64,000 nt of DNA from Bacillota bacterium (GTDB lineage: Bacteria; Bacillota; Limnochordia; Limnochordales; ZCTH02-B6). The stretch spans positions 787-64,786 of the forward strand of contig PKQS02000009.1 in assembly GCA_017577945.2 (NCBI GenBank), given 5' to 3'. A program made the translations under genes and the position numbers. Below are positions 1 through 64,000 of this stretch, one piece after another (positions within the stretch are counted from its first letter, which is position 1; the number at the start of each line of letters is the position of its first letter). The notes beneath the pieces are model-generated. The model had not been told where the DNA came from, did no database searches, and was given only the letters and a program-made list of their open reading frames with translations.

Positions 1-10
1 ACCCCGGCAC

Positions 11-1234
11 GTGTTGTCGATCTGCGCGACGTTGCGCGGCGCAGGCTACGAGGCGTACGTGGTGGGCGGGGGCGTGCGGGACGCGTTGCTGGGCCGGGAT
101 CCGCAAGACTGGGACGTGGCCACCAACGCGCCGCCTTGGCGCGTGCAAGAGCTGTTTCCGCAGACGGCGCCGACGGGCCTGCGGTTCGGCACCGTTACGG
201 TTCTCCCGGAAGAGGGCCGGGCCGTGGAGGTGACGACGTTCCGCGGCGAAAGCGGCTACGTCGACGGCCGGCGGCCGACAGCCGTACAGTTCGTCGGGAG
301 CATTGAGGAAGATTTAATCCGCCGGGACTTCACCATCAACGCCATCGCGTACGACCCGCTGCGCGACGCGATCGTGGATCCCCACGACGGCCAAGCGGAC
401 CTCGCCGCGCGGCGAATCCGTGCGGTGGGCAATCCCGACGAGCGTTTCCGGGAAGACGGTTTGCGGCTGCTGCGGGCCGTGCGCCTGGCGGTGGAACTCG
501 GTTTCGACCTCGAGCCCGAGACCGCCGCCGCGGTTCGGCGGCACGGCGCCATGCTGGAGAAAGTCAGCCGCGAGCGCATCGGTCAGGAGTGGCGCCGCAT
601 CTTGCTGGCCCCGCAGGCGGGACGGGGACTGGCGCTCCTGTACGAACTGGAGCTGCTTTCCTTCGTGCTGCCCGGCGCGCCGGCAGGAGGGGGCGCCAAG
701 GCGCTCGTCGCCCGCACGGCCAAGGCCCTCAATCTGGCTCCGGAGTGCGGTTTCGCCGCCAAGACGGCCATCGTGCTCTCCGGGCTGGCCAGCTCCGACC
801 TCGACCAGCGCTGGCTCGCGGCCCTCGTCTATTCGAAAGTCGAAGCCCGAGCCGCGCAGCATTTGGCCGACTGCCTGCGGGCGTTCAACCCCGCAGCCCT
901 GAGAGACGACGCCTCCCTACGGCGCTTCCTGCACCGCCTGGGCCGGCCGAGCATTGAGCCGTTCTTTTGCGCCGCCTGCGCGCTGCAGCCCACGGAGGAC
1001 ATCCGGCAAATCAGCCGGCGAGCGCTCGAGATCGCAGCGCGCGGCGACGCCTTGGCCATCCATGAGCTAGCCGTCGACGGCCACGACGTCCGGCGGGCTC
1101 TGCCGGGCGCGCCCGGCCCTGCGATCGGGCAAGCGCTGCAACGCCTCCTCGAGCACGTGTTGCAATATCCCGAAGACAACAGCCGGGAGCGCCTGCTGGC
1201 GCTGCTGGCCGCATGGCGCGAACAGGTGCGTTAG
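11..1234 (+). CDS. cca: CCA-adding enzyme / tRNA nucleotidyltransferase (poly(A) polymerase family)
   Basis: GYEAYVVGGGVRD and RDFTINA motifs near the N-terminus. The frame is open back to nt 2, so the true start may lie outside the window. Confidence 0.85.
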   Translation: MLSICATLRGAGYEAYVVGGGVRDALLGRDPQDWDVATNAPPWRVQELFPQTAPTGLRFGTVTVLPEEGRAVEVTTFRGESGYVDGRRPTAVQFVGSIEEDLIRRDFTINAIAYDPLRDAIVDPHDGQADLAARRIRAVGNPDERFREDGLRLLRAVRLAVELGFDLEPETAAAVRRHGAMLEKVSRERIGQEWRRILLAPQAGRGLALLYELELLSFVLPGAPAGGGAKALVARTAKALNLAPECGFAAKTAIVLSGLASSDLDQRWLAALVYSKVEARAAQHLADCLRAFNPAALRDDASLRRFLHRLGRPSIEPFFCAACALQPTEDIRQISRRALEIAARGDALAIHELAVDGHDVRRALPGAPGPAIGQALQRLLEHVLQYPEDNSRERLLALLAAWREQVR

Positions 1235-1323
1235 GCTGGGCAAGGCCTCTAGGCCCCCCACGCCCGGCGTTGCGCTTCAGGACACGCCCCTCGGGTTCTG
1301 CACCACGCGTCGGCCGGCCCGGC

Positions 1324-2223
1324 TCAGTACTCGAGCTTTTCGATTTGCGCCTTCAGCCGCTTGTTGACGACGTGGGTGTAGCGCTGGGTCGTGGCGATGG
1401 ATTCGTGGCCCAGCAGTTCCTGGATGGAGCGCAAGTCCGCGTCGTGCTCCAGCAGCTGCGTCGCGACGGTGTGGCGCAGCTTGTGCGCGCTGACGGCGTC
1501 CCGCTGCAGTCCGGCCGCCTGCACGACCCGCTTCACCAGGTAATGCACGCCGTTGCGCGTGATGGCGTATCCCCACTGGTTGCGGAAGAAGCGGCGGGGC
1601 AGGGGGCACTTGGGGTTCACTTTTCGTTCGGGGAGGTAGCGCTGGAGCGCTTCCGCGAGCTCTGCCCGCATGGGCACGACGCGCTCTTTGGCGCCTTTGC
1701 CGTACAAGACGATGGATCCCGTCTCGAAGTCCACGTTCTGCACGTTGAGTTCCACGAGTTCGCTCAAGCGGCAGCCGGTGTAAAGAAACATGGAGAAAAT
1801 GGCCACATCCCGCACAGGTTCGGGGCCGTACCGGGCGGCCGCGTCCAAAAGTCGCCTCGCTTCAGCGGCGGACAAGAACAAAGGCTGCTTTTTCGGCACC
1901 CGCGGCGGGCGCAGTTTCACGGTCGGATCATCGTCGATGAGGCCGTTGTCCACCAAGTAGCGGTAGAAGCCGCGCAATGCGCTGATTTTCCGGGCCCGGG
2001 TGACGTGGGCGTTGTCCCGGTCTTCCTGCAGGTAGCGGTTGAACTCCCGCAGGAAATAAATGTCCACCGACTCGGGCTCCACGCCGCGCTCGGCGCAGAA
2101 GCGGAAAAACACCCGCAAATCATGCAAGTACGCCTCGGCGGTGCGGACGGAAAAGCCCTTTTCGGTGATGAGGAAGTTGTAGTAATCTTGCACCCACGGA
2201 TGGGGAAACCGGCCTCCGGTCAC
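1324..2223 (-). CDS. Tyrosine site-specific recombinase, XerC/XerD family
   Basis: N-terminal SAM-like core-binding domain. C-terminal HKLRHTVAT ... LLGHESIATTQRYTHV gives the catalytic R-H-R-Y signature. Confidence 0.85.
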   Translation of the reverse strand: MTGGRFPHPWVQDYYNFLITEKGFSVRTAEAYLHDLRVFFRFCAERGVEPESVDIYFLREFNRYLQEDRDNAHVTRARKISALRGFYRYLVDNGLIDDDPTVKLRPPRVPKKQPLFLSAAEARRLLDAAARYGPEPVRDVAIFSMFLYTGCRLSELVELNVQNVDFETGSIVLYGKGAKERVVPMRAELAEALQRYLPERKVNPKCPLPRRFFRNQWGYAITRNGVHYLVKRVVQAAGLQRDAVSAHKLRHTVATQLLEHDADLRSIQELLGHESIATTQRYTHVVNKRLKAQIEKLEY

Positions 2224-2336
2224 ACCGACACCCCTTTAGGAACCCGCTTGAGCCCCAGGAGAACGCTATCCTGCTCGTGCGACCTTGCCCATGGACCTTG
2301 CGCGCCGGGCGCCGCGGCTGCCCGAGCCGCCACCGG

Positions 2337-3641
2337 TCAACGCTGCAGGGCAGAGGAGCGGGCGAGAACGAGCACGCCCCACAGCAGGCACACGGCGCCG
2401 ACACCCAAGAAGCTGGCGCCGAAGCCCAGCGACTGCGTCGTCAAGCCTAGGACGAACGAGCCGATGCCCATGCCGACGTCCACGGCACTCTCCTGCAGGT
2501 GGAAGACGATGCCCGTGCGACCGGCGGAGACGTTGTCGGCCATAAACGTACCCAGGATGACGAGGTTTCCGGTAAAGCCGAAGCCGGCCAGCACGGCGCT
2601 GGCAAAGGCCGCCCACGGGGAACCGAACCAGGCCAGCGCCACCACACCCGCGCCGAAAAGGAAAAGCGTGGGCACCAGCACGCGCACGCGTCCGAACCGA
2701 TCCGACAGCCCGCCAGCCACCAGTCCGCCCAGCATGCCGAAGGAAGACAGGGCGAAGAAATACAAAGAATGGTACGCGACGCCCAGCGCTTCGCTGTACA
2801 GCGGCACGAAGGTGACGATGGCGCCTTGCGACAGCGCCACGATGATGACCGTCAGCGCAGCAAACCGCGCCGGCGCCGGAACCAGTACTTCCCGCCAAGG
2901 CCGCAGCCAGCCGGCGCCGTTGGCTTCGGCCGCCGGGGATTTCGCCGCATCCGCCGCGTCCCTCGCCGCGTCCCCGGCTGCGTGGCCCCTCGCCGGGGCA
3001 GAGCGCCGCGGGTCATCGTTGGTCAGCAACCAACTGCAGACTATACCAACCAAACCCACGGCCGTGGACACGGCAAAGACGGCAGGGAAACCGTACGCAT
3101 TGGCCAGCCAAATAGCTACAGGCGGCCCGGCGGCCGCGCCCAGCGACTTGAACACGCCGCTGAGGCCCAAGCCGGTGGCGCGTAGGGACGGTGGACTTAG
3201 GTCGACGGCCAGGGCGCTCAGCGCGCCCAGCAGCGCTGCGGGACCCACCGCCTGGAGTAACCGCATGAACACGACGGCCTCCACGGACGGAGCCAGCCAG
3301 AAGCCCAAGGGAGCCAAAGCGAATGCGACGGTGCCGATTAGGAGCACGAGGCGGCGGCCCCGCCGGTCCGTCAGCGGGCCAAAATAAAGCCGCAGCGCCA
3401 CGGCGGTAAGCAAGCCGGCCGCTGACTGCAGTCCGGCGTGAAATCCCGTTCCGCCCAGCTCAACGACGTACAGCGGCAAGACGGTGAGTACGACGTACAA
3501 GTTGAACATGCCCGCGAAGCAGACGGCCATCAACAGCTTCATGTCGCGCCGGCCCGCGAGCATCGCTAAGTTGCTCAGTTTTGTTCGACCTCCGGCGGTC
3601 TTTATTCGTTGCGCGGAAGGGTGCAATCCTGCCGGGCGCAT
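2337..3641 (-). CDS. MFS transporter (start uncertain; ATGs at 3563 or 3542 are alternatives)
   Basis: About 12 hydrophobic segments and a GPLTDRRGRR loop 2-3 motif typical of the major facilitator superfamily. No good SD before any candidate start. Confidence 0.8.
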   Translation of the reverse strand: MRPAGLHPSAQRIKTAGGRTKLSNLAMLAGRRDMKLLMAVCFAGMFNLYVVLTVLPLYVVELGGTGFHAGLQSAAGLLTAVALRLYFGPLTDRRGRRLVLLIGTVAFALAPLGFWLAPSVEAVVFMRLLQAVGPAALLGALSALAVDLSPPSLRATGLGLSGVFKSLGAAAGPPVAIWLANAYGFPAVFAVSTAVGLVGIVCSWLLTNDDPRRSAPARGHAAGDAARDAADAAKSPAAEANGAGWLRPWREVLVPAPARFAALTVIIVALSQGAIVTFVPLYSEALGVAYHSLYFFALSSFGMLGGLVAGGLSDRFGRVRVLVPTLFLFGAGVVALAWFGSPWAAFASAVLAGFGFTGNLVILGTFMADNVSAGRTGIVFHLQESAVDVGMGIGSFVLGLTTQSLGFGASFLGVGAVCLLWGVLVLARSSALQR

Positions 3642-3688
3642 CGGGATCCGCTACTGTATTAAATGTACCTTTCGTTGAGTAGTTAGCG

Positions 3689-3725
3689 GCAAAAAGGCGG
3701 CTCCAAGGCTTACGCCGGGAGCGCC
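3689..3725 (-). terminator. Probable rho-independent terminator of the DinB-like gene
   Basis: Minus strand reads GGCGCTCC-13 nt-GGAGCCGCC followed by TTTTTG. The 5' arm overlaps the stop codon. Confidence 0.55.
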
Positions 3726-4462
3726 TTGCGCAGCTGGCGCAAATGGTACAACTCGTGATAGATGAGCCGGCGCAACACTTTGCGGGCCGACCAGCGCTCG
3801 CCGGATTCCGGGTCCGGTACCAGCGTGCGCGCTCGCTCTTCAGGGCTCAGGCTGCGCAGCCTGGCAGCGACGCGCGTCCTGATCCACGGGAGCCGTTTTT
3901 CGACGTCTTCCGGGTATTCGCCGTCGTCCGGGAACGGAAACGGCACGATGCAAGATATGTACCACCATTCCACGTTGGCTACGTGGCGGACGATTTCTTC
4001 TACGGTTCGCCGGCCGCCGCCCGGGCGCATCGACAGCTTGTCGGGCGGAAACTGGCGCAGCGTCGCCAGCAGCTCCCGGCGCGACGCCGCCAGCAGCCTG
4101 AGCGTCGCGTTGATCTCCTCGTCGGTGGCGGGTTGTGCATCCCATTGAAAAAATGCGGCCGTGTTTCCGTGCACAATGCTCTCGCCGACGAGCACCCGCT
4201 CCAAGATACGAACACCCGTTTGCCGGCCGTCGCCGGCGGCCCGCCGGACCGTCGGAATGTTCCAAATTTCAGGGATACCCCAGCGGGAAAGCCACGCGTC
4301 GTATTCCGCGGCAACCGCCGGGATTTCCCCGATCGCCTCCTCCTCGGAGGCCGCGAACACCACGCATCCCGGCCGTGTCGCCACCCACGCCTCGACTCGT
4401 CCCTCTTCGTCGACACCCAAAAGCACCGGCCAGCCGCTCGCTGACGCCGCCGTCTCCGTCAC
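3710..4462 (-). CDS. DinB-family (DinB_2-like four-helix bundle) protein with an extra N-terminal about 70-aa alpha/beta domain
   Basis: C-terminal half has the VANVEWWY ... LIYHELYHLRQL His-containing DinB-fold pattern. GTG start with AGGAGGG SD 6 nt upstream. Confidence 0.6.
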   Translation of the reverse strand: MTETAASASGWPVLLGVDEEGRVEAWVATRPGCVVFAASEEEAIGEIPAVAAEYDAWLSRWGIPEIWNIPTVRRAAGDGRQTGVRILERVLVGESIVHGNTAAFFQWDAQPATDEEINATLRLLAASRRELLATLRQFPPDKLSMRPGGGRRTVEEIVRHVANVEWWYISCIVPFPFPDDGEYPEDVEKRLPWIRTRVAARLRSLSPEERARTLVPDPESGERWSARKVLRRLIYHELYHLRQLRKALPA

Positions 4463-4488
4463 GAAATTCCCTCCTGAAATTCCCTCCT
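4463..4488. repeat. Perfect 13-bp tandem duplication GAAATTCCCTCCT x2 (minus strand AGGAGGGAATTTC x2)
   Basis: Read directly. It duplicates the Shine-Dalgarno region immediately upstream of the DinB-like GTG start. Confidence 0.95.
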
Positions 4489-4548
4489 GCGCGCACGAAT
4501 CTCGCGTAAGAGGCTGCGCTCAACCCAAGTTGAGAAATCACTTCAATA

Positions 4549-4577
4549 ATATAATCGAAATTCTGACTCCGAGCAAT
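4549..4577 (-). promoter_or_regulatory. Candidate sigma-A type promoter for the DinB-like gene
   Basis: Minus strand TTGCTC-17 nt-TATATT within an AT-rich island. Confidence 0.4.
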
Positions 4578-4637
4578 TCCGTTTTCATGACGCAGCCGCC
4601 ACGTTACCAGGCCAGCCCGCTCGCGTGGCGCGTGCCG

Positions 4638-4940
4638 TCAAAGCACCGGAACCTTCAGCACCTGGCCCGGCCTTACGACGGCGGTGGACAGGTCGTTGAC
4701 GTCTCGAATCATATCCACCATCTTTCTCGCATCCACTTCCGGGCCGCTGTACCTGCGGGCAATCTGCCACAACGTGTCGCCTTCCTGCACGACGACCTCG
4801 ATGTACTCCTCCGCCGGCGCCAGCGGCTGCGAGAATCCCTTAGACATCAGCGCGAACAGTGCCGCCACGGACACAAGCACAACGCCTTGCCAATACATGA
4901 ACGGCCTCCGCCTGCGGCCGAATCCACCCGCGCCATGCAT
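4638..4940 (-). CDS. yneA: YneA-like SOS cell-division inhibitor (single TM + LysM domain), 100 aa
   Basis: TM helix plus a LysM motif (GDTLWQIARRY ... VRPGQVLKVPV). Divergent from lexA as in Bacillus subtilis. I re-called the start at ATG 4940 (GGGAGG SD 9 nt upstream), because LexA boxes and the promoter occupy 4962-5013. Confidence 0.75.
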   Translation of the reverse strand: MHGAGGFGRRRRPFMYWQGVVLVSVAALFALMSKGFSQPLAPAEEYIEVVVQEGDTLWQIARRYSGPEVDARKMVDMIRDVNDLSTAVVRPGQVLKVPVL

Positions 4941-4961
4941 TGCCGCGACCTCCCGCTCATA

Positions 4962-4975
4962 CGAACATATGTACT
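4962..4975. promoter_or_regulatory. LexA (Cheo) box 1, CGAACATATGTACT
   Basis: One mismatch to GAAC-N4-GTTC. Lies just downstream of the yneA-like -10. Confidence 0.6.
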
Positions 4976-4984
4976 GTTGCTTCC

Positions 4985-5013
4985 ACGATACATCGAACAT
5001 GCGTTCCTGTCAA
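4985..5013 (-). promoter_or_regulatory. yneA-like promoter, TTGACA-17 nt-TATCGT
   Basis: Consensus -35. LexA box 2 fills the spacer, the classic SOS repression geometry. Confidence 0.6.
4994..5007. promoter_or_regulatory. LexA (Cheo) box 2, CGAACATGCGTTCC
   Basis: Perfect GAAC-N4-GTTC core matching the Gram-positive LexA operator CGAACRNRYGTTYC. Confidence 0.8.
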
Positions 5014-5032
5014 GGCTTCGCGCGCCCATGGC

Positions 5033-5046
5033 CGAACCTACGTTTG
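5033..5046. promoter_or_regulatory. LexA (Cheo) box 3, CGAACCTACGTTTG
   Basis: GAAC-N4-GTTT, overlapping the lexA -35 element. Confidence 0.6.
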
Positions 5047-5073
5047 AATGGAACAAGTCACCGGTGGTATAAT
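5044..5073 (+). promoter_or_regulatory. lexA promoter, TTGAAT-18 nt-TGgTATAAT
   Basis: Consensus extended -10. It lies inside the ORF-track 'start' of lexA, which argues that the 5048 start is wrong. Confidence 0.65.
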
Positions 5074-5116
5074 GAACCCAACCAAACACCCTTTTAGGCC
5101 GAAGGAGTGCGGACTG

Positions 5117-5728
5117 GTGCGGGACCTGACGCCGCGGCAGCGACAGATTCTGGAGTTCATCAAGCGCGAGGTGCAGCAACGGGGGTATCCGCCCTCGGTG
5201 CGGGAAATCGGGCAAGCCGTAGGCCTCAACTCGAGTTCGACGGTGCACGGCCACCTGGCCAAGCTGGAAGCGAAGGGCTACATCCGCCGCGACCCGACGA
5301 AGCCGCGCGCCATCGAACTGCTGGACGGGCAGGCGCGGGCGCTGCGGAGCGAAATCGTGTACGCTCCCGTCGTGGGGCGGGTCACCGCGGGCGAGCCCAT
5401 TTTGGCGGTGGAGAACATCGAGTCGTACTTCCCGCTGCCGAAGGAGTTTGCGGGCGCCGGCGAGGTGTTCTTGCTGGAAGTGCGCGGCGACAGCATGCGC
5501 AATGCAGGAATCCTAGACGGGGACTACGTCGTCGTGCGCCAGCAGCCGGACGCCGTGAACGGTGACATCGTGGTGGCCCTTATCGGCGAGGAGGCTACGG
5601 TGAAACGGTTTTTCCGGGAGAACGGCCATATCCGGCTGCAGCCGGAAAACGAAGCGTATGAGCCGATTATCGGCACCGATATTCAAGTGCTGGGGAAGGT
5701 CATCGGCGTCTACCGGAAGCTGCACTGA
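5117..5728 (+). CDS. lexA: LexA repressor (203 aa; start re-called to GTG 5117)
   Basis: wHTH segment ([12 protein letters not shown]...[10 protein letters not shown]), Ala-Gly cleavage site (VTAGEP), and catalytic Ser (GDSM) and Lys (TVKRF). GAAGGAG SD 9 nt before the GTG. Confidence 0.95.
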
Positions 5729-5761
5729 AAAGTCCGGATGCGTACACGCGGCACCCCGTCG

Positions 5762-5779
5762 AGCCGCCCCGCGGCGGCT
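5762..5779 (+). terminator. Weak candidate terminator hairpin after lexA
   Basis: AGCCGCC-CCGC-GGCGGCT followed by GCCTTTACG. The T-tract is poor. Confidence 0.3.
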
Positions 5780-5861
5780 GCCTTTACGACGAGGGCTCCG
5801 CCCCGCCTCCGGACCGTTTGCGAGGATGATAGGTAGGACGAGTGCTGTTCGGGCGCCTGGT

Positions 5862-6230
5862 TTATGAACTCGCCTCTAGGGGCACGCGCTCGTCGGCGGC
5901 CGCGTTGCCGCCCGCCCCAGCGCCTTGCGCGCCGATGATGCAGAAGAACATCTCCAGGGCTTGCCGCTTGCCCTTCGTCGCCGCGGTGTCCTCCTCAGAA
6001 TCAGCAAGGGGTAGCGCAGCACTCTCTTGCATCGCATACCGGTGTGCCGCGTCTACCCCTTCGCTTTCAACCAGCGCCATCAAGGCGTCGTACGTCGCCC
6101 GCCGGGCCTGTGCGTGCTCGCGCCAGAACTCCGGATCCGACGTGAGCTCGCTAGCCAGCAGGTCTTGCTTCGCCAGCCGCTTGCACCGTTTCAGGGCCTT
6201 CAAGACGTCCCCGGGCGAAATTGTGAACAT
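5862..6230 (-). CDS. Hypothetical protein, 122 aa
   Basis: Strong SD (AAGGGGGAGG, 6 nt before the ATG) and high GC3. I recognise no family. Confidence 0.55.
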   Translation of the reverse strand: MFTISPGDVLKALKRCKRLAKQDLLASELTSDPEFWREHAQARRATYDALMALVESEGVDAAHRYAMQESAALPLADSEEDTAATKGKRQALEMFFCIIGAQGAGAGGNAAADERVPLEASS

Positions 6231-6397
6231 GGCGAGCCTCCCCCTTTTCGCCGACCTGGCTTTTCGCCACGTTTTGGCCTAACCCAGCCCTTTGCTTACC
6301 TATTTCGAGAGGCGGAGACGAAAACCTTGTCGCTCCTTTCCCCGATAATGCAGCCTTCTTTCAGTAGTATTCAACAGCGGCCTGGCGGTATTCGGAA

Positions 6398-6586
6398 TTA
6401 CGTCCGGTAGATGGTCAGGTGATATTGGTCCTCCCCGGCCCGCTTCAGCCCGAAAATGAAGCCGTGCTCCTTCAAGGCGCGGTTCAGGAACGTCACGAGC
6501 CGGTGCACGTCGCCCGTCAGCGCCAGCGTCTCGCTGGCCATGGCCTGCAGCGGCTCGTGGGCCGCCGCCTGCTCTTTCTCCGTCAT
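6398..6586 (-). CDS. Small YpmA-like (DUF4264-like) protein, 62 aa
   Basis: The FGLKRAGEDQYHLTIYRT ending resembles the YpmA family from memory. GGGGGAG SD, and an ATGA overlap with the surE stop. Only the 3' third of ORF 6398..6943 is used. Confidence 0.5.
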   Translation of the reverse strand: MTEKEQAAAHEPLQAMASETLALTGDVHRLVTFLNRALKEHGFIFGLKRAGEDQYHLTIYRT

Positions 6587-7377
6587 CGCTTGGCTCCCCC
6601 GGCGGGCGCCGGACCAAGAATGTCGAGCTGCCACGACCGCACCATGTCCAGCGCCTTGTAATGAGTCAGATCGAACGAAATGGGCGTTATCGAGACGTAC
6701 CCTCGCCGGACCGCCACCGTGTCCGCGGTCTCGTCGTCGCCGTCGAGGTCTTCGATTTCGCCCGCCATCCAGTAATACTCCCGGCCCCGGGGATCGAGGC
6801 GGCGGTGCAACACCTTCCGGTACCGGCGCAAGCCCAGCCGCGTCGCACACCAGCCGCGGATGTTCGGTCCCTTCGGAACGTTGACGTTCAGGAGCGTTCC
6901 CGGCGGCAAGCCGACCTGGAGCACCCACTGCGCCAGCGTCCAACCGACGCGGGCGGCCGTGGCGTAGTCTTCCGGATCGTTGGCGTCGTAGTCGTCCAAA
7001 GACAACGCGATGGCAGGAATGTCGTAGATCGCCGCCTCCAGGGCCCCGGAAACGGTGCCCGAGTAGAACACGTCCGTACCCAAGTTGGAGCCCCGGTTGA
7101 TACCGGACAAGACGATATCCGGCCGCCGCTCCATCAACTCCGTCGCCACTTTGACGCAGTCCGACGGCGTGCCGTTGATTTGGAACGCGGTCACGCCCGG
7201 CTCGAAGGGCACCTTGTCCACTCGCAGCGGCTTATGCAGCGTAATGGCCTGGCCCGTCGCGCTCCGCTCCCGGTCCGGCGCCATGATCCATATTTCCGCG
7301 TCGGCCGGCCGGGCTGCCACCAGCGCGGCCAGCCCCGGTGCACGAATGCCGTCGTCGTTCGTGATGAGTACGAGCAC
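6583..7377 (-). CDS. surE: 5'/3'-nucleotidase SurE
   Basis: MLVLITNDDGIRAPGL N-terminus and GINRGSNLG motif. Confidence 0.95.
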   Translation of the reverse strand: MLVLITNDDGIRAPGLAALVAARPADAEIWIMAPDRERSATGQAITLHKPLRVDKVPFEPGVTAFQINGTPSDCVKVATELMERRPDIVLSGINRGSNLGTDVFYSGTVSGALEAAIYDIPAIALSLDDYDANDPEDYATAARVGWTLAQWVLQVGLPPGTLLNVNVPKGPNIRGWCATRLGLRRYRKVLHRRLDPRGREYYWMAGEIEDLDGDDETADTVAVRRGYVSITPISFDLTHYKALDMVRSWQLDILGPAPAGGAKR

Positions 7378-7386
7378 GGAACCACC

Positions 7387-8076
7387 CTAGCGACTCAAAG
7401 TTCCGCGCCGGACGTTGACCACGCCGTCCAGCGCGCTGAGTTCCTGCACGACCTGCAGCACGTTGGTCTTCGGCGGCATGACGACCGACAGCTCCAGCGT
7501 CGCGAAGCCGTCTTCCAGCCCTTCGCTGTCCACGACGACGCCGCGAATGTCAATCTTATGCTTCGCGAGAACGCTGGCCACCGCCGCGATCATGCCCGGG
7601 CGATCGATGATGCGCAGCGAGAAGACGTCCCGCTGCGGACCCATGCTGCGCAGCTCGAGGCGGTTCAGCTGCCGCAGCGTGAAGATCGTCATCGCGGTGG
7701 TCACGACGGCGGCCACGTACATCCCCGATCCGACGGCGAGACCAATGGCCGCCACGATCCACAAGCTGGCCGCCGTCGTCAAACCACGCACGGTGCTGCC
7801 TTCCCGCATGATGGTGCCGGCACCCAGAAAGCCGATGCCGCTGACGACCTGCGCAGCGATGCGGCCGGCATCGTAGCGGCCGTTGACGTCCCCGCCGTGG
7901 AAAACCAGCAGGCCATACATCGACACCAGCATCACCAGCGCCGATCCAAGGCACACCAGGATGTGGGTGCGCAGACCCGCCGGGTGATTATGGACTTCCC
8001 GCTCCAGGCCGATGAGCCCGCCCAGGCCTGTGGCCAATACGAGGCGGCCGATTAATTCCCAGTCGCTAATGCCCAC
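7387..8076 (-). CDS. mgtC: MgtC/SapB family membrane protein with C-terminal ACT-like domain
   Basis: GLGGLIGLEREVHNHPAGLRTHILV motif. GTG start with GGAGG 9 nt upstream. Confidence 0.85.
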   Translation of the reverse strand: MGISDWELIGRLVLATGLGGLIGLEREVHNHPAGLRTHILVCLGSALVMLVSMYGLLVFHGGDVNGRYDAGRIAAQVVSGIGFLGAGTIMREGSTVRGLTTAASLWIVAAIGLAVGSGMYVAAVVTTAMTIFTLRQLNRLELRSMGPQRDVFSLRIIDRPGMIAAVASVLAKHKIDIRGVVVDSEGLEDGFATLELSVVMPPKTNVLQVVQELSALDGVVNVRRGTLSR

Positions 8077-8114
8077 TATGCCAAGCCTCCATAGTAGTGG
8101 ATCGTACCATCATA

Positions 8115-8142
8115 ATACTACGAATGACGCAGGGACGAGCAA
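8115..8142 (-). promoter_or_regulatory. Candidate promoter for mgtC, TTGCTC-16 nt-TAGTAT
   Basis: Sequence match only. Confidence 0.3.
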
Positions 8143-8186
8143 CGTGCGGGAACCAGCCGGCAGGCCGCGCTGCGGCGATCGTGCGG

Positions 8187-8837
8187 TTAAAGTTCGCGTT
8201 GCAGTTTCAGTTTAATGCGACACAGCGCGTTGTCGATGGACTTGGTGTGGGTCCCGAGACGAGCCGCCATCTCCTTGTAGGACAAGCCGTTGATATAAAG
8301 CCGGAACACTTTGTATTCAAATTCGCTGAGCATTTTCTTGATCTGGCGCTGCGTCTGGTACAGCCGTTCGCGGTCGATGACCAGCTTTTCGGGATCCTCG
8401 ACCTTGTTGTCCGTCAGCACTTCCAGAAGCGTGCGGTCTCCCTCGTCGTCGGAAACGGGCTTATGCAGCGACGTGTACTGGTTGAGCGGGATGTGCTTTT
8501 GCCGCGTCGTGCCCTTGACGGCACTGATGACGTTGCGGACGATGCACAGCTTGGCGAATGACCAAAAGGAAGACGAACCCGGGGTGAAGTCCCGGATGGC
8601 CTTGAAAAGTCCGATCATGCCCTCCTGCATGAGATCGTCTTCGTCGGCGCCTTGCAAGAAGTACGGGCGCGTCCAGATGTACACGAGCCGCTCGTATTTC
8701 CGCAGCAAGTACTCGTAGGCTTCTTCCATGCCCTGCTGCGCGTAGCGCACGACTTCCTCGTCCGGCATTTGGGAGAAATCCAGTTTCGTGCGGGGGGTTG
8801 TCGCTTTGCCGTCATCGGGCAAAGGCAGTGCGGCCAT
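8187..8837 (-). CDS. sigH: Sporulation/transition-state sigma factor SigH
   Basis: SFWSFAKLCIVRNVISAVKGTTRQKHIPLNQYTSL matches the SigH-specific region 2-3 signature. ECF-like length of 216 aa. Confidence 0.9.
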   Translation of the reverse strand: MAALPLPDDGKATTPRTKLDFSQMPDEEVVRYAQQGMEEAYEYLLRKYERLVYIWTRPYFLQGADEDDLMQEGMIGLFKAIRDFTPGSSSFWSFAKLCIVRNVISAVKGTTRQKHIPLNQYTSLHKPVSDDEGDRTLLEVLTDNKVEDPEKLVIDRERLYQTQRQIKKMLSEFEYKVFRLYINGLSYKEMAARLGTHTKSIDNALCRIKLKLQREL

Positions 8838-8929
8838 GCGTACCCCTCTTTCCGTCCGTGGATGCGTGCGGGTTAATTAAATTAAGTTTCGCCGACGAAG
8901 GCCAATCTCCTCTGCCTTTTTCCCCACTC

Positions 8930-8971
8930 GGAGAAAGACCCCGTCCACGGCTTCCGGCCACAGACGGGGTC
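8930..8971 (-). terminator. Probable terminator of speH
   Basis: Perfect 9-bp inverted repeat GACCCCGTC...GACGGGGTC (17-nt loop), followed on the minus strand by TTTCTCC. Confidence 0.5.
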
Positions 8972-9047
8972 CTACGTACGGTCGTCCTCGCTATTTAATT
9001 TTGACTTGGATTCCGATCTCATAAAGAAAGCGCTGTCCCGCCCTTCG

Positions 9048-9440
9048 TCAGGATGCAGTCGCCTCCACTCTGCCTTCTGCTAGGATGTGCCGCAAGACCC
9101 CGCGCGGAACTTCCTTAGCGTCCACGGCGGCCGCACCGAACTTCTCCGTCATGTAGTTGCAAGCCTTCCACGGATCCACCGTCTCGCCGCAGGTAAACAC
9201 ATCGATGGCCGCGTATCCGAATTCGGGCCACGTATGGATGGCCAGATGCGATTCGGAAATGACGACCACTCCGCTGACGCCTTGCGGGCTGAACTTGTGG
9301 AACGCTACCTCCCGAACTTCCGCGCCGCTCAGAAGAGCAGCGTCCACCATGATCTGCTCGACGGCTTTGCGGTCGTTCAGGACCTCAGGGTCACACCCGT
9401 ACGCTTCGCACAAGATGTGACGACCCAAAGCCTGCTCCAT
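9048..9440 (-). CDS. speH: S-adenosylmethionine decarboxylase proenzyme (pyruvoyl type)
   Basis: [15 protein letters not shown] self-cleavage motif and DVFTCG. Confidence 0.95.
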
Positions 9441-9543
9441 CTCTCCGCCTCCCTTAGGAGTCTCGCCTCCCCGAACTCCCCCTGTTCACTCCCGACGGGA
9501 ACGAACAATCAAGGCTAATTTTAGAAGTTGCATCCTGGAAAAG

Positions 9544-10818
9544 TCAATAGGTTTGCGCCGGATGTCGCAAATATCCATCCCGCTGCAGCCGATCCAGGAC
9601 GCGCTCCAGCGCGATCTCTGCGTGAACCCTGCTCAACCCCCCTTGCACGAATACGTAGTAGGGCGGCCGCATGGGCCCGTCGGCGCTCAGCTCGATGGAC
9701 GACCCTTGGACGAAGGTGCCCCCCGCCATGATGATCGGCACGTCGTATCCGGGCACCGGCCCTGGTTCGGGCGTCACGTGCGAATCGACGGGCCCCGCGC
9801 TCTGCACGGCCGCGCAAAACGAGCGCAGCGCACCCTCGTCGTCCAGGCGGATGGCTTGCACGATGTCGCTGCGGCGCTCGCCCGGACGCGGCGACACTTC
9901 GTAGCCCAACTCGGCGAAGACGCGGCCAACGAGGATCGCCCCCCGCAGCGCCTCGGCCACCACGTGCGGCGCCTGGAACAGGCCGAAAAACAAGTCGCGG
10001 CTCACGCCCAGCGTCGGTCCCAGCTTGACGCCCAGGCCGGGCGCCGTGACGCGATCCGCCGCCATCGCCACCAGCTCGGCTTTGCCGACGATGTAGCCGC
10101 CAGCGGGCGCGATGCCGCCTCCCGCGTTCTTGATGAGCGAGCCGGCGATCAAGTCCGCGCCGACGTGCGGCGGCTCCCACGGCTCGACGAACTCGCCGTA
10201 GCAGTTGTCGACGAAGCAGACGACGTCGGGCCGCACGCGCTTGACGGCCCGGATGACTTCGCCCAGCCGCTCCACCGAGAGCGCAGGCCGCCACGAGTAG
10301 CCCCGGGAGCGCTGCAGCAACACCATCCTCGTGTTCGGTTTCAGTGCGGCCAGCACCGCTTCCACGTCCACGTCGCCCGCGGGCGTCAGCGGCACTTCGT
10401 CGTACTCGACGCCCAGCCGGACGAGGGCCGTCGGCCGCGGGCCCCGGATCACCTGCTGCAACGTTTCGTACGGCGCGCCCGACGCGGACAGCAGATGATC
10501 GCCCGGGCGCAGGACACCGAACAAGCAGGCGCTGATGGCGTGCGTCCCCGAGGCGATTTGCGGCCGCACCAGCGCGGCCTCGCCCCCGAACACACGCGCA
10601 AACAGGCGTTCCAAAGCCGCCCGGCCGATGTCGTTGGCCCCGTAGCCGGTGCTGCCGGCAAAATGCTCTTCCCCGATGCGCTCCTCCCAGAAGGCGGTCA
10701 AGACCCGCTTCTGGTTGTGGCGCTCAATCTCGTCGACCGCGGCCCATTCGTCTCGCACCGCCTCGCGGGCCCGGGCGACCAGCTCGGCGAAGCTTTCGCC
10801 GTCGACGCGATGGCTCAA
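9544..10818 (-). CDS. ynbB: YnbB-like PLP-dependent Cys/Met-metabolism family protein ('aluminium resistance' family), 424 aa
   Basis: HFAGSTGYGANDIGR and RPQIASGTHAI motifs. I re-called the start to TTG 10818 (GGAGGG 9 nt upstream, TTGA overlap with the ogt stop). The ORF-track start at 11049 runs through ogt. Confidence 0.8.
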   Translation of the reverse strand: MSHRVDGESFAELVARAREAVRDEWAAVDEIERHNQKRVLTAFWEERIGEEHFAGSTGYGANDIGRAALERLFARVFGGEAALVRPQIASGTHAISACLFGVLRPGDHLLSASGAPYETLQQVIRGPRPTALVRLGVEYDEVPLTPAGDVDVEAVLAALKPNTRMVLLQRSRGYSWRPALSVERLGEVIRAVKRVRPDVVCFVDNCYGEFVEPWEPPHVGADLIAGSLIKNAGGGIAPAGGYIVGKAELVAMAADRVTAPGLGVKLGPTLGVSRDLFFGLFQAPHVVAEALRGAILVGRVFAELGYEVSPRPGERRSDIVQAIRLDDEGALRSFCAAVQSAGPVDSHVTPEPGPVPGYDVPIIMAGGTFVQGSSIELSADGPMRPPYYVFVQGGLSRVHAEIALERVLDRLQRDGYLRHPAQTY

Positions 10819-11312
10819 AGCCGAATTCCCTCCAGCTGCAGCAAGTAGCGTTTCACATCCAGGCCTCCGCCGTAGCCGCCCAGCTTCCCGCCGGCCGCCA
10901 CCACCCGGTGGCATGGCACGACGATGCTGACGGGGTTGCTGCTGACGGCGGCGCCGACAGCGCGCGCCGCTCCCGGCTTGCCCAGCGCCTCCGCCACCTC
11001 TTTGTATGTATACGTGCGACCGTAGGGAATCGTCAGCAGGAAGGCCCACACCGCACGCTGGAAAGGCGTGCCTTCCAACCGCAGCGGCAAGTCGAAGCGG
11101 CGGCGCTGGCCGCGGAAGTATTCGTCCAGCTGCCGTAGCGCTTCCGCGACGGGCCGGGGAAGCGTGTCGCCGGCTGCCGCGAGCGCGTCGCTCGGAACAC
11201 TATCGCGCATGAAGGCGATTTCGGCCACCGCTTCGTCGTCGCCCCGCACGGCCAGCGGGCCAACGGGCGTTTCCATGACGGCTAGAGTCATTGCACGAGT
11301 CATCGCGCCCAA
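10815..11312 (-). CDS. ogt: Methylated-DNA--protein-cysteine methyltransferase
   Basis: IVVPCHRVV active-site motif. Confidence 0.95.
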   Translation of the reverse strand: MGAMTRAMTLAVMETPVGPLAVRGDDEAVAEIAFMRDSVPSDALAAAGDTLPRPVAEALRQLDEYFRGQRRRFDLPLRLEGTPFQRAVWAFLLTIPYGRTYTYKEVAEALGKPGAARAVGAAVSSNPVSIVVPCHRVVAAGGKLGGYGGGLDVKRYLLQLEGIRL

Positions 11313-11387
11313 CCCGGGAGCGCCCCCTTTCGGGGCTACAGTTCGCCCCCGCCCGGCGGAACCCTGTCGGGCCGGCCGTTTTCAGAA

Positions 11388-11606
11388 TCAAACGGCGTCG
11401 TCCGGAGGCTGCCCCTGCACCGCCCCGGCGCCGCACAGGACGCACGTGCCCTTTTCCAGGCTGGCCCGCCGCATCTCCAGCGGCGCGTAGCGCAGTCCCT
11501 CCGTAAAGCCGTCGCGCCGACCCCGCCGGCGTCCCCACGCATACCCCGCCAGCAGCGCCAAGAGCGCGACCCCAACCAGCCACTCCACACCGACCCACCA
11601 CGTCAT
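11388..11606 (-). CDS. Small membrane protein, 72 aa, C-terminal CVLCG
   Basis: N-terminal TM helix, GGGAGA SD 8 nt upstream, and an ATGA overlap with the upstream gene's stop. Confidence 0.5.
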   Translation of the reverse strand: MTWWVGVEWLVGVALLALLAGYAWGRRRGRRDGFTEGLRYAPLEMRRASLEKGTCVLCGAGAVQGQPPDDAV

Positions 11607-12190
11607 GGCGCCATCTCCCGCGGTTTGGCGCTCAGCACGACGGCCGTGGCCCAGATCACCATCGTCGTCGCGCGCGGAGCCAAGGCCGCGGCCGCCACCA
11701 GCGCCGCGGCGCCCAGCAGCCCCGTCTCCACGACCCCCATGGCCGTCGCCAGGGACCGGCGGCCCACCGCGCGGTCCTCGTTGACGTCGGCCAGATCGTC
11801 CGCACACTGCACGAACGTCATAACCGCCAGCGCCGCCGCCATCCGGCCCGGCCCCGCCAGCAGCGCGCCCGCCCCCACGGCCAGCGCCGCCTCTTGCCAC
11901 CCCCGCAAGCCTGAGGGCAGCGGCCGCCGCCAGTCATGCAGCATGCCCAATGAATAGGCGGAAAAAAAGAGCGAGCCCGCCAGCGGCGCGTCCAGCAGCA
12001 ACGCCACGCACAGCGCCGCCATGGCGTAGGGCAGCAAGCCGCCGCCTAGCCGGCCGGCCCACGTCTTGGCCCCGTATCCATCCAGGTCCCGGTCCACCCA
12101 GTCGTCCATCCATTTTATGGCCCAGCCGGCGGCCAGCACGCATGCCGCTGCCGCCCCCGACCACGCCACGTCAAAGGTGCCGGCCGACAA
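11603..12190 (-). CDS. Short polytopic membrane protein with UbiA-prenyltransferase-like Asp-rich motifs (195 aa)
   Basis: MDDWVDRDLD resembles NDxxDxxxD. DDLADVNEDRAVGRRSLA resembles the second Asp-rich motif. TTG start with GAGGTG SD. Confidence 0.5.
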   Translation of the reverse strand: MSAGTFDVAWSGAAAACVLAAGWAIKWMDDWVDRDLDGYGAKTWAGRLGGGLLPYAMAALCVALLLDAPLAGSLFFSAYSLGMLHDWRRPLPSGLRGWQEAALAVGAGALLAGPGRMAAALAVMTFVQCADDLADVNEDRAVGRRSLATAMGVVETGLLGAAALVAAAALAPRATTMVIWATAVVLSAKPREMAP

Positions 12191-12779
12191 ACGCCTTCAC
12201 CTCATGGAACCCTTGTTTGTGCAGCGCCGATATGGGCGCAATCGGGTGGCCCACGAACTCCCGCCGCAGGCGGGCCAGCCCCTCCTGCGCCCCCTCCAGG
12301 TCCATCTTGTTGGCCAGGAGCAAATAGCCACCCCGCATTTGCGCAAACTGCGCCACCTGGTAGTCCACTTCCCCGATGGCGCTGACCGAACCGCTGCGGC
12401 CCAGAGCGGCCGCGTCGACGACGTGCAGGACCACGGCGGCTTCCCGCACCGCCGCCAGCGTCTGCGCCATGGCTCGCCGGATGGCCGCGTCGGGATGAAT
12501 GCCGTCGACGAGCCCGCTGGTGTCCACCAGCTCGAACTGCTTCGTCCCCTTCCCCGCCGGCAGCTCCAGAGCCAGCGACTGGAGATGCCGGGTCTGATGG
12601 GGCGTCGCGCTGGTAAGGCTTGCCACGGCGTCGGCCAGGGAATACGCGGCTTCGCGCCGGCGGCCGTCGGCTTCCGCAAAGGCAATGCGTGCGACCGTGA
12701 CGCCCAGGTATTCGGCGAAGTGGAGGGTAAACAACGTCTTGCCGGCGTTGGGCTGGCCGATGACGATGCAGCGCTTCAC
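12171..12779 (-). CDS. Small P-loop GTPase (G domain only)
   Basis: G1 GQPNAGKT, G3 VDTSG, G4 NKMD. I re-called the start to GTG 12779, a GTGA overlap with the spoVK stop. Confidence 0.75.
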   Translation of the reverse strand: MKRCIVIGQPNAGKTLFTLHFAEYLGVTVARIAFAEADGRRREAAYSLADAVASLTSATPHQTRHLQSLALELPAGKGTKQFELVDTSGLVDGIHPDAAIRRAMAQTLAAVREAAVVLHVVDAAALGRSGSVSAIGEVDYQVAQFAQMRGGYLLLANKMDLEGAQEGLARLRREFVGHPIAPISALHKQGFHEVKAFVGRHL

Positions 12780-13873
12780 CCGTCGGCCGCCTCCCAAAAG
12801 TCGCTGGCTTCCAGCGTCATCAGCTCCTCGCGGCTTACGCGGGGGCGCCGGACGAGCCGCAAGGCTTGCCGGCGAATGGCCCGCTCGACGAGATTGCGCA
12901 CGAAACGGGCGTTGCCCTCATAGGGATCGTCGGCCCGGCGCGTTTCCAGAAGCTGCTCCAGGCGCCGCTCCGCAGCCGGCGAAAGGCGGTATTCCCGCTG
13001 GGCGCAAAAATAGCGGGCGATCTCCAACAGCTCCTGCGCGGTGTAGTCGGGAAAGTCCACGTGGATCGGAAAGCGGGAGCGCAGGCCGGGGTTCGTCATG
13101 AGGAAATAGTCCATCTCGGCGCGGTAGCCGGCCAAAATGACGACGAACTCGTTCTTGTGGTCCTCCATCGCCTTGACCAGCGTGTCGATGGCTTCCTTGC
13201 CGAAATCTTTCTCGCCGCCCCGCGCCAGCGCGTACGCTTCGTCGATGAACAACACGCCGCCCATCGCTTTCCGGACTTGCTCCCGGGTGCGCTGGGCGGT
13301 ATGGCCGATGTATTCGCCCACCAAGTCGGCGCGCTCGCACTCGACCAGATGTCCCTTGGGCAGCGCCCCCATGGCGGCCAGCATGCGCCCGACGAGGCGG
13401 GCGACCGTCGTCTTGCCGGTGCCGGGGTTGCCCTTGAACACCATGTGCAGCGTCACTGCGTCGGCGGCCAAGTTTTCCTTGGCCCGCAGCCGCTGCACCT
13501 CGACATACGCCTGCACTTCGCGCATCAGCTGCTTGACCGTCCGCAGGCCAATCAGCCCGTCCAGCTCGTCCATGACTTCCTGCAGCCGCCGCCGGCGGAC
13601 GGCTTCCTCGTCCTCCTGCGCCTTGTCGCCGCCCTCGCGCCCCGTGCTGCTCCCGTTCTCGGCACCGTTCGAGCGCGGCTTGGCCGTCCCGCTGGGCACG
13701 GTGGGCGGCAGCCACCCGCGGTGGTGCCGCGGGCGCGGTGCCGCATCCGGCCGGTCCAGCGCGCGGAGCCAGGAAAAAGCCTCGGCGGAAGTCAACCGCC
13801 CCTGGCTGAGCCAATCCAGGATTTCGTCGACGCTGCCCGGCTTGTCGCTGCGCGTCGGCATGCAGCAGCCCAC
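12776..13873 (-). CDS. spoVK: AAA+ ATPase of the SpoVK/CbbX family
   Basis: GNPGTGKTTVAR Walker A, VLFIDEAYAL Walker B, and the KDFGKEAIDTLVKAMEDHKNEFVVILAGY SpoVK-type block. Confidence 0.85.
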   Translation of the reverse strand: MGCCMPTRSDKPGSVDEILDWLSQGRLTSAEAFSWLRALDRPDAAPRPRHHRGWLPPTVPSGTAKPRSNGAENGSSTGREGGDKAQEDEEAVRRRRLQEVMDELDGLIGLRTVKQLMREVQAYVEVQRLRAKENLAADAVTLHMVFKGNPGTGKTTVARLVGRMLAAMGALPKGHLVECERADLVGEYIGHTAQRTREQVRKAMGGVLFIDEAYALARGGEKDFGKEAIDTLVKAMEDHKNEFVVILAGYRAEMDYFLMTNPGLRSRFPIHVDFPDYTAQELLEIARYFCAQREYRLSPAAERRLEQLLETRRADDPYEGNARFVRNLVERAIRRQALRLVRRPRVSREELMTLEASDFWEAADG

Positions 13874-14015
13874 CCCGTCCTCGTCGTCCTTGGTGCAGCC
13901 CCGCTGCCAGGCTGGGGCGGGTACCTTTCTACTGTATGCCGAACGCCAAGAGAGTGTGCCGGGACCCGCGGCCCAACGCCGCGCCCGGCCTGTTCAGAAG
14001 GCGAAGGAAGCCTGT

Positions 14016-14975
14016 TTAGGAGGCGAAGTAGAAGGGCCAGCGGCGCCGGACCGCCTCGACCACGTAGTCCACGGCAGCCAGGAAGGAGGGGAACGATGAG
14101 AGGTCGAGCCACTGGATGCGCTTGTCCGCGCGGAACCACGTCAGTTGCCGCCGCGCGTAATGGCGCGTGTCGCGCTGCAAGACCCGGATAGCCTCCTCCA
14201 AGCTCATGCGGCCTTTGAGATATCCGATGATCTCCTTGTAGCCCAAGCCTTGCATGGCCACGTCGTCTTCGTCGAGCCCCCGCCGCATCAGCGCGGCCAC
14301 CTCGTCGACGAGCCCCGCCTCGATTTGCTCCAGGACCCGCCGGTTGATGCGCTCGTACAGCTCTTCCCGCGGCCGCGTGAGGCCAAACATGAGCAAGTCG
14401 AACATCGATTCCTTGCCGCGGGCTTCTTTCAGGTGCTCGGACAGCGGTCGCCCCGTGCGCTCGTACACCTCCAGCGCGCGCACGACCCGGCGCAGGTCGT
14501 TCGGATGAAGCCGGGCGGCCGTCTCCGGGTCCACTTCCTTGAGGCGCGCGTGCAGCGCGGCGCGCCCGAGCCGCTGGGCTTCCTCCTCTAGGCGGCGCCG
14601 CAGCTCCCAGTCGGCGCCTCGGTCGGGGAATAAGAAGTCGTCGACGACGGCGCGCACGTACAGGCCCGTCCCGCCCGACAAGATGGGCAGCTTGCCCCGC
14701 CGGTGAATGGCGGCGATGGCCTCCAGCGCGTGGCGGCGGTAGTCTGCGACGTTGCACTCTTCCTCGGGGTCCACCAGGTCGATGCAGTGGTGGGGAACGC
14801 CGCGGCGCTCCGCCGGCGTCGGCTTGGCGGTGCCGATGTCCATGCCGCGGTAGACTTGCATCGAGTCCGCGGTGACGACTTCCGCCGGCACCCGCTGCGC
14901 CAGCTCGATGCAGAAGGCGGTCTTGCCTACCGCGGTGGGTCCCACGATGACGAGCAGCGGCTTCTTCTCCGTCAC
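14016..14975 (-). CDS. miaA: tRNA dimethylallyltransferase
   Basis: LLVIVGPTAVGKT P-loop, DSMQVYRGMDIGTAKP. Confidence 0.95.
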   Translation of the reverse strand: MTEKKPLLVIVGPTAVGKTAFCIELAQRVPAEVVTADSMQVYRGMDIGTAKPTPAERRGVPHHCIDLVDPEEECNVADYRRHALEAIAAIHRRGKLPILSGGTGLYVRAVVDDFLFPDRGADWELRRRLEEEAQRLGRAALHARLKEVDPETAARLHPNDLRRVVRALEVYERTGRPLSEHLKEARGKESMFDLLMFGLTRPREELYERINRRVLEQIEAGLVDEVAALMRRGLDEDDVAMQGLGYKEIIGYLKGRMSLEEAIRVLQRDTRHYARRQLTWFRADKRIQWLDLSSFPSFLAAVDYVVEAVRRRWPFYFAS

Positions 14976-15790
14976 CGGCCCTCACCCGTCTCGGTGGCCG
15001 CTGCGGCCGTCCTGCGCCTAGCCGCGTCGATGATGCCGTAGGCGATGCGGCTCTTGCGCCCGCCGATGACCGCGTCGACGCCCAGTTCGCCGAAGACCGG
15101 GCTGCCGCTGCGCTCTTTGATGACGACGCGCCGCCGCGCCACCCGGCACGCTTCGGCCACGACTGACGGCGTCAGCGGCCGCCCTACGCCCAGCTCCCGC
15201 CACGGGCGCATGTGGACGCTTTCCTGGACGGGCTCCCGGAAGAAAGGATCGAAGTAGACGACATCAAAACTCGCGTCCGGCAGCTGCTTCAAATAGTCGG
15301 CGTGATCGGCGACCACCACTTCGATGCGCCGCATGGCCTCCCGCATGCCGGGGTGCCCCGGGTCGTATTCCTGCAGCCCGACCCGCACCACTTCGGCCAG
15401 CACCGGCACGCCTTCCACGCCGACCACGCGTCCCGTAGGACCCACGACGAACGACGCCACGATCGCGTCGGCACCCAGCCCCAGCGTACCGTCCAGCACG
15501 GCATCGCCCGGTCGCAGCTGCATCGCTTCCACCATGACGTCCCGTTCGCCCCGCTCCAGCGCGCGAATGCGGGGCTTGGCCATGCCGGGGTGAAAGTAAA
15601 GAGGCCCGGCGCTCGTCGCGACGACGAGGCGTCCGCGCTCCACAACCAGCACGCCCCGGGCGCCCAGCGACGCTACCGAACCGGCCCGCGGCACGTACGG
15701 AATCCCTAGGCGCGCGGCGAGCGCCCTCGCGCGCGCCTCATCTTCCGGCCTCGGATGGCGCGATGTCGTGACGAGGAACTCGGCCTGCAA
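14972..15790 (-). CDS. Class I SAM-dependent methyltransferase, RsmJ/DUF548-like
   Basis: VLDGTLGLGADA SAM motif and DVVYFDPFF motif. 4-nt overlap with miaA. Confidence 0.7.
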   Translation of the reverse strand: MQAEFLVTTSRHPRPEDEARARALAARLGIPYVPRAGSVASLGARGVLVVERGRLVVATSAGPLYFHPGMAKPRIRALERGERDVMVEAMQLRPGDAVLDGTLGLGADAIVASFVVGPTGRVVGVEGVPVLAEVVRVGLQEYDPGHPGMREAMRRIEVVVADHADYLKQLPDASFDVVYFDPFFREPVQESVHMRPWRELGVGRPLTPSVVAEACRVARRRVVIKERSGSPVFGELGVDAVIGGRKSRIAYGIIDAARRRTAAAATETGEGR

Positions 15791-15807
15791 CGGACTTCAA
15801 CCTCCGC

Positions 15808-17631
15808 TCAGCGGCGGCCGAACCGGCGTTCCAAGTCGAGTCGTCCCAGCTCAACCACGATGGGACGGCCGTGGGGACAGGCGAAGGGATTGTCCGCGCC
15901 CGCGAGCTGCCGGACGAGCGCGGCCATCTGCTCGGCGTCCAGCTCCTGCCCGGCTTTCACCGCCGCGCGGCAGGCCAGCGACGCAGCCGCGGCGTGCGGG
16001 TTCCAACGGCCCTCGCGCTCGCACGCGAGCAGCAGCTCCTCCAGCGTCTCCGCCAGGCGCCGCTCGTCCGCGCCGGCAAGCTCGACCGGCACCCCGCGCA
16101 CCAGGTACGACGCCCCGCCGAAAGGTTCCAGCAAAAAGCCGAGGCGTTCCAGCGGCCCCGCGTACTGCTCGGCCAAGCCGACCAGGGACGGCGGCAACGT
16201 GACCGCGACGGGGATCAAGAGACGCTGCACGTCCCTTAGGCCCGTGGCCAGCGCTTCGAGAAAGCGCTCGTACAGCACCCGTTCATGGGCCACGTGCTGA
16301 TCGATAATCCAAAGCCCGTCCGCGGTTTCGCCCACAATGTACGTGCGGTGCAGCTGTCCCAAAATGCGCAGCGCCCGCAGCTGCTCCCGCGCGTCGGCCG
16401 GCGGCGACGCTGCGTCCGGCAAAGGTGCCACCCCGGCACCTGCGTGGCTGTGCGAAACCGCTTCCGGCTGCGGCCAAATGGGGCGCTCCTCGGCCGCGCG
16501 CGGCGAGCCAGCCAGCGCGCCGGATGCCGGCAACGCAATCAGCGGAGCGGACGAGTGCCGGGCCGGCGGCGCGGACGGACCTTGTACGCCCGGCCCGGCC
16601 GCTTCCAGGGGGCGAGCGCGGGTCACGGGTTGGATTAAGTCCGTCCCCAACAGCGCCTCGCGCACCGCCCGCATGACCGCGCGAAATACGGCCCCTTCGT
16701 CCTTGAAGCGCACTTCCGCCTTCGCCGGGTGGACGTTCACGTCCACCGCGGCCGGATCCAACGTCAGGTGGACGACGGCCAACGGGTGGCGGCCGTGAGG
16801 CAGCATCGTGTCGTATCCTTGCTCGATGGCGCGCAGCAGCGCGGCGCTCTGGATCCAGCGGCCGTTGAGAAAGACGGACATCCGTTCCCGGTTGCCGAAG
16901 ACGACGTCCGGCTTGCTGACCCACCCGGACACTTGCACGCCGTTCAGTTCGCCCGCAATGGGCACCAGCTCCCGCGCCGCCGCGCCGTACACGGCCCGGA
17001 TAGCCCCGGCCAAGTCGCCGTCGCCCGGCGTGGCGAACACCTGCCGGCCGTCCGCGACGAGTCGAAAAGCCACCTGCGGCCACGCGAGGGCGATGCGCGC
17101 CGCTACATCCGCGATGCGCCGGGCTTCGGCGGATTCGGAGCGCAGGAACTTGTAACGGGCGGGTGTGTTGAAGAACAGCCGGCGCACGACGACCGTCGTG
17201 CCCACCGGTGCCCCGGCGGGCTCCAGTTCGCCCGGCACCCCGCCGCAGACTACGTACCGCACGCCGCCCGGGGCGTCCGCCGTGCGCGTCCGCATTTCCA
17301 CTTCGGCTACGGCGGCGATGCTCGGCAACGCCTCGCCGCGAAAGCCTAACGTGGCCACGTTGAACAAGTCGTCCGCCGAGCGGATTTTGCTGGTGGCATG
17401 GCGAGCAAACGCCAGCGGCACCTGCTCCGCCGGGACGCCGGCGCCGTCGTCGGTGACCCGGATGTACTCTTTTCCGCCCCGGCGAATCTCGATGTCGATG
17501 CGCCGGGCGCCCGCGTCCAGCGCGTTTTCCACCAGCTCTTTCACGACCGACGCCGGCCGCTCGATGACTTCGCCCGCCGCAATCTTGTTGGCCACATCGG
17601 CGTCCAGGATACGGATCTCGCGGCCGGACAT
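15808..17631 (-). CDS. mutL: DNA mismatch repair protein MutL (endonuclease type)
   Basis: GHKL ATPase N-terminus (VVKELVENALDAG) and IIDQHVAHERVLYE endonuclease motif. Confidence 0.97.
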   Translation of the reverse strand: MSGREIRILDADVANKIAAGEVIERPASVVKELVENALDAGARRIDIEIRRGGKEYIRVTDDGAGVPAEQVPLAFARHATSKIRSADDLFNVATLGFRGEALPSIAAVAEVEMRTRTADAPGGVRYVVCGGVPGELEPAGAPVGTTVVVRRLFFNTPARYKFLRSESAEARRIADVAARIALAWPQVAFRLVADGRQVFATPGDGDLAGAIRAVYGAAARELVPIAGELNGVQVSGWVSKPDVVFGNRERMSVFLNGRWIQSAALLRAIEQGYDTMLPHGRHPLAVVHLTLDPAAVDVNVHPAKAEVRFKDEGAVFRAVMRAVREALLGTDLIQPVTRARPLEAAGPGVQGPSAPPARHSSAPLIALPASGALAGSPRAAEERPIWPQPEAVSHSHAGAGVAPLPDAASPPADAREQLRALRILGQLHRTYIVGETADGLWIIDQHVAHERVLYERFLEALATGLRDVQRLLIPVAVTLPPSLVGLAEQYAGPLERLGFLLEPFGGASYLVRGVPVELAGADERRLAETLEELLLACEREGRWNPHAAAASLACRAAVKAGQELDAEQMAALVRQLAGADNPFACPHGRPIVVELGRLDLERRFGRR

Positions 17632-17643
17632 GGCGGTTCCCTC

Positions 17644-20250
<2,607 letters not shown>

Positions 20251-20253
20251 AGG

Positions 20254-21687
20254 CTACGCGGTCGTTGAAACCGCGGGCACCTCCGCTTCGCCGACCAACG
20301 TCCACGTGCGCGCGCGCGTGATGCGGACCGGGATAATGCGCCCGATTAGGTCAGGACTGCCGGGGAACGTGACGAGCTTATTGCCCCGCGTGCGCCCGTT
20401 GAGCATGCCCGGCTCCTTCTCGTTTTGGCCTTCCACCAGCACTTCCTGCACGGTGCCCACCAGGGCGGCGTTCTTGCGGGCGCTGATTTCGTTCTGCACC
20501 TGAATCAGCCGCTGCAGCCGCTCCCGCTTCACTTCCTCCGGCACCGGGTTAGGCAGGTTCGGCGCGCCGGTGCCCGGGCGCGGCGAGTACATGAACATGA
20601 ACGCGTTGTCGAACTCCACCTCGCGGACGAGGCTGAGGGTGTCTTCGAATTCCTCCTCCGTCTCGCCCGGAAAGCCCACGATGATGTCAGTCGTCAGCGT
20701 CAGGTCGGGTATGTTCTTGCGCAGCTTCTCCACCAGCTTGAGATACTCCGCCCGGGTGTAGCGCCGGCCCATCAGCTTCAGGATGCGGTCGTTGCCCGAC
20801 TGCACCGGCAGGTGCAGATCCTCCATGACCTTCTTCGCGTCCCGGATGCATTCGATGAGCTCGTCCGTGATATCCTTCGGGTGCGACGTCCGGAAGCGCA
20901 GCCGCTCGATGCCCTCGATCTCGTTCAGACGCCACAGCAGCTTGGCCAGCGTCGTGCCGTCGCCCAAATCTTTCCCGTAGGCGTCGACCGTCTGGCCCAG
21001 CAGCGTCACTTCTTTGTAGCCTTCCGCCGCCAGCTGCTCCACCTCGTTGATAATGAAGCCCGCCCGGCGGCTGCGCATGCGGCCGCGCGTCTGCGGCACG
21101 ATGCAGAAGCTGCAGCGGTAATCGCAGCCGTAAATGATGGTTACGAACGCCTTCAGCTTGTTGTCGCGGATAATCGGCAAACCTTCGACAATGTCGCCGT
21201 GCTCGTCCCACACTTCCATGACGCGCTGGCCGGTCTGCTCCACTTGCTGGACCAGCTCCGGCAGGCGGTGGATGTTCATGGTGCCGAAAATGAGGTCAAC
21301 GTGCGGCAGCTGCTCCCACAGCTTCTGCCGCTCCACCTTGCTCTGGGGCATGCAGCCGCTGATGCCGATGATGAGCTTCGGATTTTTCTCCTTCAGCTCT
21401 TTCAGCGCGTGCACTTGCCCGTACACTTTGCGCTCCGGGTTTTCACGCACGGCGCACGTGTTGTATAGGATCAAGTCCGCCTCGGCCGGATTGTCGGTGC
21501 GCTCGTAGCCGATGCCGGCCAGCAGGCCATACATCGTCTGCGTGTCCAGCTCGTTCATCTGGCAGCCGAGGGTGACGATATAGACCTTCTTGTCGCCCCG
21601 AACGCCGGCAGGAACGCGTGCCGGCGCGGCGGAATGTATATGATTGCCAGGGTTGTTGATAATCGGCAGCGTACGCTCCAAGGCCAT
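20254..21687 (-). CDS. miaB: tRNA (i6A37) methylthiotransferase MiaB
   Basis: LGCQMN, radical-SAM CDYRCSFC, and a C-terminal TRAM domain. The exact start is uncertain, because the SD abuts the ATG. Confidence 0.93.
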   Translation of the reverse strand: MALERTLPIINNPGNHIHSAAPARVPAGVRGDKKVYIVTLGCQMNELDTQTMYGLLAGIGYERTDNPAEADLILYNTCAVRENPERKVYGQVHALKELKEKNPKLIIGISGCMPQSKVERQKLWEQLPHVDLIFGTMNIHRLPELVQQVEQTGQRVMEVWDEHGDIVEGLPIIRDNKLKAFVTIIYGCDYRCSFCIVPQTRGRMRSRRAGFIINEVEQLAAEGYKEVTLLGQTVDAYGKDLGDGTTLAKLLWRLNEIEGIERLRFRTSHPKDITDELIECIRDAKKVMEDLHLPVQSGNDRILKLMGRRYTRAEYLKLVEKLRKNIPDLTLTTDIIVGFPGETEEEFEDTLSLVREVEFDNAFMFMYSPRPGTGAPNLPNPVPEEVKRERLQRLIQVQNEISARKNAALVGTVQEVLVEGQNEKEPGMLNGRTRGNKLVTFPGSPDLIGRIIPVRITRARTWTLVGEAEVPAVSTTA

Positions 21688-21722
21688 TCCCCCTCGTGCG
21701 GCGCCTTCGGATGCACGCGTCC

Positions 21723-21751
21723 ATTGTAGTACAACGGACAGGGTTCAGCAA
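21723..21751 (-). promoter_or_regulatory. Candidate promoter for miaB-mutS-mutL, TTGCTG-17 nt-TACAAT
   Basis: Sequence match 36 nt upstream of the miaB start. Confidence 0.45.
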
Positions 21752-21831
21752 GCGAAGGGCTTCCGCCGGCTCGGCCGGCCGCGCCGGCCGGCGGTCTGCC
21801 GCCCAGGACCTGCGCCGGCGCCCGGAAGAAG

Positions 21832-21960
21832 GTGACTCCCTTGCGCCGCCGCAAACTTTGGAAAGCCTTTTGGTTCGGCATTGCCTTAGGACTGCTGCTC
21901 GCCGTCATCCGCCACGCGGCCGCCGAATTCCGCTACATCCGCGCGTTGTTCTTCGAATAG
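21832..21960 (+). CDS. Candidate small membrane protein (39-42 aa), below the ORF-track size cutoff
   Basis: MRRRKLWKAFWFGIALGLLLAVIRHAAAEFRYIRALFFE: one TM helix and about 80 percent GC3. TTG at 21841 has AAGAAGGTGA upstream. It fills an otherwise empty 300-nt gap. Confidence 0.3.
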   Translation: MTPLRRRKLWKAFWFGIALGLLLAVIRHAAAEFRYIRALFFE

Positions 21961-21989
21961 TTCCCCTTCCCGGCTGCGGGCCACGCCCA

Positions 21990-23177
21990 TCACACGGCGT
22001 ACGCGGGCTGCGGCTCCACGGCCATGGTTTCGATGCTTGCCACGGCCTGCGCGACCAGTCCTTCCACGTCCAGCGCCTGCTCAGCGGCTTCCACGTCCGC
22101 CAGGGCGGGCTTCGTCGCCGGGTGCTCGGGCACGAAAATCGTGCAGCAGTCTTCGTACGGGCGAATGGAAATCTCATACGTGCCGATGCGCTGCGCGAGG
22201 GCGATGGTCTCCTGCTTGTCGAAGGCCACCAGCGGCCGCAAAATCGGCATCGTCGTCACGGCATTGATGGCGGCCATGCTCTCCAGCGTCTGGCTGGCCA
22301 CCTGGCCCACGCTTTCGCCCGTGACGAGCGCCACCGCGCCGACGGCCGCGGCGTGCCGCGCGGCGACGCGCACCATGAAACGCCGCATCACCGTCATGGT
22401 CAGCTCTTCGGGCACTTTCCGGTAAATCTCTTTTTGCACTTCCGTAAAGTGCACCACGTGCAGGGGCAGCGGCTCCGGGCTCCACGCCGCCAGCACGCGG
22501 CACAAGTCCACGACTTTTTCTTTGGCCCGCTCGCTGGTGAAAGGTGGGCTGTGGAAATGCAAGGCGTGCACCTTGATGCCCCGCTTCATGGCCATCCAGC
22601 CGGCCACCGGGCTGTCGATGCCGCCCGAGAGCAACAGCAGCGCGCGGCTGCTCGCGCCGACGGGCAAGCCCCCGGGACCGGCCACCTCTTCCGCATACAC
22701 GTACGCCGCGCGGTCGCGGATTTCCACCGTCACCGTCACGTCGGGATCGGTCATGCGCACGGACAAATTCGGCACGTGGCGCAGCACGTACGCCCCCACC
22801 AAGTGGTTGAGCTCCTGCGACGTGTACGGAAACCGCTTGTTGGCCCGGCGCGCAGAGACCCGAAACGTGCGCGCCGGATCCCCCGGCCGCCGCACGAGCT
22901 GCGCGGCCGCCTCCTGGATGGCTTCCAACGCCAGCGGCGTGCGCAGCGCCGGGTTGACCGCGACGATGCCGAAGACGCGCTGCAGCCGGCGCAGCGCCTC
23001 CGCCGTACGCTCCGGGTCCACGTCGACGAACATGCGCCCGTATTCCCGGTACACCTTGGCCGGCACGTCAGGCGCCAGCGCGGCCCGCATGTTGCCGACG
23101 AGAATGTCTTCAAACAGGTGGCGGTTGCGCCCCTTCAAGCCGATTTCTCCGTAACGGATGAGGAGCGTCTGCTCCAC
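21990..23177 (-). CDS. thiI: tRNA 4-thiouridine synthase ThiI (395 aa)
   Basis: RYGEIGLKGRNR THUMP start and LLLSGGIDSPVA PP-loop. I re-called the start to GTG 23177 (GGAGGG 8 nt upstream). Confidence 0.93.
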   Translation of the reverse strand: MEQTLLIRYGEIGLKGRNRHLFEDILVGNMRAALAPDVPAKVYREYGRMFVDVDPERTAEALRRLQRVFGIVAVNPALRTPLALEAIQEAAAQLVRRPGDPARTFRVSARRANKRFPYTSQELNHLVGAYVLRHVPNLSVRMTDPDVTVTVEIRDRAAYVYAEEVAGPGGLPVGASSRALLLLSGGIDSPVAGWMAMKRGIKVHALHFHSPPFTSERAKEKVVDLCRVLAAWSPEPLPLHVVHFTEVQKEIYRKVPEELTMTVMRRFMVRVAARHAAAVGAVALVTGESVGQVASQTLESMAAINAVTTMPILRPLVAFDKQETIALAQRIGTYEISIRPYEDCCTIFVPEHPATKPALADVEAAEQALDVEGLVAQAVASIETMAVEPQPAYAV

Positions 23178-23208
23178 GGACCGATCCCTCCAACGCCGTC
23201 CCGCGCGC

Positions 23209-24366
23209 CTACGCGCGCGCGAACTCACGCAGTTCCAGCGCCACCGCCGCGATGCGCCGCGCGGCTTCCTCGACTTCTTCCGCAGTCGTCAGCCGCGACA
23301 AGCTCAGGCGAATGGTCCCTTCCGCCCGCCTCTCGTCGAGCCCCAGCGCCTTCAGCACCCGCTGGCCCTTGCGCCGGCGCGACGAGCACGCCGAGCCGGT
23401 CGACACGTACACCCCGCGCTCGGCCAGCGCGTGTACGAGCACTTCCCCGCGCAGCCCGGGGAAGGAGACGCTCAAAATGTGAGGCGCGCTGGCGGCTTCG
23501 TCGGCCGGCCCGTTGCGCACGGCGAACGGTACGGCCGCGGCGATGCGTTCCCAAAGCAAATTCTTGAGCGCGCGGGTCTTCTCCATCTCCGCCGGCATGT
23601 CGGCCGCCGCTTTCGCAGCTACGCCGAAGCCGGCGATGCCCGGCACGTTTTCCGTGCCCGGGCGGATGCCCTTCTCCTGCGTGCCGGGGCCGAACAAGGG
23701 CGCCAGCCGGACGCCTTCCCGCACAAACAGCGCCCCGACGCCTTTGGGCCCGTGAATCTTGTGCCCGCTGACGGTCAGCAAATCCGCGGGCACCTCGTCG
23801 AGCCGAATCGGCACTTTGCCGAACGCCTGCACCGCGTCGAAATGGAGCCACACGTCGGGACGCCGCTCCTTCACCGCCCGGGCGATTTCCGCCACCGGGT
23901 GCAACGTCCCGACTTCGTTGTTGACCCACATCAGCGTGACGAGGCCCGTGTCGTCCCGCAGTGCGGCGAGCACGTCCTCCACCCGCACGCGGCCTTCGCT
24001 GTCCACGGGCAGCACTGTCACGGAAAAGCCTTCATCCTCCAGCGACTCCACGGCGTTGAACACCGACGGGTGCTCCGTGGCCGCCGTTATGACGTGGCGA
24101 TACCGGCCGGCCCGAGCCCGAGCCGCGCCTTTGATGGCCAGCGCGTTGGCTTCCGTGCCGCCGGAGGTGAACAGGATTTCGTCGGGCCGGGCCCGCAGCG
24201 CGGCAGCCACGTTGCGCCGCGCCTCGGCCACGATGCGCTCGGCCTCGACTCCCTTCGTATGCACGGACGACGGGTTGCCCCATGCCGTCTTCAGCACGTG
24301 ATTGACGGCCTCGATGACCTCCGGCAACGGCGGCGTCGTCGCGGCGTTGTCCAGGTAAATCTCCAC
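23209..24366 (-). CDS. nifZ: Cysteine desulfurase (NifS/IscS class V aminotransferase), ThiI partner
   Basis: IYLDNAATT, SGHKIHGPKG PLP-lysine, and GSACSS active-site Cys. I re-called the start to GTG 24366 (24378 is an alternative). Confidence 0.9.
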   Translation of the reverse strand: MEIYLDNAATTPPLPEVIEAVNHVLKTAWGNPSSVHTKGVEAERIVAEARRNVAAALRARPDEILFTSGGTEANALAIKGAARARAGRYRHVITAATEHPSVFNAVESLEDEGFSVTVLPVDSEGRVRVEDVLAALRDDTGLVTLMWVNNEVGTLHPVAEIARAVKERRPDVWLHFDAVQAFGKVPIRLDEVPADLLTVSGHKIHGPKGVGALFVREGVRLAPLFGPGTQEKGIRPGTENVPGIAGFGVAAKAAADMPAEMEKTRALKNLLWERIAAAVPFAVRNGPADEAASAPHILSVSFPGLRGEVLVHALAERGVYVSTGSACSSRRRKGQRVLKALGLDERRAEGTIRLSLSRLTTAEEVEEAARRIAAVALELREFARA

Positions 24367-24538
24367 GCTGGCGCGCACCTCCCGCCTTCCCAGTATATCA
24401 AAAGGGGCGTTCGCGGAACGCCCCTTTCGCCCATGCTTGTCCCGGCGCCGATGTCCGGGCCGGTACACCGGATGATGGATTGAGGCCGGCGCCGGGCTCC
24501 GCCGTTGCGGCTCGGGCCCGGGCGCGGCGCGCCGGTCT

Positions 24539-26122
24539 CTAGTTGGCGAACCCCAGCAGCAGCGCCAGAATGGCGGCGCCGATGCCCAGCGTTCCCATGC
24601 TGCGGGTGCGCTGCAGCTCTTCCTCGGTGCGCTGGCGGTAGGTGGAGAACTCGCTCTGCAGGTCCGCCAGCTGCCGCGCGAGCTGCTGTTCGCGCGCCAG
24701 CGTCAGCGCCAGCTGTTCGTCCAGCTCTCGGCGAACGCGCTCGGTCAGCGCCGCAATCTGCTCTTCGCTGGTACCCAGCACACCTTGCAGCGTGGCCAGT
24801 TCTTCCTGCACCCGCTGCAGCTCGCTGCGCAACTCGCCGTACTCGGCGTCCATGCGCGCCTGCAGTGTGTCGACGTCGGCCCGCAAGGCGTCCGCGGCCG
24901 TCATCACGTCGCGCACCGCGTCCGTAAGCGTTGCCGTGTGGCGCTCGACGATGCGCAAGTTGTCCCGCAGCTCCTGGATGCTCGTGTCCAGCATGGCGAG
25001 CATGGCGCGCAGCTCGGCGACGTCGTTGTCGAAGCGGCCGGTGTCGGACGCCGTCTGTTGTTCGAGAGCCGCCAGCGCCGCCGCCAGCGTCTCCAGCGCG
25101 CGGGTGTGCTCCGCGACGGCCGCGCGATGCTGCTCTACGTCCGCCTGCAAGCGGTGCACCGCCTCATCCAGCCGCGACGTCTCGGCCCGCACCTGTGCGA
25201 TGTCCTGCGAAAAGAGCGAAGCCTGCTGCTGCAGCCGCGCGCCGTACTCTTCCGTCAGCGCCGTTTGCAATTCGCCCAGCGCCGCCCGCAGTTCCGCCGT
25301 CGACTGGCGCACCGTCTCCAGCTGCGCCGCCAGCTCGTCGGTGCGCGCCTTGAAGGCCGCGTCCAGTTCGTTCAGGCGCAGGAACATGGCCGCGCCCTGC
25401 TCGCTCAGCCGGTTGTTCAACGGCACCAGCTCTTCGTCGATGCGCGCCTGCAGCGCCGCCAGCTGCGCCGCCAGGTCTCCGTAGGCGCGCGTTTGCTGTG
25501 CGAACTGCTCGTCCACCGCCACGCCATACGCGGCCAGCGTGTCCGTCACGGCGGCGTACAGCCCCTCGATGGATTGCTGCAGCTCGCTGCGCACCGCCGT
25601 CAGCTGGGCGGACAGCTGGGCCAGCCGCTCGTTCAGCGCCGCCACGTCAAGGTCGTGGCCGCTCAGCCGGCCTTCCGCCACTTGCAGCGCGCCGTCGATG
25701 CGCTCCAGCTCGAACAGAATGTTGTTCAGCTGTTCGTCGATGACGGCCAGCTGCCGCTGTGTCCGGGCCGTGATTTCCGCCAACTCCTCTCGCGCGGCGT
25801 ACCATTGCACCAGCTCGGCCCGGAACTCGGACTCCAGGCGACGCAGCAGCTCGATGTCGGCCGCCGTGCCGACTTGGACGCGGCCCGCCTGGATGTCCTC
25901 CAGCATGCGCGCAACCAACACCGCCAGGTCAAAGCGGCTGACCGGCTCGTCCCCCCGGAACAGCCCCTGGGCGTCCGTGGACAAGTAGCCCCGGGACAAA
26001 AGCGTCTGCACCGCCTCGTAGGCCCAGTGGCCCGGCGGCACGTCCGCCGTCTGGGCCGACGCCGCGCCGGCCAGCAACAACAGCAGCAAGCTGGTGAGCA
26101 ATCCTTTCCGGATCATCCTCAT
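24539..26122 (-). CDS. Signal peptide + single SLH domain + about 430-aa coiled coil + C-terminal TM helix protein (527 aa)
   Basis: Cleavable leader ending ASA-Q. SLH motif HWAYEAVQTLLSRGYL...FRGDEPVSRFDLAVLVARML. Heptad-rich, Q/A/E/L-dominated body. Last 20 residues are MGTLGIGAAILALLLGFAN. GGAGGAG SD. Confidence 0.8.
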   Translation of the reverse strand: MRMIRKGLLTSLLLLLLAGAASAQTADVPPGHWAYEAVQTLLSRGYLSTDAQGLFRGDEPVSRFDLAVLVARMLEDIQAGRVQVGTAADIELLRRLESEFRAELVQWYAAREELAEITARTQRQLAVIDEQLNNILFELERIDGALQVAEGRLSGHDLDVAALNERLAQLSAQLTAVRSELQQSIEGLYAAVTDTLAAYGVAVDEQFAQQTRAYGDLAAQLAALQARIDEELVPLNNRLSEQGAAMFLRLNELDAAFKARTDELAAQLETVRQSTAELRAALGELQTALTEEYGARLQQQASLFSQDIAQVRAETSRLDEAVHRLQADVEQHRAAVAEHTRALETLAAALAALEQQTASDTGRFDNDVAELRAMLAMLDTSIQELRDNLRIVERHTATLTDAVRDVMTAADALRADVDTLQARMDAEYGELRSELQRVQEELATLQGVLGTSEEQIAALTERVRRELDEQLALTLAREQQLARQLADLQSEFSTYRQRTEEELQRTRSMGTLGIGAAILALLLGFAN

Positions 26123-26161
26123 CGCTTCTCTCCTCCATGTCAGGCTGACCGAAAGTTCTCG

Positions 26162-28300
26162 TCAGCGGGCGTCGTCCCGCACGACGACGACGGCTTCTTG
26201 CACCACGACGTCCACCGCGGTGCCGTCTTCCGCCGCGATGAAGGCGGCCTGCGCCTCGGGGTCCAGGTACGGATGGTCGGCCACCGTCGCCAGCCGCAGC
26301 GCCGTCGTGCCGGGGCCCACGGCCCGGAAGCGGATGGCCGCCAGCGTGTCGCTCAGGCGAGCCGCCCCGCCTTCCGGCGCCCGGCTGCCGGCGATGCGCA
26401 CGACACCCCGTTCGTTGTCGACCATGGGCGTACGCCAGTCAAGCTTCGTCTCCTGCCCCGTTGCGGGATCGGCCACGACGAACGCCCGGCCGCGATCGAC
26501 GCCGAGGCGGCCGCCCAGCACTTGCAGGACGGACGGATCGAACCGCAGCTCCAGCGCCGCGCCGTAAAACTCCCGCACGTTTTCGGCGTGGATGTAGACG
26601 GTGAACAAGTCGCCCACGACCGCCTCCTTGCGTACGGCCGCCTCATCGTCCACGGTCACCCGCAGCACCGACTCCAGCAGCGGCACGGCCACGAAAGCCG
26701 TCGGCAACCGGCCGATGGACGCGTTGCTGGACGTCAGGCGCAGTGACACCGGCAAGTTGCCCACCACGCCCGTGGGAACCAAGTGCCAGGTGACCTCGAC
26801 TGTCTCGCCCGGCTGCACGGGACCGATGTAGCGCTCCGCCGCGCTGCCGCGGGCCAGCTGCAGGCCGAACACCGTGTCCAGGCGGGCCACCACATCCTCC
26901 GCCACCAGCTGGCCGACGTTGGTGATCCGCGCCGTCATGGGCAGCGGCACGTTGCCCCAGCGGCCGTCGCGGACCGTGATCTCGCCGTTGGGCAGGGCCG
27001 CCTCCAGGGCCGCCGGCGCGATGACGACCACCGTGCGGTCGACTCGGTTCGGATCCGCGTTGCTGGAGGTCACCGAGACCCGGTACGTGAACGAACCCGA
27101 CGAACCGGCCGGCACGGCCACGCGCCAGGTGACCTGGCGAGAGTCGCGCGGCGCCAGGTCGCCCAGGGCCACCGACGCCGGACCCTCCACAATCCGCAGC
27201 GGCGCGAGATTTTCCAGGCGCACCACCGTGTCCCGCGCGATCCATTCGCCGGTGTTCTCGATGTACGCCCGCACTTCGAAGAGGACGTCGCGGTTGTGGC
27301 TGCCTTCCACCGACGCCGGCGACGTGACGCCGACCGACAGGTGGCCCGGCGCGATGGTGATGCCGCCCAGGCCGTAGTACGTCACGTATGTCCGCGTCTC
27401 GCCCGGCGCCAGCGGCCGTTCATACCAGAAGAGCGCCACCGCGCTGTCCAGCGCGAACTCTTCCCCGGCGCGCGTGAAGTCGCGCCCGGGCACGAAGTCG
27501 AACTCCCACACGCCGTCGGCCAGGCTGCCCCAGTTGGTGAAGTACACTTCGTCGGGAACCGTGGTGTCCAAGGCGCGCAGCGTGCCCTGCGACACGACTT
27601 GCGGATTGGCCAGCGAGTCAAAGGCCTGGTAGTAATCGGGGATGCTGTCGCCGCGGAACGCCGTGTCCGTCAGGATGGCCCGCCCGGCCGCCTGGAACGG
27701 CGCCCCGTCGTTGCGGCCCAGCAGCGTGTCGAGCATGAGCCGCAAGCCGACGTTCACCGTCGTCGTCCCGGTGTTGGTGATCCGGTACTCGATGCGCGCC
27801 GTGTCCGGCCGCCCCGTGGTGATGCCCGGGGCGATGCTGAGGATTTGGGTGACGACGATGTCGCCTGCGCGCCAGACCGTATGGATTTCGCGTCCTTCGT
27901 GGATAAACGGCTTCTCGACGACTTCGCCGTACAGCCCTAAACGGCCGGCCCGCCGCCCCGTAGGGCCGCCGAACACGTAATTGACTCCGTTAATGCGCAC
28001 GGTCGTATACGACGTCCACGGTCCCGGCGGCTGTTCCGTGCCGAAAATGAGCGGGCGGTTCTCATCGCCGACGCGCTCGGGATCGCCGCCCGTGGTGTTG
28101 ACGGAAAAACGCCCGGTGTCCTCGTCGCGCGCGTTGACGACGATGGCGATGAACTCGTTCTCCAACACGACGCTGTCGCCGACGCGGCTTTGCAACTGCT
28201 GCGCGCCGGCCGCTGCGCCGCATGCCAGCAAGAGTGCCACGGCGCCCAGCAGCGGGACCAAGCGGCGACGACGAGCCCTGTTGCGTCCGTGTTCCGTCAC
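26162..28300 (-). CDS. Secreted multi-domain beta-rich protein with CARDB/NEW3-like repeats and a C-terminal cohesin-like domain (712 aa)
   Basis: Arg-rich signal peptide. Repeated 'PGE/DS..V.W.V..P.G' Ig-like modules. GDLFTVYIHAENVREFYGAALELRFDPSVLQV matches the type-I cohesin core pattern. GTG start with AAGGAG. Confidence 0.65.
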   Translation of the reverse strand: MTEHGRNRARRRRLVPLLGAVALLLACGAAAGAQQLQSRVGDSVVLENEFIAIVVNARDEDTGRFSVNTTGGDPERVGDENRPLIFGTEQPPGPWTSYTTVRINGVNYVFGGPTGRRAGRLGLYGEVVEKPFIHEGREIHTVWRAGDIVVTQILSIAPGITTGRPDTARIEYRITNTGTTTVNVGLRLMLDTLLGRNDGAPFQAAGRAILTDTAFRGDSIPDYYQAFDSLANPQVVSQGTLRALDTTVPDEVYFTNWGSLADGVWEFDFVPGRDFTRAGEEFALDSAVALFWYERPLAPGETRTYVTYYGLGGITIAPGHLSVGVTSPASVEGSHNRDVLFEVRAYIENTGEWIARDTVVRLENLAPLRIVEGPASVALGDLAPRDSRQVTWRVAVPAGSSGSFTYRVSVTSSNADPNRVDRTVVVIAPAALEAALPNGEITVRDGRWGNVPLPMTARITNVGQLVAEDVVARLDTVFGLQLARGSAAERYIGPVQPGETVEVTWHLVPTGVVGNLPVSLRLTSSNASIGRLPTAFVAVPLLESVLRVTVDDEAAVRKEAVVGDLFTVYIHAENVREFYGAALELRFDPSVLQVLGGRLGVDRGRAFVVADPATGQETKLDWRTPMVDNERGVVRIAGSRAPEGGAARLSDTLAAIRFRAVGPGTTALRLATVADHPYLDPEAQAAFIAAEDGTAVDVVVQEAVVVVRDDAR

Positions 28301-28333
28301 GATGCTCCACTCCTTGTCGCCGGAACTAACCCG

Positions 28334-29404
28334 TCACCGGCGTTCGACGAACTGCGGCTGCGGCTGCCAGACGGTCTGCCCTTCCTGGGAGCCCGTCGTG
28401 AACGTGACGCGCCACACTTCCACGTACGGCGACCCCGTGGCTTCAAACGACCAGCGCTCCATCAGGCCCACCAGCGCCTCGTCCACCATGTCGCGGCCCG
28501 AAGAAGCCAGCAGGACCACTCGTTCGACGCTGCCGTCGGCCCGCACGTAAATCTCCACCTGCACGTCGCTCAGCCGGACGTCCAAGGGCGTGTCTTCCAC
28601 CGCCTTCGGGCGGCCGAAGCCGAAGCGAGTCGCAAAGCTGACTCCCGCCGGTCCACCCGGCTGGGTTCCTTGCCCATCGACGGTGCCTTCCGGCGCGCCC
28701 TGGACCACCTCGTCGCCCGGTTGCGCCGCTCCCGGCGCGCCGTCGCCGGCGCCGGGCGCAACGTCCGCGGCGGCTTCCGGCTCAGGCTGCCGCGCCACCT
28801 CGGGAGCCGGCTCCGGCACAGGTTCGGGTTCCGGCTCAGGCTTCGGCGCCGGCTCGGGCTCCAGCGCCGCCGCCACCTCGAACGTGCCTTGCTCGCTCAC
28901 GAGAATGTCCTCGGCGACGCCCGGCTCCGGTTCGGCTTCAGGCTGCGGGGCGGGCGCAGGGGCAGGCTCCGGCTCAGGCCGGGGAGCCGGCGCCGGCTCC
29001 GGTTGGGGTGCGGGCCGGGGCTCCGGCTGCGGCGCGGGCCGCGGCACCGCCGCGACCGCAGGCGCAGGCGGTGCGGCCGGCTGCACCTGCTGCTGTTCCG
29101 TCCGCACGGCCACCGCGGCTTGCGGCTCGGCCGGCTGCGGCGCCTGCTGCTGGCGCGGCGGGCGGGGCTGCACGGGCGCCGCCGGCGTCGGCGCCGGGGG
29201 CGCCTGGATTGCCGACTGTCCTGGCACGAAAACGAACTCCACCAGGCCGCCGTCCGCAGGGCCGAACCAGCCGATGCCGTACAGGGAGCCTTCCATCTGC
29301 GGCCACAGCCAGATGAACAGCGCGTGCAACACGACCGAGATTAGGAGAAACCAGCCGAAACGAGACTGTTCCTCGTATTCGTCGGTGAACACCGGGCGTC
29401 TCAC
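28334..29404 (-). CDS. TonB/TolA-like energy transducer (356 aa)
   Basis: N-terminal TM with the SxxxH motif (LISVVLHAL), about 140-aa Pro-rich spacer, and a TonB_C-like end ([38 protein letters not shown]). Confidence 0.8.
28775..29203. repeat. Low-complexity Pro/Glu/Ala coding repeats (PEPxPAP units) inside the TonB-like gene
   Basis: Reiterated ccggctccgg / ggctcaggc units in the DNA. Translation reads [39 protein letters not shown]. Confidence 0.8.
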
Positions 29405-29462
29405 CTGCCTTCCCTGGCCTGCAGGCCCGCGCGCCGCCCACGGCGCTTCTTCTCACGAGCGT

Positions 29463-29876
29463 TCACGGCAGCCGTTCCACGCTCAGCGCCAGCCGGCCAG
29501 CGCCTCCTAAGCGGGCCGCGTCGATGGCCCTGACCACGTAATCGTACGACACGCGGCGATCCGCCGAAATGATCACGATGGTATTGGGATTCGAAAGCAA
29601 CGCGCTGCGGACGCGCGCTTGGATGTCGCTCTCGGAAACCGCCACCCCGTTGACGAACATCGTTCCTTGCTGCGTCACCGTGATGCGCAGCTCCGCCTGC
29701 TGTTGAACCGTCCCCGTCGCGGCTCGCGGAAGGGCGACGTCGATGCCCAGCGGTTCGGTCCGAAACGTCGTGGACACCAGCAAAAACGCGACCAAGGTGA
29801 ACATGATGTCAATCAGCGGCACGATGTTCGGGCTCGGTGAGCGCCGTCGCTCGCGAACGATGGCCACGTCACTCAC
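29463..29876 (-). CDS. ExbD/TolR family biopolymer transport protein
   Basis: NIVPLIDIMFTLVAFLL TM with the conserved Asp. Periplasmic domain pattern ISADRRVSYDYVVRAID. Confidence 0.9.
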   Translation of the reverse strand: MSDVAIVRERRRSPSPNIVPLIDIMFTLVAFLLVSTTFRTEPLGIDVALPRAATGTVQQQAELRITVTQQGTMFVNGVAVSESDIQARVRSALLSNPNTIVIISADRRVSYDYVVRAIDAARLGGAGRLALSVERLP

Positions 29877-30483
29877 CCCGCATCGTGCTGATGATTTCCA
29901 AAATCTCCGCGGTGCGCCGGTTCATGTCGGCCACCCGCCGGTCGATGATGCTGCTGAGCCAGTGGTACACCGCCATCGCCGGAATGGCGATGCTCAAGCC
30001 GGCGGCCGTGGTAATGAGCGCCTCCGCAACGCCTAGGCTGAGGTCTTGCGGCGTGGCCAGGCCTTCCAGTGCGCCGAGGACGTTGAAGCTGCGGATGATC
30101 CCCGTGACGGTGCCCAGCAGCCCGAGCAGCGGCGCGATGTTGACGACGGTCTCCAGCAAGACCATCCGGCGTTCCATCTTAAACAGCTCGGCCCGGCCCA
30201 CGTCCTCCAGCTTTTCCTTCAACTGGTCCAAGGGCAAATCGGAATACGCGACGGCCGTCGCGATCAAAGCGGCCACCTGGCTCTTGGACCGCTTCGCCAC
30301 CTGCACGGCTTGCATCACTTTGCCCTGGGTCAGGTTGAGCCGGACCTCGTCCATCAGGTCGTCGGAGTCCACCCGCGTGCTGAAGAAATACCAAAGCCGC
30401 TCCAGCGACACCGCCAGAGCCAGCACGGAGATGAACAGCAGCGGGATCATGACCGGACCGCCCTTGACGATTATGTCGACCAT
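29869..30483 (-). CDS. MotA/TolQ/ExbB proton-channel family protein
   Basis: APLLGLLGTVTGIIRSF and GVAEALITTAAGLSIAIPA signatures. 8-nt overlap with the exbD-like gene. Confidence 0.9.
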   Translation of the reverse strand: MVDIIVKGGPVMIPLLFISVLALAVSLERLWYFFSTRVDSDDLMDEVRLNLTQGKVMQAVQVAKRSKSQVAALIATAVAYSDLPLDQLKEKLEDVGRAELFKMERRMVLLETVVNIAPLLGLLGTVTGIIRSFNVLGALEGLATPQDLSLGVAEALITTAAGLSIAIPAMAVYHWLSSIIDRRVADMNRRTAEILEIISTMRGE

Positions 30484-30576
30484 GCGCCTTCCCCTTCCTC
30501 CGCGAGAGGACGTTTGGTGACAGTTTCAAATAAGATACGGCGGATTCTTCTACATACCGAAGGCGATTCCTTGTGC

Positions 30577-31107
30577 TCAGGCGGCGTTGTGGTTTTGAAA
30601 CTCGTCCCGCAAGATTCGCATCAGTACGATTTCCCTGAGGTCTCCGTCAACGCGCCGCGTCACGACGCCTTCGGCCTTGAACCCCGCCTTCCTGTAACAA
30701 GCGATGGCCGGCGCGTTGTACGACAGGACGCGCAAGTAGACGCGGTTCAGCCGCAGCGCGCCGAAGGCGTAGGCCAGCAGCAGCCGCACCGCCTCGGTGC
30801 CGAAGCCGCGGCCGCGCCATTGCGGCTCGCCGATGCGGATGCGCAGCTCCGCGTCGCCGCTGCGCCAGGCGATGTGGTCCAGCTCTACGTCGCCGATAAG
30901 CCCGATGCCTTCCACTTCGATGCCGAACAGCTGACGTTGCCTGTCGCCGAGGATTTGCCGGTGCCAATCCGCGCAACCTTCGATGGACTCGGGGTACGCC
31001 GCGCCCATGAGCTCGTGCAGCTCCGGATCGCGGTTCCATTTGACCAACAGCGGATAGTCGTCGGCGGTGATCGGCCGCAGCGACACGCGGCCTTGCAAGA
31101 TCGCCAT
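30577..31107 (-). CDS. GNAT family N-acetyltransferase (RimJ/RimL-like)
   Basis: RGRGFGTEAVRLLLAYAF acetyl-CoA motif A. ATG 31107 is preferred (AGGAGAGGA 9 nt upstream) over GTG 31128. Confidence 0.85.
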   Translation of the reverse strand: MAILQGRVSLRPITADDYPLLVKWNRDPELHELMGAAYPESIEGCADWHRQILGDRQRQLFGIEVEGIGLIGDVELDHIAWRSGDAELRIRIGEPQWRGRGFGTEAVRLLLAYAFGALRLNRVYLRVLSYNAPAIACYRKAGFKAEGVVTRRVDGDLREIVLMRILRDEFQNHNAA

Positions 31108-31278
31108 GGCAGGTCGTCCTCTCCTCACATGCGCGTAGTGCGTCGAAAGCTGCGATGTTGCCCATGTTCCGGAGGGATAGTCGCTTCGAGAAAAGCTAGC
31201 CGTTTTTTGACCTATGGAGCACTTCGCCCGCGGCGGGGGCCTGCCTTTAGGAAAATCTTGGTACGGTAACGAGGCCGT

Positions 31279-32034
31279 TTACGAAGCGGATCCGAGCGTT
31301 TCGCGAAAAAACTGCAAAATCCGGCGTTCCGAGCGTGACACGTGCGCCTGGGAAACGCCCAGGGCCCGGGCCGTTTCGGCCTGGGACTTGTCTTCGAAAA
31401 ACCGGAGAACGACCAACCTGCGCTCCCATTCCGACAGCCGCGCCAGCGCGGCGTGCAGGGCGACGTTTTCCACCAGCCGCTCCCAGTCTTCGCCGCCGGC
31501 CAGGCGGTCTCCGAGCGAGACGGCGTCGCCGTCGTCAGGATACAAGGGCTCGTCCAGCGACGTGACCGCCCGCGCCGCCACGGCCGCCGCCACTTCCTCG
31601 GCGTCGACGTTCAGCTCGGAGGCGATCTCCCCCACCGTCGGCTGCCTCTCCAGGCGAGCCGCCAGCCGCTCCTCGCAAGCCGCCACTTCCCGCTGCAGGC
31701 TCGCGAGCCGCGCGCCCAGGTGCAAGGGACTCCGCTGCCGGCGCAGATATTGCCGCATCTCGCCCATGATGACCGGCACCGCGTAAGTGGAAAAGCGCAC
31801 CTCGTAGGCGGGATCGAAGCCGTCGATGGCTTTGATGAGGCCGATGCAGCCTACTTGAAACAAGTCGTCCAGGTCAACGCCGCTGGTGCGAAAGCGCTGC
31901 GCCACCGCGGCCACCAGCCGCAAATTGGCCCGCACCAGCTCCTCCCTGGCCGCCGCGTCGCCCGCCTGCGCCTGTGCGATGAGCCGCCGCGTTTCGTCCG
32001 GCGCACCGGCCGCCGTGTCCGGCACCTGGGCCAC
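31279..32034 (-). CDS. sigF: Forespore sigma factor SigF
   Basis: Group-3 sigma (FSTYAVPVIMGEMRQYLR) directly downstream of spoIIAA-spoIIAB. Confidence 0.9.
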   Translation of the reverse strand: MAQVPDTAAGAPDETRRLIAQAQAGDAAAREELVRANLRLVAAVAQRFRTSGVDLDDLFQVGCIGLIKAIDGFDPAYEVRFSTYAVPVIMGEMRQYLRRQRSPLHLGARLASLQREVAACEERLAARLERQPTVGEIASELNVDAEEVAAAVAARAVTSLDEPLYPDDGDAVSLGDRLAGGEDWERLVENVALHAALARLSEWERRLVVLRFFEDKSQAETARALGVSQAHVSRSERRILQFFRETLGSAS

Positions 32035-32049
32035 GGCCGCTCCCTCCGT

Positions 32050-32505
32050 TCACGGCGCCACCGCGGCACGGGCGGGCGTTTTCGTCATCGTCACCATCGT
32101 GCCCGCGTCCGGCTGGGAAGCGACCTCCAGCTTGTCCATGTATTCCTGCATAAATGTAAAGCCCAGCCCCATCCGCTCTCCGGGACGGCTTGTCCACTGC
32201 GCCTGCCGCGCCTGGGTCACGTCGGCGATGCCGACGCCGTAGTCGATAACCCGCAGCACGAACGAGCCGTCCGCGCCCAGGCCCAGCTCCAGGCGAACGA
32301 CGCCGTCTCCGTCCGGGTACGCGTGCACGACGACGTTGGACACGGCTTCCGACACCGCGACCTTGATCTCGTCCAGCTCGTCCAACGTAAAAGCCAGCTG
32401 CGACGCGAACATGGCCGCGGCCGTGCGGGCGAAAGCGACGTTCTCCGGCTTGGCGGGCAGCTCCATCGTCACGTAGTTGACAAACCGCTCCATGCCCGTC
32501 ACCAC
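32050..32505 (-). CDS. spoIIAB: Anti-sigma F factor / serine kinase SpoIIAB
   Basis: HATPase_c N-box (EAVSNVVVHAY) and G-boxes (DYGVGI, GLGF). GTG start overlaps the spoIIAA TGA (GTGGTGA). The ORF-track start at 32868 is over-extended. Confidence 0.9.
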   Translation of the reverse strand: MVTGMERFVNYVTMELPAKPENVAFARTAAAMFASQLAFTLDELDEIKVAVSEAVSNVVVHAYPDGDGVVRLELGLGADGSFVLRVIDYGVGIADVTQARQAQWTSRPGERMGLGFTFMQEYMDKLEVASQPDAGTMVTMTKTPARAAVAP

Positions 32506-32858
32506 GTCTCCCCCTCCCTGACCAGCGCCAGCGCCTGCTGCTTCGTCTCGGCCACGGCCAGCACGCGCAGCAGGCCCGCGAACTGGAGCACCCGCAGCAC
32601 GTTGGGGCGGAGCCCGAAGACGACCACTCGCCCGGCGCGCGTGGTCCGGATGTCCCGGCAGCGCCCCAGCAGCGCTCCTACCCCCGAACTGTCGATAAAC
32701 GTCACGCCGCGCAAGTCTAGGATCAAGTGCCGCAGCCGTGGGCCTTCCTCCAGCTCCTGCTGCACGCGCGCCCGGAACACGGGCGCCGTCCGCACGTCCA
32801 GCTCGCCGGCCAGCCGCACGATGAGGCTGTCTTTGCTGCGCGTCGTCTCGATGATCAA
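32499..32858 (-). CDS. spoIIAA: Anti-anti-sigma F factor SpoIIAA (STAS domain)
   Basis: DLRGVTFIDSSGVGALLG phospho-serine motif. TTG start with GGGGGTG SD. Confidence 0.9.
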   Translation of the reverse strand: MIIETTRSKDSLIVRLAGELDVRTAPVFRARVQQELEEGPRLRHLILDLRGVTFIDSSGVGALLGRCRDIRTTRAGRVVVFGLRPNVLRVLQFAGLLRVLAVAETKQQALALVREGETW

Positions 32859-33027
32859 GCCGCCGCACCCCCGATCACGATTTACAATCTTCTGTCTTAT
32901 TCGCCTATTTCCTGCCGGACGGGTGCGGCGGCCGTGCATTGGCCTGGGCGAGGCTAGCGCTGCGTTGGTACCAGCGAGCCTGGCACGGCGTTGGCCCGGG
33001 CGAGGCTGATGCGGTGAACACACCCCG

Positions 33028-34251
33028 TTAGTGAACGACAGGCCACGGCAAGAGACTGCCCAGCAGCCGGCTGGCCGTGCGGGCCAGCAGCCTCCAGGTC
33101 GAGCCGCGCGGGACCGCCGCACGAGCGACCAAGTCGACTCGGCCCACTTCTTGGCCGTTTAGCTGCACCACCGCCTCTCCGACCACCTGGCCGTCCTCCA
33201 CCGGCGCCAACAGCTGCGCCGGCAGCAAGAGCTCCACCGCCGGCGCCGCAGCGGAACCCCGCGGCACCGCCACGAACACGTCGCGCGCCGCCCCGATTTC
33301 CACCGTGGCCGCCTCACCTTTCGACACGGGCAGGCGCGCCAGCACGGCCGCGTCGTCCACGGCGGCACGCGCTTCATACTGGCGAAAGCCCCAGTTCAGC
33401 AGCGTCCGGATATCTTCGTCCCGATCCTGGATGCTGGGCGCGCCGAGCACGACCGCGATGAGATGCAGGTTGTCGCGCACGGCGCTGGCGGCTAGGCAAT
33501 ACAGGGCCTCGCGGGTGTAACCGGTTTTGATCCCGTTGGCGCCTTCGTAAAAACGGAGCAGCGTGTTGCGGTTCCAAAACTCCCGCTCGTCGCGCGTGCC
33601 TTCGCGCACGCGGTAGGGGCCGTAGGTGGAGACGAGCTGCTCGAACATGGGCAACGTGTAGCCGTAGCGGGAAACGACGGCGATGTCGTAGGCGGTCGTC
33701 ACATGGGTGCGGCCGGGCATGCCCACGTCGGCGGGCGGCAAGCCCGACGCGTTGCTCAGTTCGGTGTTGCGCGCCCCTAAGGCGCGGCTGCGCTCGTTCA
33801 TCAAGGCGGCGAAAGCCTCTTCGCTGCCGGCGATGTGCTCGGCCACCGCCACCGCAGCGTCGTTGGCCGACTCGACGGCAATGGCGTAGAGCAAGTCTTC
33901 CAACGACATCGTCTCGCCGACCTCGAGGTACACTTGCGTGCCCCCCATGCCGGCGGCCCGGCGGCTCACGACCACCATGTCGTCCAGCGACACTTGCCCG
34001 TCCCGCAGTGCTTCGAGCGCGACGACGAGCGTGAAGATTTTCGTCACGCTGGCAGGCGGCAGCGGCTCGTGAGCGTTTTTCTCGTACAGCACCCGGCCGC
34101 TGTGCGCCTCGATCAGAATGGCGGAACGAGACTTAATTGGAAGCGTTTCCTGCCCGGCCGCCGGCGGGCTGAAGGCCAACAAAGCGGCCAAGCACGCCGC
34201 CAAGCCGACGGCCGCATGCCTCATCCGTGAACGAAAAAACGCGCAGCGCAT
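33028..34251 (-). CDS. dacF: D-alanyl-D-alanine carboxypeptidase (PBP5 family), DacF-like
   Basis: SVTK (SxxK), SAND-like SxN, and a KTG motif (IKTGYT). Position upstream of the spoIIA operon as in B. subtilis. Confidence 0.88.
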   Translation of the reverse strand: MRCAFFRSRMRHAAVGLAACLAALLAFSPPAAGQETLPIKSRSAILIEAHSGRVLYEKNAHEPLPPASVTKIFTLVVALEALRDGQVSLDDMVVVSRRAAGMGGTQVYLEVGETMSLEDLLYAIAVESANDAAVAVAEHIAGSEEAFAALMNERSRALGARNTELSNASGLPPADVGMPGRTHVTTAYDIAVVSRYGYTLPMFEQLVSTYGPYRVREGTRDEREFWNRNTLLRFYEGANGIKTGYTREALYCLAASAVRDNLHLIAVVLGAPSIQDRDEDIRTLLNWGFRQYEARAAVDDAAVLARLPVSKGEAATVEIGAARDVFVAVPRGSAAAPAVELLLPAQLLAPVEDGQVVGEAVVQLNGQEVGRVDLVARAAVPRGSTWRLLARTASRLLGSLLPWPVVH

Positions 34252-34400
34252 CGCACGGCCTCCTTCCCGGTGTTAGACCTATGCGGTGCCCTGCGCGTAT
34301 ATCCCGTCCGCGGACGACCCGCCGTGTCCGAGCGACCGGGGGACTCGCTGTCCGGGTTACAGCCTAGACCGCCCAGCCTTTTCCGGCGGCGTCCCGGGCG

Positions 34401-35708
34401 TCAGTCGCCGATGCGGCGCAGCACCAGCGGCCGCGGCTCCGGCGCCCGCGGGCCGATGGAGAAGGCGTTGCGGATGCGCTCCTCGACGGCCGCCACGTCT
34501 TCCGGCCGCCGGGCGTGCACTTCGCACAAGACGTCGCCTTCCTCCACCTTCGAGCCCAGTTTGGCGTGCAGGACCAAGCCCACCGCGTGGTCGACGACGT
34601 CGTCCTGCTTGCGGCGGCCGGCGCCCAGCAGCATCGTCACGTCGCCGAGCGCGTACGCGTCGATGCCGTCGACCCAGCCCGACCTGGGCGCCTCCACCAC
34701 GGTGCGCACCGGCGCCGTGGGCAGCAGCGACGGATCGTCCACGACCCGCGGATCGCCGCCCTGGTTGCGGATCATCTCCCGGAACTTTTCCAGGGCGCGG
34801 CCGCTGGACAGCGCGTCTTGCAGCTTGCGCCGCGCGTCGGCCGCGTCGTCCGCCACCCGGGCGAGGAGGAGCATCTCGGTGCCCAGCGCCAGCACCAGCT
34901 CCGCCAGATCCTCGGGGCCATGCCCGCGCAGCGTCTCGATGGCTTCTTTCACCTCGAGCGCGTTGCCGATAGCCCGGCCCAGCGGCTGGTTCATGTCCGT
35001 GATGAGGGCCACCGTCTTGCGACCCGCCCGCCGCCCAATGGAGACCATCGTCTCCGCCAGCTTTACGGTGTCCTCGAACTTCTTGAGGAACGCTCCCTGG
35101 CCCGTTTTGACGTCGAGCACCAAGGCGTCCGCGCCGGCCGCCAGCTTCTTGCTCATGATGCTGGCTGCGATGAGCGACACGTTTTCCACCGTGGCGGTTA
35201 CGTCACGCAGCTTGTACCACTTGCCGTCGGCGGGCGCGATGGACGCCGTCTGGCCGATGACGGCCACTTTGATCCGGTTGACGCTCTCCACGAACTGCTC
35301 AGGCGTCATGTACACGTTGAAGCCGGGGATGGACTCCAGCTTGTCCAGGGTGCCGCCCGTGTGCCCCAGCGCCCGGCCCGACATCTTCGCCACCGGCGCG
35401 CCGCAGGCCGCCACCAGCGGCGCCAGCACCAGCGTCGTCGTGTCGCCCACGCCGCCCGTGGAGTGCTTGTCCACCTTGATGCCCTCGATGGCGCTCAAAT
35501 CGACGACATCGCCCGAGTGCGCCATGGCCAGCGTCAGTGCGGCCGTCTCCTCGTCGGTCATGCCGCGGAAGTAAACGGCCATCGTGAACGCAGCCATTTG
35601 GTAGTCGGGAATGTCGCCTTTCGTGAACCCTTCGATCAGGAAGCGGATTTCCTCTTCCGTCAGCTGGCCGCCGTCCCGCTTCTTCCGGATCAGGTCATAC
35701 ATCCGCAT
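34401..35708 (-). CDS. pdp: Pyrimidine-nucleoside (thymidine) phosphorylase
   Basis: DKHSTGGVGD motif and full-length family pattern. Confidence 0.95.
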   Translation of the reverse strand: MRMYDLIRKKRDGGQLTEEEIRFLIEGFTKGDIPDYQMAAFTMAVYFRGMTDEETAALTLAMAHSGDVVDLSAIEGIKVDKHSTGGVGDTTTLVLAPLVAACGAPVAKMSGRALGHTGGTLDKLESIPGFNVYMTPEQFVESVNRIKVAVIGQTASIAPADGKWYKLRDVTATVENVSLIAASIMSKKLAAGADALVLDVKTGQGAFLKKFEDTVKLAETMVSIGRRAGRKTVALITDMNQPLGRAIGNALEVKEAIETLRGHGPEDLAELVLALGTEMLLLARVADDAADARRKLQDALSSGRALEKFREMIRNQGGDPRVVDDPSLLPTAPVRTVVEAPRSGWVDGIDAYALGDVTMLLGAGRRKQDDVVDHAVGLVLHAKLGSKVEEGDVLCEVHARRPEDVAAVEERIRNAFSIGPRAPEPRPLVLRRIGD

Positions 35709-35742
35709 TGTACCCGCGCCTCCTTGCCATGCCGCTCGCCGC

Positions 35743-36927
35743 CTACTCGGCGAGGATGTCCTTCAAGAAGCTGGTGCCGATCTCGGGCGCCGGCACGCCG
35801 AAAAACTCGGCCAGCGTCGCCGCCACGTCCGCATAGGTCGAACGCGTGCCGAGCGCCACGCCCTGCTTGGCCGCCGGACCGCACACCAACAGCGGCACGT
35901 ACTCCCGCGAGTGGTCCGTGCTGGGCGTCGTCGGGTCGTTGCCGTGGTCGGCCGTGATGATGAGCAAGTCGCCGTCCCGCAGCTCCGCCATCACGTCAGG
36001 AATGCGGGCGTCGAATTCCGCCAGCGCCTGCGCCATGCCTTCGGGGTTGTTGCGGTGGCCGTACAGCATGTCGAAGTCGATGCAGTTGGCGAAAATGAGG
36101 CACGGTCCCGCTTCTTCCCTGAGCAGCTTCACGACGCCGTCCATCGTGGCCATGTTGCCCTTGGTGTAATGGCCGCGGGTGATGCCCCGCTGGGCGAAAA
36201 TGTCTTCGATCTTGCCCACCGAGTAGACCGGGATGCCGGCTTCCACCAGCCGGTCTAGCACCGTCGGCCGCGGCGGCTCCAGGCTGAAGTCCCGCCGGCG
36301 CGCCGTCCGCTGGAAGCTGCCCGGCTGGCCGATAAAGGGCCGCGCGATGACGCGGCCCACGGCGTGCTCGCCCGTCAGGATTTCCCGGGCGATGCGGCAC
36401 ATCTCGTAGAGCTCTTCAACGGGAATAATCTCCTCGTGGGCCGCGATTTGGAACACGCTGTCGGCCGACGTGTATACGATGGGCCGGCCCGTGCGCATGT
36501 GCTCCTCGCCCAGTTCCTCGATGATGGCGGTGCCCGAAGCCGGCTTGTTGCCCAGCACTTTCCGGCCGATGGCTTCCTCGAACGGCTTAATCACTTCCTC
36601 GGGAAACCCGTTCGGGTACGTGGGAAACGGCCGGTCCAGATACAGCCCGGCCAGCTCCCAGTGCCCGGTCGTCGTGTCTTTGCCCGCAGAGCGCTCGGCC
36701 ATGCGCCCGAAACAAGCCAGAGGCTTGTCCGCCGGGGGGACGCCGGGGATGTCGCCGATGTTGCCCAGGCCCAGCCGCTGCATGTTCGGCATCCGCAGGC
36801 CGCCTACCGCCAACGCGGTGTTGCGCAGCGTGTTGGAGCCTACGTCGCCGTACTGGTCGGCATCGGGAAGCTCGCCGATGCCGACGCCGTCCATGACAAT
36901 CCACGCTACTCGACCGTTGCGAGTCAT
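35743..36927 (-). CDS. deoB: Phosphopentomutase
   Basis: [22 protein letters not shown] metal-site motifs. Confidence 0.95.
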
Positions 36928-37078
36928 CTGATGAGTCCTCCAAGCAAGCCGCCGCGAACCGCCGCGGCGGCGAAATGACGTCTACAGCGGGGAAATTCGG
37001 CAACCACGCGTTTCTGCCCTGCCCCCGGGCCGGCGCGCCGCGAAACTGATCGCCCAACGAACCGCGCCGGCGCGCCCG

Positions 37079-37723
37079 CTAGCGCATCGGCAGCCACCGC
37101 GCTGCGGTGCCCATGAGCACGGGCGACACGTACGCCTCCACGAACGCCGCCGCCACCAGCGCCGCCCCGCTGGCGGCCAAAATCAGGACGAAACCGGCCA
37201 GGTGACGAAAGACGTTGACGTCGCGCCAGCCGGACAGCGCGCGCACCGCCGCACCCGCAAAGCTCAGCGCTGCGACGCCCGCCGCCAGCGTCGCCGGCAC
37301 CGCCAGCACGTTTTGCGGCAGCAAGGCGACCACGGCCAGCACGGCGCCCGCGAGCCAGCCGGCTTCGGCCAGGAACGCGGCGGCAAAGCCCAGCGAGAAG
37401 CCGCGCAGGAACACCACGGCCAGGACGCCGGGAGCACCGGCGATGGAAAGGCCGAGGGCGCCGATGAGAGCGAGGTGCTTCAAGATGTACTCGGACAGGG
37501 CGAAGCGCAGCACCTCGGCCGGCGGGGACGCGGGGCGGCTGCCCGCGCTGCGGAACAGCGCCTCCACCTCGCCGGCCAGCGCCGCACGCCCCTCGGGGTC
37601 GACCCGATCGACGGCCAGCGCCCCCGCCGCCAGCCCGGCGGCGAACGCCGCCACGACGCATACGAGCAGCGCCATGCGCCGGCGCACGTACCCGCGCAAG
37701 ACGTCGCCCCACCGGCGGCCCAC
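37079..37723 (-). CDS. spoIIM: Stage II sporulation protein M (214 aa after start re-call)
   Basis: Polytopic membrane protein with LPQNVLAVPATL (the SpoIIM/DUF95 'HGxxE'-region equivalent). GTG 37723 has GGGGGAG 7 nt upstream. The ORF-track start at 37966 overlaps the upstream gene. Confidence 0.7.
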   Translation of the reverse strand: MGRRWGDVLRGYVRRRMALLVCVVAAFAAGLAAGALAVDRVDPEGRAALAGEVEALFRSAGSRPASPPAEVLRFALSEYILKHLALIGALGLSIAGAPGVLAVVFLRGFSLGFAAAFLAEAGWLAGAVLAVVALLPQNVLAVPATLAAGVAALSFAGAAVRALSGWRDVNVFRHLAGFVLILAASGAALVAAAFVEAYVSPVLMGTAARWLPMR

Positions 37724-37790
37724 GGCCGCTCTCCCCCTTCGCCCCAGGGCGTGGCGTTCTCCGCTTAGGCTTATGCACCCCGGCCTTTCC

Positions 37791-38879
37791 TCATGCGCCG
37801 CCCGCCAAATCGCCCGCCACGAAGCCGGCCGCGGCCGCCGCCAAGAACAAAGCGGGATCCTCCTCCACGCTGCGGCCCATGGAGCGCAGAGGAATGCCCG
37901 CGGCGGCCAGCAGATCCAGCGCCTCTTGCCCGCGCGCTTCTTCCCGCACGTCGTGGCGCTGGTCAATGCCCGCCTGCCGCAGCTGCTCCAGGACGACGGC
38001 GCGCTGCTCGGCGGGCAGTGCGGGCACGACGACGGTACACCGTCGCTGGGCGACGACGCCGAAGGCGGTCAGCGTGTGGTGGCTGACGCCCCGGTGGCGG
38101 GGCCGGGGATCGGCGAAGCTGAGGCGCGGCGCGGCCACGGGCCGGCCCCCCAGGATGGCTGCCGCGTCCGCGTGCTGGCCGGCTTCCACGGCCGTCGTGC
38201 CAAACTTCGTGCCCGTGCCGACGACGCCCGGGCCCATGGCCACGACGGCCGCGTCGGCGCCCAGCGCCCAGCGGGCGGCCAGCAAACCGGAAAACAGCGT
38301 GACCGCTTCCAAGTCGCCCCCGAAGGCGTGTCCCACCGTGACGGTCTTGTCCAGCAGGCCCGCTTGGATAAGCCGCCGCACCAGCCCGCTGAAGGCCAGC
38401 GGCAGCGCACCGCCGTCGGTCATGACGTACACGAGGGTCGCCCGGGGACCGAGCGCCAGCCGCAGCGCCGCGGCCGCGGGGGCCAGCTGGCTGTGCAGCC
38501 CCGCGATGACGACCGGCAGGCCGGCCAAGTCGCTTTTTTCCCGCAGCAGCGCGTGGTGCGGGCTGGCTTCTTCCTCCGCGGCCAGAACGGGCAGCTGCGC
38601 GGGCGTATAACGCAGCTTCATGATATGTCCGGGCCCGTCGCTCCGCCGGCTGCGGCCGACGACGTGCACGACGAAGTCCACGCCCCCCGTCCCTAAGCCC
38701 AAGTCCACGGCCGTCGTGTTGAGCGCGACGCGGTCGCCTACGTCCGCGGGCGGCGTCAGCTGCTCAAACAGGAGCGCCTCCCGGCTGCGCCCGTCCACCT
38801 CCACCGTCAGCCGCCACAACCCGTCCGCCTCGCGCATGGCCCGGCGCACGATGCCCTCGGCCGTATTGACACTGCGCAT
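37791..38879 (-). CDS. Conserved uncharacterised protein, DUF3866-like (362 aa)
   Basis: Length and N-terminal pattern (RLTVEVDGR...ALNTTAVDLGLGTGGVDFV) recall the DUF3866 family. Assignment is from memory only. Confidence 0.5.
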   Translation of the reverse strand: MRSVNTAEGIVRRAMREADGLWRLTVEVDGRSREALLFEQLTPPADVGDRVALNTTAVDLGLGTGGVDFVVHVVGRSRRSDGPGHIMKLRYTPAQLPVLAAEEEASPHHALLREKSDLAGLPVVIAGLHSQLAPAAAALRLALGPRATLVYVMTDGGALPLAFSGLVRRLIQAGLLDKTVTVGHAFGGDLEAVTLFSGLLAARWALGADAAVVAMGPGVVGTGTKFGTTAVEAGQHADAAAILGGRPVAAPRLSFADPRPRHRGVSHHTLTAFGVVAQRRCTVVVPALPAEQRAVVLEQLRQAGIDQRHDVREEARGQEALDLLAAAGIPLRSMGRSVEEDPALFLAAAAAGFVAGDLAGGA

Positions 38880-38962
38880 GCCGAACCACCCCCGCCTGCG
38901 CCGCGCTGGCCCGCTCTCCCGAAGCCCCCTCTCCGGCGCGACGCGGGCCAGCTGTTCAGAGC

Positions 38963-39000
38963 AACAAAAAAAGCAGGTGACCTCCCGTAGGCACCTGCTG
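38963..39000 (-). terminator. Rho-independent terminator of pnp
   Basis: Minus strand AGCAGGTG-12 nt-CACCTGCT followed by TTTTTTTG. Confidence 0.8.
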
Positions 39001-39038
39001 AGATCTAGCCTGCACGCCGACGACCGCCCCCTCCGGCG

Positions 39039-41267
39039 TCAGCCGCGCGAGCGCTTGTCGCCCCGGCCACGTGCCCCCCGGCCGCCGGAAGAGCCCGAAC
39101 GCGCCTCCCGCGCGTACCGGCCGTTGCCCGCGTTCTTGCGAGCCAACGCCGCCGCCAGTTCGCTGGCCTTCTCCTCCTCCGTCAAGGCGTCCTTGCGCGA
39201 CAGGTTGATGCGACCGAAGCTGTCGATCTCGACAACCTTGACCCGCACCTCGTCGCCGACGTTGACCACGTCTTCCACCTGCGTGACCCGGTACGGCGCC
39301 AGCTGCGAGATGTGGATGAGCCCTTCCTTGCCCGGCGCGATTTCCACGAACGCGCCGAAATTCATGATGCGCGTAACCGTGCCGGTATAGTATTCGCCCA
39401 CTTCCACATCTTTGACGATGGCCTCGATGAGCTTCTTGGCCTTCTGGCCCGCCTCCGGATCGGTGGAAGCGATGTAGACACGGCCGTCGTCCTCGATGTC
39501 GATCTGCACACCCGTATCGGCGATGATCTTGTTGATGGTCCGGCCGCCGGGCCCGATGACTTCCCGGATCTTCTCCACCGGAATCGTCATCGTGATGATG
39601 CGCGGCGCGTACGGCGACAGCTGCGGCCTCGGCTTGTCCAAGACCTGCAGCATGCGCTCGAGGATGTACAGCCGCCCGGCGCGCGCCTGCTCGAACGCCT
39701 TGGCGAGAATCTCGCGCGTCACGCCCTTGATCTTGATGTCCATCTGCAGGGCGGTGACGCCGTCGGCCGTGCCCGCCACCTTGAAGTCCATGTCGCCCAA
39801 GGCATCCTCGATGCCCTGGATGTCGGTCAAGATGGCGAAGCCGCCTTCATACTGGACGAGACCCATGGCGACGCCGGCCACCGGCTTGCGGATGGGCACG
39901 CCCGCGTCCATCAGCGCCAGCGTGCTGCCGCACGTGCTAGCCATGGACGACGACCCGTTGGACTCCAGCACTTCCGACACGACGCGGATCGTATACGGAA
40001 ACTCTTCCTCGGGCGGAATGACCGGCAAGAGCGCCCGCTCGGCCAGATGCCCGTGGCCGATTTCCCGCCGGCCCGGCGACCGCATGGGCCGCACTTCGCC
40101 GACGCTGTAGCCCGGGAAGTTGTAGTGGTGAATGTAGCGCTTGCGATCCTCGTCGCCCAAGTCGTCCAGCAGCTGCTCGTCGCCCTTTAGCCCCAGCGTG
40201 CAGACGCTCAGCACCTGGGTCTGGCCGCGCGTGAAGATGGCCGACCCGTGCGTGCGCGGCAGCACCGACGTCTCGCACCAGATGGGCCGGATCTCGTCGT
40301 GCTTGCGGCCGTCGACGCGCTCGCCCTCGACGACGATCATGTGCCGGACCTGCTCTTTGAGGAGCTTGTCGAAGACCGCCTCCACGTCCTTGACGTGCTC
40401 GGCGGCCTGCTCGCCCCACTCCTCCTGGAACGACTGTACGATTTGCTCCTTCAGCCGCCGGACGTTTTCCTCGCGCTCCTGCTTGATGGGGCTCCGCACG
40501 GCCTCTTTGATCGCGTCGGCGGCCCGCTCGCGCACCCACGCGGCCACGTCGGGATCGGGCTCGTGCAGCTTCACTTCCGCCTTGGGCTTGCCGACCGCGG
40601 CCCGCATCTCCTCCTGCAGCGCGACGATGCGCTTAACCTCTTCGTGGCCGAACATGATGGCGTCGAGCATGACGCTCTCGGGCAGCTCTTTCGCGCCGGC
40701 TTCCACCATCATGACCGCGTCTTTGGTGCCGGCCACCACCAGGTCCAGTTCGGACCGCTCCATCTGCTCGACGGTAGGATTGATGACGAACTGGCCGTCG
40801 ACCCGGCCGACACGCACAGCGCCTACGGGACCGAGGAACGGGATGTCGGAGATGGTCAGTGCGGCCGACGCGCCGATAAGCGCCGTGACGTCCGGCGCGT
40901 TGTCCTGCTCCACCGACATAACCGTGGCCACAATTTGCACGTCGTTGCGGAAGCCTTCCGGGAACAGCGGCCGCAACGGACGGTCAATCATGCGCGCCGC
41001 CAGCGTAGCCGCTTCGCTCGGCCGCCCCTCCCGCCGCAGCCAAACGCGCGGAATGCGCCCGACGGCGTACATGCGTTCCTCATAGTCTACCAGCAGCGGA
41101 AAGAAATCGATGCCTTCGCGGGGCTCACGAGACATGACGGCCGTTACTAGGACCGCCGTGTCTCCGTAGCGGACCAGCACCGAACCGTTGGCTTGCTTGG
41201 CCAATCTGCCGGTTTCGATGACTAGCGTCCGCCCCCCCACCTCCATCTGAAATTTCTGTTCGTTCAA
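39039..41267 (-). CDS. pnp: Polyribonucleotide nucleotidyltransferase (PNPase), 742 aa
   Basis: Two RNase PH domains, KH and S1 domains. I re-called the start to TTG 41267 (GGGAGG 9 nt upstream). Confidence 0.96.
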
Positions 41268-41334
41268 TACGCGAGACCTCCCACTTCCCATGCGGCGCCG
41301 TGCGCAACGCACCCCGCACGGCGCCGGTTCTCTT

Positions 41335-41373
41335 TTCCAAGATGAAATAGAACGAGAGCGGCAAGCACCGCTC
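41335..41373 (-). terminator. rpsO terminator / pnp leader hairpin
   Basis: GAGCGG-TGCTTG-CCGCTC 2 nt after the rpsO stop, followed by TCGTTCTATTTCATCTT. Confidence 0.5.
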
Positions 41374-41375
41374 CG

Positions 41376-41645
41376 TCACTTCCGCAGCCCGAGCTTGTTC
41401 ACCAGAGCACGGTACCGCTCTACGTCGGTCTTCTGCAGGTAGTTCAGCAGCCCGCGCCGCTGGCCGATCAGCTTATACAGCCCGCGCCGGGAATGGAAGT
41501 CCTTCTTGTGTACCTGCAAGTGCTCGCTCAGCTGGTTGATGCGAGCCGTCAGGATGGCAATCTGGACTTCCGGCGACCCCGTGTCCGCCTCGTGCTGACG
41601 GAACTCGGCGATAATCTGGGCCTTCTCTTCCTTCGAGAGCGCCAT
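41376..41645 (-). CDS. rpsO: 30S ribosomal protein S15 (89 aa)
   Basis: [12 protein letters not shown]...[11 protein letters not shown]...[14 protein letters not shown] 41645 with GGAGGTG SD. Confidence 0.97.
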
Positions 41646-41732
41646 CTCTGCACCTCCGTTCTTTTCCGCAGCCCCTGGCACCACGCCGCCGCCGGAGGAC
41701 TCGCACGGCCTAGTGCCAGGTTTCCTTGCTTA
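41646..41732 (-). promoter_or_regulatory. Structured rpsO 5' leader (candidate S15 autoregulatory element)
   Basis: 8-bp helix CCTGGCAC/GTGCCAGG (41674-41681 with 41713-41720) closing a GC-rich internal region. A second CTGC...GCAG pairing brackets the SD. Confidence 0.4.
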
Positions 41733-41762
41733 GTTATACCACAAGCCCCGTGCGTTGCACAA
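41733..41762 (-). promoter_or_regulatory. Candidate rpsO promoter, TTGTGC-18 nt-TGgTATAAC
   Basis: Extended -10 match immediately after the ribF stop. Confidence 0.45.
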
Positions 41763-41778
41763 CAACGCCGCCGCCCCG

Positions 41779-42630
41779 CTACTCGCGCCGCGCGATGAAT
41801 TGCACGCGCACTTCCTCGCCCGGCGCGGCGGGCGCTTCCGCGCCGAACAGGCGCAGCCAGCCCTCCCCGTCCGCCGGGATCTCGACCGCCGCGGGCACCG
41901 ACGGACCGCCGGGCGGACCGGCCAGGACGTCGTATTTCCCCGGCGCGGGCAGAAGGAGCCCGGCCGACGGCTGCACGCGCCAGGCGCCCCCGCCGTCCTG
42001 CTCGTCCCCGTCCAACATGCGGCCGATAACGCAGTAGAACCGACCCAGCAGTGCCGCCGCCTGCGCCACGTCGCCCTCCGCCAGCAGCTGCCGCACCAAC
42101 GTGCTGGAAACGACCCGTCCCCGGTCGTCGCGCACGGTCTCGACCACGTGCACGGCCAGCCCCAGTTCTTCCCCCACCTGCCGCAGCAGGTCGACCGTGC
42201 CGCGCGCCCCGCGGCCAAAGCGGAAGTTTTCGCCGACGACGACCCGGCGGGCGCCAAGTCCTCCGACCAGCACGTCCCGCACGAACCGCTCCGGCTCCAG
42301 CGCCGCGACCGCTTCATCGAACCGTAGCGTGACGACGGCGGCGATGCCTGCAGCACCCAAGGCGCGCTCACGCTCTTCCGGCGCCGTGAGCGCCGGCGGC
42401 GCGCCGGAGCCGACCACCGCCCGCGGATGCGGATGAAAGGTCAAAGCGACGGGCGTCTCCCCCGCCGCGGCGCCGCGCTCCACCGCCATGCGCAAGATGC
42501 GCAGGTGGCCTTTGTGCACTCCATCGAAGTTGCCCACCGCGACGGCGCTGCGCGCGAACAGCGGCGCCCGCCCCAGCAGCTCATCCAGCGTCAAACGCCA
42601 GCAACGCAACGGTTCTTCCCGGGCCGTCAC
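41779..42630 (-). CDS. ribF: FAD synthetase (FMN adenylyltransferase) RibF with short, degenerate C-terminal riboflavin-kinase-like region
   Basis: The N-terminal GNFDGVHKGH and ENFRFG motifs are intact. The C-terminal about 85 aa lacks GFPTAN. Confidence 0.85.
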   Translation of the reverse strand: MTAREEPLRCWRLTLDELLGRAPLFARSAVAVGNFDGVHKGHLRILRMAVERGAAAGETPVALTFHPHPRAVVGSGAPPALTAPEERERALGAAGIAAVVTLRFDEAVAALEPERFVRDVLVGGLGARRVVVGENFRFGRGARGTVDLLRQVGEELGLAVHVVETVRDDRGRVVSSTLVRQLLAEGDVAQAAALLGRFYCVIGRMLDGDEQDGGGAWRVQPSAGLLLPAPGKYDVLAGPPGGPSVPAAVEIPADGEGWLRLFGAEAPAAPGEEVRVQFIARRE

Positions 42631-43589
42631 GAAAAGACCACCCGCGGCCTCCAGACAATGTTTCCGCCTCGCCGTTCCGCCGCCGCCAGCGCCAGCAAGC
42701 GCCCGTTCTCATCGTAAAGCCGGGCCAGCCAAACTTGCCCGGTGCGGCCTTCGCCTGCCCCTTCCGCGCCGGCCGCGACGGGCTGGCCATGGCGAATCCG
42801 CCTCGCGCCGGCGGCGTCCAGCGTTACCTTCGGCCACGCGGCCAGCGCGGCGTCCATCGGCAACAGCACAGGGATCCCCGCGGCCACGTCGCGCTCCAGC
42901 TCGTCCAGCGTGCGCGCGCTGTCAATGGTCAGCGCGCCGACCCGCGTGCGCAGCAAGAACGACATGTACGCGCCGCAGCCCAGCGCTGCGCCGATGTCCG
43001 CACACAACGTGCGCACGTACGTGCCCTTCGAACAGACGACATCAAAAAGGACGCGCGTGCCGAAGCCCAGCACGTCGTCGTCGGGCTCGATGCGCACCGG
43101 GGTGAGGCGGCGGATGTGCACCGTCCGCGGCGCCCGCTCCACCTCGACGCCAGCCCGCGCCAGCTCGTACAGCCGCCGGCCTTGGCGCTTGACCGCCGAG
43201 GCCATGGGCGGCACTTGCTCGATGGCGCCGACGAACCGGCCCAGCGTTGCAAGGAGCGCTTCCCGCGGCACGGCACAGCCGCGTTCCACGCGCTGCGGCG
43301 CGCCGAAGGCGTCCTGCGTGTCGGTCGCGATGCCGAGCACCAGCTCGGCCCTGTATTCTTTGTCTTCGGCGTGAAGCCATTCGACGAGGCGCGTGGCGCG
43401 CCCGACGCAGAGCACGAGGACACCGGCCGCGCCCGGGTCCAGCGTCCCCGTATGCCCCACGCGCCGCACCCCCAGCAGGCGCCGCACCCGATCAACGACG
43501 TCGTGCGACGTCATGCCCGGTGGCTTGAGCACGTTGAGCAGTCCATCCAGCTCGCCGGCGCCTTCGCGGCGCAGGCGCTCGGAGCTCAC
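42627..43589 (-). CDS. truB: tRNA pseudouridine-55 synthase TruB (320 aa)
   Basis: LNVLKPPGMTSHDVV and HTGTLDPGAAGVL catalytic-Asp motif. GTG 43589 overlaps the upstream stop (GTGA). Confidence 0.93.
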   Translation of the reverse strand: MSSERLRREGAGELDGLLNVLKPPGMTSHDVVDRVRRLLGVRRVGHTGTLDPGAAGVLVLCVGRATRLVEWLHAEDKEYRAELVLGIATDTQDAFGAPQRVERGCAVPREALLATLGRFVGAIEQVPPMASAVKRQGRRLYELARAGVEVERAPRTVHIRRLTPVRIEPDDDVLGFGTRVLFDVVCSKGTYVRTLCADIGAALGCGAYMSFLLRTRVGALTIDSARTLDELERDVAAGIPVLLPMDAALAAWPKVTLDAAGARRIRHGQPVAAGAEGAGEGRTGQVWLARLYDENGRLLALAAAERRGGNIVWRPRVVFS

Positions 43590-44602
43590 GAGCCGCCAGC
43601 CTCCTCGGCGCCGGCCCCCACGGCCGCCGGCTCCAGCGGCGGCAGCCACTGGCTGACGGCCGCGACGATGCGCTCCAAGGCGTCGGCCACGGGCGCGTTG
43701 ACGGTGCACCCGGCTGCGCCCGGATGGCCGCCCCCGCCGAAGGCCGAGGCCACGACGCTCACGTCGACCCGGCCCCGGGAGCGCAGACTGACGCGCGTCT
43801 GACCGTCGGCCAGTTCCCGGAGCATGAGGGCCACTTCGACGCCCGCAATCGAACGAGGATATTGCACGAATCCCGCCGCGTCGTCGTCGACGGCGCCCGC
43901 CTGCGCCAGCATGGCGCGGGTGACGACGATCCAGGCGATGCGCCCGTCGTCGCTGCGCCCCAGCGTGTTCAGCGCCAGCTTCAGCAGCTGCACTGCGCGC
44001 CAGGGCACCTGGTCGTAAACGGCCGCGGCGATCTCGTCGGGCTTGGCGCCGGCTTCCACGAGCTGCGCGGCGATGGCCAGCGTCTGCGCCGTCGTGTTGG
44101 GATACCGGAACGAGCCGGTGTCGCTCATGACGGCCGCGTACAGCTGCGTTGCGGCTTGCGCGTCCAACGCCAGCCCCCAGTGCTCCGTGAGCAGGCGGTA
44201 AATGAGCTCGCCCGTGGCGGCCGCCTGCGGTTCAATGTAGTGCAGCGTGCCTTCGCCGGTGTTGGAGACGTGGTGGTCGATGTTATACACGTACGCGAAC
44301 TGGGACGTTTGGCTCCGGACCGCGCCGATGCGGGACAAGTCGCAGTCGACGACAACCAAGGCGTCGGCCGCGGGCGCCGGCGGCGGAAGAATCTGCTCCA
44401 CACCCGGCAGAAACCGCATATCTTCCGAGATCGGATCCGGCGACACCACGGCCACGGTCTTGCCCAGCCGCCGCAGACCCCACGCCAGCGCCAGCATGGA
44501 GCCGAGACAATCCGGGTCCGGGTCGACGTGGGACGTGATGACGAACGACTCGTGGCGCAGCATCGCCTGCGCGAGCCGTTCCAGCCCCTCAGGCCCCGCC
44601 AT
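43586..44602 (-). CDS. DHH/DHHA1 family phosphoesterase (NrnA-like)
   Basis: ITSHVDPDPDCLGS, VYNIDHH (DHH), and GGGHPGAAG (DHHA1). ATG 44602 has GAGGAG 7 nt upstream. The ORF-track start at 44884 runs through rbfA. Confidence 0.88.
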   Translation of the reverse strand: MAGPEGLERLAQAMLRHESFVITSHVDPDPDCLGSMLALAWGLRRLGKTVAVVSPDPISEDMRFLPGVEQILPPPAPAADALVVVDCDLSRIGAVRSQTSQFAYVYNIDHHVSNTGEGTLHYIEPQAAATGELIYRLLTEHWGLALDAQAATQLYAAVMSDTGSFRYPNTTAQTLAIAAQLVEAGAKPDEIAAAVYDQVPWRAVQLLKLALNTLGRSDDGRIAWIVVTRAMLAQAGAVDDDAAGFVQYPRSIAGVEVALMLRELADGQTRVSLRSRGRVDVSVVASAFGGGGHPGAAGCTVNAPVADALERIVAAVSQWLPPLEPAAVGAGAEEAGGS

Positions 44603-45005
44603 CGCCATTCTCCTCGCGGGCGCCGGCCGTTTCCGGCTCGACGCCGACCTCGGCCGGCGCGTTCGCGCCGCTGGAAAGCGAGCGCAGCAGCCGGTTGATG
44701 CGGTCGCCCCGTTCAATGGAATCGTCGAGCTTAAAGGTGATCTCCGGCGTGTACCGCAGGCGGATGCGCTGGCCCAGCTCCGTGCGAATGTAGCCTTGCG
44801 CGTGCGCCAGCGCCGCCAGCGTCTTCTGTTTCTCCTGCTCGTCGCCGAAGATGCTGACGAAAATCTTGGCGTGGCGCAAGTCACGGGACAGTTCCACGTC
44901 GGTCACGGACACGAACCCGATCCGGGGGTCCTTCATCTTGCGCAAAATGTCGCTCGTTTCCCGCTTCAGGTCTTCCCGGATGCGCTCTGCACGGGGGACC
45001 GTCAT
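44589..45005 (-). CDS. rbfA: Ribosome-binding factor A
   Basis: RAERIREDLKRE...DPRIGFVSVTDVELSRDLRHAKIFVS. Confidence 0.93.
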   Translation of the reverse strand: MTVPRAERIREDLKRETSDILRKMKDPRIGFVSVTDVELSRDLRHAKIFVSIFGDEQEKQKTLAALAHAQGYIRTELGQRIRLRYTPEITFKLDDSIERGDRINRLLRSLSSGANAPAEVGVEPETAGAREENGDGGA

Positions 45006-45074
45006 GGGCGTCTCCCTCCTTGACCCCGGCGCCGCGGGCGGCCCGTCAGCCGCCGGCGGCGCCCATCCCTTCCG

Positions 45075-45356
45075 TCAGCGCAGCTCGACGGCGTAATCGC
45101 TCAGCTCCACCGAGCCGTCGCGCTGCACGAAGTCGACCACCGCCGACAGCACCCGGTAAGCCTGGCTAGCGTCGGTCGTGGCCACGGCTACCGCCAGCGT
45201 GGCGCGCTGCCACGCGTCGTGGTTGCCGACTTCGGCGACGGACACGTTGAACCGCGTCCGGATGCGGTCGTACAAGCTGCGCACGGCGCGCCGCTTCGCC
45301 TTCAGCGACGCGCTGTCGTGGATGTACAGCTCCAGCGTGAGCAGCCCGACGACCAC
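45075..45356 (-). CDS. ylxP: DUF503 protein YlxP
   Basis: LTLELYIHDSASLKAKRRAVRSL pattern. Position between infB and rbfA as in Bacillus. Confidence 0.85.
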   Translation of the reverse strand: MVVGLLTLELYIHDSASLKAKRRAVRSLYDRIRTRFNVSVAEVGNHDAWQRATLAVAVATTDASQAYRVLSAVVDFVQRDGSVELSDYAVELR

Positions 45357-45361
45357 GGCGG

Positions 45362-47476
45362 TTACCTCGCCACGGCCTCCATGCGGTACGCCTCCAGCAC
45401 GTCGCCTTCCTTCAAGTCATTGAACTTGGCGATGCCGATGCCGCACTCAAACCCTTCCGGCACTTCCCGCACGTCGTCCTTAAAGCGGCGCAGCGAGCTC
45501 AACTCTCCGTCGTAGACGACGACGCCGTTGCGGATGACCCGCACCTTGGCGCCGCGCACCATGCGGCCGTCGGTGACGTAGGCGCCCGCCACGATGCCCA
45601 CGTTCGGCACCTTGAACAGCGCCCGCACCTCCGCGTGGCCCAGCACCACTTCCTTGTAAACGGGCTCCAGCAGGCCCTTCATGGCCTTCTCCACGTCGTC
45701 GATGACGTCGTAGATGACGCGGTAGGTGCGAATCTCCACGTGCTCCTGCTCCGCGGCCCGGCGGGCCATCGCATCAGGCCGCACGTTGAACCCGATAATG
45801 ATGGCATTGGTCGTGGCCGCCAAGTCCACGTCCGACTTGGTGATGCCGCCCACGCCGGCGTGGACGACCCGGACTTCCACGTCGTCGTTGCTGAGCTTGA
45901 GCAGGGCGTCCCGCAGCGCTTCCACCGACCCTTGCACGTCGGCCTTCAGGACGATGGACAGCTCTTTCCGCTCGCCCTCCTGCACCTGCCGGAACAAGTC
46001 CTCCAGGCTCGCCTTGCGCTGCCGCTGCAGCTCTTGCTCGCGCGCCTGCTGGCGCAGCCGTTCCGCCAGCTCCCGGGCGGCCCGCTCGTCGTCGACGGCA
46101 ATGAGCTTGTCGCCGGCGTTCGGGACATCGTCCAGCCCCAGAACCTCCACGGGCATGGACGGCGTCGCCTCGTCGACCGGCCGCCCCTGATCGTCCAGCA
46201 TAGCCCGAACACGGCCGGCGGTGTCGCCGACAACGATGACGTCGCCGGTGCGCAGCGTGCCCTTCTGCACCAGCACCGTCGCCACCGGGCCCCGGCCCTT
46301 GTCCAGTTTGGCCTCGATGACCGTACCCCGCGCTTTCCGGTCCGGGTTGGCCTTAATCTCGCGCAGCTCCGCGACGAGCAAAATCATTTCGAGCAAGTCG
46401 GAGATGCCCTGGCCTTTGAGGGCCGACACCGGCACGACCACCGTGTCGCCGCCCCACTCTTCCGGAATGAGGCCGTGCTCGGCCAGCTGCTGCTTGACCC
46501 GCTCCGGATTGGCCTCGGGCTTGTCGATCTTGTTCAGCGCCACGATGATGGGCACGTCGGCCGCCCGCGCGTGGCTGATGGCTTCGATGGTTTGTGGCAT
46601 GACGCCGTCGTCCGCCGCCACGACCAACACGGCGATGTGGGTGACGCTGGCGCCGCGCGAGCGCATGGCCGTAAACGCCTCGTGGCCGGGCGTGTCGAGG
46701 AACGTAATCGCCTTTCCGCCCCACTTGACCTGGTAAGCGCCGATGTGCTGGGTGATGCCGCCAGCTTCGCCTTGGGCGACGCGCGTCTTACGGATGGCGT
46801 CCAGCAAGGTCGTCTTCCCGTGGTCGACGTGGCCCATAATCGTCACCACGGGCGGAATGGGCTGCAGCTTTTCCGGCGGGTCCTCTTCGTCGGCCAAAAT
46901 GGCCGCCAGCGGGTCTTCGGGGCGAACGACGCTGTAGCCGAAGCGCTCCGCCACCGCCGCCGCCGTCTCAAAGTCCAGGTCGTCGTTGACGGTGACCATC
47001 TTGCCCTGGCTGAACAAGTACTTGACGATGGCCGTGGCCTGGACGCCAATCTTGCCGGCCAGAGCGCGCACGGCGATGGTCTCGGGCAGCTCAAGCTTCC
47101 CTTTGGAGCCCGGCTCCGGCGCAGGTTGCCGGCCGCCGCCCCCGGCCTGACGCGGCTTCGCTTGCGCTCCACCTTGCTTCCGTTCGCCCTCCCGCTCCCG
47201 CGAGCGCGCTTCACCCGACGGGGAACCGCCTTTGCGGGCCGCGCTTTCCGCGGACCCACCCTGCCGCGCGGGGGCCTGGCCCGCGCCCTGCTTCTTGGCC
47301 TCACCGGCATCGGCCTGGGCCGCCCCGAACTTCCCCTTGACGCGCGCGATCGACTCGCTGTCGAGCACGCTCATATGGTTCTTCACGTCGTGCCCCAAAG
47401 AATTCAAGTAATCCAGCACTTGCTTGCTGTCGACGCCCAAGTCGCGCGCCAGCTCATACACTCGCATTTTCGCCAC
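45362..47476 (-). CDS. infB: Translation initiation factor IF-2
   Basis: [14 protein letters not shown]1, DTPGHEAF G3, NKID G4. Confidence 0.97.
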
Positions 47477-47502
47477 GCAGCATCACCTCAATCATTACAG
47501 CC

Positions 47503-47808
47503 CTAGCTTTCGCTTTCCGCGACGGCGCTCTGCAGCATGCGGGCAAAGCGGGAGTCACACACGACCACGACGGCTCGCGGCCGCTCGCCGATCCACGCGC
47601 CCAGGCTCGCCTTGTCGCCCCAGCGCAGGCAAGGGACGGCGTACTCCTCCGCCAGGCGCAGGAAGCGCCGAGCCAAGGCGTCGCCCGCGTCCTCAGCCAC
47701 CACGATGAGTTTGGCCTGGCCGCGGCGAATGGCCCGCTCGCAGGCCGCGTCCCCCGACGCCAATTTTCCCGCGGCTTGGGCGAAACCGAGAACCGTAGCG
47801 GGATTCAC
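47503..47808 (-). CDS. ylxQ: L7Ae/L30e-family RNA-binding protein YlxQ
   Basis: Family pattern (AGKLASG...AIRRGQAKLIVVAEDA) and conserved position. Confidence 0.85.
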   Translation of the reverse strand: MNPATVLGFAQAAGKLASGDAACERAIRRGQAKLIVVAEDAGDALARRFLRLAEEYAVPCLRWGDKASLGAWIGERPRAVVVVCDSRFARMLQSAVAESES

Positions 47809-48071
47809 GTTGCCGCCAGCAAATCGGCCAGACGCTGGTGCACGTCGGCCGGAATGGCATGTTGCAGGGCCCGCTCCAGGCGCTTGCCTTGCCAGGCCAG
47901 TTCGAGGCAGCGGCGGTCGGGGCAGACGTAGGCGCCGCGTCCGGCCAGCTTGCCGGTAGGATCGACGACGACTTCACCGGCCGGGGTGCGCACGATCCGG
48001 ACGAGCTCGCGTTTGGGGCGCACGGTGCGGCAGCCGACGCACGTGCGCATCGGGACTTTCCGCTGTGCCAT
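47805..48071 (-). CDS. ylxR: YlxR/DUF448 family protein
   Basis: MRTCVGCR...RGAYVC motif. 4-nt overlap with ylxQ. Confidence 0.9.
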   Translation of the reverse strand: MAQRKVPMRTCVGCRTVRPKRELVRIVRTPAGEVVVDPTGKLAGRGAYVCPDRRCLELAWQGKRLERALQHAIPADVHQRLADLLAAT

Positions 48072-48087
48072 CCGGTCGTCCCTCCGC

Positions 48088-49794
48088 TCACTCTTCCTCT
48101 TGCTTCAGCAATTCGGCCAGCGCCTTCAAGTCTTTGACGACCCGCTTGGGACGCTTCTTGTCGTCCTTGTCCGCGCGCTGGCTCGGCGCGGGCCTGACAG
48201 CCACCTGCTTGAGAACGCCGGCCAACTTCTCCGCGAGCGGGTTGCCCACCGACTCTTCGGGCCCGGCCACGTACACGGAAACGCTCCCGCCCGCGGCAAC
48301 GTCCTCTTCCTCGTCGTCCGAGCCGAACAGCGTCGGCAGCGGCTCGTCGTCCTCGCCCAGCACGTCGTCGAACAGTTCTTCCTCAAGCTCGCGCCGGGCC
48401 GGGCGCGCACGCCGCTTGGGCGCCGCCCGCTTCTCCAGCAGCTCTTCCTCCAGCTCTTCGTCGAGGTCTTCGTCCTCAGGCGGCAGCAGTTCCTCGGGCT
48501 CCTCGCGCTCTTCTTCCTCCGGGAACTCCTCAACGGGCGCCAAGTCCTCCTCCAGCACCTCGACCTCGGCGCCCGCCGGCGCCGGCTCCTCCACCGCCAC
48601 CTTCTCAGCCGCAGCCGCCGGCGCGGTCTCCGCCACGGCCGGCGCCGTTTCCGCCTCGGCCGCCTGCTGAGCCGCCCGCGCCGCCGCCTGCGCCGCCCGC
48701 TTCGCCCGCAGCGCCGCCTCGGCTTCCTCGAAGGCGCGCTGCGCCTCCAGCACCGCAAGCTCCGCCATCTGAGACTCGCTCTTGATGTCGATCTTCCAGC
48801 CGCACAGCCGCGCCGCCAGCCGGGCGTTTTGCCCCTCCTTGCCGATAGCCAGCGACAGCTGGTGATCCGGTACCACGGCGCGGGCGGACTTCTCCTCGTG
48901 GTTCAGGAACACTTGCACGACCTTGGCCGGGCTCAGCGCGTTGGCCACGAAGCGGGCCGGGTCCGGCGACCACTCGACGATGTCGATCTTCTCGCCCCGC
49001 AGCTCCTGCACCACGGCCTGCACGCGCGCCCCGCGCGGACCGACGCACGCGCCCACCGGGTCTACGTTGGGGTCGTGCGAGTACACCGCGATCTTGGAGC
49101 GGCTCCCGGGCTCGCGGGCCACCGCCTTAATCTCCACGATGCCGTCGTGAATTTCCGGGACCTCCAGCTCGAACAGCCGCTTCAGCAAGCCCGGATGCGT
49201 GCGGGAGATGTTGACGACGGGTCCGCGCGGCATCTGCCGGACCTCGGTGATGTACACTTTCAGGCGGGCGCCCGGCGCGTACGTTTCGCCCGGGATCTGC
49301 TCGCTGGGAATGAGCTGGGCTTCGATGCGGCCCAAGTCGACGACGACGTTGCGCTGGTTCATGCGCTGCACGACGCCGGTGACGATGTCGCCCTCGCGGT
49401 TGGCGTACTCCTCGTACAGCAGGTTGCGCTCCGCGTCGCGGATGCGCTGGATGACGACCTGTTTGGCCGCCCCCGCCGCGATACGGCCGAAGTCCCGCGG
49501 CGTCACTTCCACCTCAACTACGTCGCCGACCTGGTAGTTGGCGTTGATGCGGCGCGCTTCTTCGAGAGAAATTTCGGTCGCGGGATTTTTCACTTCTTCC
49601 ACGACGTCTTTCAGCGCGTACACGCGCATGCGGCCCGTCCGGTCGTCCAGCAGCACCCGCACGTTTTCCGCCGACCCGTAGTGCCGCTTGTACGCGGACA
49701 AAATGGCCGCCTCGATGGCCTCCACCAAGATCTCCTTGGGTATCCCGCGCTCCTTCTCCAGCTCGTTGAGCGCACCGACCAGTTCCAAGTTCAT
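48088..49794 (-). CDS. nusA: Transcription termination/antitermination factor NusA with about 220-aa acidic C-terminal extension
   Basis: NTD, S1, KH1 and KH2 recognisable up to ...KIDIKSESQ, followed by an Ala/Glu/Asp/Pro-rich tail. Confidence 0.96.
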
Positions 49795-49831
49795 GCTCGG
49801 CCCCAGCCTCCCAGCTGCCTAACCTCGTGTG

Positions 49832-50293
49832 CTAGAATTGTGCCACCAACCGGGCTTTCGCCACTTGTTCGAGCGGAATCCGCGCCTCGCCCTGCTCCAG
49901 GCGAATGACGATCTGCTCGCCATCCAGTCCCAGCAGCTCGCCGCGGAAGTTGCGGCGACCGTCGATGGGCCCGAACGTCCGCACATGCACCAAGCGCCCG
50001 GCGAACCGCTCGAAGTCCTGCGGCTTCTTCAGCGGCCGCTCAATTCCCGGCGACGACACTTCGAGGCTGTAGCTTTCCTCAATCGGATCCACTTCGTCGA
50101 GCCGCCGGCTCAGCTCCTCGCTCAGCGCCTCACAGTCGTCGAGCGTCACGCCGCCGGGCTTGTCGATGAACACCCGCAGCACCCGGCCGCCGGATTCCCT
50201 ACGGAACTCCACGTCGACGATTTCCAGGCCCAGCGGCCTCGCCACTTCTTCGGCCAGCTCGGCGGCGATTTCCGCCGGTCGCTTGGCGGCCAT
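49832..50293 (-). CDS. rimP: Ribosome maturation factor RimP (153 aa)
   Basis: GLEIVDVEF...VLRVFIDKPGGVTLDDCE pattern. ATG 50293 with [11 protein letters not shown]. Confidence 0.9.
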   Translation of the reverse strand: MAAKRPAEIAAELAEEVARPLGLEIVDVEFRRESGGRVLRVFIDKPGGVTLDDCEALSEELSRRLDEVDPIEESYSLEVSSPGIERPLKKPQDFERFAGRLVHVRTFGPIDGRRNFRGELLGLDGEQIVIRLEQGEARIPLEQVAKARLVAQF

Positions 50294-50328
50294 GCCCGCT
50301 CCCTCCCGCGGCCAGCAGCTTGCGTTGC

Positions 50329-50378
50329 AAAAAAACCGCCTTACACGTCGAAAGAGTGGGGACAGCCCCACTCTTTCG
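50329..50378 (-). promoter_or_regulatory. rimP-nusA-infB leader hairpin plus U7 tract (candidate attenuator)
   Basis: Perfect 13-bp stem CGAAAGAGTGGGG-CTGT-CCCCACTCTTTCG (50349-50378). TTTTTTT (50329-50335) lies 13 nt further on the minus strand. Confidence 0.4.
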
Positions 50379-50407
50379 CACCGACGACGCTCATCGTTGA
50401 CAGCAAT

Positions 50408-50436
50408 AGTATATCACTGTCAAATTCCCTGCGCAA
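50408..50436 (-). promoter_or_regulatory. Candidate rimP operon promoter, TTGCGC-17 nt-TGaTATACT
   Basis: Extended -10 in the AT-rich patch just after the polC stop. Confidence 0.5.
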
Positions 50437-50443
50437 TAAGGAG

Positions 50444-53400
50444 CTAAAACAGCGTCAATTGATCCGTCTCCGGCAGCCCTTCCAGCGTGCCGTGGCGCCG
50501 CAGCGTGTCGATGACGCTCTTCGTCAGCCGCGCGCGCGTCCTTAGGTCGTCCACCGACGTAAACCGGCCTTGTTCGCGGGCTTGAACGATGCTCTCCGCC
50601 GCGGCGACGCCCACGCCGTTCAGGGAAATAAACGGTGGCAGCAAGCCTTCCGGTGTCACCCTAAAGCGGGTGGCGTCCGACTCGTACAGGTGCACGCGGC
50701 GGAACTTGATGCCGCGCGCCAGCGCTTCCAAGACCAATTGCATCGTCGACGCCACCGCCTTGTCGCGGGCCGTGGCGTCAGGGCCTTTGCGCTCGACGGC
50801 TTCGATGGCGCGCCGGATCGCGTCTTTGCCTTGCACCAGTAGCTCGGCGTCGCACTCTTCCGCCCGCACCGTGAACGACGCCGCGTAGAACGCCTCGGGG
50901 TAGTGCACTTTGAAGTAGGCGATGCGAAACGCCATCATGACGTACGCCGCGGCGTGGGCCTTCGGGAACATGTAGCTGATTTTCTGGCACGAATCGATGT
51001 ACCACGGCGGCAAGTCGAACTGGCGCATCAGCTCCACGTCTTCGGGCTTGAGCCCTTTCCCCTTGCGTACCTGCTCCATAATGCGGAAGGCGTTGCCCGC
51101 GTCCATTCCTTTTTGAATAAGGAACAACATGATGTCGTCGCGCGTCGCGATGACTTCCCGCAGCGTGGCCTTGCCTTCGCGGATTAAGTCCTGGGCGTTG
51201 TTGAGCCAGACGTTGGTGCCGTGGGACAAGCCGCTGATGCGGACCAGTTCGCCGAACGTCCGCGGCCGGGTGTCCTCCAGCATCTGCCGCACGAACGGCG
51301 TGCCGAACTCGGGAATGCCCAGCGTGCCCACGTCGCCGCCCACGTCGGCGGGCGTTAGGCCCAGCGACTCAAGGCCGCTGAAGATGGCCATCGTCGCCGG
51401 GTCGTCCAGCGGGATGCGGGTGACGTCGACCCCCGTCAGGTCTTGGAGCATGCGCAGGATGGTCGGATCGTCGTGGCCCAGAATGTCCAGCTTGACCAGA
51501 TTGTCCTCGAGGGCCGAGTAGTCGAAATGCGTCGTGATGACGCCGGCGCTGCGGTCGTTGGCTGGATACTGCACGGGCGTAAAGTCGTGGATGTCTTCCC
51601 CCTCGGGAACGACCACCAGGCCGCCCGGGTGCTGGCCCGTCGTGCGCCGCACGCCCGTGCAGCCCCGCACCAGGCGATCCACTTCCGCGGCTCGCGCCTC
51701 GACGCCGACGGACTCTAGATATTTCTTGACGTACCCGTACGCGGTCCGCTCGGCCAGCGTCGCAATGGTGCCTGCGCGATACACGTTCTCGCTGCCCAGC
51801 AACTGCTCGGCGTATTGGTGCGCCCGCGACTGGTATTCGCCGGAGAAGTTCAAGTCGATGTCGGGCACCTTGTCGCCGTGGAAGCCCATGAACGTCTCGA
51901 ACGGGATGTCGAAGCCGTCCTTGTCGAGCGGCGTGCCGCACCGGGGGCAATCGCGCCGCGGCAAGTCGATGCCGCATTGCACCGACCCGTCGGTGACAAA
52001 CTGGCTCCAGTGACACTGCGGGCACACGTAGTGGGGCGGTAGCGGGTTAACCTCGGTGATGCCGCACATGGTGGCCACTAGGGACGATCCGACCGAACCG
52101 CGCGAGCCGACCAAGTATCCGTCCTCGCGAGACTTTTGCACCAGCTTGTGGGCGATGTAGTACAGCGACGCGAAGCCGTTCGAGATGATGGAGCGCAGCT
52201 CCCGCTGCAGCCGCTCCTCCACGATGGGCGGCAACGGATCGCCGTAGCGCTTCCGAGCTGTCTCCTTGGCAATGCGCTCGATGGCCTCGGCCGCCCCCGG
52301 CAAGTTCGGCGCGTGCAGCCCTTTGGGCAGCGGCGCCATCTCCTCGCAGCGAGCCGCGATGGCATTGGTGTTTTCGATGACAACCTGGCGCGCCCGCTCC
52401 TCGCCCAAATAGGCGAACTCCTGCAGCATCTCCGTCGTCGTGCGGAAATACAGCGGCGTGGGCCGCTCCGACGTGGAAAACCCGTGGCCCGCCATGATGA
52501 TGCGGCGGAAAATCTCGTCCTCGGGGTGCAAAAAGTGCGCGTCGGAGGTGGCCACGACCGGCAACCCCAGCTCGTCGCCCAGCTGGACGATGAGCCGGTT
52601 GATGTTGCGCAGCGCTTCCTCGTCGGGCAGCGTGCCGTCCTCGATGAGGAAGCGGTTGTTGTCGATGGGCTGAATCTCCAGGTAGTCGTAGAACGACGCG
52701 ATTTCCCGCAGCCTCTCTTTAGGCTCGCCGCGCAAGATGGCTTGGAACAGCTCGCCCGCCTCGCAGGCCGACCCGATGATCAAGCCTTCGCGGCGCTTGA
52801 CGAGCTCGCTGCGCGGAATGCGCGGGTTCCGGTAGAAGTAGTGCAAGTGCGACAGCGAGACCAGCTCGTAGAGATGCTTCAGCCCTTTGCGGTTGGCGGC
52901 CAGGATGATGATGTGGTACGACCGTCCCTTTTCGTCCGCGTCGTCGGTCAAGTAACCTTCCATGCCGTAGATGAGCTTGATGCCCGCCTTCTTGGCCGCC
53001 TGATACGCCTCAGGGAAGGCGTGCACGACGCCGTGGTCCGTGATGGCCACGGCGGGGTGCCCCCAGGCCGCGGCCTGTTCGATGACCGCCTGGATGTCCG
53101 CCGCGCCGTCCAGGCTGCTCATCTTCGTGTGCAGGTGCAGCTCGACGCGCTTTTCGGGATGGTCGTCCGTCCGCACCCGCGGCGACGTCTCCGCGACGGC
53201 GGTGGGCGTAATGACCAGCTCCTGCGTAAACCGATCGATCTCGGCGCGCCCGCGCACTTTGACCCAGCGGCCTTCCTGCACCGGGGAGTTTTCAGGCAGT
53301 TCGCCGCGGACGAAGGCTTTGACGGTGATGGAATCGGTGCGGTCGGTGATGTCGAAGCTGAGCAGAAAGCCCCCCCGCACTTCACGGCTTTCCCACTTCA

Positions 53401-54013
53401 TCACTTCGCCCTCGACGACCACGTCCGGCCGGGGCGAACGCAGCTCCCGCAGCGGGGTCGGCATGCCGTCGACCTGCGGCTTAAACAGCGACGAGCCGTT
53501 CCCGTTGCCTTTTCCGTTGCCGTTGCCGGCGCTCCGGCGCGGCCGGCCTTCGCCGCCGTATCCGGCCTGCAAGATGCCGCCCGCGGCGGCCCGCTGCAAG
53601 ACCCGTTCAAGGTACTCGTCGTCGTCGGGCTCCTCGGCGTAAGGCGGCTCAGGCGGCGGCACCTCGAAGAACGGATCCCACGCCGTCGCGGCGGATTCGA
53701 CCGCCGCGGCGGCTTCGGAGGCGCCGGAGGCGCCCGCCCCGTTCCCCGACCCGCGGGGTGCAGCCTCGAACACGAACTGCAGCTCATCCACGCCCGTCAC
53801 TTGGCTGAGCAGGCGCTGTTCGAGCTTCTTCAGCGTCGCTTCGCCGATGGGCTTTTCGCCTTCCAGAACGACGCGCCATGCGCGCCTGGCCACGTCCACC
53901 TCCACCCGCCGCAAACGGGCCGCGGCCACGGCTTCGGTTTCCTCGGGGGAGAGACCCGGCAACAAGCGCGCCAGGGCGCCGGCCTCGTCCGGTTCGATAA
54001 TGTACACGCTCAT
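50444..54013 (-). CDS. polC: DNA polymerase III alpha, PolC type, lacking the inserted 3'-5' exonuclease domain (1189 aa)
   Basis: N-terminal OB fold, PHP motifs (ELHLHTKMS, ITDHG, ATSDAHF), PolC Zn finger (CPQCH...CPRCG), DIDLNFSGEYQ, KAHAAAYV, and a C-terminal ...PETDQLTLF. No DxETTG or other DEDDh motifs anywhere in the ORF. Confidence 0.93.
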   Translation of the reverse strand: MSVYIIEPDEAGALARLLPGLSPEETEAVAAARLRRVEVDVARRAWRVVLEGEKPIGEATLKKLEQRLLSQVTGVDELQFVFEAAPRGSGNGAGASGASEAAAAVESAATAWDPFFEVPPPEPPYAEEPDDDEYLERVLQRAAAGGILQAGYGGEGRPRRSAGNGNGKGNGNGSSLFKPQVDGMPTPLRELRSPRPDVVVEGEVMKWESREVRGGFLLSFDITDRTDSITVKAFVRGELPENSPVQEGRWVKVRGRAEIDRFTQELVITPTAVAETSPRVRTDDHPEKRVELHLHTKMSSLDGAADIQAVIEQAAAWGHPAVAITDHGVVHAFPEAYQAAKKAGIKLIYGMEGYLTDDADEKGRSYHIIILAANRKGLKHLYELVSLSHLHYFYRNPRIPRSELVKRREGLIIGSACEAGELFQAILRGEPKERLREIASFYDYLEIQPIDNNRFLIEDGTLPDEEALRNINRLIVQLGDELGLPVVATSDAHFLHPEDEIFRRIIMAGHGFSTSERPTPLYFRTTTEMLQEFAYLGEERARQVVIENTNAIAARCEEMAPLPKGLHAPNLPGAAEAIERIAKETARKRYGDPLPPIVEERLQRELRSIISNGFASLYYIAHKLVQKSREDGYLVGSRGSVGSSLVATMCGITEVNPLPPHYVCPQCHWSQFVTDGSVQCGIDLPRRDCPRCGTPLDKDGFDIPFETFMGFHGDKVPDIDLNFSGEYQSRAHQYAEQLLGSENVYRAGTIATLAERTAYGYVKKYLESVGVEARAAEVDRLVRGCTGVRRTTGQHPGGLVVVPEGEDIHDFTPVQYPANDRSAGVITTHFDYSALEDNLVKLDILGHDDPTILRMLQDLTGVDVTRIPLDDPATMAIFSGLESLGLTPADVGGDVGTLGIPEFGTPFVRQMLEDTRPRTFGELVRISGLSHGTNVWLNNAQDLIREGKATLREVIATRDDIMLFLIQKGMDAGNAFRIMEQVRKGKGLKPEDVELMRQFDLPPWYIDSCQKISYMFPKAHAAAYVMMAFRIAYFKVHYPEAFYAASFTVRAEECDAELLVQGKDAIRRAIEAVERKGPDATARDKAVASTMQLVLEALARGIKFRRVHLYESDATRFRVTPEGLLPPFISLNGVGVAAAESIVQAREQGRFTSVDDLRTRARLTKSVIDTLRRHGTLEGLPETDQLTLF

Positions 54014-54066
54014 AGAGGCACCTCGGAATCCTGCCGACGTCGGCTCTGGTCGCGCCTTGCGGCGCG

Positions 54067-54693
54067 TCAGTAATAGGCGCGCAAGATCTCCCAGTACATC
54101 CGCATGCGAGCGCGGAAGCCATTCCAGGCGCCAGCCTTTTCTTCCTTCATTACGTGGGCGAGCCCGCGCAGCCGCACTTGCTCGACCCGCAGCCCTTCCC
54201 GCTCGGCGTAGCGCGAGAGGACGATCTCCGCGCCAAACCGGGACTCATCCAGGTGCGGCACGTGTTCGACCACCTCGCGCCGGACCGCCCGCTGGCCAGT
54301 AAGATACGGCGCCAACCAGTGCGCGAAGTCGGTGGCGGCCCGGCCGGCCACGAACACGCCGATGGTCATGTCGGCTCGCCCGAACAGGACAGGTTCCACT
54401 AGCGCGCGGATATGTTCGTCGCGCAGGCCGACCAAGTCCGCGTCGAGGAACAGGATGATCTCGGCGTCGGTCTGCCGCACGCCCGCCAGCATGGCGCCGC
54501 CTTTGCCCACGTTGACGGGCAGCTCCACGACGGTGACGGGAAAGCGCCGCGCCACGGCCGCGGTGTCGTCCGTGCAGCCGTCGCAGACGACGATCACTTC
54601 GTCCAGCAGCGGATGGCGCACGACCCGCTGCAGCACCCGGCCGATGTTGGCTGCTTCGTTGTAAGCGGGAATGACCGCCGCCACTTTCGCCAT
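54067..54693 (-). CDS. Family-2-like glycosyltransferase (GpgS-like short form)
   Basis: AAVIPAYNEA start, NVGKGGAM, and the LDADL DxD motif. Confidence 0.75.
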   Translation of the reverse strand: MAKVAAVIPAYNEAANIGRVLQRVVRHPLLDEVIVVCDGCTDDTAAVARRFPVTVVELPVNVGKGGAMLAGVRQTDAEIILFLDADLVGLRDEHIRALVEPVLFGRADMTIGVFVAGRAATDFAHWLAPYLTGQRAVRREVVEHVPHLDESRFGAEIVLSRYAEREGLRVEQVRLRGLAHVMKEEKAGAWNGFRARMRMYWEILRAYY

Positions 54694-54751
54694 GTCGACT
54701 CCGACTCCTCCCGCGTGCGGCGGCCCATCGCTGCGCTGCGTCCGGGAACGC

Positions 54752-56476
54752 TTACTGCAGCTGTGCGAGCGCCTCGGCGATCCGGGCCCGGACGAAGGAG
54801 GCCGCCTCGCCGACGGGCACCAGCTGCTGCAGCGCCCCGTCGCGGCTGGTCACTTCGACGGCGCCTTCGGCCAGCGACCGCGGACCCACCGTGATCCGGT
54901 ACGGGAAGCCGATCAAGTCCGCGTCGTTGAACTTGACTCCGGCCCGCTCGTCCCGGTCGTCCAGCACCACTTCAACGCCGTCCGCCAGCAGCTGCTCGTA
55001 CAGCTCCTCGGCCACCTGCCGCTGCTGCGCGTCGTCGTACTTGACCGGCACGATGACGACGTGGTACGGCGCCACCGAGACGGGCCAGCGGATGCCTTTC
55101 TCGTCGTGGTGCTGCTCGATAATCGCGGCCATCGTCCGGCTGATGCCGATGCCGTAGCAGCCCATGACGATGGGCTTGGACTGGCCGCTTTCATCCAGGT
55201 AGGTTGCCCCCAGCGCGGCGGAATACTTGGTGCCGAGCTTGAAAATTTGTCCCACTTCAATGCCGCGCGCCGACGCCAGCGGCTGGCCGCAATGCACGCA
55301 CGCGTCGCCCGGCCGCACCGTGCGAATGTCGGCCACCACGTGGGCTTGCCAGTCCCGTCCGGGCGCGACATGCATCATGTGCTTGTCGGCGGCGTTGGCC
55401 CCGGCGACGGCATCGCGCACGGCCCACGCCCACGGGTCGGCCACGATGCGCACGCCTTCCAAGCCGATCGGACCGGCGAACCCCACGGGTGCACGGGTGA
55501 CGCGCTCGATGACCTCGGCCGGCGCCATGACGACCTCGGTGGCGTCCAAGGCGCGCCGCAGCTTCACCGGATTGACGTCGTGATCGCCCCGCACCACCGC
55601 GGCCACGGGTTGTCCGTCCACGAGGAAGATCAACGTCTTCAGCAGCCGCCGGGTCTCCACCCCCAGCATGGCCGCCACTTCCTCGATGGTCCGGGCGCCG
55701 GGCGTGTCCACCACGCGGGCCGGCGGAACATCGCCGGCGTCCTCGCTTTCCGGAGGCGGCGCGCTCGCGGCCTTTTCCGTGTTGGCCGCGTAGTCGCACG
55801 CCGTGCAGTAGACGATTTCCGCCTCGCCGGCGTCGGCCAGCACCATAAACTCGTGCGTGACGTTGCCGCCGATGGCCCCGGGGTCCGCCTCCACGGCGCG
55901 CACCTTCAGGCCGCAGCGCGCGAACACCCGCTCGTAAGCCTCGTACATCTTCCGGTACGAGACGTCCAGCCCCGCCTCGTCCCGGTCAAACGAATACAAA
56001 TCTTTCATGATAAACTCGCGGCCCCGCAGCAAGCCGAAGCGGGGGCGGACTTCGTCGCGGTATTTGTTCGCGATTTGGTAGAGCAGCAGCGGCAGCTGCC
56101 GGTACGACCGCACTTCGGCCCGCACCAGCGTCGTGATGAGCTCCTCGTGGGTGGGACCGAGGCAGAACTCCCGCCCGTTGCGGTCCTTGAGGCGGAACAT
56201 CTCCTCGCCGTATTCATCCCAGCGGCCCGATTCCCGCCAAATCTCCGCGGGCTGCACGATGGGCATCAGCAATTCCTGGCCGCCTTTGGCGTCCATCTCC
56301 TCGCGGACGATCTGCTCAATCTTGCGCAGCACGCGCCACGCCAAAGGCAAGTACGTGTAGATGCCGGCGGCGGACCGGCGGATAAACCCGGCGCGAAGGA
56401 GCAATTGGTGGCTGGCGATCTCCGCCTCGCCCGGCGTTTCCCGCAGGGTCGGCGCCAGCAGCTGCGACATGCGCAT
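54752..56476 (-). CDS. proS: Proline--tRNA ligase (bacterial type with INS editing domain)
   Basis: [15 protein letters not shown] start and class II motifs ([15 protein letters not shown]). Confidence 0.97.
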
Positions 56477-56542
56477 GGGCGGACCTCCTTATTCCCCGGC
56501 GATGAACGAAATCCGTTTCGTTCGGCGCTGCGACGCGCCCGC

Positions 56543-57655
56543 TCAGACACCGAACAAGCGAGACAAATCCAGGTAGAACACGAAAGCCATCAGCGCCAGC
56601 AGCAGCGTCAAGCCCACGAACTGGGCCACGCCCTGGTACTCGGGCTTCAGCGGCTTGCCGAGCACCGCCTCAATGGCCAAGAACAGCAGCCATCCGCCGT
56701 CCAGCACCGGCACGGGCAACAAGTTGATCAAGCCCAGGTTGATGTTGAGCACGGCGGCGAGGAGCAGCAAGTAGCCGATTCCCAGCCGCGCCGACTCGCC
56801 CACCGTGCGGAAAATGCCGATGGGCCCCGACAAGCTGTCGCGCAGCTCCGCGCCGGAAGTCTGGCCCGTGACGATGCGGCCCAGCCAGGCCACGAGCTCC
56901 GACGTCCACCGCACCGTATCTGCAGCCGCCTGGCCAACGGCTTGGCCGAAGGGCAGCCGCTCTTTGCCGGCCATACCGCCCGCCATGACGGTGACGCCGA
57001 TAAGCACCCGCCCACTGGCCTCGTCGTACCGCGCCTCGACGGGGAGCTCCAGCCGCCGCCCGTCCCGCTCGATCTCGATGGTGACGGTCTGGTTCGGATA
57101 CCGCTGCAACGCCGCGCTCAGCTCAGCCAAATTGGAGACTCGCTGCCCTTCCACCGCCATGATGACATCGCCGGCCCGGATACCGGCCAGCGCGGCCGGG
57201 CTTCCGGGCAACACGTCGCTGACGGCGAAAGGCACCGCGATGGCCCAGTGGAAGAAAAACAAGAGAACGAACGCCAGCAAGAAATTGGCCACCGGCCCCG
57301 CCGCGATGGTGGCCATCCGCTGGGCTACAGTCTTCCTCAGGAACGACCGCTCGTCGTCCTCCGGGACCTCCTCCTCGGGATCGACCGCCGCGTCCATGCC
57401 GGCCAGCTTCACGAACCCGCCCAGCGGCAAGAGCCGGACGGAGTACACGGTCTCGCCGCGCTTCCACTGCACCAGCGCCTTGCCGAAGCCGATCGCAAAC
57501 TCGTACACCTTGATGCCGACGCGGCGCGCGACCAGGTAGTGGCCGGCCTCGTGCACCAAGACGATGGTGCCGAACACGACGACGAACGGCAAAATCCACG
57601 TGGTCAACAGGTCCCACAGCGCCAGCGGGCTCACCATCTCTGCCCCCTTCGTCAC
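56543..57655 (-). CDS. rseP: RIP zinc metalloprotease RseP/RasP (site-2 protease with PDZ)
   Basis: HEAGHYLVAR HExxH, PDZ segment, and NLLPVPVLDGG motif. ATG 57637 is an alternative start. Confidence 0.93.
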   Translation of the reverse strand: MTKGAEMVSPLALWDLLTTWILPFVVVFGTIVLVHEAGHYLVARRVGIKVYEFAIGFGKALVQWKRGETVYSVRLLPLGGFVKLAGMDAAVDPEEEVPEDDERSFLRKTVAQRMATIAAGPVANFLLAFVLLFFFHWAIAVPFAVSDVLPGSPAALAGIRAGDVIMAVEGQRVSNLAELSAALQRYPNQTVTIEIERDGRRLELPVEARYDEASGRVLIGVTVMAGGMAGKERLPFGQAVGQAAADTVRWTSELVAWLGRIVTGQTSGAELRDSLSGPIGIFRTVGESARLGIGYLLLLAAVLNINLGLINLLPVPVLDGGWLLFLAIEAVLGKPLKPEYQGVAQFVGLTLLLALMAFVFYLDLSRLFGV

Positions 57656-58854
57656 ACGACGGCGGCCGGGCGAAAGCCGCTCACGACGTTGCGGGCCCAG
57701 CGGTCGGCCGCCAACACGTTCTCCAGCGTTGCCGCCTGCGGCTGGTGATCGGCCATCGCGCGCTCCACAAGGCGGGGGATGTCGAGGAAGCCGATGCGCC
57801 GCTGCAAGAAGAGCTGCACGGCCACCTCGTTGGCCGCGTTCAGCACCGCCGGCATCGTGCCGCCCTGCCGCGCCGCCTCGTAAGCCAGCTCCAGCGCTGG
57901 AAACCGCTCGCGGTCGGGCAGCTCAAAGGTCAGCTGCCCCACGTCGGCCAGCGACAGCCGCCGCACCGGCGACGGCATGCGCCGCGGGTACAGCAGGGCG
58001 TACTGGATCGGAATGCGCATGTCCGTCGGCCCCAAGTGGGCCAGGATCGAACCGTCCACCAGCTCGACGCACGAGTGCACGATGCTCTGCGGGTGCACCA
58101 CCACGTCGATGCGGTCGATCGGAACGTCGAACAGCCAGCGGGCTTCGATGACCTCCAGCCCCTTGTTCATCAGGGTCGCCGAGTCGATGGTCACCTTGGG
58201 GCCCATGCGCCACGTCGGATGCCGCAGGGCCTCCTCCGGCGTAACGCGGGCAAGCTCCTCTTTCGGCACGGAACGAAATGGACCGCCCGAGGCGGTCAGC
58301 AGCAAACGTTCCACGGCCTGCCGGGATTCTCCCTGCAGGCACTGGAAGATCGCGCTGTGCTCGCTGTCCACCGGCAGCAGCCGGGCGCCGCTGCGTTGCG
58401 CCGCCGCCGTCACCAGTTGGCCGCCGGCGACCAGCACTTCTTTGGTCGCCAGCGCCACGTCCTTGCCCGCCTCCAGGGCGGCCAGCGTCGGCACGAGAGC
58501 TTCCGCGCCGACCATGGCCATGACGACCAGATCGACGTCTTCGGCCGACACCATGTCGATGAGCGCGTCGCGCCCACCGTACACGGCCGGCCCCTCGCCG
58601 TCGCCGCCCAGTAGTCCCCGGACGGCAAGGCCGTCCTTCACCTGCGCGGCGGCTTCGTCGTCCGCCATGACGATGCGGCGCACCGACCGCCGCAACACGT
58701 CGCTGGACGCCACCACGTCGACCATCGGCTCAGCGCGGTGCCCGCCGGCCAATCCAACGACGATGAGCTCGTCGGGAAAGTGATGAACGATCTCCAGCGT
58801 CTGCCGGCCGATAGACCCCGTCGCGCCGACGACGACGACGTGTTTGCGTTTCAA
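57652..58854 (-). CDS. dxr: 1-deoxy-D-xylulose-5-phosphate reductoisomerase
   Basis: VVVGATGSIG, LPVDSEHSAIFQC motifs. TTG start with GGGGGTGG SD. Confidence 0.96.
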   Translation of the reverse strand: MKRKHVVVVGATGSIGRQTLEIVHHFPDELIVVGLAGGHRAEPMVDVVASSDVLRRSVRRIVMADDEAAAQVKDGLAVRGLLGGDGEGPAVYGGRDALIDMVSAEDVDLVVMAMVGAEALVPTLAALEAGKDVALATKEVLVAGGQLVTAAAQRSGARLLPVDSEHSAIFQCLQGESRQAVERLLLTASGGPFRSVPKEELARVTPEEALRHPTWRMGPKVTIDSATLMNKGLEVIEARWLFDVPIDRIDVVVHPQSIVHSCVELVDGSILAHLGPTDMRIPIQYALLYPRRMPSPVRRLSLADVGQLTFELPDRERFPALELAYEAARQGGTMPAVLNAANEVAVQLFLQRRIGFLDIPRLVERAMADHQPQAATLENVLAADRWARNVVSGFRPAAVV

Positions 58855-58880
58855 AGTGCCACCCCCGTGTTGCTGGACGT

Positions 58881-58911
58881 ATTATACCACAGTGGTCCGC
58901 GGCGCGTCCAA
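58881..58911 (-). promoter_or_regulatory. Candidate dxr promoter, TTGGAC-19 nt-TGgTATAAT
   Basis: Consensus extended -10. The spacer is long. Preceded by a short CGCCG/CGGCG hairpin + TTTTT that could terminate the upstream gene. Confidence 0.4.
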
Positions 58912-58977
58912 AAACGCCGGCCTGGCGGCGAGCTTGTCTCGTGCGCCCGGACGTCGCCGCCCTGAGCGGTCCCGCGG

Positions 58978-60015
58978 CTACGTGCCCGGCCGCTCTCCCA
59001 GCACGGTGACCACCAGCAGCGCCTTGATGAGGACCAGCGCCAGCGGCCCGATGAAAAACCCCGCCAATCCCGCCGCCCGGACCCCGACGTACACCGCGGC
59101 CAGCACGGTCAGCGGGTGCAGCCCCAGCTGCGCACCGAACACGTACGGCTCCGCGAGCTGCCTCAGCAAGGTGAGGGCGATCCACAGTCCGGCGACTTTG
59201 AGGGCCGCTGCCGGATCGCCTAAGAACGCATAACATGCCGCCGCCGGCAGCAAGACGCCGCCTGGCCCCACCATCGGCGCCAGATCGAGGATGCCCGCCG
59301 CCAGCCCCAGCAGCCACGGGTAAGGCACGCCGGCCAGCGCCAGCCCCGCCACGCTCAGCCCCGTCGTGGCGCCTACAAGGATGAACTGCGCCCGCAGCAA
59401 GCCCAGCACGCCGCCGACGACCTCGTCCCGGATGCGCGCCAGCGGCGCTCGCCACGGGTCCGGCGCGGCTCGCAGCACCGCGGCCCACAACACGTGCCGA
59501 TCGCGGCTGATAAAGTACGTAGCCAGGCCGCTGACCCCCAGAAAAAACAACGCGCTGGGCGCCCCCCGCAGGCTTCCCACCGCGTTGCGAACGACGGCCG
59601 TGGCGGTGCGGGCCGCGGCCTCCGAGTCGAAGCGGAGCAAGTCGCCCAGCGGCGACGGAAGCTCCGCGAAAAACCGACTGGCCGCCTGCCGCAGCGCCTC
59701 GGCACGCTCGGCCAGCACTCCGACATACGCGGGCAGCTGGGCCAGCAGCCGCTCGAGCTCCGAGATCAAGTTGGCGACGACCAGAGCGACGGCGCCCAGG
59801 CAGAGGGACAAGAAAGCCGCCAGCACCAGGAGCACGGCGGCGCCGCGCCGCATGCCCGTCGCCGCCCGCAGCCGACCCACGTACGGGTCGATGACGGCCG
59901 CGAGCAAAAAAGCAAACAAAAAAGGCGCCACGTATGACCACGCGAGCACCAGCACGGCGGCCGCCGCGGCGATGGCCGCCAGCGTCTGCAGCAGCACCCG
60001 CTGCCTGCGGCGCAT
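58978..60015 (-). CDS. AI-2E (PerM/YtvI-like) family integral membrane protein
   Basis: Eight hydrophobic segments and a GILDLAPMVGPGGVLLP family motif. Confidence 0.75.
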   Translation of the reverse strand: MRRRQRVLLQTLAAIAAAAAVLVLAWSYVAPFLFAFLLAAVIDPYVGRLRAATGMRRGAAVLLVLAAFLSLCLGAVALVVANLISELERLLAQLPAYVGVLAERAEALRQAASRFFAELPSPLGDLLRFDSEAAARTATAVVRNAVGSLRGAPSALFFLGVSGLATYFISRDRHVLWAAVLRAAPDPWRAPLARIRDEVVGGVLGLLRAQFILVGATTGLSVAGLALAGVPYPWLLGLAAGILDLAPMVGPGGVLLPAAACYAFLGDPAAALKVAGLWIALTLLRQLAEPYVFGAQLGLHPLTVLAAVYVGVRAAGLAGFFIGPLALVLIKALLVVTVLGERPGT

Positions 60016-60055
60016 CGGCTCCGCCCCCCGTCGCGGCGGCGCCCGGGCGGGGTCG

Positions 60056-60859
60056 TTACGGTCGCAGCGTCAGGTAGTAAACGGCCGGCGCCACCAGCAT
60101 CAGGCTGTCGAAACGGTCCAGCACGCCGCCGTGCCCCGGCAGCAGCCGCCCGCTGTCTTTCACGCCGGCTTCGCGCTTGAACGACGACTCCAGCAAGTCG
60201 CCCAGCTGCGCCGCCACCGGAACCGTCGCGGCCAGCACCAGCGCGCGGCCCAGCGGCATCGACGCCGCGAAGACCGCCGTCAGCAGCACGCCGACGAAGC
60301 CGGCCACCCAGCCGCCGACGGCGCCCGAGACCGTCTTGTTCGGGCTCAGCGCGGGCACGAGCTTGCGTCCTCCCAGGGCGCGCCCGACGAAAAACGCAGC
60401 CATATCCGTCGCCCACGTGCCGAACACGGCCACCAGCGTGCGCATCAGCCCGTCGCCGCCGCTGCCGCGCAGCAGCACCAAGTGCGCCAGCAGTCCGGCC
60501 ACGTAGGTGACGCCCAGCACCACGGCCCCGGCCGCCAAGAACGGCCGGCGGCGCGGCGACAGCGCCTCACGCGCCACGGCGTACACGGCCGTCGCGAAGA
60601 GCGCGGCCGCCAGCTCCAGCCCGGGCGCCGCATCCGCCCTTGCGGCATTGTACGCCGCCAGCGCCACCAGTAGACCGCCGCCAAACAGCGCATCCAGCGG
60701 CAGGGAGAGGTCAAAGCAGGCCCGCACCAGCCGCTGCCACTCAAAGAGTCCAACGATGATCAGAAAACAGACCAGCAGAAACCACCATACGCCGCCGGCC
60801 GCGGCGGCTCCCAGGAAAATCGGAATGCCCACGGCGGCCGTCAGCACTCGCGCGCGCAT
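60056..60859 (-). CDS. cdsA: Phosphatidate cytidylyltransferase
   Basis: SSFKREAGVKDSGRLLPGHGGVLDRFDS signature. Confidence 0.95.
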   Translation of the reverse strand: MRARVLTAAVGIPIFLGAAAAGGVWWFLLVCFLIIVGLFEWQRLVRACFDLSLPLDALFGGGLLVALAAYNAARADAAPGLELAAALFATAVYAVAREALSPRRRPFLAAGAVVLGVTYVAGLLAHLVLLRGSGGDGLMRTLVAVFGTWATDMAAFFVGRALGGRKLVPALSPNKTVSGAVGGWVAGFVGVLLTAVFAASMPLGRALVLAATVPVAAQLGDLLESSFKREAGVKDSGRLLPGHGGVLDRFDSLMLVAPAVYYLTLRP

Positions 60860-60874
60860 GCAACTGCCTCCTAC

Positions 60875-61663
60875 TTACACGCGGCCGAACCGCCTCTGCC
60901 TCCGCTGGAAGTCGATAATCGCGCTATACAGGTGAGCTCGCCCGAAGTCGGGCCAGAAGACCGGCGTGATCCACAGCTCGGCGTAAGCCGCCTGCCAGAG
61001 CAGGAAGTTGGAGATGCGGTGTTCTCCCCCGGTCCGGATGATCAAGTCGGGATCGGGCACGTCCGCCGTGTACAGGTACGACGCGAAGCGAGCCTCGTCC
61101 ACGTCTTCCAGCCGCGCCGCGCCGCGCAGCACGTCGGCGGCCAAGCGCTTGGCCGCCTGGACGATCTCGGCCCGCCCTCCGTAATTGAGCGCCACGCACA
61201 GATCGAGGCGGCCTTCTTTCGGCGCGCGGGCCAGGGCCTCGTCCAGCTTCTCGTTGACCCGCTGCGGGAGCCTGGCCCGATCGCCGATGATGCGCAGCCG
61301 CACACCGTGCTCTTCCAGCTTCGGCAGCTCCTCGTCCACCACCGTCACGAGCAGATCCATCAGGAAACCGACTTCTTCTTGCGGCCGTTCCCAGTTCTCC
61401 GTCGAAAAGGCGTAGACGGTCAGATAAGGAATGCCCAGCTCCACGCAGGCCTCCACCGTCTCCCGCAGCGCCCGCACGCCGGCGCGGTGCCCTTCGACGC
61501 GCGGCAGCAACCGCCGCGTCGCCCAACGGCCGTTGCCGTCCATGATGACCGCGACGTGGACCGGCAGCCGGCTGCGGTCGATGAGCTGCAGCAGCTGCTC
61601 CTCAGCCGACGCCGCGCCGCCGGCGACAGGCTCCCGGCCGTTGGCCTGCGGCGGCATATTCAT
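60875..61663 (-). CDS. uppS: Undecaprenyl-diphosphate synthase
   Basis: HVAVIMDGNGRWA and FSTENWERP motifs. ATG 61663 overlaps the upstream small-ORF stop (ATGA). Confidence 0.95.
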   Translation of the reverse strand: MNMPPQANGREPVAGGAASAEEQLLQLIDRSRLPVHVAVIMDGNGRWATRRLLPRVEGHRAGVRALRETVEACVELGIPYLTVYAFSTENWERPQEEVGFLMDLLVTVVDEELPKLEEHGVRLRIIGDRARLPQRVNEKLDEALARAPKEGRLDLCVALNYGGRAEIVQAAKRLAADVLRGAARLEDVDEARFASYLYTADVPDPDLIIRTGGEHRISNFLLWQAAYAELWITPVFWPDFGRAHLYSAIIDFQRRQRRFGRV

Positions 61664-61893
61664 CGTTTCGGTAACTCCTCGCTGCATGAGACTCGTCCCT
61701 CGATTTCAGGTACCACGACGAGCACGACGCCGCGCTCCGCATCCAGCGTTTGGCGCGCGACGCGCCACGAAGCGGCGGACCAGCCGGACGACGGCGGTAC
61801 ATAGGGCTCGACGCGGACGCGCCATCCCTCCGCCAAGAGCTTTCGGAGAGCCTCTCCCAGCGGCAAGGCCAACGCGTCGCGTAGGCTGCTCAA
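61660..61893 (-). CDS. Small hypothetical protein, 77 aa, wedged between frr and uppS
   Basis: TTG start with AAGGAG 10 nt upstream. TTGA overlap with the frr stop and ATGA overlap with the uppS start. About 80 percent GC3. Confidence 0.5.
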
Positions 61894-62456
61894 ACTTCCA
61901 GGATCTCCTTTTCCTTGGCGGCCAGCAGCTCGTCGATCTCCTTAATATACTTGTCCGTCAGCTGCTGCACATCCGCCTGCGCCCGGCGCGACTCGTCCTC
62001 GGAGATAATGCCTTCTTTCTCCAGGCGCTTCAGCTCGTCGTTGGCGTCGCGCCGCACGTTGCGAACGGCGACCCGCTTCTCTTCCGCTTCCTTGCGGGCC
62101 AGCCGCGCCAAGTCGCGCCGCCGCTCCTCCGTCAGGGGCGGGATCTGGATGCGGATGACCGAGCCGTCGCTGGTGGGCGTCAGGCCCAGCTCCGAGGCGA
62201 GGATGGCCTTTTCGATGTTCTTGATGACGGACTTGTCCCAAGGCTGAATGACCAAGAGCCGCGGCTCCGGCGCCGTGATGGAGGCCACCTGGTTGATGGG
62301 CGTGGGCGTGCCGTAGTAGTCGACGGTGATGCGCTCCAGCAAGGCGGGGTTGGCTCGCCCGGTGCGGATGCTGGCGAGCTCGCGGCGGGCGGCTTGCACG
62401 GCCAGCTGCATCTTTTGTTCGGCGTCGCGCAGGATGGCTTGTATTTGTTCCGACAT
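61890..62456 (-). CDS. frr: Ribosome recycling factor
   Basis: [20 protein letters not shown] signature. Confidence 0.97.
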
Positions 62457-62459
62457 AGA

Positions 62460-63212
<753 letters not shown>

Positions 63213-63293
63213 TCATTCTCGGCGCGCGGGAAGAGTCCTTGCCCGCGCGCACAAATCCCCGCCACGGGGCGAGGACTCCGTGGGAAATCGATG

Positions 63294-63339
63294 AGAGGAA
63301 AAGAAAGGGGACCTGTCCGCCCCGGCGGACATGGTCCCC
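63294..63339 (-). terminator. Rho-independent terminator after tsf
   Basis: About 13-bp GC-rich stem GGGGACCATGTCCGCC...GGCGGACAGGTCCCC (one bulge), followed on the minus strand by TTTCTTTTCCTCTC. Confidence 0.75.
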
Positions 63340-63348
63340 TGTCCTGCG

Positions 63349-63978
63349 TCACGCCTCTTGGTCCGCTCGCCCGCCGGCGTGTTCGCCCCGTTCGAACCGG
63401 ACGAACCGGCGAACGGTGATGTTTTCGCCGAGGGTGGCGATATGCTCCTGGATGAGATCGTGGACCTTCTTCTCCGGATCCTTGACGAAGGGCTGCTCGA
63501 GAAGGCACGTCTCTTCGTAGAACTTCTCCAGCCGCCCGGCGACGATTTTGTCGACGACGTGCTCCGGCTTGCCCTCGTTGAGGGCGGCGGCCCGCAAGAC
63601 GCGGCGCTCCTCCTCGAGCACGCTCTCCGGCACGTCTTCACGCGAGACGTACAGCGGCTTGGCGGCGGCGATATGCATCGCCAGATCCCGCACGAGCTGT
63701 TGGAAAATCGCGTTGCGCGCGACGAAATCCGTCTCGCAGTTGACTTCGATCAGGACGCCGATGCGCCCGCCGGGGTGGATGTACGCGTCCACCACGCCCT
63801 CGACGGCCACGCGGCCGGCCTTCTTGGCCGCCGCAGCGAGGCCCTTCTCCCGCAGCCAGGCGACGGCTTTCTCCATGTCGCCGCCCGTGGCCTCCAGGGC
63901 TCGCTTGCAGTCCATCATGCCGGCCTGCGTCCGCTCCCGCAACTCCTTAACCATTTGCGGCGTTATCGTCTGCGCCAT
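63349..63978 (-). CDS. tsf: Elongation factor Ts (short about 200-aa form)
   Basis: [40 protein letters not shown]-like N-terminus. Confidence 0.95.
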
Positions 63979-64000
63979 CAGATTCCGCGCCCCCTTGCGT

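What the first reader, a model, noticed from the sequence alone, without database searches (positions are those of the whole stretch)
24539..30483. Five-gene ExbB/ExbD/TonB-like + secreted cohesin protein + SLH coiled-coil operon whose layout mirrors tolQ-tolR-tolA-tolB-pal
Seen in sequence: five consecutive minus-strand genes with an 8-nt overlap and then gaps of 58, 33 and 39 nt. Each has its own SD, and I saw no terminator-like hairpin in the gaps. The order is as follows. (1) A MotA/TolQ/ExbB channel. (2) ExbD/TolR with the conserved TM Asp. (3) A TonB/TolA-like transducer with an SxxxH TM motif, about 140 aa of Pro-rich spacer, and a TonB_C-like end. (4) A 712-aa signal-peptide protein built of Ig-like modules plus a cohesin-like domain. 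(5) A signal-peptide SLH-domain protein. Established knowledge: the proteobacterial Tol-Pal operon has exactly this logic, namely a PMF stator pair, an extended transducer, a soluble periplasmic partner, and a peptidoglycan-binding anchor. SLH domains bind wall polymers, functionally parallel to the OmpA-like domain of Pal. Inference: genes 4 and 5 are non-homologous replacements for TolB and Pal. That would make this a candidate PMF-energised, wall-tethered envelope system in a sporulating (spoIIA, spoIIM, spoVK, sigH) Firmicutes-type genome. TonB/Tol machinery is unexpected there unless the organism is diderm. I know of no described system with this composition.
Basis: partly seen in the sequence, partly recalled or inferred. 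Interest (0 to 1): 0.82.

Follow-up and report, generated by a model that had tools for sequence, protein, structure and literature searches.

The report
Conserved TonB motor–wall tether operon
A five-gene operon joins a proton-driven ExbB/ExbD/TonB motor to a secreted sugar-binding/cohesin protein and a wall-binding coiled-coil tether. It is strictly conserved in double-membraned bacteria reported to lack both the usual TonB-dependent receptors and Tol-Pal, so it may be their undescribed way of coupling energy to the outer envelope.

Summary
Five co-oriented minus-strand genes (24539-30483) encode ExbB, ExbD, a TonB-family transducer, a 712-aa exported protein and an SLH/coiled-coil protein. 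The exported protein has a beta-supersandwich, two Ig-like domains and a type-II cohesin. The SLH protein ends in a single hydrophobic helix.

A conserved SigH-type promoter precedes the block and an intrinsic terminator follows it. The window comes from a Limnochordales-like MAG, a diderm Firmicute lineage, so TonB machinery there is not anomalous.

The block is not a chance neighbourhood. Of 344 species-level genomes with a gene-4 relative, the 80 best loci were examined. Every locus with enough flank has the same five genes in the same order, at 32-71% GC. These span Limnochordia and Halanaerobiales. Margulisiibacteriota and a further unnamed lineage carry the block too.

Published surveys found no TonB-dependent receptors in Halothermothrix orenii, and no Ton system in diderm Firmicutes other than Negativicutes. 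Tol-Pal was found only in Gracilicutes.

It is not homologous to Tol-Pal. Gene 3 is TonB-type, gene 4 is not TolB, and gene 5 is not Pal. The architecture is nonetheless Tol-Pal-like, and gene 5 looks like Thermotoga Omp-alpha.

The most likely function is a PMF-energised outer-membrane/wall tethering system. This is inferred, not shown. I found no description of it.

The parts
30548..30571 (-). SigH-type promoter motif AGGAATCGCCTTCGGTATGTAGAA (AGGA-N17-GAA), 65-88 nt upstream of the exbB ATG, immediately after the stop of the upstream GNAT gene
   Evidence: Motif found upstream of exbB in 60 of 69 orthologous loci, against about 1-2 expected. Only 3 copies in the 64-kb window (0.35 expected). 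The architecture matches published SigH promoters (-35 AGGA, -10 GAAT, 17-18 nt spacer; PMC12456013). The sigma factor identity is inferred.
29869..30483 (-). g1: ExbB/TolQ-type proton-channel stator subunit (204 aa)
   Evidence: PF01618 1.1e-27. NCBIfam TolQ 82 bits and ExbB 61 bits, both below the equivalog cut-offs.
29463..29876 (-). g2: ExbD/TolR-type stator subunit (137 aa; alternative starts give 134 or 119 aa) with the TM Asp in 'PLIDIMF'
   Evidence: PF02472 2.1e-28. Gene calls.
28334..29404 (-). g3: TonB-family transducer (356 aa). N-terminal TM helix with SxxxH (SVVLH), ~200-aa Pro/Glu-rich linker, C-terminal TonB_C domain (aa ~270-340)
   Evidence: TIGR01352 35.2 bits above cut-off 27.1. 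Orthologue profile A4 hits TonB structures at 7.8e-11, TolA at 0.009. SxxxH in all full-length orthologues.
26162..28300 (-). g4: exported 712-aa multidomain protein with a Sec signal peptide (aa 1-33; the Cys is not conserved, so not a conserved lipoprotein)
   Evidence: AlphaFold2 mean pLDDT 86. 392 and 588 homologues found.
27311..28198 (-). g4 N-domain (aa 35-330): beta-supersandwich, the most conserved part (about 75 invariant positions among 12 divergent orthologues), with a conserved but low-confidence loop at aa 72-92
   Evidence: Model pLDDT 82.7, pTM 0.86. Foldseek hits to GH94 phosphorylase N-domains, YidC P1, aldose-1-epimerase and GH116 N-domains, TM about 0.45-0.56. Invariant columns. 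No Pfam or NCBIfam model covers it.
26669..27310 (-). g4 middle region (aa ~331-544): two Ig-like/CARDB-NEW3-type beta-sandwich domains
   Evidence: NPCBM_assoc weak hit. PF07705, PF10633 and PF01345 precomputed on homologues. Secondary structure.
26165..26668 (-). g4 C-terminal type-II cohesin-like domain (aa ~545-711)
   Evidence: PF00963 24.2 bits. Profile vs PDB: ScaB 3l8q 1.7e-12, SdbA-type cohesins. The orthologue in L093 scores 38.4 bits.
24539..26122 (-). g5: exported 527-aa SLH / long coiled-coil / C-terminal helix protein (Omp-alpha-like architecture)
25922..26044 (-). g5 single SLH domain (aa 27-67), OmpM/SlpA type, followed by the conserved stalk start 'LRRLESEFRAELV'
   Evidence: PF00395 31.1 bits. 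Best solved relatives are D. radiodurans SlpA 7zgx at 3.7e-10 and Veillonella OmpM 8bys/8bym. Stalk motif conserved to Halanaerobacter.
24545..24601 (-). g5 C-terminal hydrophobic helix (SMGTLGIGAAILALLLGFA) with a 1-residue tail
   Evidence: Present in all 72 orthologues examined. Median 18.5 aa, tail median 1 aa. K+R is 3.1 in the 12-aa N-flank vs 0.39 after the helix.
24400..24427 (-). Intrinsic-terminator-like hairpin AAAGGGGCGUUC-CGC-GAACGCCCCUUUU, 112-139 nt after the g5 stop and before the next gene (cysteine desulfurase, start 24378)
   Evidence: Gene calls.

Best explanation
This is one transcription unit (SigH-type promoter, five genes, terminator). It encodes a receptor-independent Ton-type force-transduction system dedicated to the cell envelope.

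Shown or strongly supported:
- ExbB/ExbD is a PMF stator.
- g3 is a genuine TonB-family transducer, with an SxxxH membrane helix, a long extended linker and a TonB_C domain.
- g4 is a Sec-exported soluble protein with a glycan-binding-type supersandwich, two Ig-like spacers and a type-II cohesin.
- g5 is a Sec-exported protein with an OmpM/SlpA-type SLH head, a coiled-coil stalk and a C-terminal tail-anchor helix. This is the architecture of Thermotoga Omp-alpha, a wall-to-outer-membrane tether.
- The five genes are inherited as a unit in Limnochordia, Halanaerobiales, Margulisiibacteriota and at least one more lineage.

Inferred mechanism:
- The ExbB5-ExbD2 motor pulls on or rotates TonB.
- The TonB_C domain does not engage the TonB box of an outer-membrane receptor. 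It engages the co-encoded periplasmic protein g4 and/or the g5 tether by beta-strand augmentation.
- g5 trimerises through its coiled coil. It binds peptidoglycan or its polymers with three SLH domains and inserts its C-terminal helices into the outer membrane.
- g4 bridges TonB, wall glycan (supersandwich) and a partner (cohesin).
- PMF is thereby used to position, load or release an outer-membrane/wall tether. This would be a non-homologous functional counterpart of TolQRA-TolB-Pal in diderm lineages that lack Tol-Pal.
For: Operon structure.

Domain identities.

Conservation:
- 344 species-level genomes encode a g4 relative.
- Among the 80 best loci, every one with sufficient flank has ExbB-ExbD-TonB-like-g4-g5, co-oriented, mostly with gaps under 60 nt, at GC 32-71%.
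- g4 relatives are found throughout named Halanaerobiales genera, including H. orenii, whose locus shows the full block.
- The same block is in Marinamargulisbacteria and marine MAGs and in an unnamed lineage.
- Geochorda subterranea carries g4 and has a diderm envelope shown by TEM (PMC11456536).

No conventional Ton clients reported:
[quoted passage not shown] g5 tether model:
- The SLH and stalk are most similar to SlpA/OmpM connectors.
- 72/72 orthologues have a terminal helix with essentially no tail.
- The positive charges sit on the periplasmic flank in 69/72. This is atypical for an N-out/C-in inner-membrane anchor and consistent with Omp-alpha-type insertion (PMC10160955).

Wall connection: Halanaerobiales add a sixth gene, a SleB-type cell-wall hydrolase, directly after g5.

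Precedent for TonB-like proteins with envelope rather than transport roles in a diderm Terrabacterium: Anabaena SjdR and TonB2 (PMC8262864, PMC8597729).
Against: - No experiment or interaction prediction links TonB_C to g4 or g5. Structure jobs were exhausted and no multimer tool is available.
- No gene fusions between components were found.
- TonB linker length and g5 stalk length do not co-vary (rho -0.13). g5 length ranges from 160 to 1447 aa, which is hard to reconcile with a simple periplasmic ruler.
- The membrane that receives the g5 helix is not established. Sec stop-transfer into the inner membrane remains possible, and g5 would then be a wall anchor for the motor rather than an outer-membrane tether.
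- The g4 supersandwich domain also heads Rhs-repeat and PKD/Ig adhesin-like proteins elsewhere. This fits a surface or secreted role as well as a periplasmic one.
- The absence of TonB-dependent receptors in this particular MAG was not tested. The literature statements rest on HMM surveys of other genomes.
- Whether Negativicutes, Cyanobacteria and other lineages have or lack the block is unknown.
Confidence: 0.45

Rival explanations
1. Nutrient or glycan import. The operon is a Ton uptake system whose outer-membrane partner is not a classical TonB-dependent receptor (for example OmpM or an undetected barrel). g4 is a glycan-capturing binding protein (supersandwich plus Ig plus cohesin). g5 merely positions the complex at the wall.
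For: g3 is TonB-type, not TolA-type. The g4 N-domain has the fold of carbohydrate-enzyme accessory domains. Cultured Limnochordia hydrolyse polysaccharides (PMC11456536). OmpM is a nutrient channel in diderm Firmicutes (PMC10628300).
Against: No outer-membrane barrel or ABC/permease gene is conserved next to the block. The block is universal in Halanaerobiales and in small-genome marine Margulisbacteria, whatever their diet. It sits among housekeeping and envelope genes, not in polysaccharide-utilisation loci.
Confidence: 0.2
2. Developmental (sporulation or germination) envelope remodelling. The system acts when the outer membrane and wall are rebuilt around the forespore or at germination.
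For: A conserved SigH-type promoter is present in 60/69 loci. In Limnochordia the block is embedded after dacF-spoIIAA-spoIIAB-sigF, and in 18 loci it lies before spoVAC/spoVAD. In Halanaerobiales it lies between spmA-spmB and a SleB-type hydrolase.
Against: The same block occurs in Margulisiibacteria loci, where it sits next to holB, rpsU and lptFG and no sporulation genes are seen. SigH motifs can drive many non-sporulation genes (16% of TSSs in Sporomusa; PMC12456013). Synteny within a class may simply be inherited.
Confidence: 0.12
3. Surface display or export. g4 is a cohesin scaffold ('cellulosome anchor protein' as annotated) displayed on the wall through g5. The Ton motor energises its export or assembly.
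For: The type-II cohesin is most similar to anchoring-scaffoldin cohesins. The SLH-plus-cohesin combination mirrors SdbA/OlpB-type anchors (my own knowledge). The N-domain is found on Rhs and adhesin-like secreted proteins.
Against: No dockerin-bearing gene is conserved nearby. There is one cohesin only. The organisms include non-cellulolytic halophiles and marine oligotrophs. No route across the outer membrane is encoded in the block.
Confidence: 0.1
4. Motor anchor variant. The g5 helix sits in the cytoplasmic membrane next to ExbB/ExbD, and its SLH head fixes the stator to peptidoglycan (as the MotB OmpA-like domain does for MotA). g4 is the TonB client.
For: A hydrophobic C-terminal segment on a Sec substrate would by default stop transfer in the inner membrane. 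Gly/Ala-rich small-xxx-small helices suit packing against other TM helices.
Against: The charge distribution is inverted relative to the positive-inside rule in 69/72 orthologues, and there is no cytoplasmic tail. The homologous SLH-stalk proteins (OmpM, SlpA, Omp-alpha) all point their C-termini to the outer membrane (PMC10628300, PMC9388160, PMC10160955).
Confidence: 0.1
5. Coincidental adjacency of an ordinary TonB paralogue and unrelated wall proteins.
For: None beyond the absence of direct interaction data.
Against: Order, orientation and tight spacing are kept across two phyla and GC from 32 to 71%. A promoter lies only before g1 and a terminator only after g5.
Confidence: 0.01

Closest known systems
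[quoted passage not shown]
   Same: g1-g3 are bona fide family members. They comprise a MotA_ExbB channel, an ExbD with the TM Asp, and a TonB with an SxxxH helix, a Pro/Glu-rich linker and a TonB_C domain with the YP...G.V...SSG..LD motif in orthologues.
   Different: The co-inherited partners are not beta-barrel receptors. They are a soluble supersandwich/cohesin protein and an SLH coiled-coil tether. Published surveys found no receptors in H. orenii or in diderm Firmicutes other than Negativicutes (PMC2626281, PMC12204202).
Tol-Pal (tolQ-tolR-tolA-tolB-pal-cpoB) of Gracilicutes
   Same: The operon logic and order match: a stator pair, an extended transducer, an exported soluble partner and a wall-binding anchor. 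The lineages that carry the block lack Tol-Pal.
   Different: There is no homology for TolA domain III, TolB (beta-propeller) or Pal (lipoprotein plus OmpA-like domain). The TolQ and TolR equivalog scores are far below cut-off. The anchor uses SLH and an alpha-helical tail rather than a lipid anchor.
Thermotoga Omp-alpha (bipartite Omp-alpha/Omp-beta tether)
   Same: g5 has the same architecture: signal peptide, a single N-terminal SLH, a long coiled coil and a C-terminal hydrophobic segment (PMC10160955; Engel et al. 1992 as cited there).
   Different: No beta-barrel gene accompanies g5. It is instead coupled to a Ton motor. Sequence homology to Thermotoga Omp-alpha itself was not tested. Stalk length is highly variable (160-1447 aa total).
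OmpM / SlpA outer-membrane-to-peptidoglycan connectors of diderm Terrabacteria
   Same: The SLH head and the start of the stalk of g5 are the closest solved relatives (7zgx 3.7e-10; 8bys, 8bym).
   Different: g5 lacks the C-terminal beta-barrel. It ends in one helix.
Anchoring scaffoldins of cellulosomes (SdbA, ScaB: type-II cohesin plus SLH)
   Same: A type-II-like cohesin fold in g4 sits next to an SLH protein.
   Different: The cohesin and SLH are on separate proteins. There is a single cohesin and no dockerin partner. The context is non-cellulolytic and linked to ExbBD-TonB.
Non-transport TonB-like proteins of Anabaena (SjdR/TonB1, TonB2)
   Same: These are TonB-family proteins in a diderm Terrabacterium with peptidoglycan-structuring or outer-membrane-integrity roles rather than siderophore uptake (PMC8262864, PMC8597729).
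   Different: sjdR is monocistronic with an atypical domain structure. No link to a supersandwich/cohesin or SLH partner is reported.

Membership tests
Ton system | ExbB (MotA/TolQ/ExbB channel) and ExbD with a conserved TM Asp, adjacent | tested here: met
   PF01618 96.7 bits and PF02472 99.4 bits. Asp in 'PLIDIMF'.
Ton system | TonB: N-terminal SxxxH TM helix, extended Pro-rich linker, C-terminal TonB_C domain | tested here: met
   TIGR01352 35.2 bits above cut-off 27.1. Pfam 23.1 bits is just under GA in the window protein, but 52.2 bits in the L085 orthologue. The profile hits TonB structures at 7.8e-11. SxxxH in the orthologues.
Ton system | TonB-dependent outer-membrane transporter(s) with a TonB box as client | not testable with these tools
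   Only one contig of the MAG is available, and there is none in the window or in the flanks of 80 loci. Literature: none detected in H. orenii (PMC2626281), and none in diderm Firmicutes other than Negativicutes (PMC12204202).
Tol-Pal | TolQ/TolR equivalogs | tested here: not met
   TIGR02796 82 bits vs cut-off 221. TIGR02801 61 bits vs cut-off 127.
Tol-Pal | TolA domain III | tested here: not met
   Profile A4: TonB 7.8e-11 vs TolA 0.009.
Tol-Pal | TolB (N-terminal alpha/beta domain plus six-bladed beta-propeller) | tested here: not met
   The g4 model is supersandwich plus two Ig-like domains plus cohesin.
Tol-Pal | Pal (lipobox lipoprotein with an OmpA-like PG-binding domain) | tested here: not met
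   g5 has an SPase-I type signal (ASA|Q), an SLH domain and no OmpA-like hit.
OmpM/SlpA superfamily | N-terminal SLH plus coiled-coil stalk | tested here: met
   PF00395 31.1 bits. 7zgx 3.7e-10, 8bys 2.1e-5.
OmpM/SlpA superfamily | C-terminal outer-membrane beta-barrel | tested here: not met
   After the coiled coil, g5 ends with a 19-aa helix. This holds in all 72 orthologues.
Omp-alpha-type tether (Thermotogae) | Signal peptide, single SLH, long coiled coil, C-terminal hydrophobic anchor | tested here: met
   Architecture as described in PMC10160955.
Omp-alpha-type tether (Thermotogae) | Localisation in the outer membrane/toga and pairing with a beta-barrel partner gene | not testable with these tools
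   No barrel gene is adjacent. Localisation needs fractionation.
Cohesin (type II) | Cohesin beta-sandwich domain | tested here: met
   PF00963 24.2 bits vs GA 24.1, 38.4 bits in L093. PDB profile 1.7e-12 to ScaB.
Cohesin (type II) | A cognate dockerin-bearing partner | tested here: inconclusive
   No conserved dockerin gene lies in the flanks, and no dockerin hit was found in g3 or g5. The rest of the genome was not searchable.
MotAB-like anti-phage systems (Zorya etc.) | ZorA/ZorB or other PADLOC family hits | tested here: not met
   Only coiled-coil noise on g5. Nothing on g2-g4, and only a weak, irrelevant CARF hit (E 0.0017) on g1.

The most novel reading that the evidence does not exclude
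The block is the Terrabacterial counterpart of Tol-Pal. It would be an ancient, PMF-driven machine in which a TonB-family arm acts on a soluble glycan-binding/cohesin adaptor and on an alpha-helically anchored SLH tether. Its role would be to keep the outer membrane attached to, and moving with, the wall during growth, division or spore envelope rebuilding. Its presence in Limnochordia, Halanaerobiales and Margulisiibacteriota would imply that it predates the split of Bacillota and the cyanobacterial group. Its loss could be one step in the diderm-to-monoderm transition.
Probability: 0.3. Interest if true: 0.9.

Novelty: new variant of a known kind. Interest (0 to 1): 0.78.

Why it matters
Diderm Terrabacteria lack Tol-Pal, Lpp and Pal. 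How they energise processes at the outer membrane and coordinate it with the wall is an open question in current work on envelope evolution (bioRxiv 10.1101/2021.05.31.446380; PMC10628300; PMC12204202).

This operon offers a concrete, testable candidate. The ExbB/ExbD/TonB set was flagged in 2009 as having no receptors in H. orenii. It is in fact always co-inherited with two envelope proteins, one of which has the architecture of an outer-membrane/wall tether.

If confirmed, three things would follow:
- A third client class for TonB/TolA-type transducers would be defined, beside TonB-dependent transporters and TolB-Pal.
- Omp-alpha-like, alpha-helically anchored tethers would extend beyond Thermotogae.
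- A new marker would be available for inferring diderm envelopes and their loss in Bacillota.

Cultured hosts make it experimentally accessible: Halothermothrix, Halanaerobium and Geochorda.

Tried and rejected
- **Whole-protein Foldseek of g4** gave only multi-Ig proteins such as integrins at TM 0.25 or below. This was uninformative. The N-domain had to be modelled alone.
- **Sigma-70 promoter scan** found nothing. The conserved motif emerged only from comparing orthologous upstream regions.
- **Defence-system reading (Zorya-like MotAB)** is rejected. There are no PADLOC hits beyond coiled-coil noise.
- **RNA element in the leader or gaps:** no Rfam match at E<=0.1. Repeats are only the Pro-rich and heptad low-complexity of g3 and g5.
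- **Rosetta-stone fusions of TonB with g4 or g5:** none. P0308's 320-aa N-extension is low-complexity, not TonB_C.
- **Co-variation of TonB linker and g5 stalk length:** none.
- **Lipoprotein status of g4:** rejected, because the Cys in the signal peptide is not conserved.
- **Anabaena SjdR as an orthologous system:** rejected. It is monocistronic with a different domain structure (PMC8262864).
- **ECF-sigma reading of the promoter motif:** considered and set aside. The 17-nt AGGA-to-GAA spacing fits SigH and not the ECF GGAAC-N16-17-CGTC layout. That ECF layout is from my own knowledge.
- **Distribution in Negativicutes, Cyanobacteria and other lineages:** could not be determined.

Full report
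**1. The observation.**
ORF listing confirms five consecutive minus-strand ORFs at exactly the stated coordinates. The spacings are an 8-nt overlap, then gaps of 58, 33 and 39 nt. GGAGG-type ribosome-binding sites precede g3, g4 and g5.

Profile searches support every assignment:
- g1: MotA_ExbB, 96.7 bits.
- g2: ExbD, 99.4 bits. The TM Asp is visible in PLIDIMF.
- g3: TonB_C. Pfam gives 23.1 bits, just under its 24.6 cut-off. NCBIfam TIGR01352 gives 35.2 bits against a cut-off of 27.1.
- g4: Cohesin, 24.2 bits vs 24.1, plus weak NEW3/CARDB-type hits.
- g5: SLH, 31.1 bits vs 20.8, plus generic coiled-coil matches.

No terminator-like hairpin lies in the three gaps. The few consensus hits are inside coding sequence and occur at the shuffled-sequence rate.

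Two boundary elements were not in the finding. A 9-12 bp GC-rich hairpin followed by UUUU lies 112-139 nt after the g5 stop, before the next gene (24400-24427). A conserved promoter motif lies before g1 (section 6). Base composition of the block is the same as its surroundings.

**2. Source and context.**
The identical protein is found on contig VSDB01000007.1 of MAG GCA_047459235.1. The closest relatives of g4 (64-76% identity) come from MAGs labelled Limnochordales or Firmicutes.

Flanking genes are housekeeping and sporulation genes. Upstream are spoIIM, dacF, spoIIAA, spoIIAB, sigF and a GNAT gene. Downstream are a cysteine desulfurase, thiI, miaB, mutS and mutL. Elsewhere in the window are nusA-infB-pnp, dnaE, dxr and rseP.

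Limnochordia are one of three Firmicute lineages with an LPS outer membrane. Cultured members show a diderm envelope by TEM (PMC11456536). One of them, Geochorda subterranea, carries a g4 homologue. TonB-type machinery is therefore not anomalous in this organism.

**3. Conservation.**
An alignment of g4 homologues (A1) was used to scan one genome per species. 344 genomes encode a relative, and the best 80 loci were fetched with 10-kb flanks.

tblastn with the five window proteins and independent ORF calling gave a uniform result. Every locus with enough flank has:
- ExbB (about 204 aa);
- ExbD (about 135 aa);
- a 260-456-aa ORF with an SxxxH N-terminal helix;
- g4 (660-740 aa);
- an SLH protein with a C-terminal hydrophobic helix.

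All are on one strand, mostly with gaps under 60 nt, at GC contents from 32% to 71%.

The set includes isolates of Halanaerobiales: Fuchsiella, Frackibacter, Natroniella and Halanaerobacter. A second protein search shows g4 in essentially all named Halanaerobiales genera, including Halanaerobium and Halothermothrix orenii. The H. orenii locus reads ExbB-ExbD-TonB_C-g4-SLH-Hydrolase_2.

A profile of the g4 N-domain alone was run against 1.84 billion representatives. It finds 3306 clusters at E<=1e-3 and 936 at E<=1e-30. Distant full-length members belong to Candidatus Marinamargulisbacteria/Margulisiibacteriota. Three loci of that group (one from a named Marinamargulisbacteria genome, two from unnamed marine metagenome contigs) show the same five genes in compact form: TonB 163-219 aa and SLH protein 160-170 aa, next to holB, rpsU and lptF/G. 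A fourth, unnamed lineage also has the block. SLH passes the Pfam threshold in all of these.

The refutation criterion 'not conserved as a unit' is clearly not met.

**4. What the parts are.**

*g3.* An alignment of 20 orthologous C-termini shows the classical TonB_C signature, YPKNA..G.EG.V.L.V.V...G....V..SSG...LD. As a profile it hits solved TonB C-domains at 7.8e-11, but TolA only at 0.009. g3 is therefore TonB-type. The linker is Pro-rich in Limnochordia, Glu/Lys-rich in Halanaerobiales, and about 55 aa in Margulisbacteria.

*g4.* The AlphaFold2 model has mean pLDDT 86. It has four parts:
- A signal peptide. The Cys in it is not conserved, so g4 is not a conserved lipoprotein.
- A ~300-aa beta-supersandwich.
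- Two Ig-like sandwiches.
- A C-terminal cohesin. A family profile hits type-II cohesins ScaB and SdbA at 1.7e-12.

The supersandwich was modelled alone (pLDDT 82.7, pTM 0.86). It matches the N-domains of GH94 phosphorylases and GH116, the YidC P1 domain and aldose-1-epimerase, at TM about 0.45-0.56. This is the galactose-mutarotase-like fold typical of carbohydrate-binding accessory domains. It is the most conserved part of the protein. It carries about 75 invariant positions among 12 divergent orthologues, including a conserved but low-confidence loop at aa 72-92. No Pfam or NCBIfam model covers it. The same domain also heads Rhs-repeat and PKD/Ig adhesin-like proteins in other organisms.

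*g5.* After an SPase-I signal come a single SLH domain and the start of a stalk. Their closest solved relatives are the outer-membrane/peptidoglycan connectors SlpA of Deinococcus (3.7e-10) and OmpM of Veillonella. There is no beta-barrel. After 70 to more than 1300 residues of coiled coil, the protein ends in one hydrophobic helix.

Across 72 orthologues the helix has a median length of 18.5 aa. It is followed by a median of one residue. It is preceded by 3.1 Lys/Arg within 12 residues, against 0.39 after it. The N-flank is more positive in 69 of 72.

This is the architecture of Thermotoga Omp-alpha: SLH, a coiled coil of about 45-50 nm and a C-terminal anchor, abundant in the toga (PMC10160955). 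The charge pattern is the reverse of what the positive-inside rule predicts for an N-out/C-in inner-membrane anchor. I read this as favouring insertion into the outer membrane from the periplasm. It is not proof.

**5. Why this is not an ordinary Ton system or Tol-Pal.**
[quoted passage not shown] One search shows that this set is the present operon.

A 2025 survey of force transducers states that among Firmicutes only Negativicutes have detectable Ton systems (tonB plus TBDT). It also states that curated Tol-Pal systems occur only in Gracilicutes (PMC12204202).

Membership tests for Tol-Pal fail for every component. The resemblance is one of organisation, not descent.

No paper in the searchable library combines ExbB, ExbD, cohesin and SLH. 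None describes such an operon in Terrabacteria.

There are precedents for TonB-like proteins with wall or outer-membrane-integrity roles in a diderm Terrabacterium, namely Anabaena SjdR and TonB2. These are not the same system (PMC8262864, PMC8597729).

**6. Regulation and neighbourhood.**
Comparison of the regions upstream of exbB revealed a bipartite motif, AGGA(W)(W)-N-(T)GTCGAA, with 17 nt between AGGA and GAA. It occurs in 60 of 69 loci, against 1-2 expected. The window copy is at 30571-30548.

The motif matches the published SigH promoter architecture: -35 AGGA, -10 GAAT and a 17-18 nt spacer (PMC12456013). The sigma factor assignment is inferred.

Neighbour clustering gives two patterns:
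- In Limnochordia the block follows dacF-spoIIAA-spoIIAB-sigF-(PHP)-GNAT in 40-46 of 62 loci. In 18 loci it precedes spoVAC/spoVAD.
- In Halanaerobiales it lies between spmA-spmB-PHP and a SleB-type hydrolase. That hydrolase follows g5 within a few hundred nt in all eight loci examined, and by only 16 nt in L085 and L089.

This suggests a link to stationary-phase or sporulation envelope remodelling. However, the block also occurs in Margulisbacteria, in a non-sporulation gene context. The core function is therefore probably not sporulation-specific.

**7. Mechanism.**

*Shown:* the identities, the operon boundaries, the strict co-inheritance and the export signals.

*Inferred:*
- The ExbB/ExbD stator energises TonB.
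- TonB_C binds by beta-augmentation to g4 and/or g5 instead of to a receptor's TonB box.
- g5 trimerises, as OmpM, SlpA and Omp-alpha do. It binds wall material with three SLH domains and anchors in the outer membrane with its terminal helices.
- g4 bridges TonB, wall glycan and a cohesin partner.
- PMF thereby controls an outer-membrane/wall tether.

I put this at about 0.45. The main alternatives are:
- glycan or nutrient import through a non-classical outer-membrane partner (0.2);
- a developmental envelope-remodelling role (0.12, partly compatible with the main reading);
- surface display of g4 (0.1);
- g5 as an inner-membrane, MotB-like wall anchor for the motor (0.1).

*Weak points:* there is no interaction evidence and there are no fusions. 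TonB linker and stalk lengths do not co-vary. The membrane that receives the g5 helix is unknown. TBDT content of this MAG, and the status of Negativicutes, Cyanobacteria and others, are untested.

**8. Verdict.**
The finding is real and robust.

The system is best filed as a new variant of the Ton/Tol class of PMF-driven trans-envelope machines. It has previously undescribed clients and is distributed across at least two phyla of diderm Terrabacteria. It deserves experimental follow-up in cultivable Halanaerobiales or Limnochordia.

Noticed in passing
window 30548-30571 (-); also 34521-34543 (-) and 14005-14027 (+): SigH-type bipartite motif AGGA-N17-GAA. The copy before exbB is conserved in 60/69 orthologous loci. 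A second copy lies ~290 nt upstream of dacF/spoIIA, inside the end of the preceding gene. A third is on the plus strand at ~14 kb. Three copies against 0.35 expected in the window.
   Followed up: partly
window 24400-24427 (-): Strong hairpin plus U-tract (AAAGGGGCGUUC-CGC-GAACGCCCCUUUU) between g5 and the cysteine desulfurase gene. The consensus terminator scan missed it because its T-run rule was not met.
   Followed up: yes
L085 12584-13192, L089 10786-11379, and L056, L057, L076, L079, L081, L086: In all Halanaerobiales loci a SleB/CwlJ-type cell-wall hydrolase (PF07486) with an N-terminal hydrophobic segment follows g5 on the same strand (16 nt after g5 in L085 and L089). It is possibly a sixth operon gene in that order.
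   Followed up: partly
Loci L007-L086, flanks of the block: In Limnochordia the block is inserted between the spoIIA operon (dacF-spoIIAA-spoIIAB-sigF, then PHP and GNAT genes) and, in 18 loci, spoVAC/spoVAD. From my own knowledge, spoIIA and spoVA are neighbours in B. subtilis. In Halanaerobiales spmA-spmB-PHP lie upstream.
   Followed up: partly
P0372, P0371, P0376, P0370 (hits): The g4 supersandwich domain, which has no Pfam model, also occurs at the N-terminus of an Rhs-repeat protein, of PKD-repeat proteins and of a 'choice-of-anchor D' adhesin-like protein. It is a wider uncharacterised domain family: 3306 clusters at E<=1e-3.
   Followed up: partly
L090 2039-3073, L091 4391-5428, L092 4234-5271: In all three Margulisbacteria-type loci a LOG/'Lysine_decarbox' (PF03641 plus LDcluster4) gene sits directly upstream of exbB. 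holB, rpsU and lptF/G sit downstream.
   Followed up: no
g5 orthologues across L007-L092: Total length varies from 160 aa (Margulisbacteria) and ~223 aa (Halanaerobiales) to 1447 aa (L082), while the SLH head and terminal helix stay constant. Length does not correlate with TonB linker length.
   Followed up: partly
L062, P0289, P0384, L078: Some carriers are labelled Betaproteobacteria, Thermoproteota archaeon, Actinobacteria or Natronincola. These are probably mis-binned or mis-labelled MAG contigs, given their close similarity to Limnochordia or Margulisbacteria sequences.
   Followed up: no
window 54752-56476 (-): A 574-aa protein without any Pfam hit lies between rseP (Peptidase_M50) and a GT2 glycosyltransferase, upstream of dnaE.
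   Followed up: no
window 29405-29462: A short GC hairpin (GCGCCG-TGGG-CGGCGC) lies in the exbD-tonB gap. No U-tract follows it on the coding strand, so it is not a terminator. It could affect mRNA stability or translational coupling.
   Followed up: no

Follow-up and report, generated by a model that had tools for sequence, protein, structure and literature searches.

Canonical PolC enzymes, such as those of B. subtilis, S. aureus and E. faecium (9qpc), carry a DEDDh exonuclease of ~210 aa between the third and fourth strands of the PHP domain. A survey of bacterial replicases reported that 6% of PolCs, found in Clostridia and Negativicutes, do not have this insertion, and described the PHP sites of PolCs as conserved (Timinskas, Balvociute, Timinskas and Venclovas, Nucleic Acids Res, 2014; PMC3919608). 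An engineered counterpart is the Geobacillus kaustophilus PolC construct (3f2b/3f2c/3f2d), from which the exonuclease was taken out for crystallisation (PMC12592400). Polymerases without an inserted DEDDh domain are also found among the DnaE-type enzymes: Mycobacterium tuberculosis DnaE1 and Thermus Pol III alpha retain an intact nine-residue trinuclear metal site in the PHP domain, and exonuclease activity has been demonstrated for both.

We analysed a 64-kb stretch of DNA (the window) from a Limnochordales bacterium, which encodes a PolC without the exonuclease. This protein belongs to the already described exonuclease-less subgroup, with which it shares the phylum and the architecture (OB fold, uninterrupted PHP domain, polymerase core, helix-hairpin-helix module and clamp motif). 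The variant having been reported in 2014, the window holds an ordinary further example, distinguished by its origin in Limnochordales, by an especially short and uniform loop (12-14 aa) in place of the insertion and by an undetectable N-terminus II domain. We consider it probable (roughly 0.6) that the gene is an exonuclease-less polC of this known subgroup in which any proofreading is carried out by the enzyme's own PHP domain. The class Limnochordia was named after the survey appeared, and in the literature searched no relevant paper links PolC or dnaE with Limnochorda or Limnochordia.

The open reading frame matches both NCBIfam equivalog models of PolC far above their cut-offs, with 1497.1 bits for NF001688 (cut-off 873) and 1403.5 bits for TIGR01405 (cut-off 1043), in agreement with an earlier sequence-only reading that called it unambiguously PolC-type. 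The Pfam matches occur in the order OB (198-267), PHP (291-442), polymerase core (577-768), fingers (849-987) and HhH (1101-1181). This is the PolC-type arrangement, with the OB fold before PHP, HhH at the C-terminus and no DnaE-type C-terminal OB/CTD. The gene and its parts are as follows.

50444..54013, minus strand: polC, an ORF of 1189 aa supported by NCBIfam, Pfam, PDB and AlphaFold
53753..54013, minus strand: N-terminal subdomain, aa 1-87, with a weak match to PolC N-terminus I (PF14480, E=0.013, residues 26-80)
53495..53752, minus strand: low-complexity linker, aa 88-173, predicted disordered (pLDDT <50) and including GNGNGKGNGNG
53186..53431, minus strand: OB fold, PF01336 at 198-267, with beta strands at 195-276 in the model
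52334..53149, minus strand: PHP domain, aa ~289-560, PF02811, with nine metal ligands
52916..52957, minus strand: junction loop, aa 353-366 (GYLTDDADEKGRSY), 14 residues between the PHP ligands E352 and H367
51938..52024, minus strand: zinc finger CPQC...CPRC, identified by motif (C664, C667, C689 and C692)
51854..51862, minus strand: polymerase catalytic D718 and D720 (PDIDLNF)
50471..50713, minus strand: tandem helix-hairpin-helix module, aa 1101-1181, PF14579, E=1.3e-11
50447..50461, minus strand: beta-clamp-binding motif QLTLF, aa 1185-1189, at the C-terminal end

The OB fold, the zinc finger and the C-terminal QLTLF are therefore where the sequence-only reading had seen them. In an alignment of 60 exonuclease-less homologs (alignment A1), no substitution occurs at D718, at D720, at a third predicted catalytic aspartate (D843, within KLDILGHDD), at any of the four zinc-finger cysteines or at any of the nine PHP ligands. 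We take D718, D720 and D843 to be the catalytic triad by homology to D401, D403 and D555 of E. coli alpha. A motif of the form Q[LIM]x[LF]F is found at the C-terminus, or a few residues from it, in nearly all full-length homologs. [quoted passage not shown]

The junction loop is bordered by E352 (nt 52960-52958) and H367 (nt 52915-52913) and fills the site at which other PolCs hold a DEDDh exonuclease of 212-214 aa, between flanks (GYLxDD and R[ST]Y-H) that exonuclease-containing PolCs have as well. The full-length PolC profile match is split accordingly, with query residue 361 onward pairing with profile position 610 onward, and alignment with E. faecium PolC (9qpc, 1474 aa) leaves residues ~433-631 of that chain unmatched, a gap of ~200 residues. 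No RNase_T/DEDD domain (PF00929) was found in the protein by Pfam, even at E<=0.1, and neither DxE[TS][TS]G nor H[NS]Ax[FY]D has a regular-expression match in it. An exonuclease HMM built from the inserts of 18 related PolCs and run with filters off on the six frames of the window found no PolC-type exonuclease (best E=8.9), which rules out a cryptic or frameshifted remnant. When 80 related genome loci (up to ±10 kb; relatives at 77% identity or less to the window PolC) were translated in six frames and searched with this HMM, its matches were confined to the few exonuclease-containing polC genes. The absence of any exonuclease outside polC within 10 kb in these loci means that the domain has not been split off into an adjacent gene, and fission of this kind is likewise ruled out. 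Pfam, the 9qpc alignment, the motif searches and the HMM thus agree with the earlier claim that the insert is missing and reveal no overlooked Exo motifs. The claim that the reading frame is unbroken over the junction, then placed at ~52916-52954, is also borne out: the 14-residue loop at 52916-52957 lies in one continuous frame.

The AlphaFold model of the 1189-aa protein (pLDDT 88.9) finds its best structural match in the engineered exonuclease-deleted Geobacillus PolC (3f2b_A; TM 0.96, rmsd 2.1 A). The mapping onto known PolC structures proposed earlier gives a gap against 9qpc and a colinear alignment, at 54% identity, against 3f2b. The natural 14-aa loop coincides in position with the artificial GSGSG linker of the crystallised construct, and residue blocks 351-370 have a mean pLDDT of 92-93 in the model. 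Whereas the Geobacillus deletion is artificial and the native enzyme has its exonuclease, the window PolC is naturally without it. Otherwise the canonical enzymes of B. subtilis, S. aureus and E. faecium share with it the HMM family, the locus, the zinc finger, the clamp motif and the polymerase core.

Compared with Bacillus PolC, the protein has an unusual length, which could be taken to mean that ~600 bp were deleted in assembly or that the gene is a decaying second copy of polC. To this explanation, for which the length is the only argument, we assign a negligible probability, and several lines of evidence effectively refute it. Full-length copies of 1188-1189 aa, at least 90% identical, are present in ~10 independent assemblies (NCBI, JGI and ENA contigs). 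The 14-aa loop recurs through a clade of 72 members, and the complete genomes of Limnochorda pilosa (1211 aa) and Neomoorella thermoacetica (1214 aa) encode the same exonuclease-less architecture, so that no missing segment of ~600 bp is apparent. There is no sign of decay either: the frame is continuous, the catalytic residues are invariant, and dN/dS values of 0.20-0.23 against three Limnochordales loci indicate that polC is under purifying selection. No second C-family polymerase was found in the window or in the 80 related loci, in which the only extra C-family match is a fragment in one locus (L064) overlapping that locus's own polC match. The neighbours of polC are the canonical ones.

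54752..56476, minus strand: proS, upstream neighbour (Pfam tRNA-synt_2b, tRNA_edit, HGTP_anticodon)
49832-50371, minus strand: rimP, downstream neighbour (Pfam RimP_N, DUF150_C)
48088-49794, minus strand: nusA, downstream neighbour (Pfam NusA_N, KH_5, S1)

Read from the Pfam assignments, the locus order is tsf-pyrH-frr-uppS-cdsA-dxr-rseP-proS-polC-rimP-nusA-ylxR-infB-...-rpsO-pnp, with one glycosyltransferase gene intercalated between proS and polC. This is the canonical Firmicute polC locus, with the gene order of B. subtilis. Rfam and tRNA scans of the 64-kb window were both blank. The gene in the window is the polC orthologue of a Limnochordales bacterium and looks single-copy.

A survey of PolC lengths among relatives, suggested by the sequence-only reading, places this gene in a widespread group. 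The loop measures 12-32 aa in 101 of the 120 best homologs, and the exonuclease is absent from 75 of the 80 best genome loci, including those of cultured Desulfosporosinus, Dehalobacter, Selenomonas ruminantium, Propionispora and Syntrophomonas. The relatives recover the taxa of the 2014 survey, namely Moorella, Thermanaeromonas, Desulfosporosinus, Dehalobacter, Syntrophomonas and Selenomonas. In a neighbour-joining tree with midpoint rooting, which is indicative only, the window PolC falls within the clade of 72 members, all exonuclease-less, whose named members are Limnochordia. Judged from the public sequences sampled, the short-loop state is fixed across this clade. Across lineages, a decay series is visible at one and the same site, from an intact exonuclease through a degenerate insert to a short loop.

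Limnochordia are a deep-branching, diderm class of Bacillota, and their short-loop PolC could in principle be the ancestral form that preceded the insertion. If so, PolC would have begun as a PHP-proofreading enzyme and gained its DnaQ domain later, with Limnochordia keeping the primordial state. We regard this as quite improbable. Other lineages carry relic inserts at this site, which shows that loss is a common direction, and 'insert present' is reconstructed at the root, albeit of a crude midpoint-rooted neighbour-joining tree. No relic insert was seen in the 72-member clade itself. Taken together, the sequence comparisons lean against ancestral absence. The literature already covers exonuclease-less PolCs, their confinement to Firmicutes outside the Bacilli and the possibility of PHP proofreading (PMC3919608; PMC12926913); the window case adds the clade-wide fixation, the visible decay series and a quantitative hint that both nucleases are rarely lost together.

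This hint comes from the PHP site. The nine metal ligands of the window PolC are intact (H293, H295, D302, H327, E352, H367, C417, D491 and H493, reading HHDHEHCDH) and conform to the published nine-ligand motif HHDHEH[C/H]DH (PMC12926913). The HLH, TDHG, GMEG and SDAH motifs, earlier judged to be intact, are indeed present. In the Geobacillus and E. faecium enzymes, an asparagine replaces D491 in the PDB alignment, and the PHP domain of Geobacillus PolC is reportedly devoid of exonuclease activity (PMC5636811). Among representatives at 50% identity, the PHP site is intact in 29 and broken in 4 of the 33 PolCs without an exonuclease, compared with 54 intact and 39 broken among the 93 with an intact DEDDh domain (Fisher p=0.002, phylogenetic non-independence ignored). 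Adding degenerate inserts to the former group gives 45/5 against 54/39 intact/broken (p=5e-5, with the same non-independence ignored). The site is also intact in 18/18 of the closest exonuclease-containing relatives, so its integrity in the window PolC is not specific evidence of compensation. The four exonuclease-less representatives with broken PHP sites are possibly fragments or extra copies. Losing both nucleases may be tolerated in some PolCs, and the counts hint that it is rare.

Because the PHP site is intact and is kept in 29/33 exonuclease-less PolCs, proofreading by the PHP domain is, as far as sequences can tell, the most likely mechanism. With the DnaQ-type (DEDDh) exonuclease absent, the short loop closes the PHP barrel, and 3'-5' proofreading, if any, would be carried out at the intact trinuclear metal site, in the same mode as in M. 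tuberculosis DnaE1 and Thermus Pol III alpha. The window PolC resembles these two enzymes in its complete nine-residue site, in lacking a DEDDh insertion and in the shortness of the loop next to the site. At 14 aa, this loop is longer than that of E. coli (9 aa) and shorter than those of Thermus aquaticus (18 aa) and M. tuberculosis (29 aa). Unlike the window PolC, however, both are DnaE-type polymerases that end in an OB fold and a CTD, at 22-23% identity and a TM of ~0.55 to it, and their exonuclease activity is demonstrated, that of the window PolC only predicted. An in vivo precedent comes from C. thermocellum, in which the mutation rate was measured for the equivalent of C417Y. The literature searched holds no exonuclease assay of a natural exonuclease-less PolC. 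Such enzymes would be convenient for testing PHP proofreading in a PolC scaffold and are also suited to asking how replisomes with PolC and DnaE1 divide their labour.

Proofreading might instead be provided in trans, which we consider unlikely though possible; the source would be a free-standing DnaQ-like DEDDh exonuclease from another part of the genome or a co-resident DnaE1. In E. coli-type replicases, epsilon is indeed a subunit of its own. The PolC exonuclease of B. subtilis is said to proofread for DnaE3 in trans, and bacterial proteomes hold more than three DnaQ homologs on average (PMC12926913). Moreover, the Clostridia and Negativicutes that have PolC are all reported to possess DnaE1 as well, with a perfect PHP site and with its epsilon-binding surface conserved (PMC3919608). 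Yet no PolC-type exonuclease is found in the 64-kb window, nor outside polC within 10 kb in the 80 loci, and with an external nuclease there would be no explanation for why exonuclease-less PolCs keep their PHP site. The sequence-only reading had stated that proofreading must be the work of a protein in trans or of the PHP domain itself; this is reasonable and in line with proposals in the literature, although 'must' is too strong.

It is also conceivable that PolC is not the bulk replicase. DnaE1 would then copy most of the chromosome, with PolC as an auxiliary polymerase of lower fidelity whose errors are removed by MutS/MutL, the genes for which are present in the window.

17644-20250, minus strand: mutS (Pfam MutS_I-V)
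15808-17631, minus strand: mutL (Pfam DNA_mis_repair, MutL_C)

An auxiliary role was raised by Timinskas et al., who found exonuclease-less PolCs only where DnaE1 is the partner, and some Clostridia have DnaE1 only (PMC3919608). We nevertheless judge this role unlikely for the window PolC, given its canonical locus, its clamp motif and the strong purifying selection over its whole length. The invariant PHP nuclease site would likewise be unexpected in a low-fidelity helper; in DnaE3 and most DnaE2 the site is reportedly disrupted (PMC3919608). In addition, 50 of the 54 window genes lie on one strand, a bias that one paper links to genomes with both a DnaE and a PolC (PMC3814617). Alongside proofreading by the PHP domain, which we continue to favour, mutS and mutL would form a second fidelity layer, with MutS/MutL mismatch repair acting as post-replicative correction.

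The sequence-only reading described the window protein as a PolC-type replicase that lacks the DEDDh (DnaQ-type) exonuclease inserted within the PHP domain of other PolCs. Two NCBIfam PolC equivalog models recognize the protein, with 1497 bits against a cut-off of 873 for NF001688 and 1403 bits against 1043 for TIGR01405, and it carries a QLTLF clamp motif at its C-terminus.

Layout of the window PolC (minus strand; domains from Pfam)
50444-54013: polC ORF, 1189 aa (ORF call)
aa 198-267: OB fold
aa 291-442: PHP domain
aa 353-366 (nt 52916-52957): junction loop GYLTDDADEKGRSY, 14 residues, flanked by PHP ligands E352 and H367
aa 577-768: Pol III alpha core
aa 849-987: fingers
aa 1101-1181: C-terminal HhH module

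Pfam finds no RNase_T/DEDD domain in the protein. Against the 1445-position PolC profile the window protein aligns in two pieces, with query residue 361 resuming at profile position 610, and residues ~433-631 of the chain in 9qpc (full-length E. faecium PolC) have no partner in the alignment with the window PolC. The Geobacillus kaustophilus construct 3f2b, from which the exonuclease was taken out for crystallisation (PMC12592400), is colinear with the window protein, its GSGSG linker falling exactly at the query junction. The frame is unbroken from E352 to H367, and neither motif searches nor an HMM built from 18 related inserts detected an exonuclease remnant when all 64 kb of the window were searched in six frames. 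Taken together, the HMM and Pfam scores, the three alignments, the single-frame loop and the empty exonuclease searches show that the description was accurate in its coordinates, in the absence of exonuclease motifs and in the continuity of the frame.

An AlphaFold model of the protein (mean pLDDT 88.9) superposes on 3f2b with a TM of 0.96 and an rmsd of 2.1 Å, and its block-mean pLDDT is 92-93 over residues 351-370, loop included. Residues 88-173 (53495-53752, minus strand), which separate the N-terminal subdomain from the OB fold, form a low-complexity stretch of ~85 aa, including GNGNGKGNGNG, that is predicted to be disordered (pLDDT <50). The PolC N-terminus II subdomain (PF11490) was not detected by Pfam in the window PolC which, with the exonuclease also missing, therefore appears reduced at two places. 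PF11490 is absent from the precomputed Pfam lists of sequences named Limnochordia and of the closest unnamed matches; many exonuclease-containing PolCs do have it on their lists, as do some that lack the exonuclease (e.g. a sequence named Peptococcaceae).

The 90%-identity cluster of the protein contains about ten full-length copies of 1188-1189 aa, each from an independent assembly (NCBI, JGI/IMG and ENA contigs), one named copy being annotated 'PolC-type DNA polymerase III [Limnochordales bacterium]'. These copies, together with short loops in the complete genomes of Limnochorda pilosa (1211 aa) and Neomoorella thermoacetica (1214 aa), rule out the assembly deletion that the sequence-only reading had named as a possible refutation. 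The dN/dS of polC is 0.20-0.23 against three Limnochordales loci, and an alignment of 60 PolCs without the exonuclease shows no variation at the polymerase aspartates (D718, D720, D843), at the four cysteines of the zinc finger or at any of the nine PHP ligands. The gene neighbourhood follows the arrangement around B. subtilis polC.

Neighbours of polC (Pfam annotation)
Upstream: tsf, pyrH, frr, uppS, cdsA, dxr, rseP, proS
Downstream: rimP, nusA, ylxR, L7Ae, infB, ribF, rpsO, pnp

The dN/dS, invariant residues and canonical locus speak against a decaying paralogue. With the independent copies and the model, they indicate that the gene is the orthologous primary polC copy. As far as it is testable, the reading of a PolC without its inserted exonuclease is thus supported by HMM, alignments and locus.

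A loop of 12-32 aa occupies the junction in 101 of the 120 best homologs, and an exonuclease of 212-214 aa in 18. The exonuclease is missing in 75 of the 80 best loci of a species-level genome collection, including Limnochordales MAGs (67-77% identity) and the cultured Desulfosporosinus, Dehalobacter, Candidatus Formimonas, Syntrophomonas, Selenomonas ruminantium, Propionispora and Quinella. A neighbour-joining tree built from 251 full-length PolCs places the window protein in a clade of 72 members, all exonuclease-less; outside it the trait is scattered, and the tree, a crude one, implies that the state changed at least 19 times. Other lineages carry junction inserts of 61-291 aa that have no exonuclease-HMM match or have lost the DEDDh residues; in P0079, P0136, P0139, P0142, P0168, P0191, P0203 and P0227 they measure 84-291 aa and the PHP site is intact. 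Such inserts resemble degenerate relics of the exonuclease domain, or may have replaced it. Short-loop and exonuclease-containing PolCs have the flanks GYLxDD and R[ST]Y-H in common. From these comparisons the exonuclease domain seems to have decayed and been cleanly excised repeatedly; the Limnochordia form is unlikely to be an ancestral PolC that predates the insertion.

Exonuclease-less PolC is a kind already known from a 2014 report and a 2026 survey. According to Timinskas et al. (Nucleic Acids Res 2014, PMC3919608), 6% of PolCs 'lack the Exo insertion'; save for a single extra copy in Thermotogae, all of these came from Clostridia and Negativicutes. The same authors noted that the PolC PHP metal site is conserved. 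The 2026 survey mapped PHP and DnaQ proofreaders on >3000 genomes, with L. pilosa in its genome list (PMC12926913). Searchable literature yielded no mention of Limnochordales together with PolC and no assay of a natural exonuclease-less PolC. The window PolC is thus a Limnochordales addition to the known cases.

All nine PHP metal ligands are intact in the window PolC (H293, H295, D302, H327, E352, H367, C417, D491 and H493; HHDHEHCDH), which is how the 2026 survey defines an 'active' PHP (PMC12926913). In contrast, D491 is replaced by Asn in both Geobacillus and E. faecium PolC, and the Geobacillus enzyme is reported to have no exonuclease activity in its PHP domain (PMC5636811). Going by position in the nine-residue motif, C417 would match the PHP ligand of the in vivo precedent.

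PHP site by junction state (150 best representatives at 50% identity, counted if the nine ligand columns were all aligned)
Exonuclease absent (loop <=40 aa): PHP intact 29, broken 4
Insert without intact DEDDh (degenerate or poorly aligned): PHP intact 16, broken 1
DEDDh intact: PHP intact 54, broken 39

Without phylogenetic correction, Fisher p is 0.002 for absent versus DEDDh-intact and 5e-5 when the absent class also takes in the non-DEDDh inserts. The nearest exonuclease-containing relatives have a PHP site just as intact as that of the window PolC. The homologs P0228 (1178 aa, HRSLENSDQ), P0225, P0254 and P0263 have neither the insertion nor an unbroken PHP site, hence no obvious nuclease, and may be extra copies or fragments.

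Exonuclease-less PolCs were always paired with DnaE1 in the survey of Timinskas et al. (PMC3919608), who speculate that in such organisms DnaE1 may carry out most of the replication. The window protein is strongly conserved throughout, clamp motif and nuclease site included, which argues against a relaxed, low-fidelity role. Proofreading in trans by a stand-alone DnaQ or by DnaE1 is less likely; no PolC-type exonuclease occurs in the window or, across 80 related loci, within 10 kb of polC and outside it. [quoted passage not shown]

Repair and SOS genes
15808-20250, minus strand: mutS and mutL, ~30 kb from polC
5048-5728, plus strand: lexA

The lineage thus has mismatch repair and an SOS regulator. 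miaA comes after mutS/mutL, and a MiaB-like radical-SAM gene before them.

The window has a G+C of ~68% and an extreme strand bias: the minus strand carries 50 of the 54 predicted genes. Apart from the first, every 2-kb window has a negative GC skew. Two of the four plus-strand ORFs (31342-33009 and 37202-37768) show gene-like codon-position G+C and have no Pfam match at E<=1e-5. A family-2 glycosyltransferase gene (54067-54693, minus strand) is wedged between proS and polC, breaking the B. subtilis-like order. NusA (48088-49794, minus strand) has 568 aa, and its tail past the KH domains (roughly aa 345-568) is Ala/Glu/Asp-rich, without a Pfam domain. A further group of genes occupies 24539-30483.

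The exbB/exbD group (minus strand)
24539-26122: SLH-domain coiled-coil protein, adjoining the group
26162-28300: large protein, 712 aa, adjoining exbB/exbD; no Pfam match at E<=1e-5
28334-29404: large protein, 356 aa, adjoining exbB/exbD; no Pfam match at E<=1e-5
29463-30483: exbB and exbD

The group could form a TonB-like module or one that tethers the outer membrane; either would be in keeping with the diderm envelope reported for Limnochorda.
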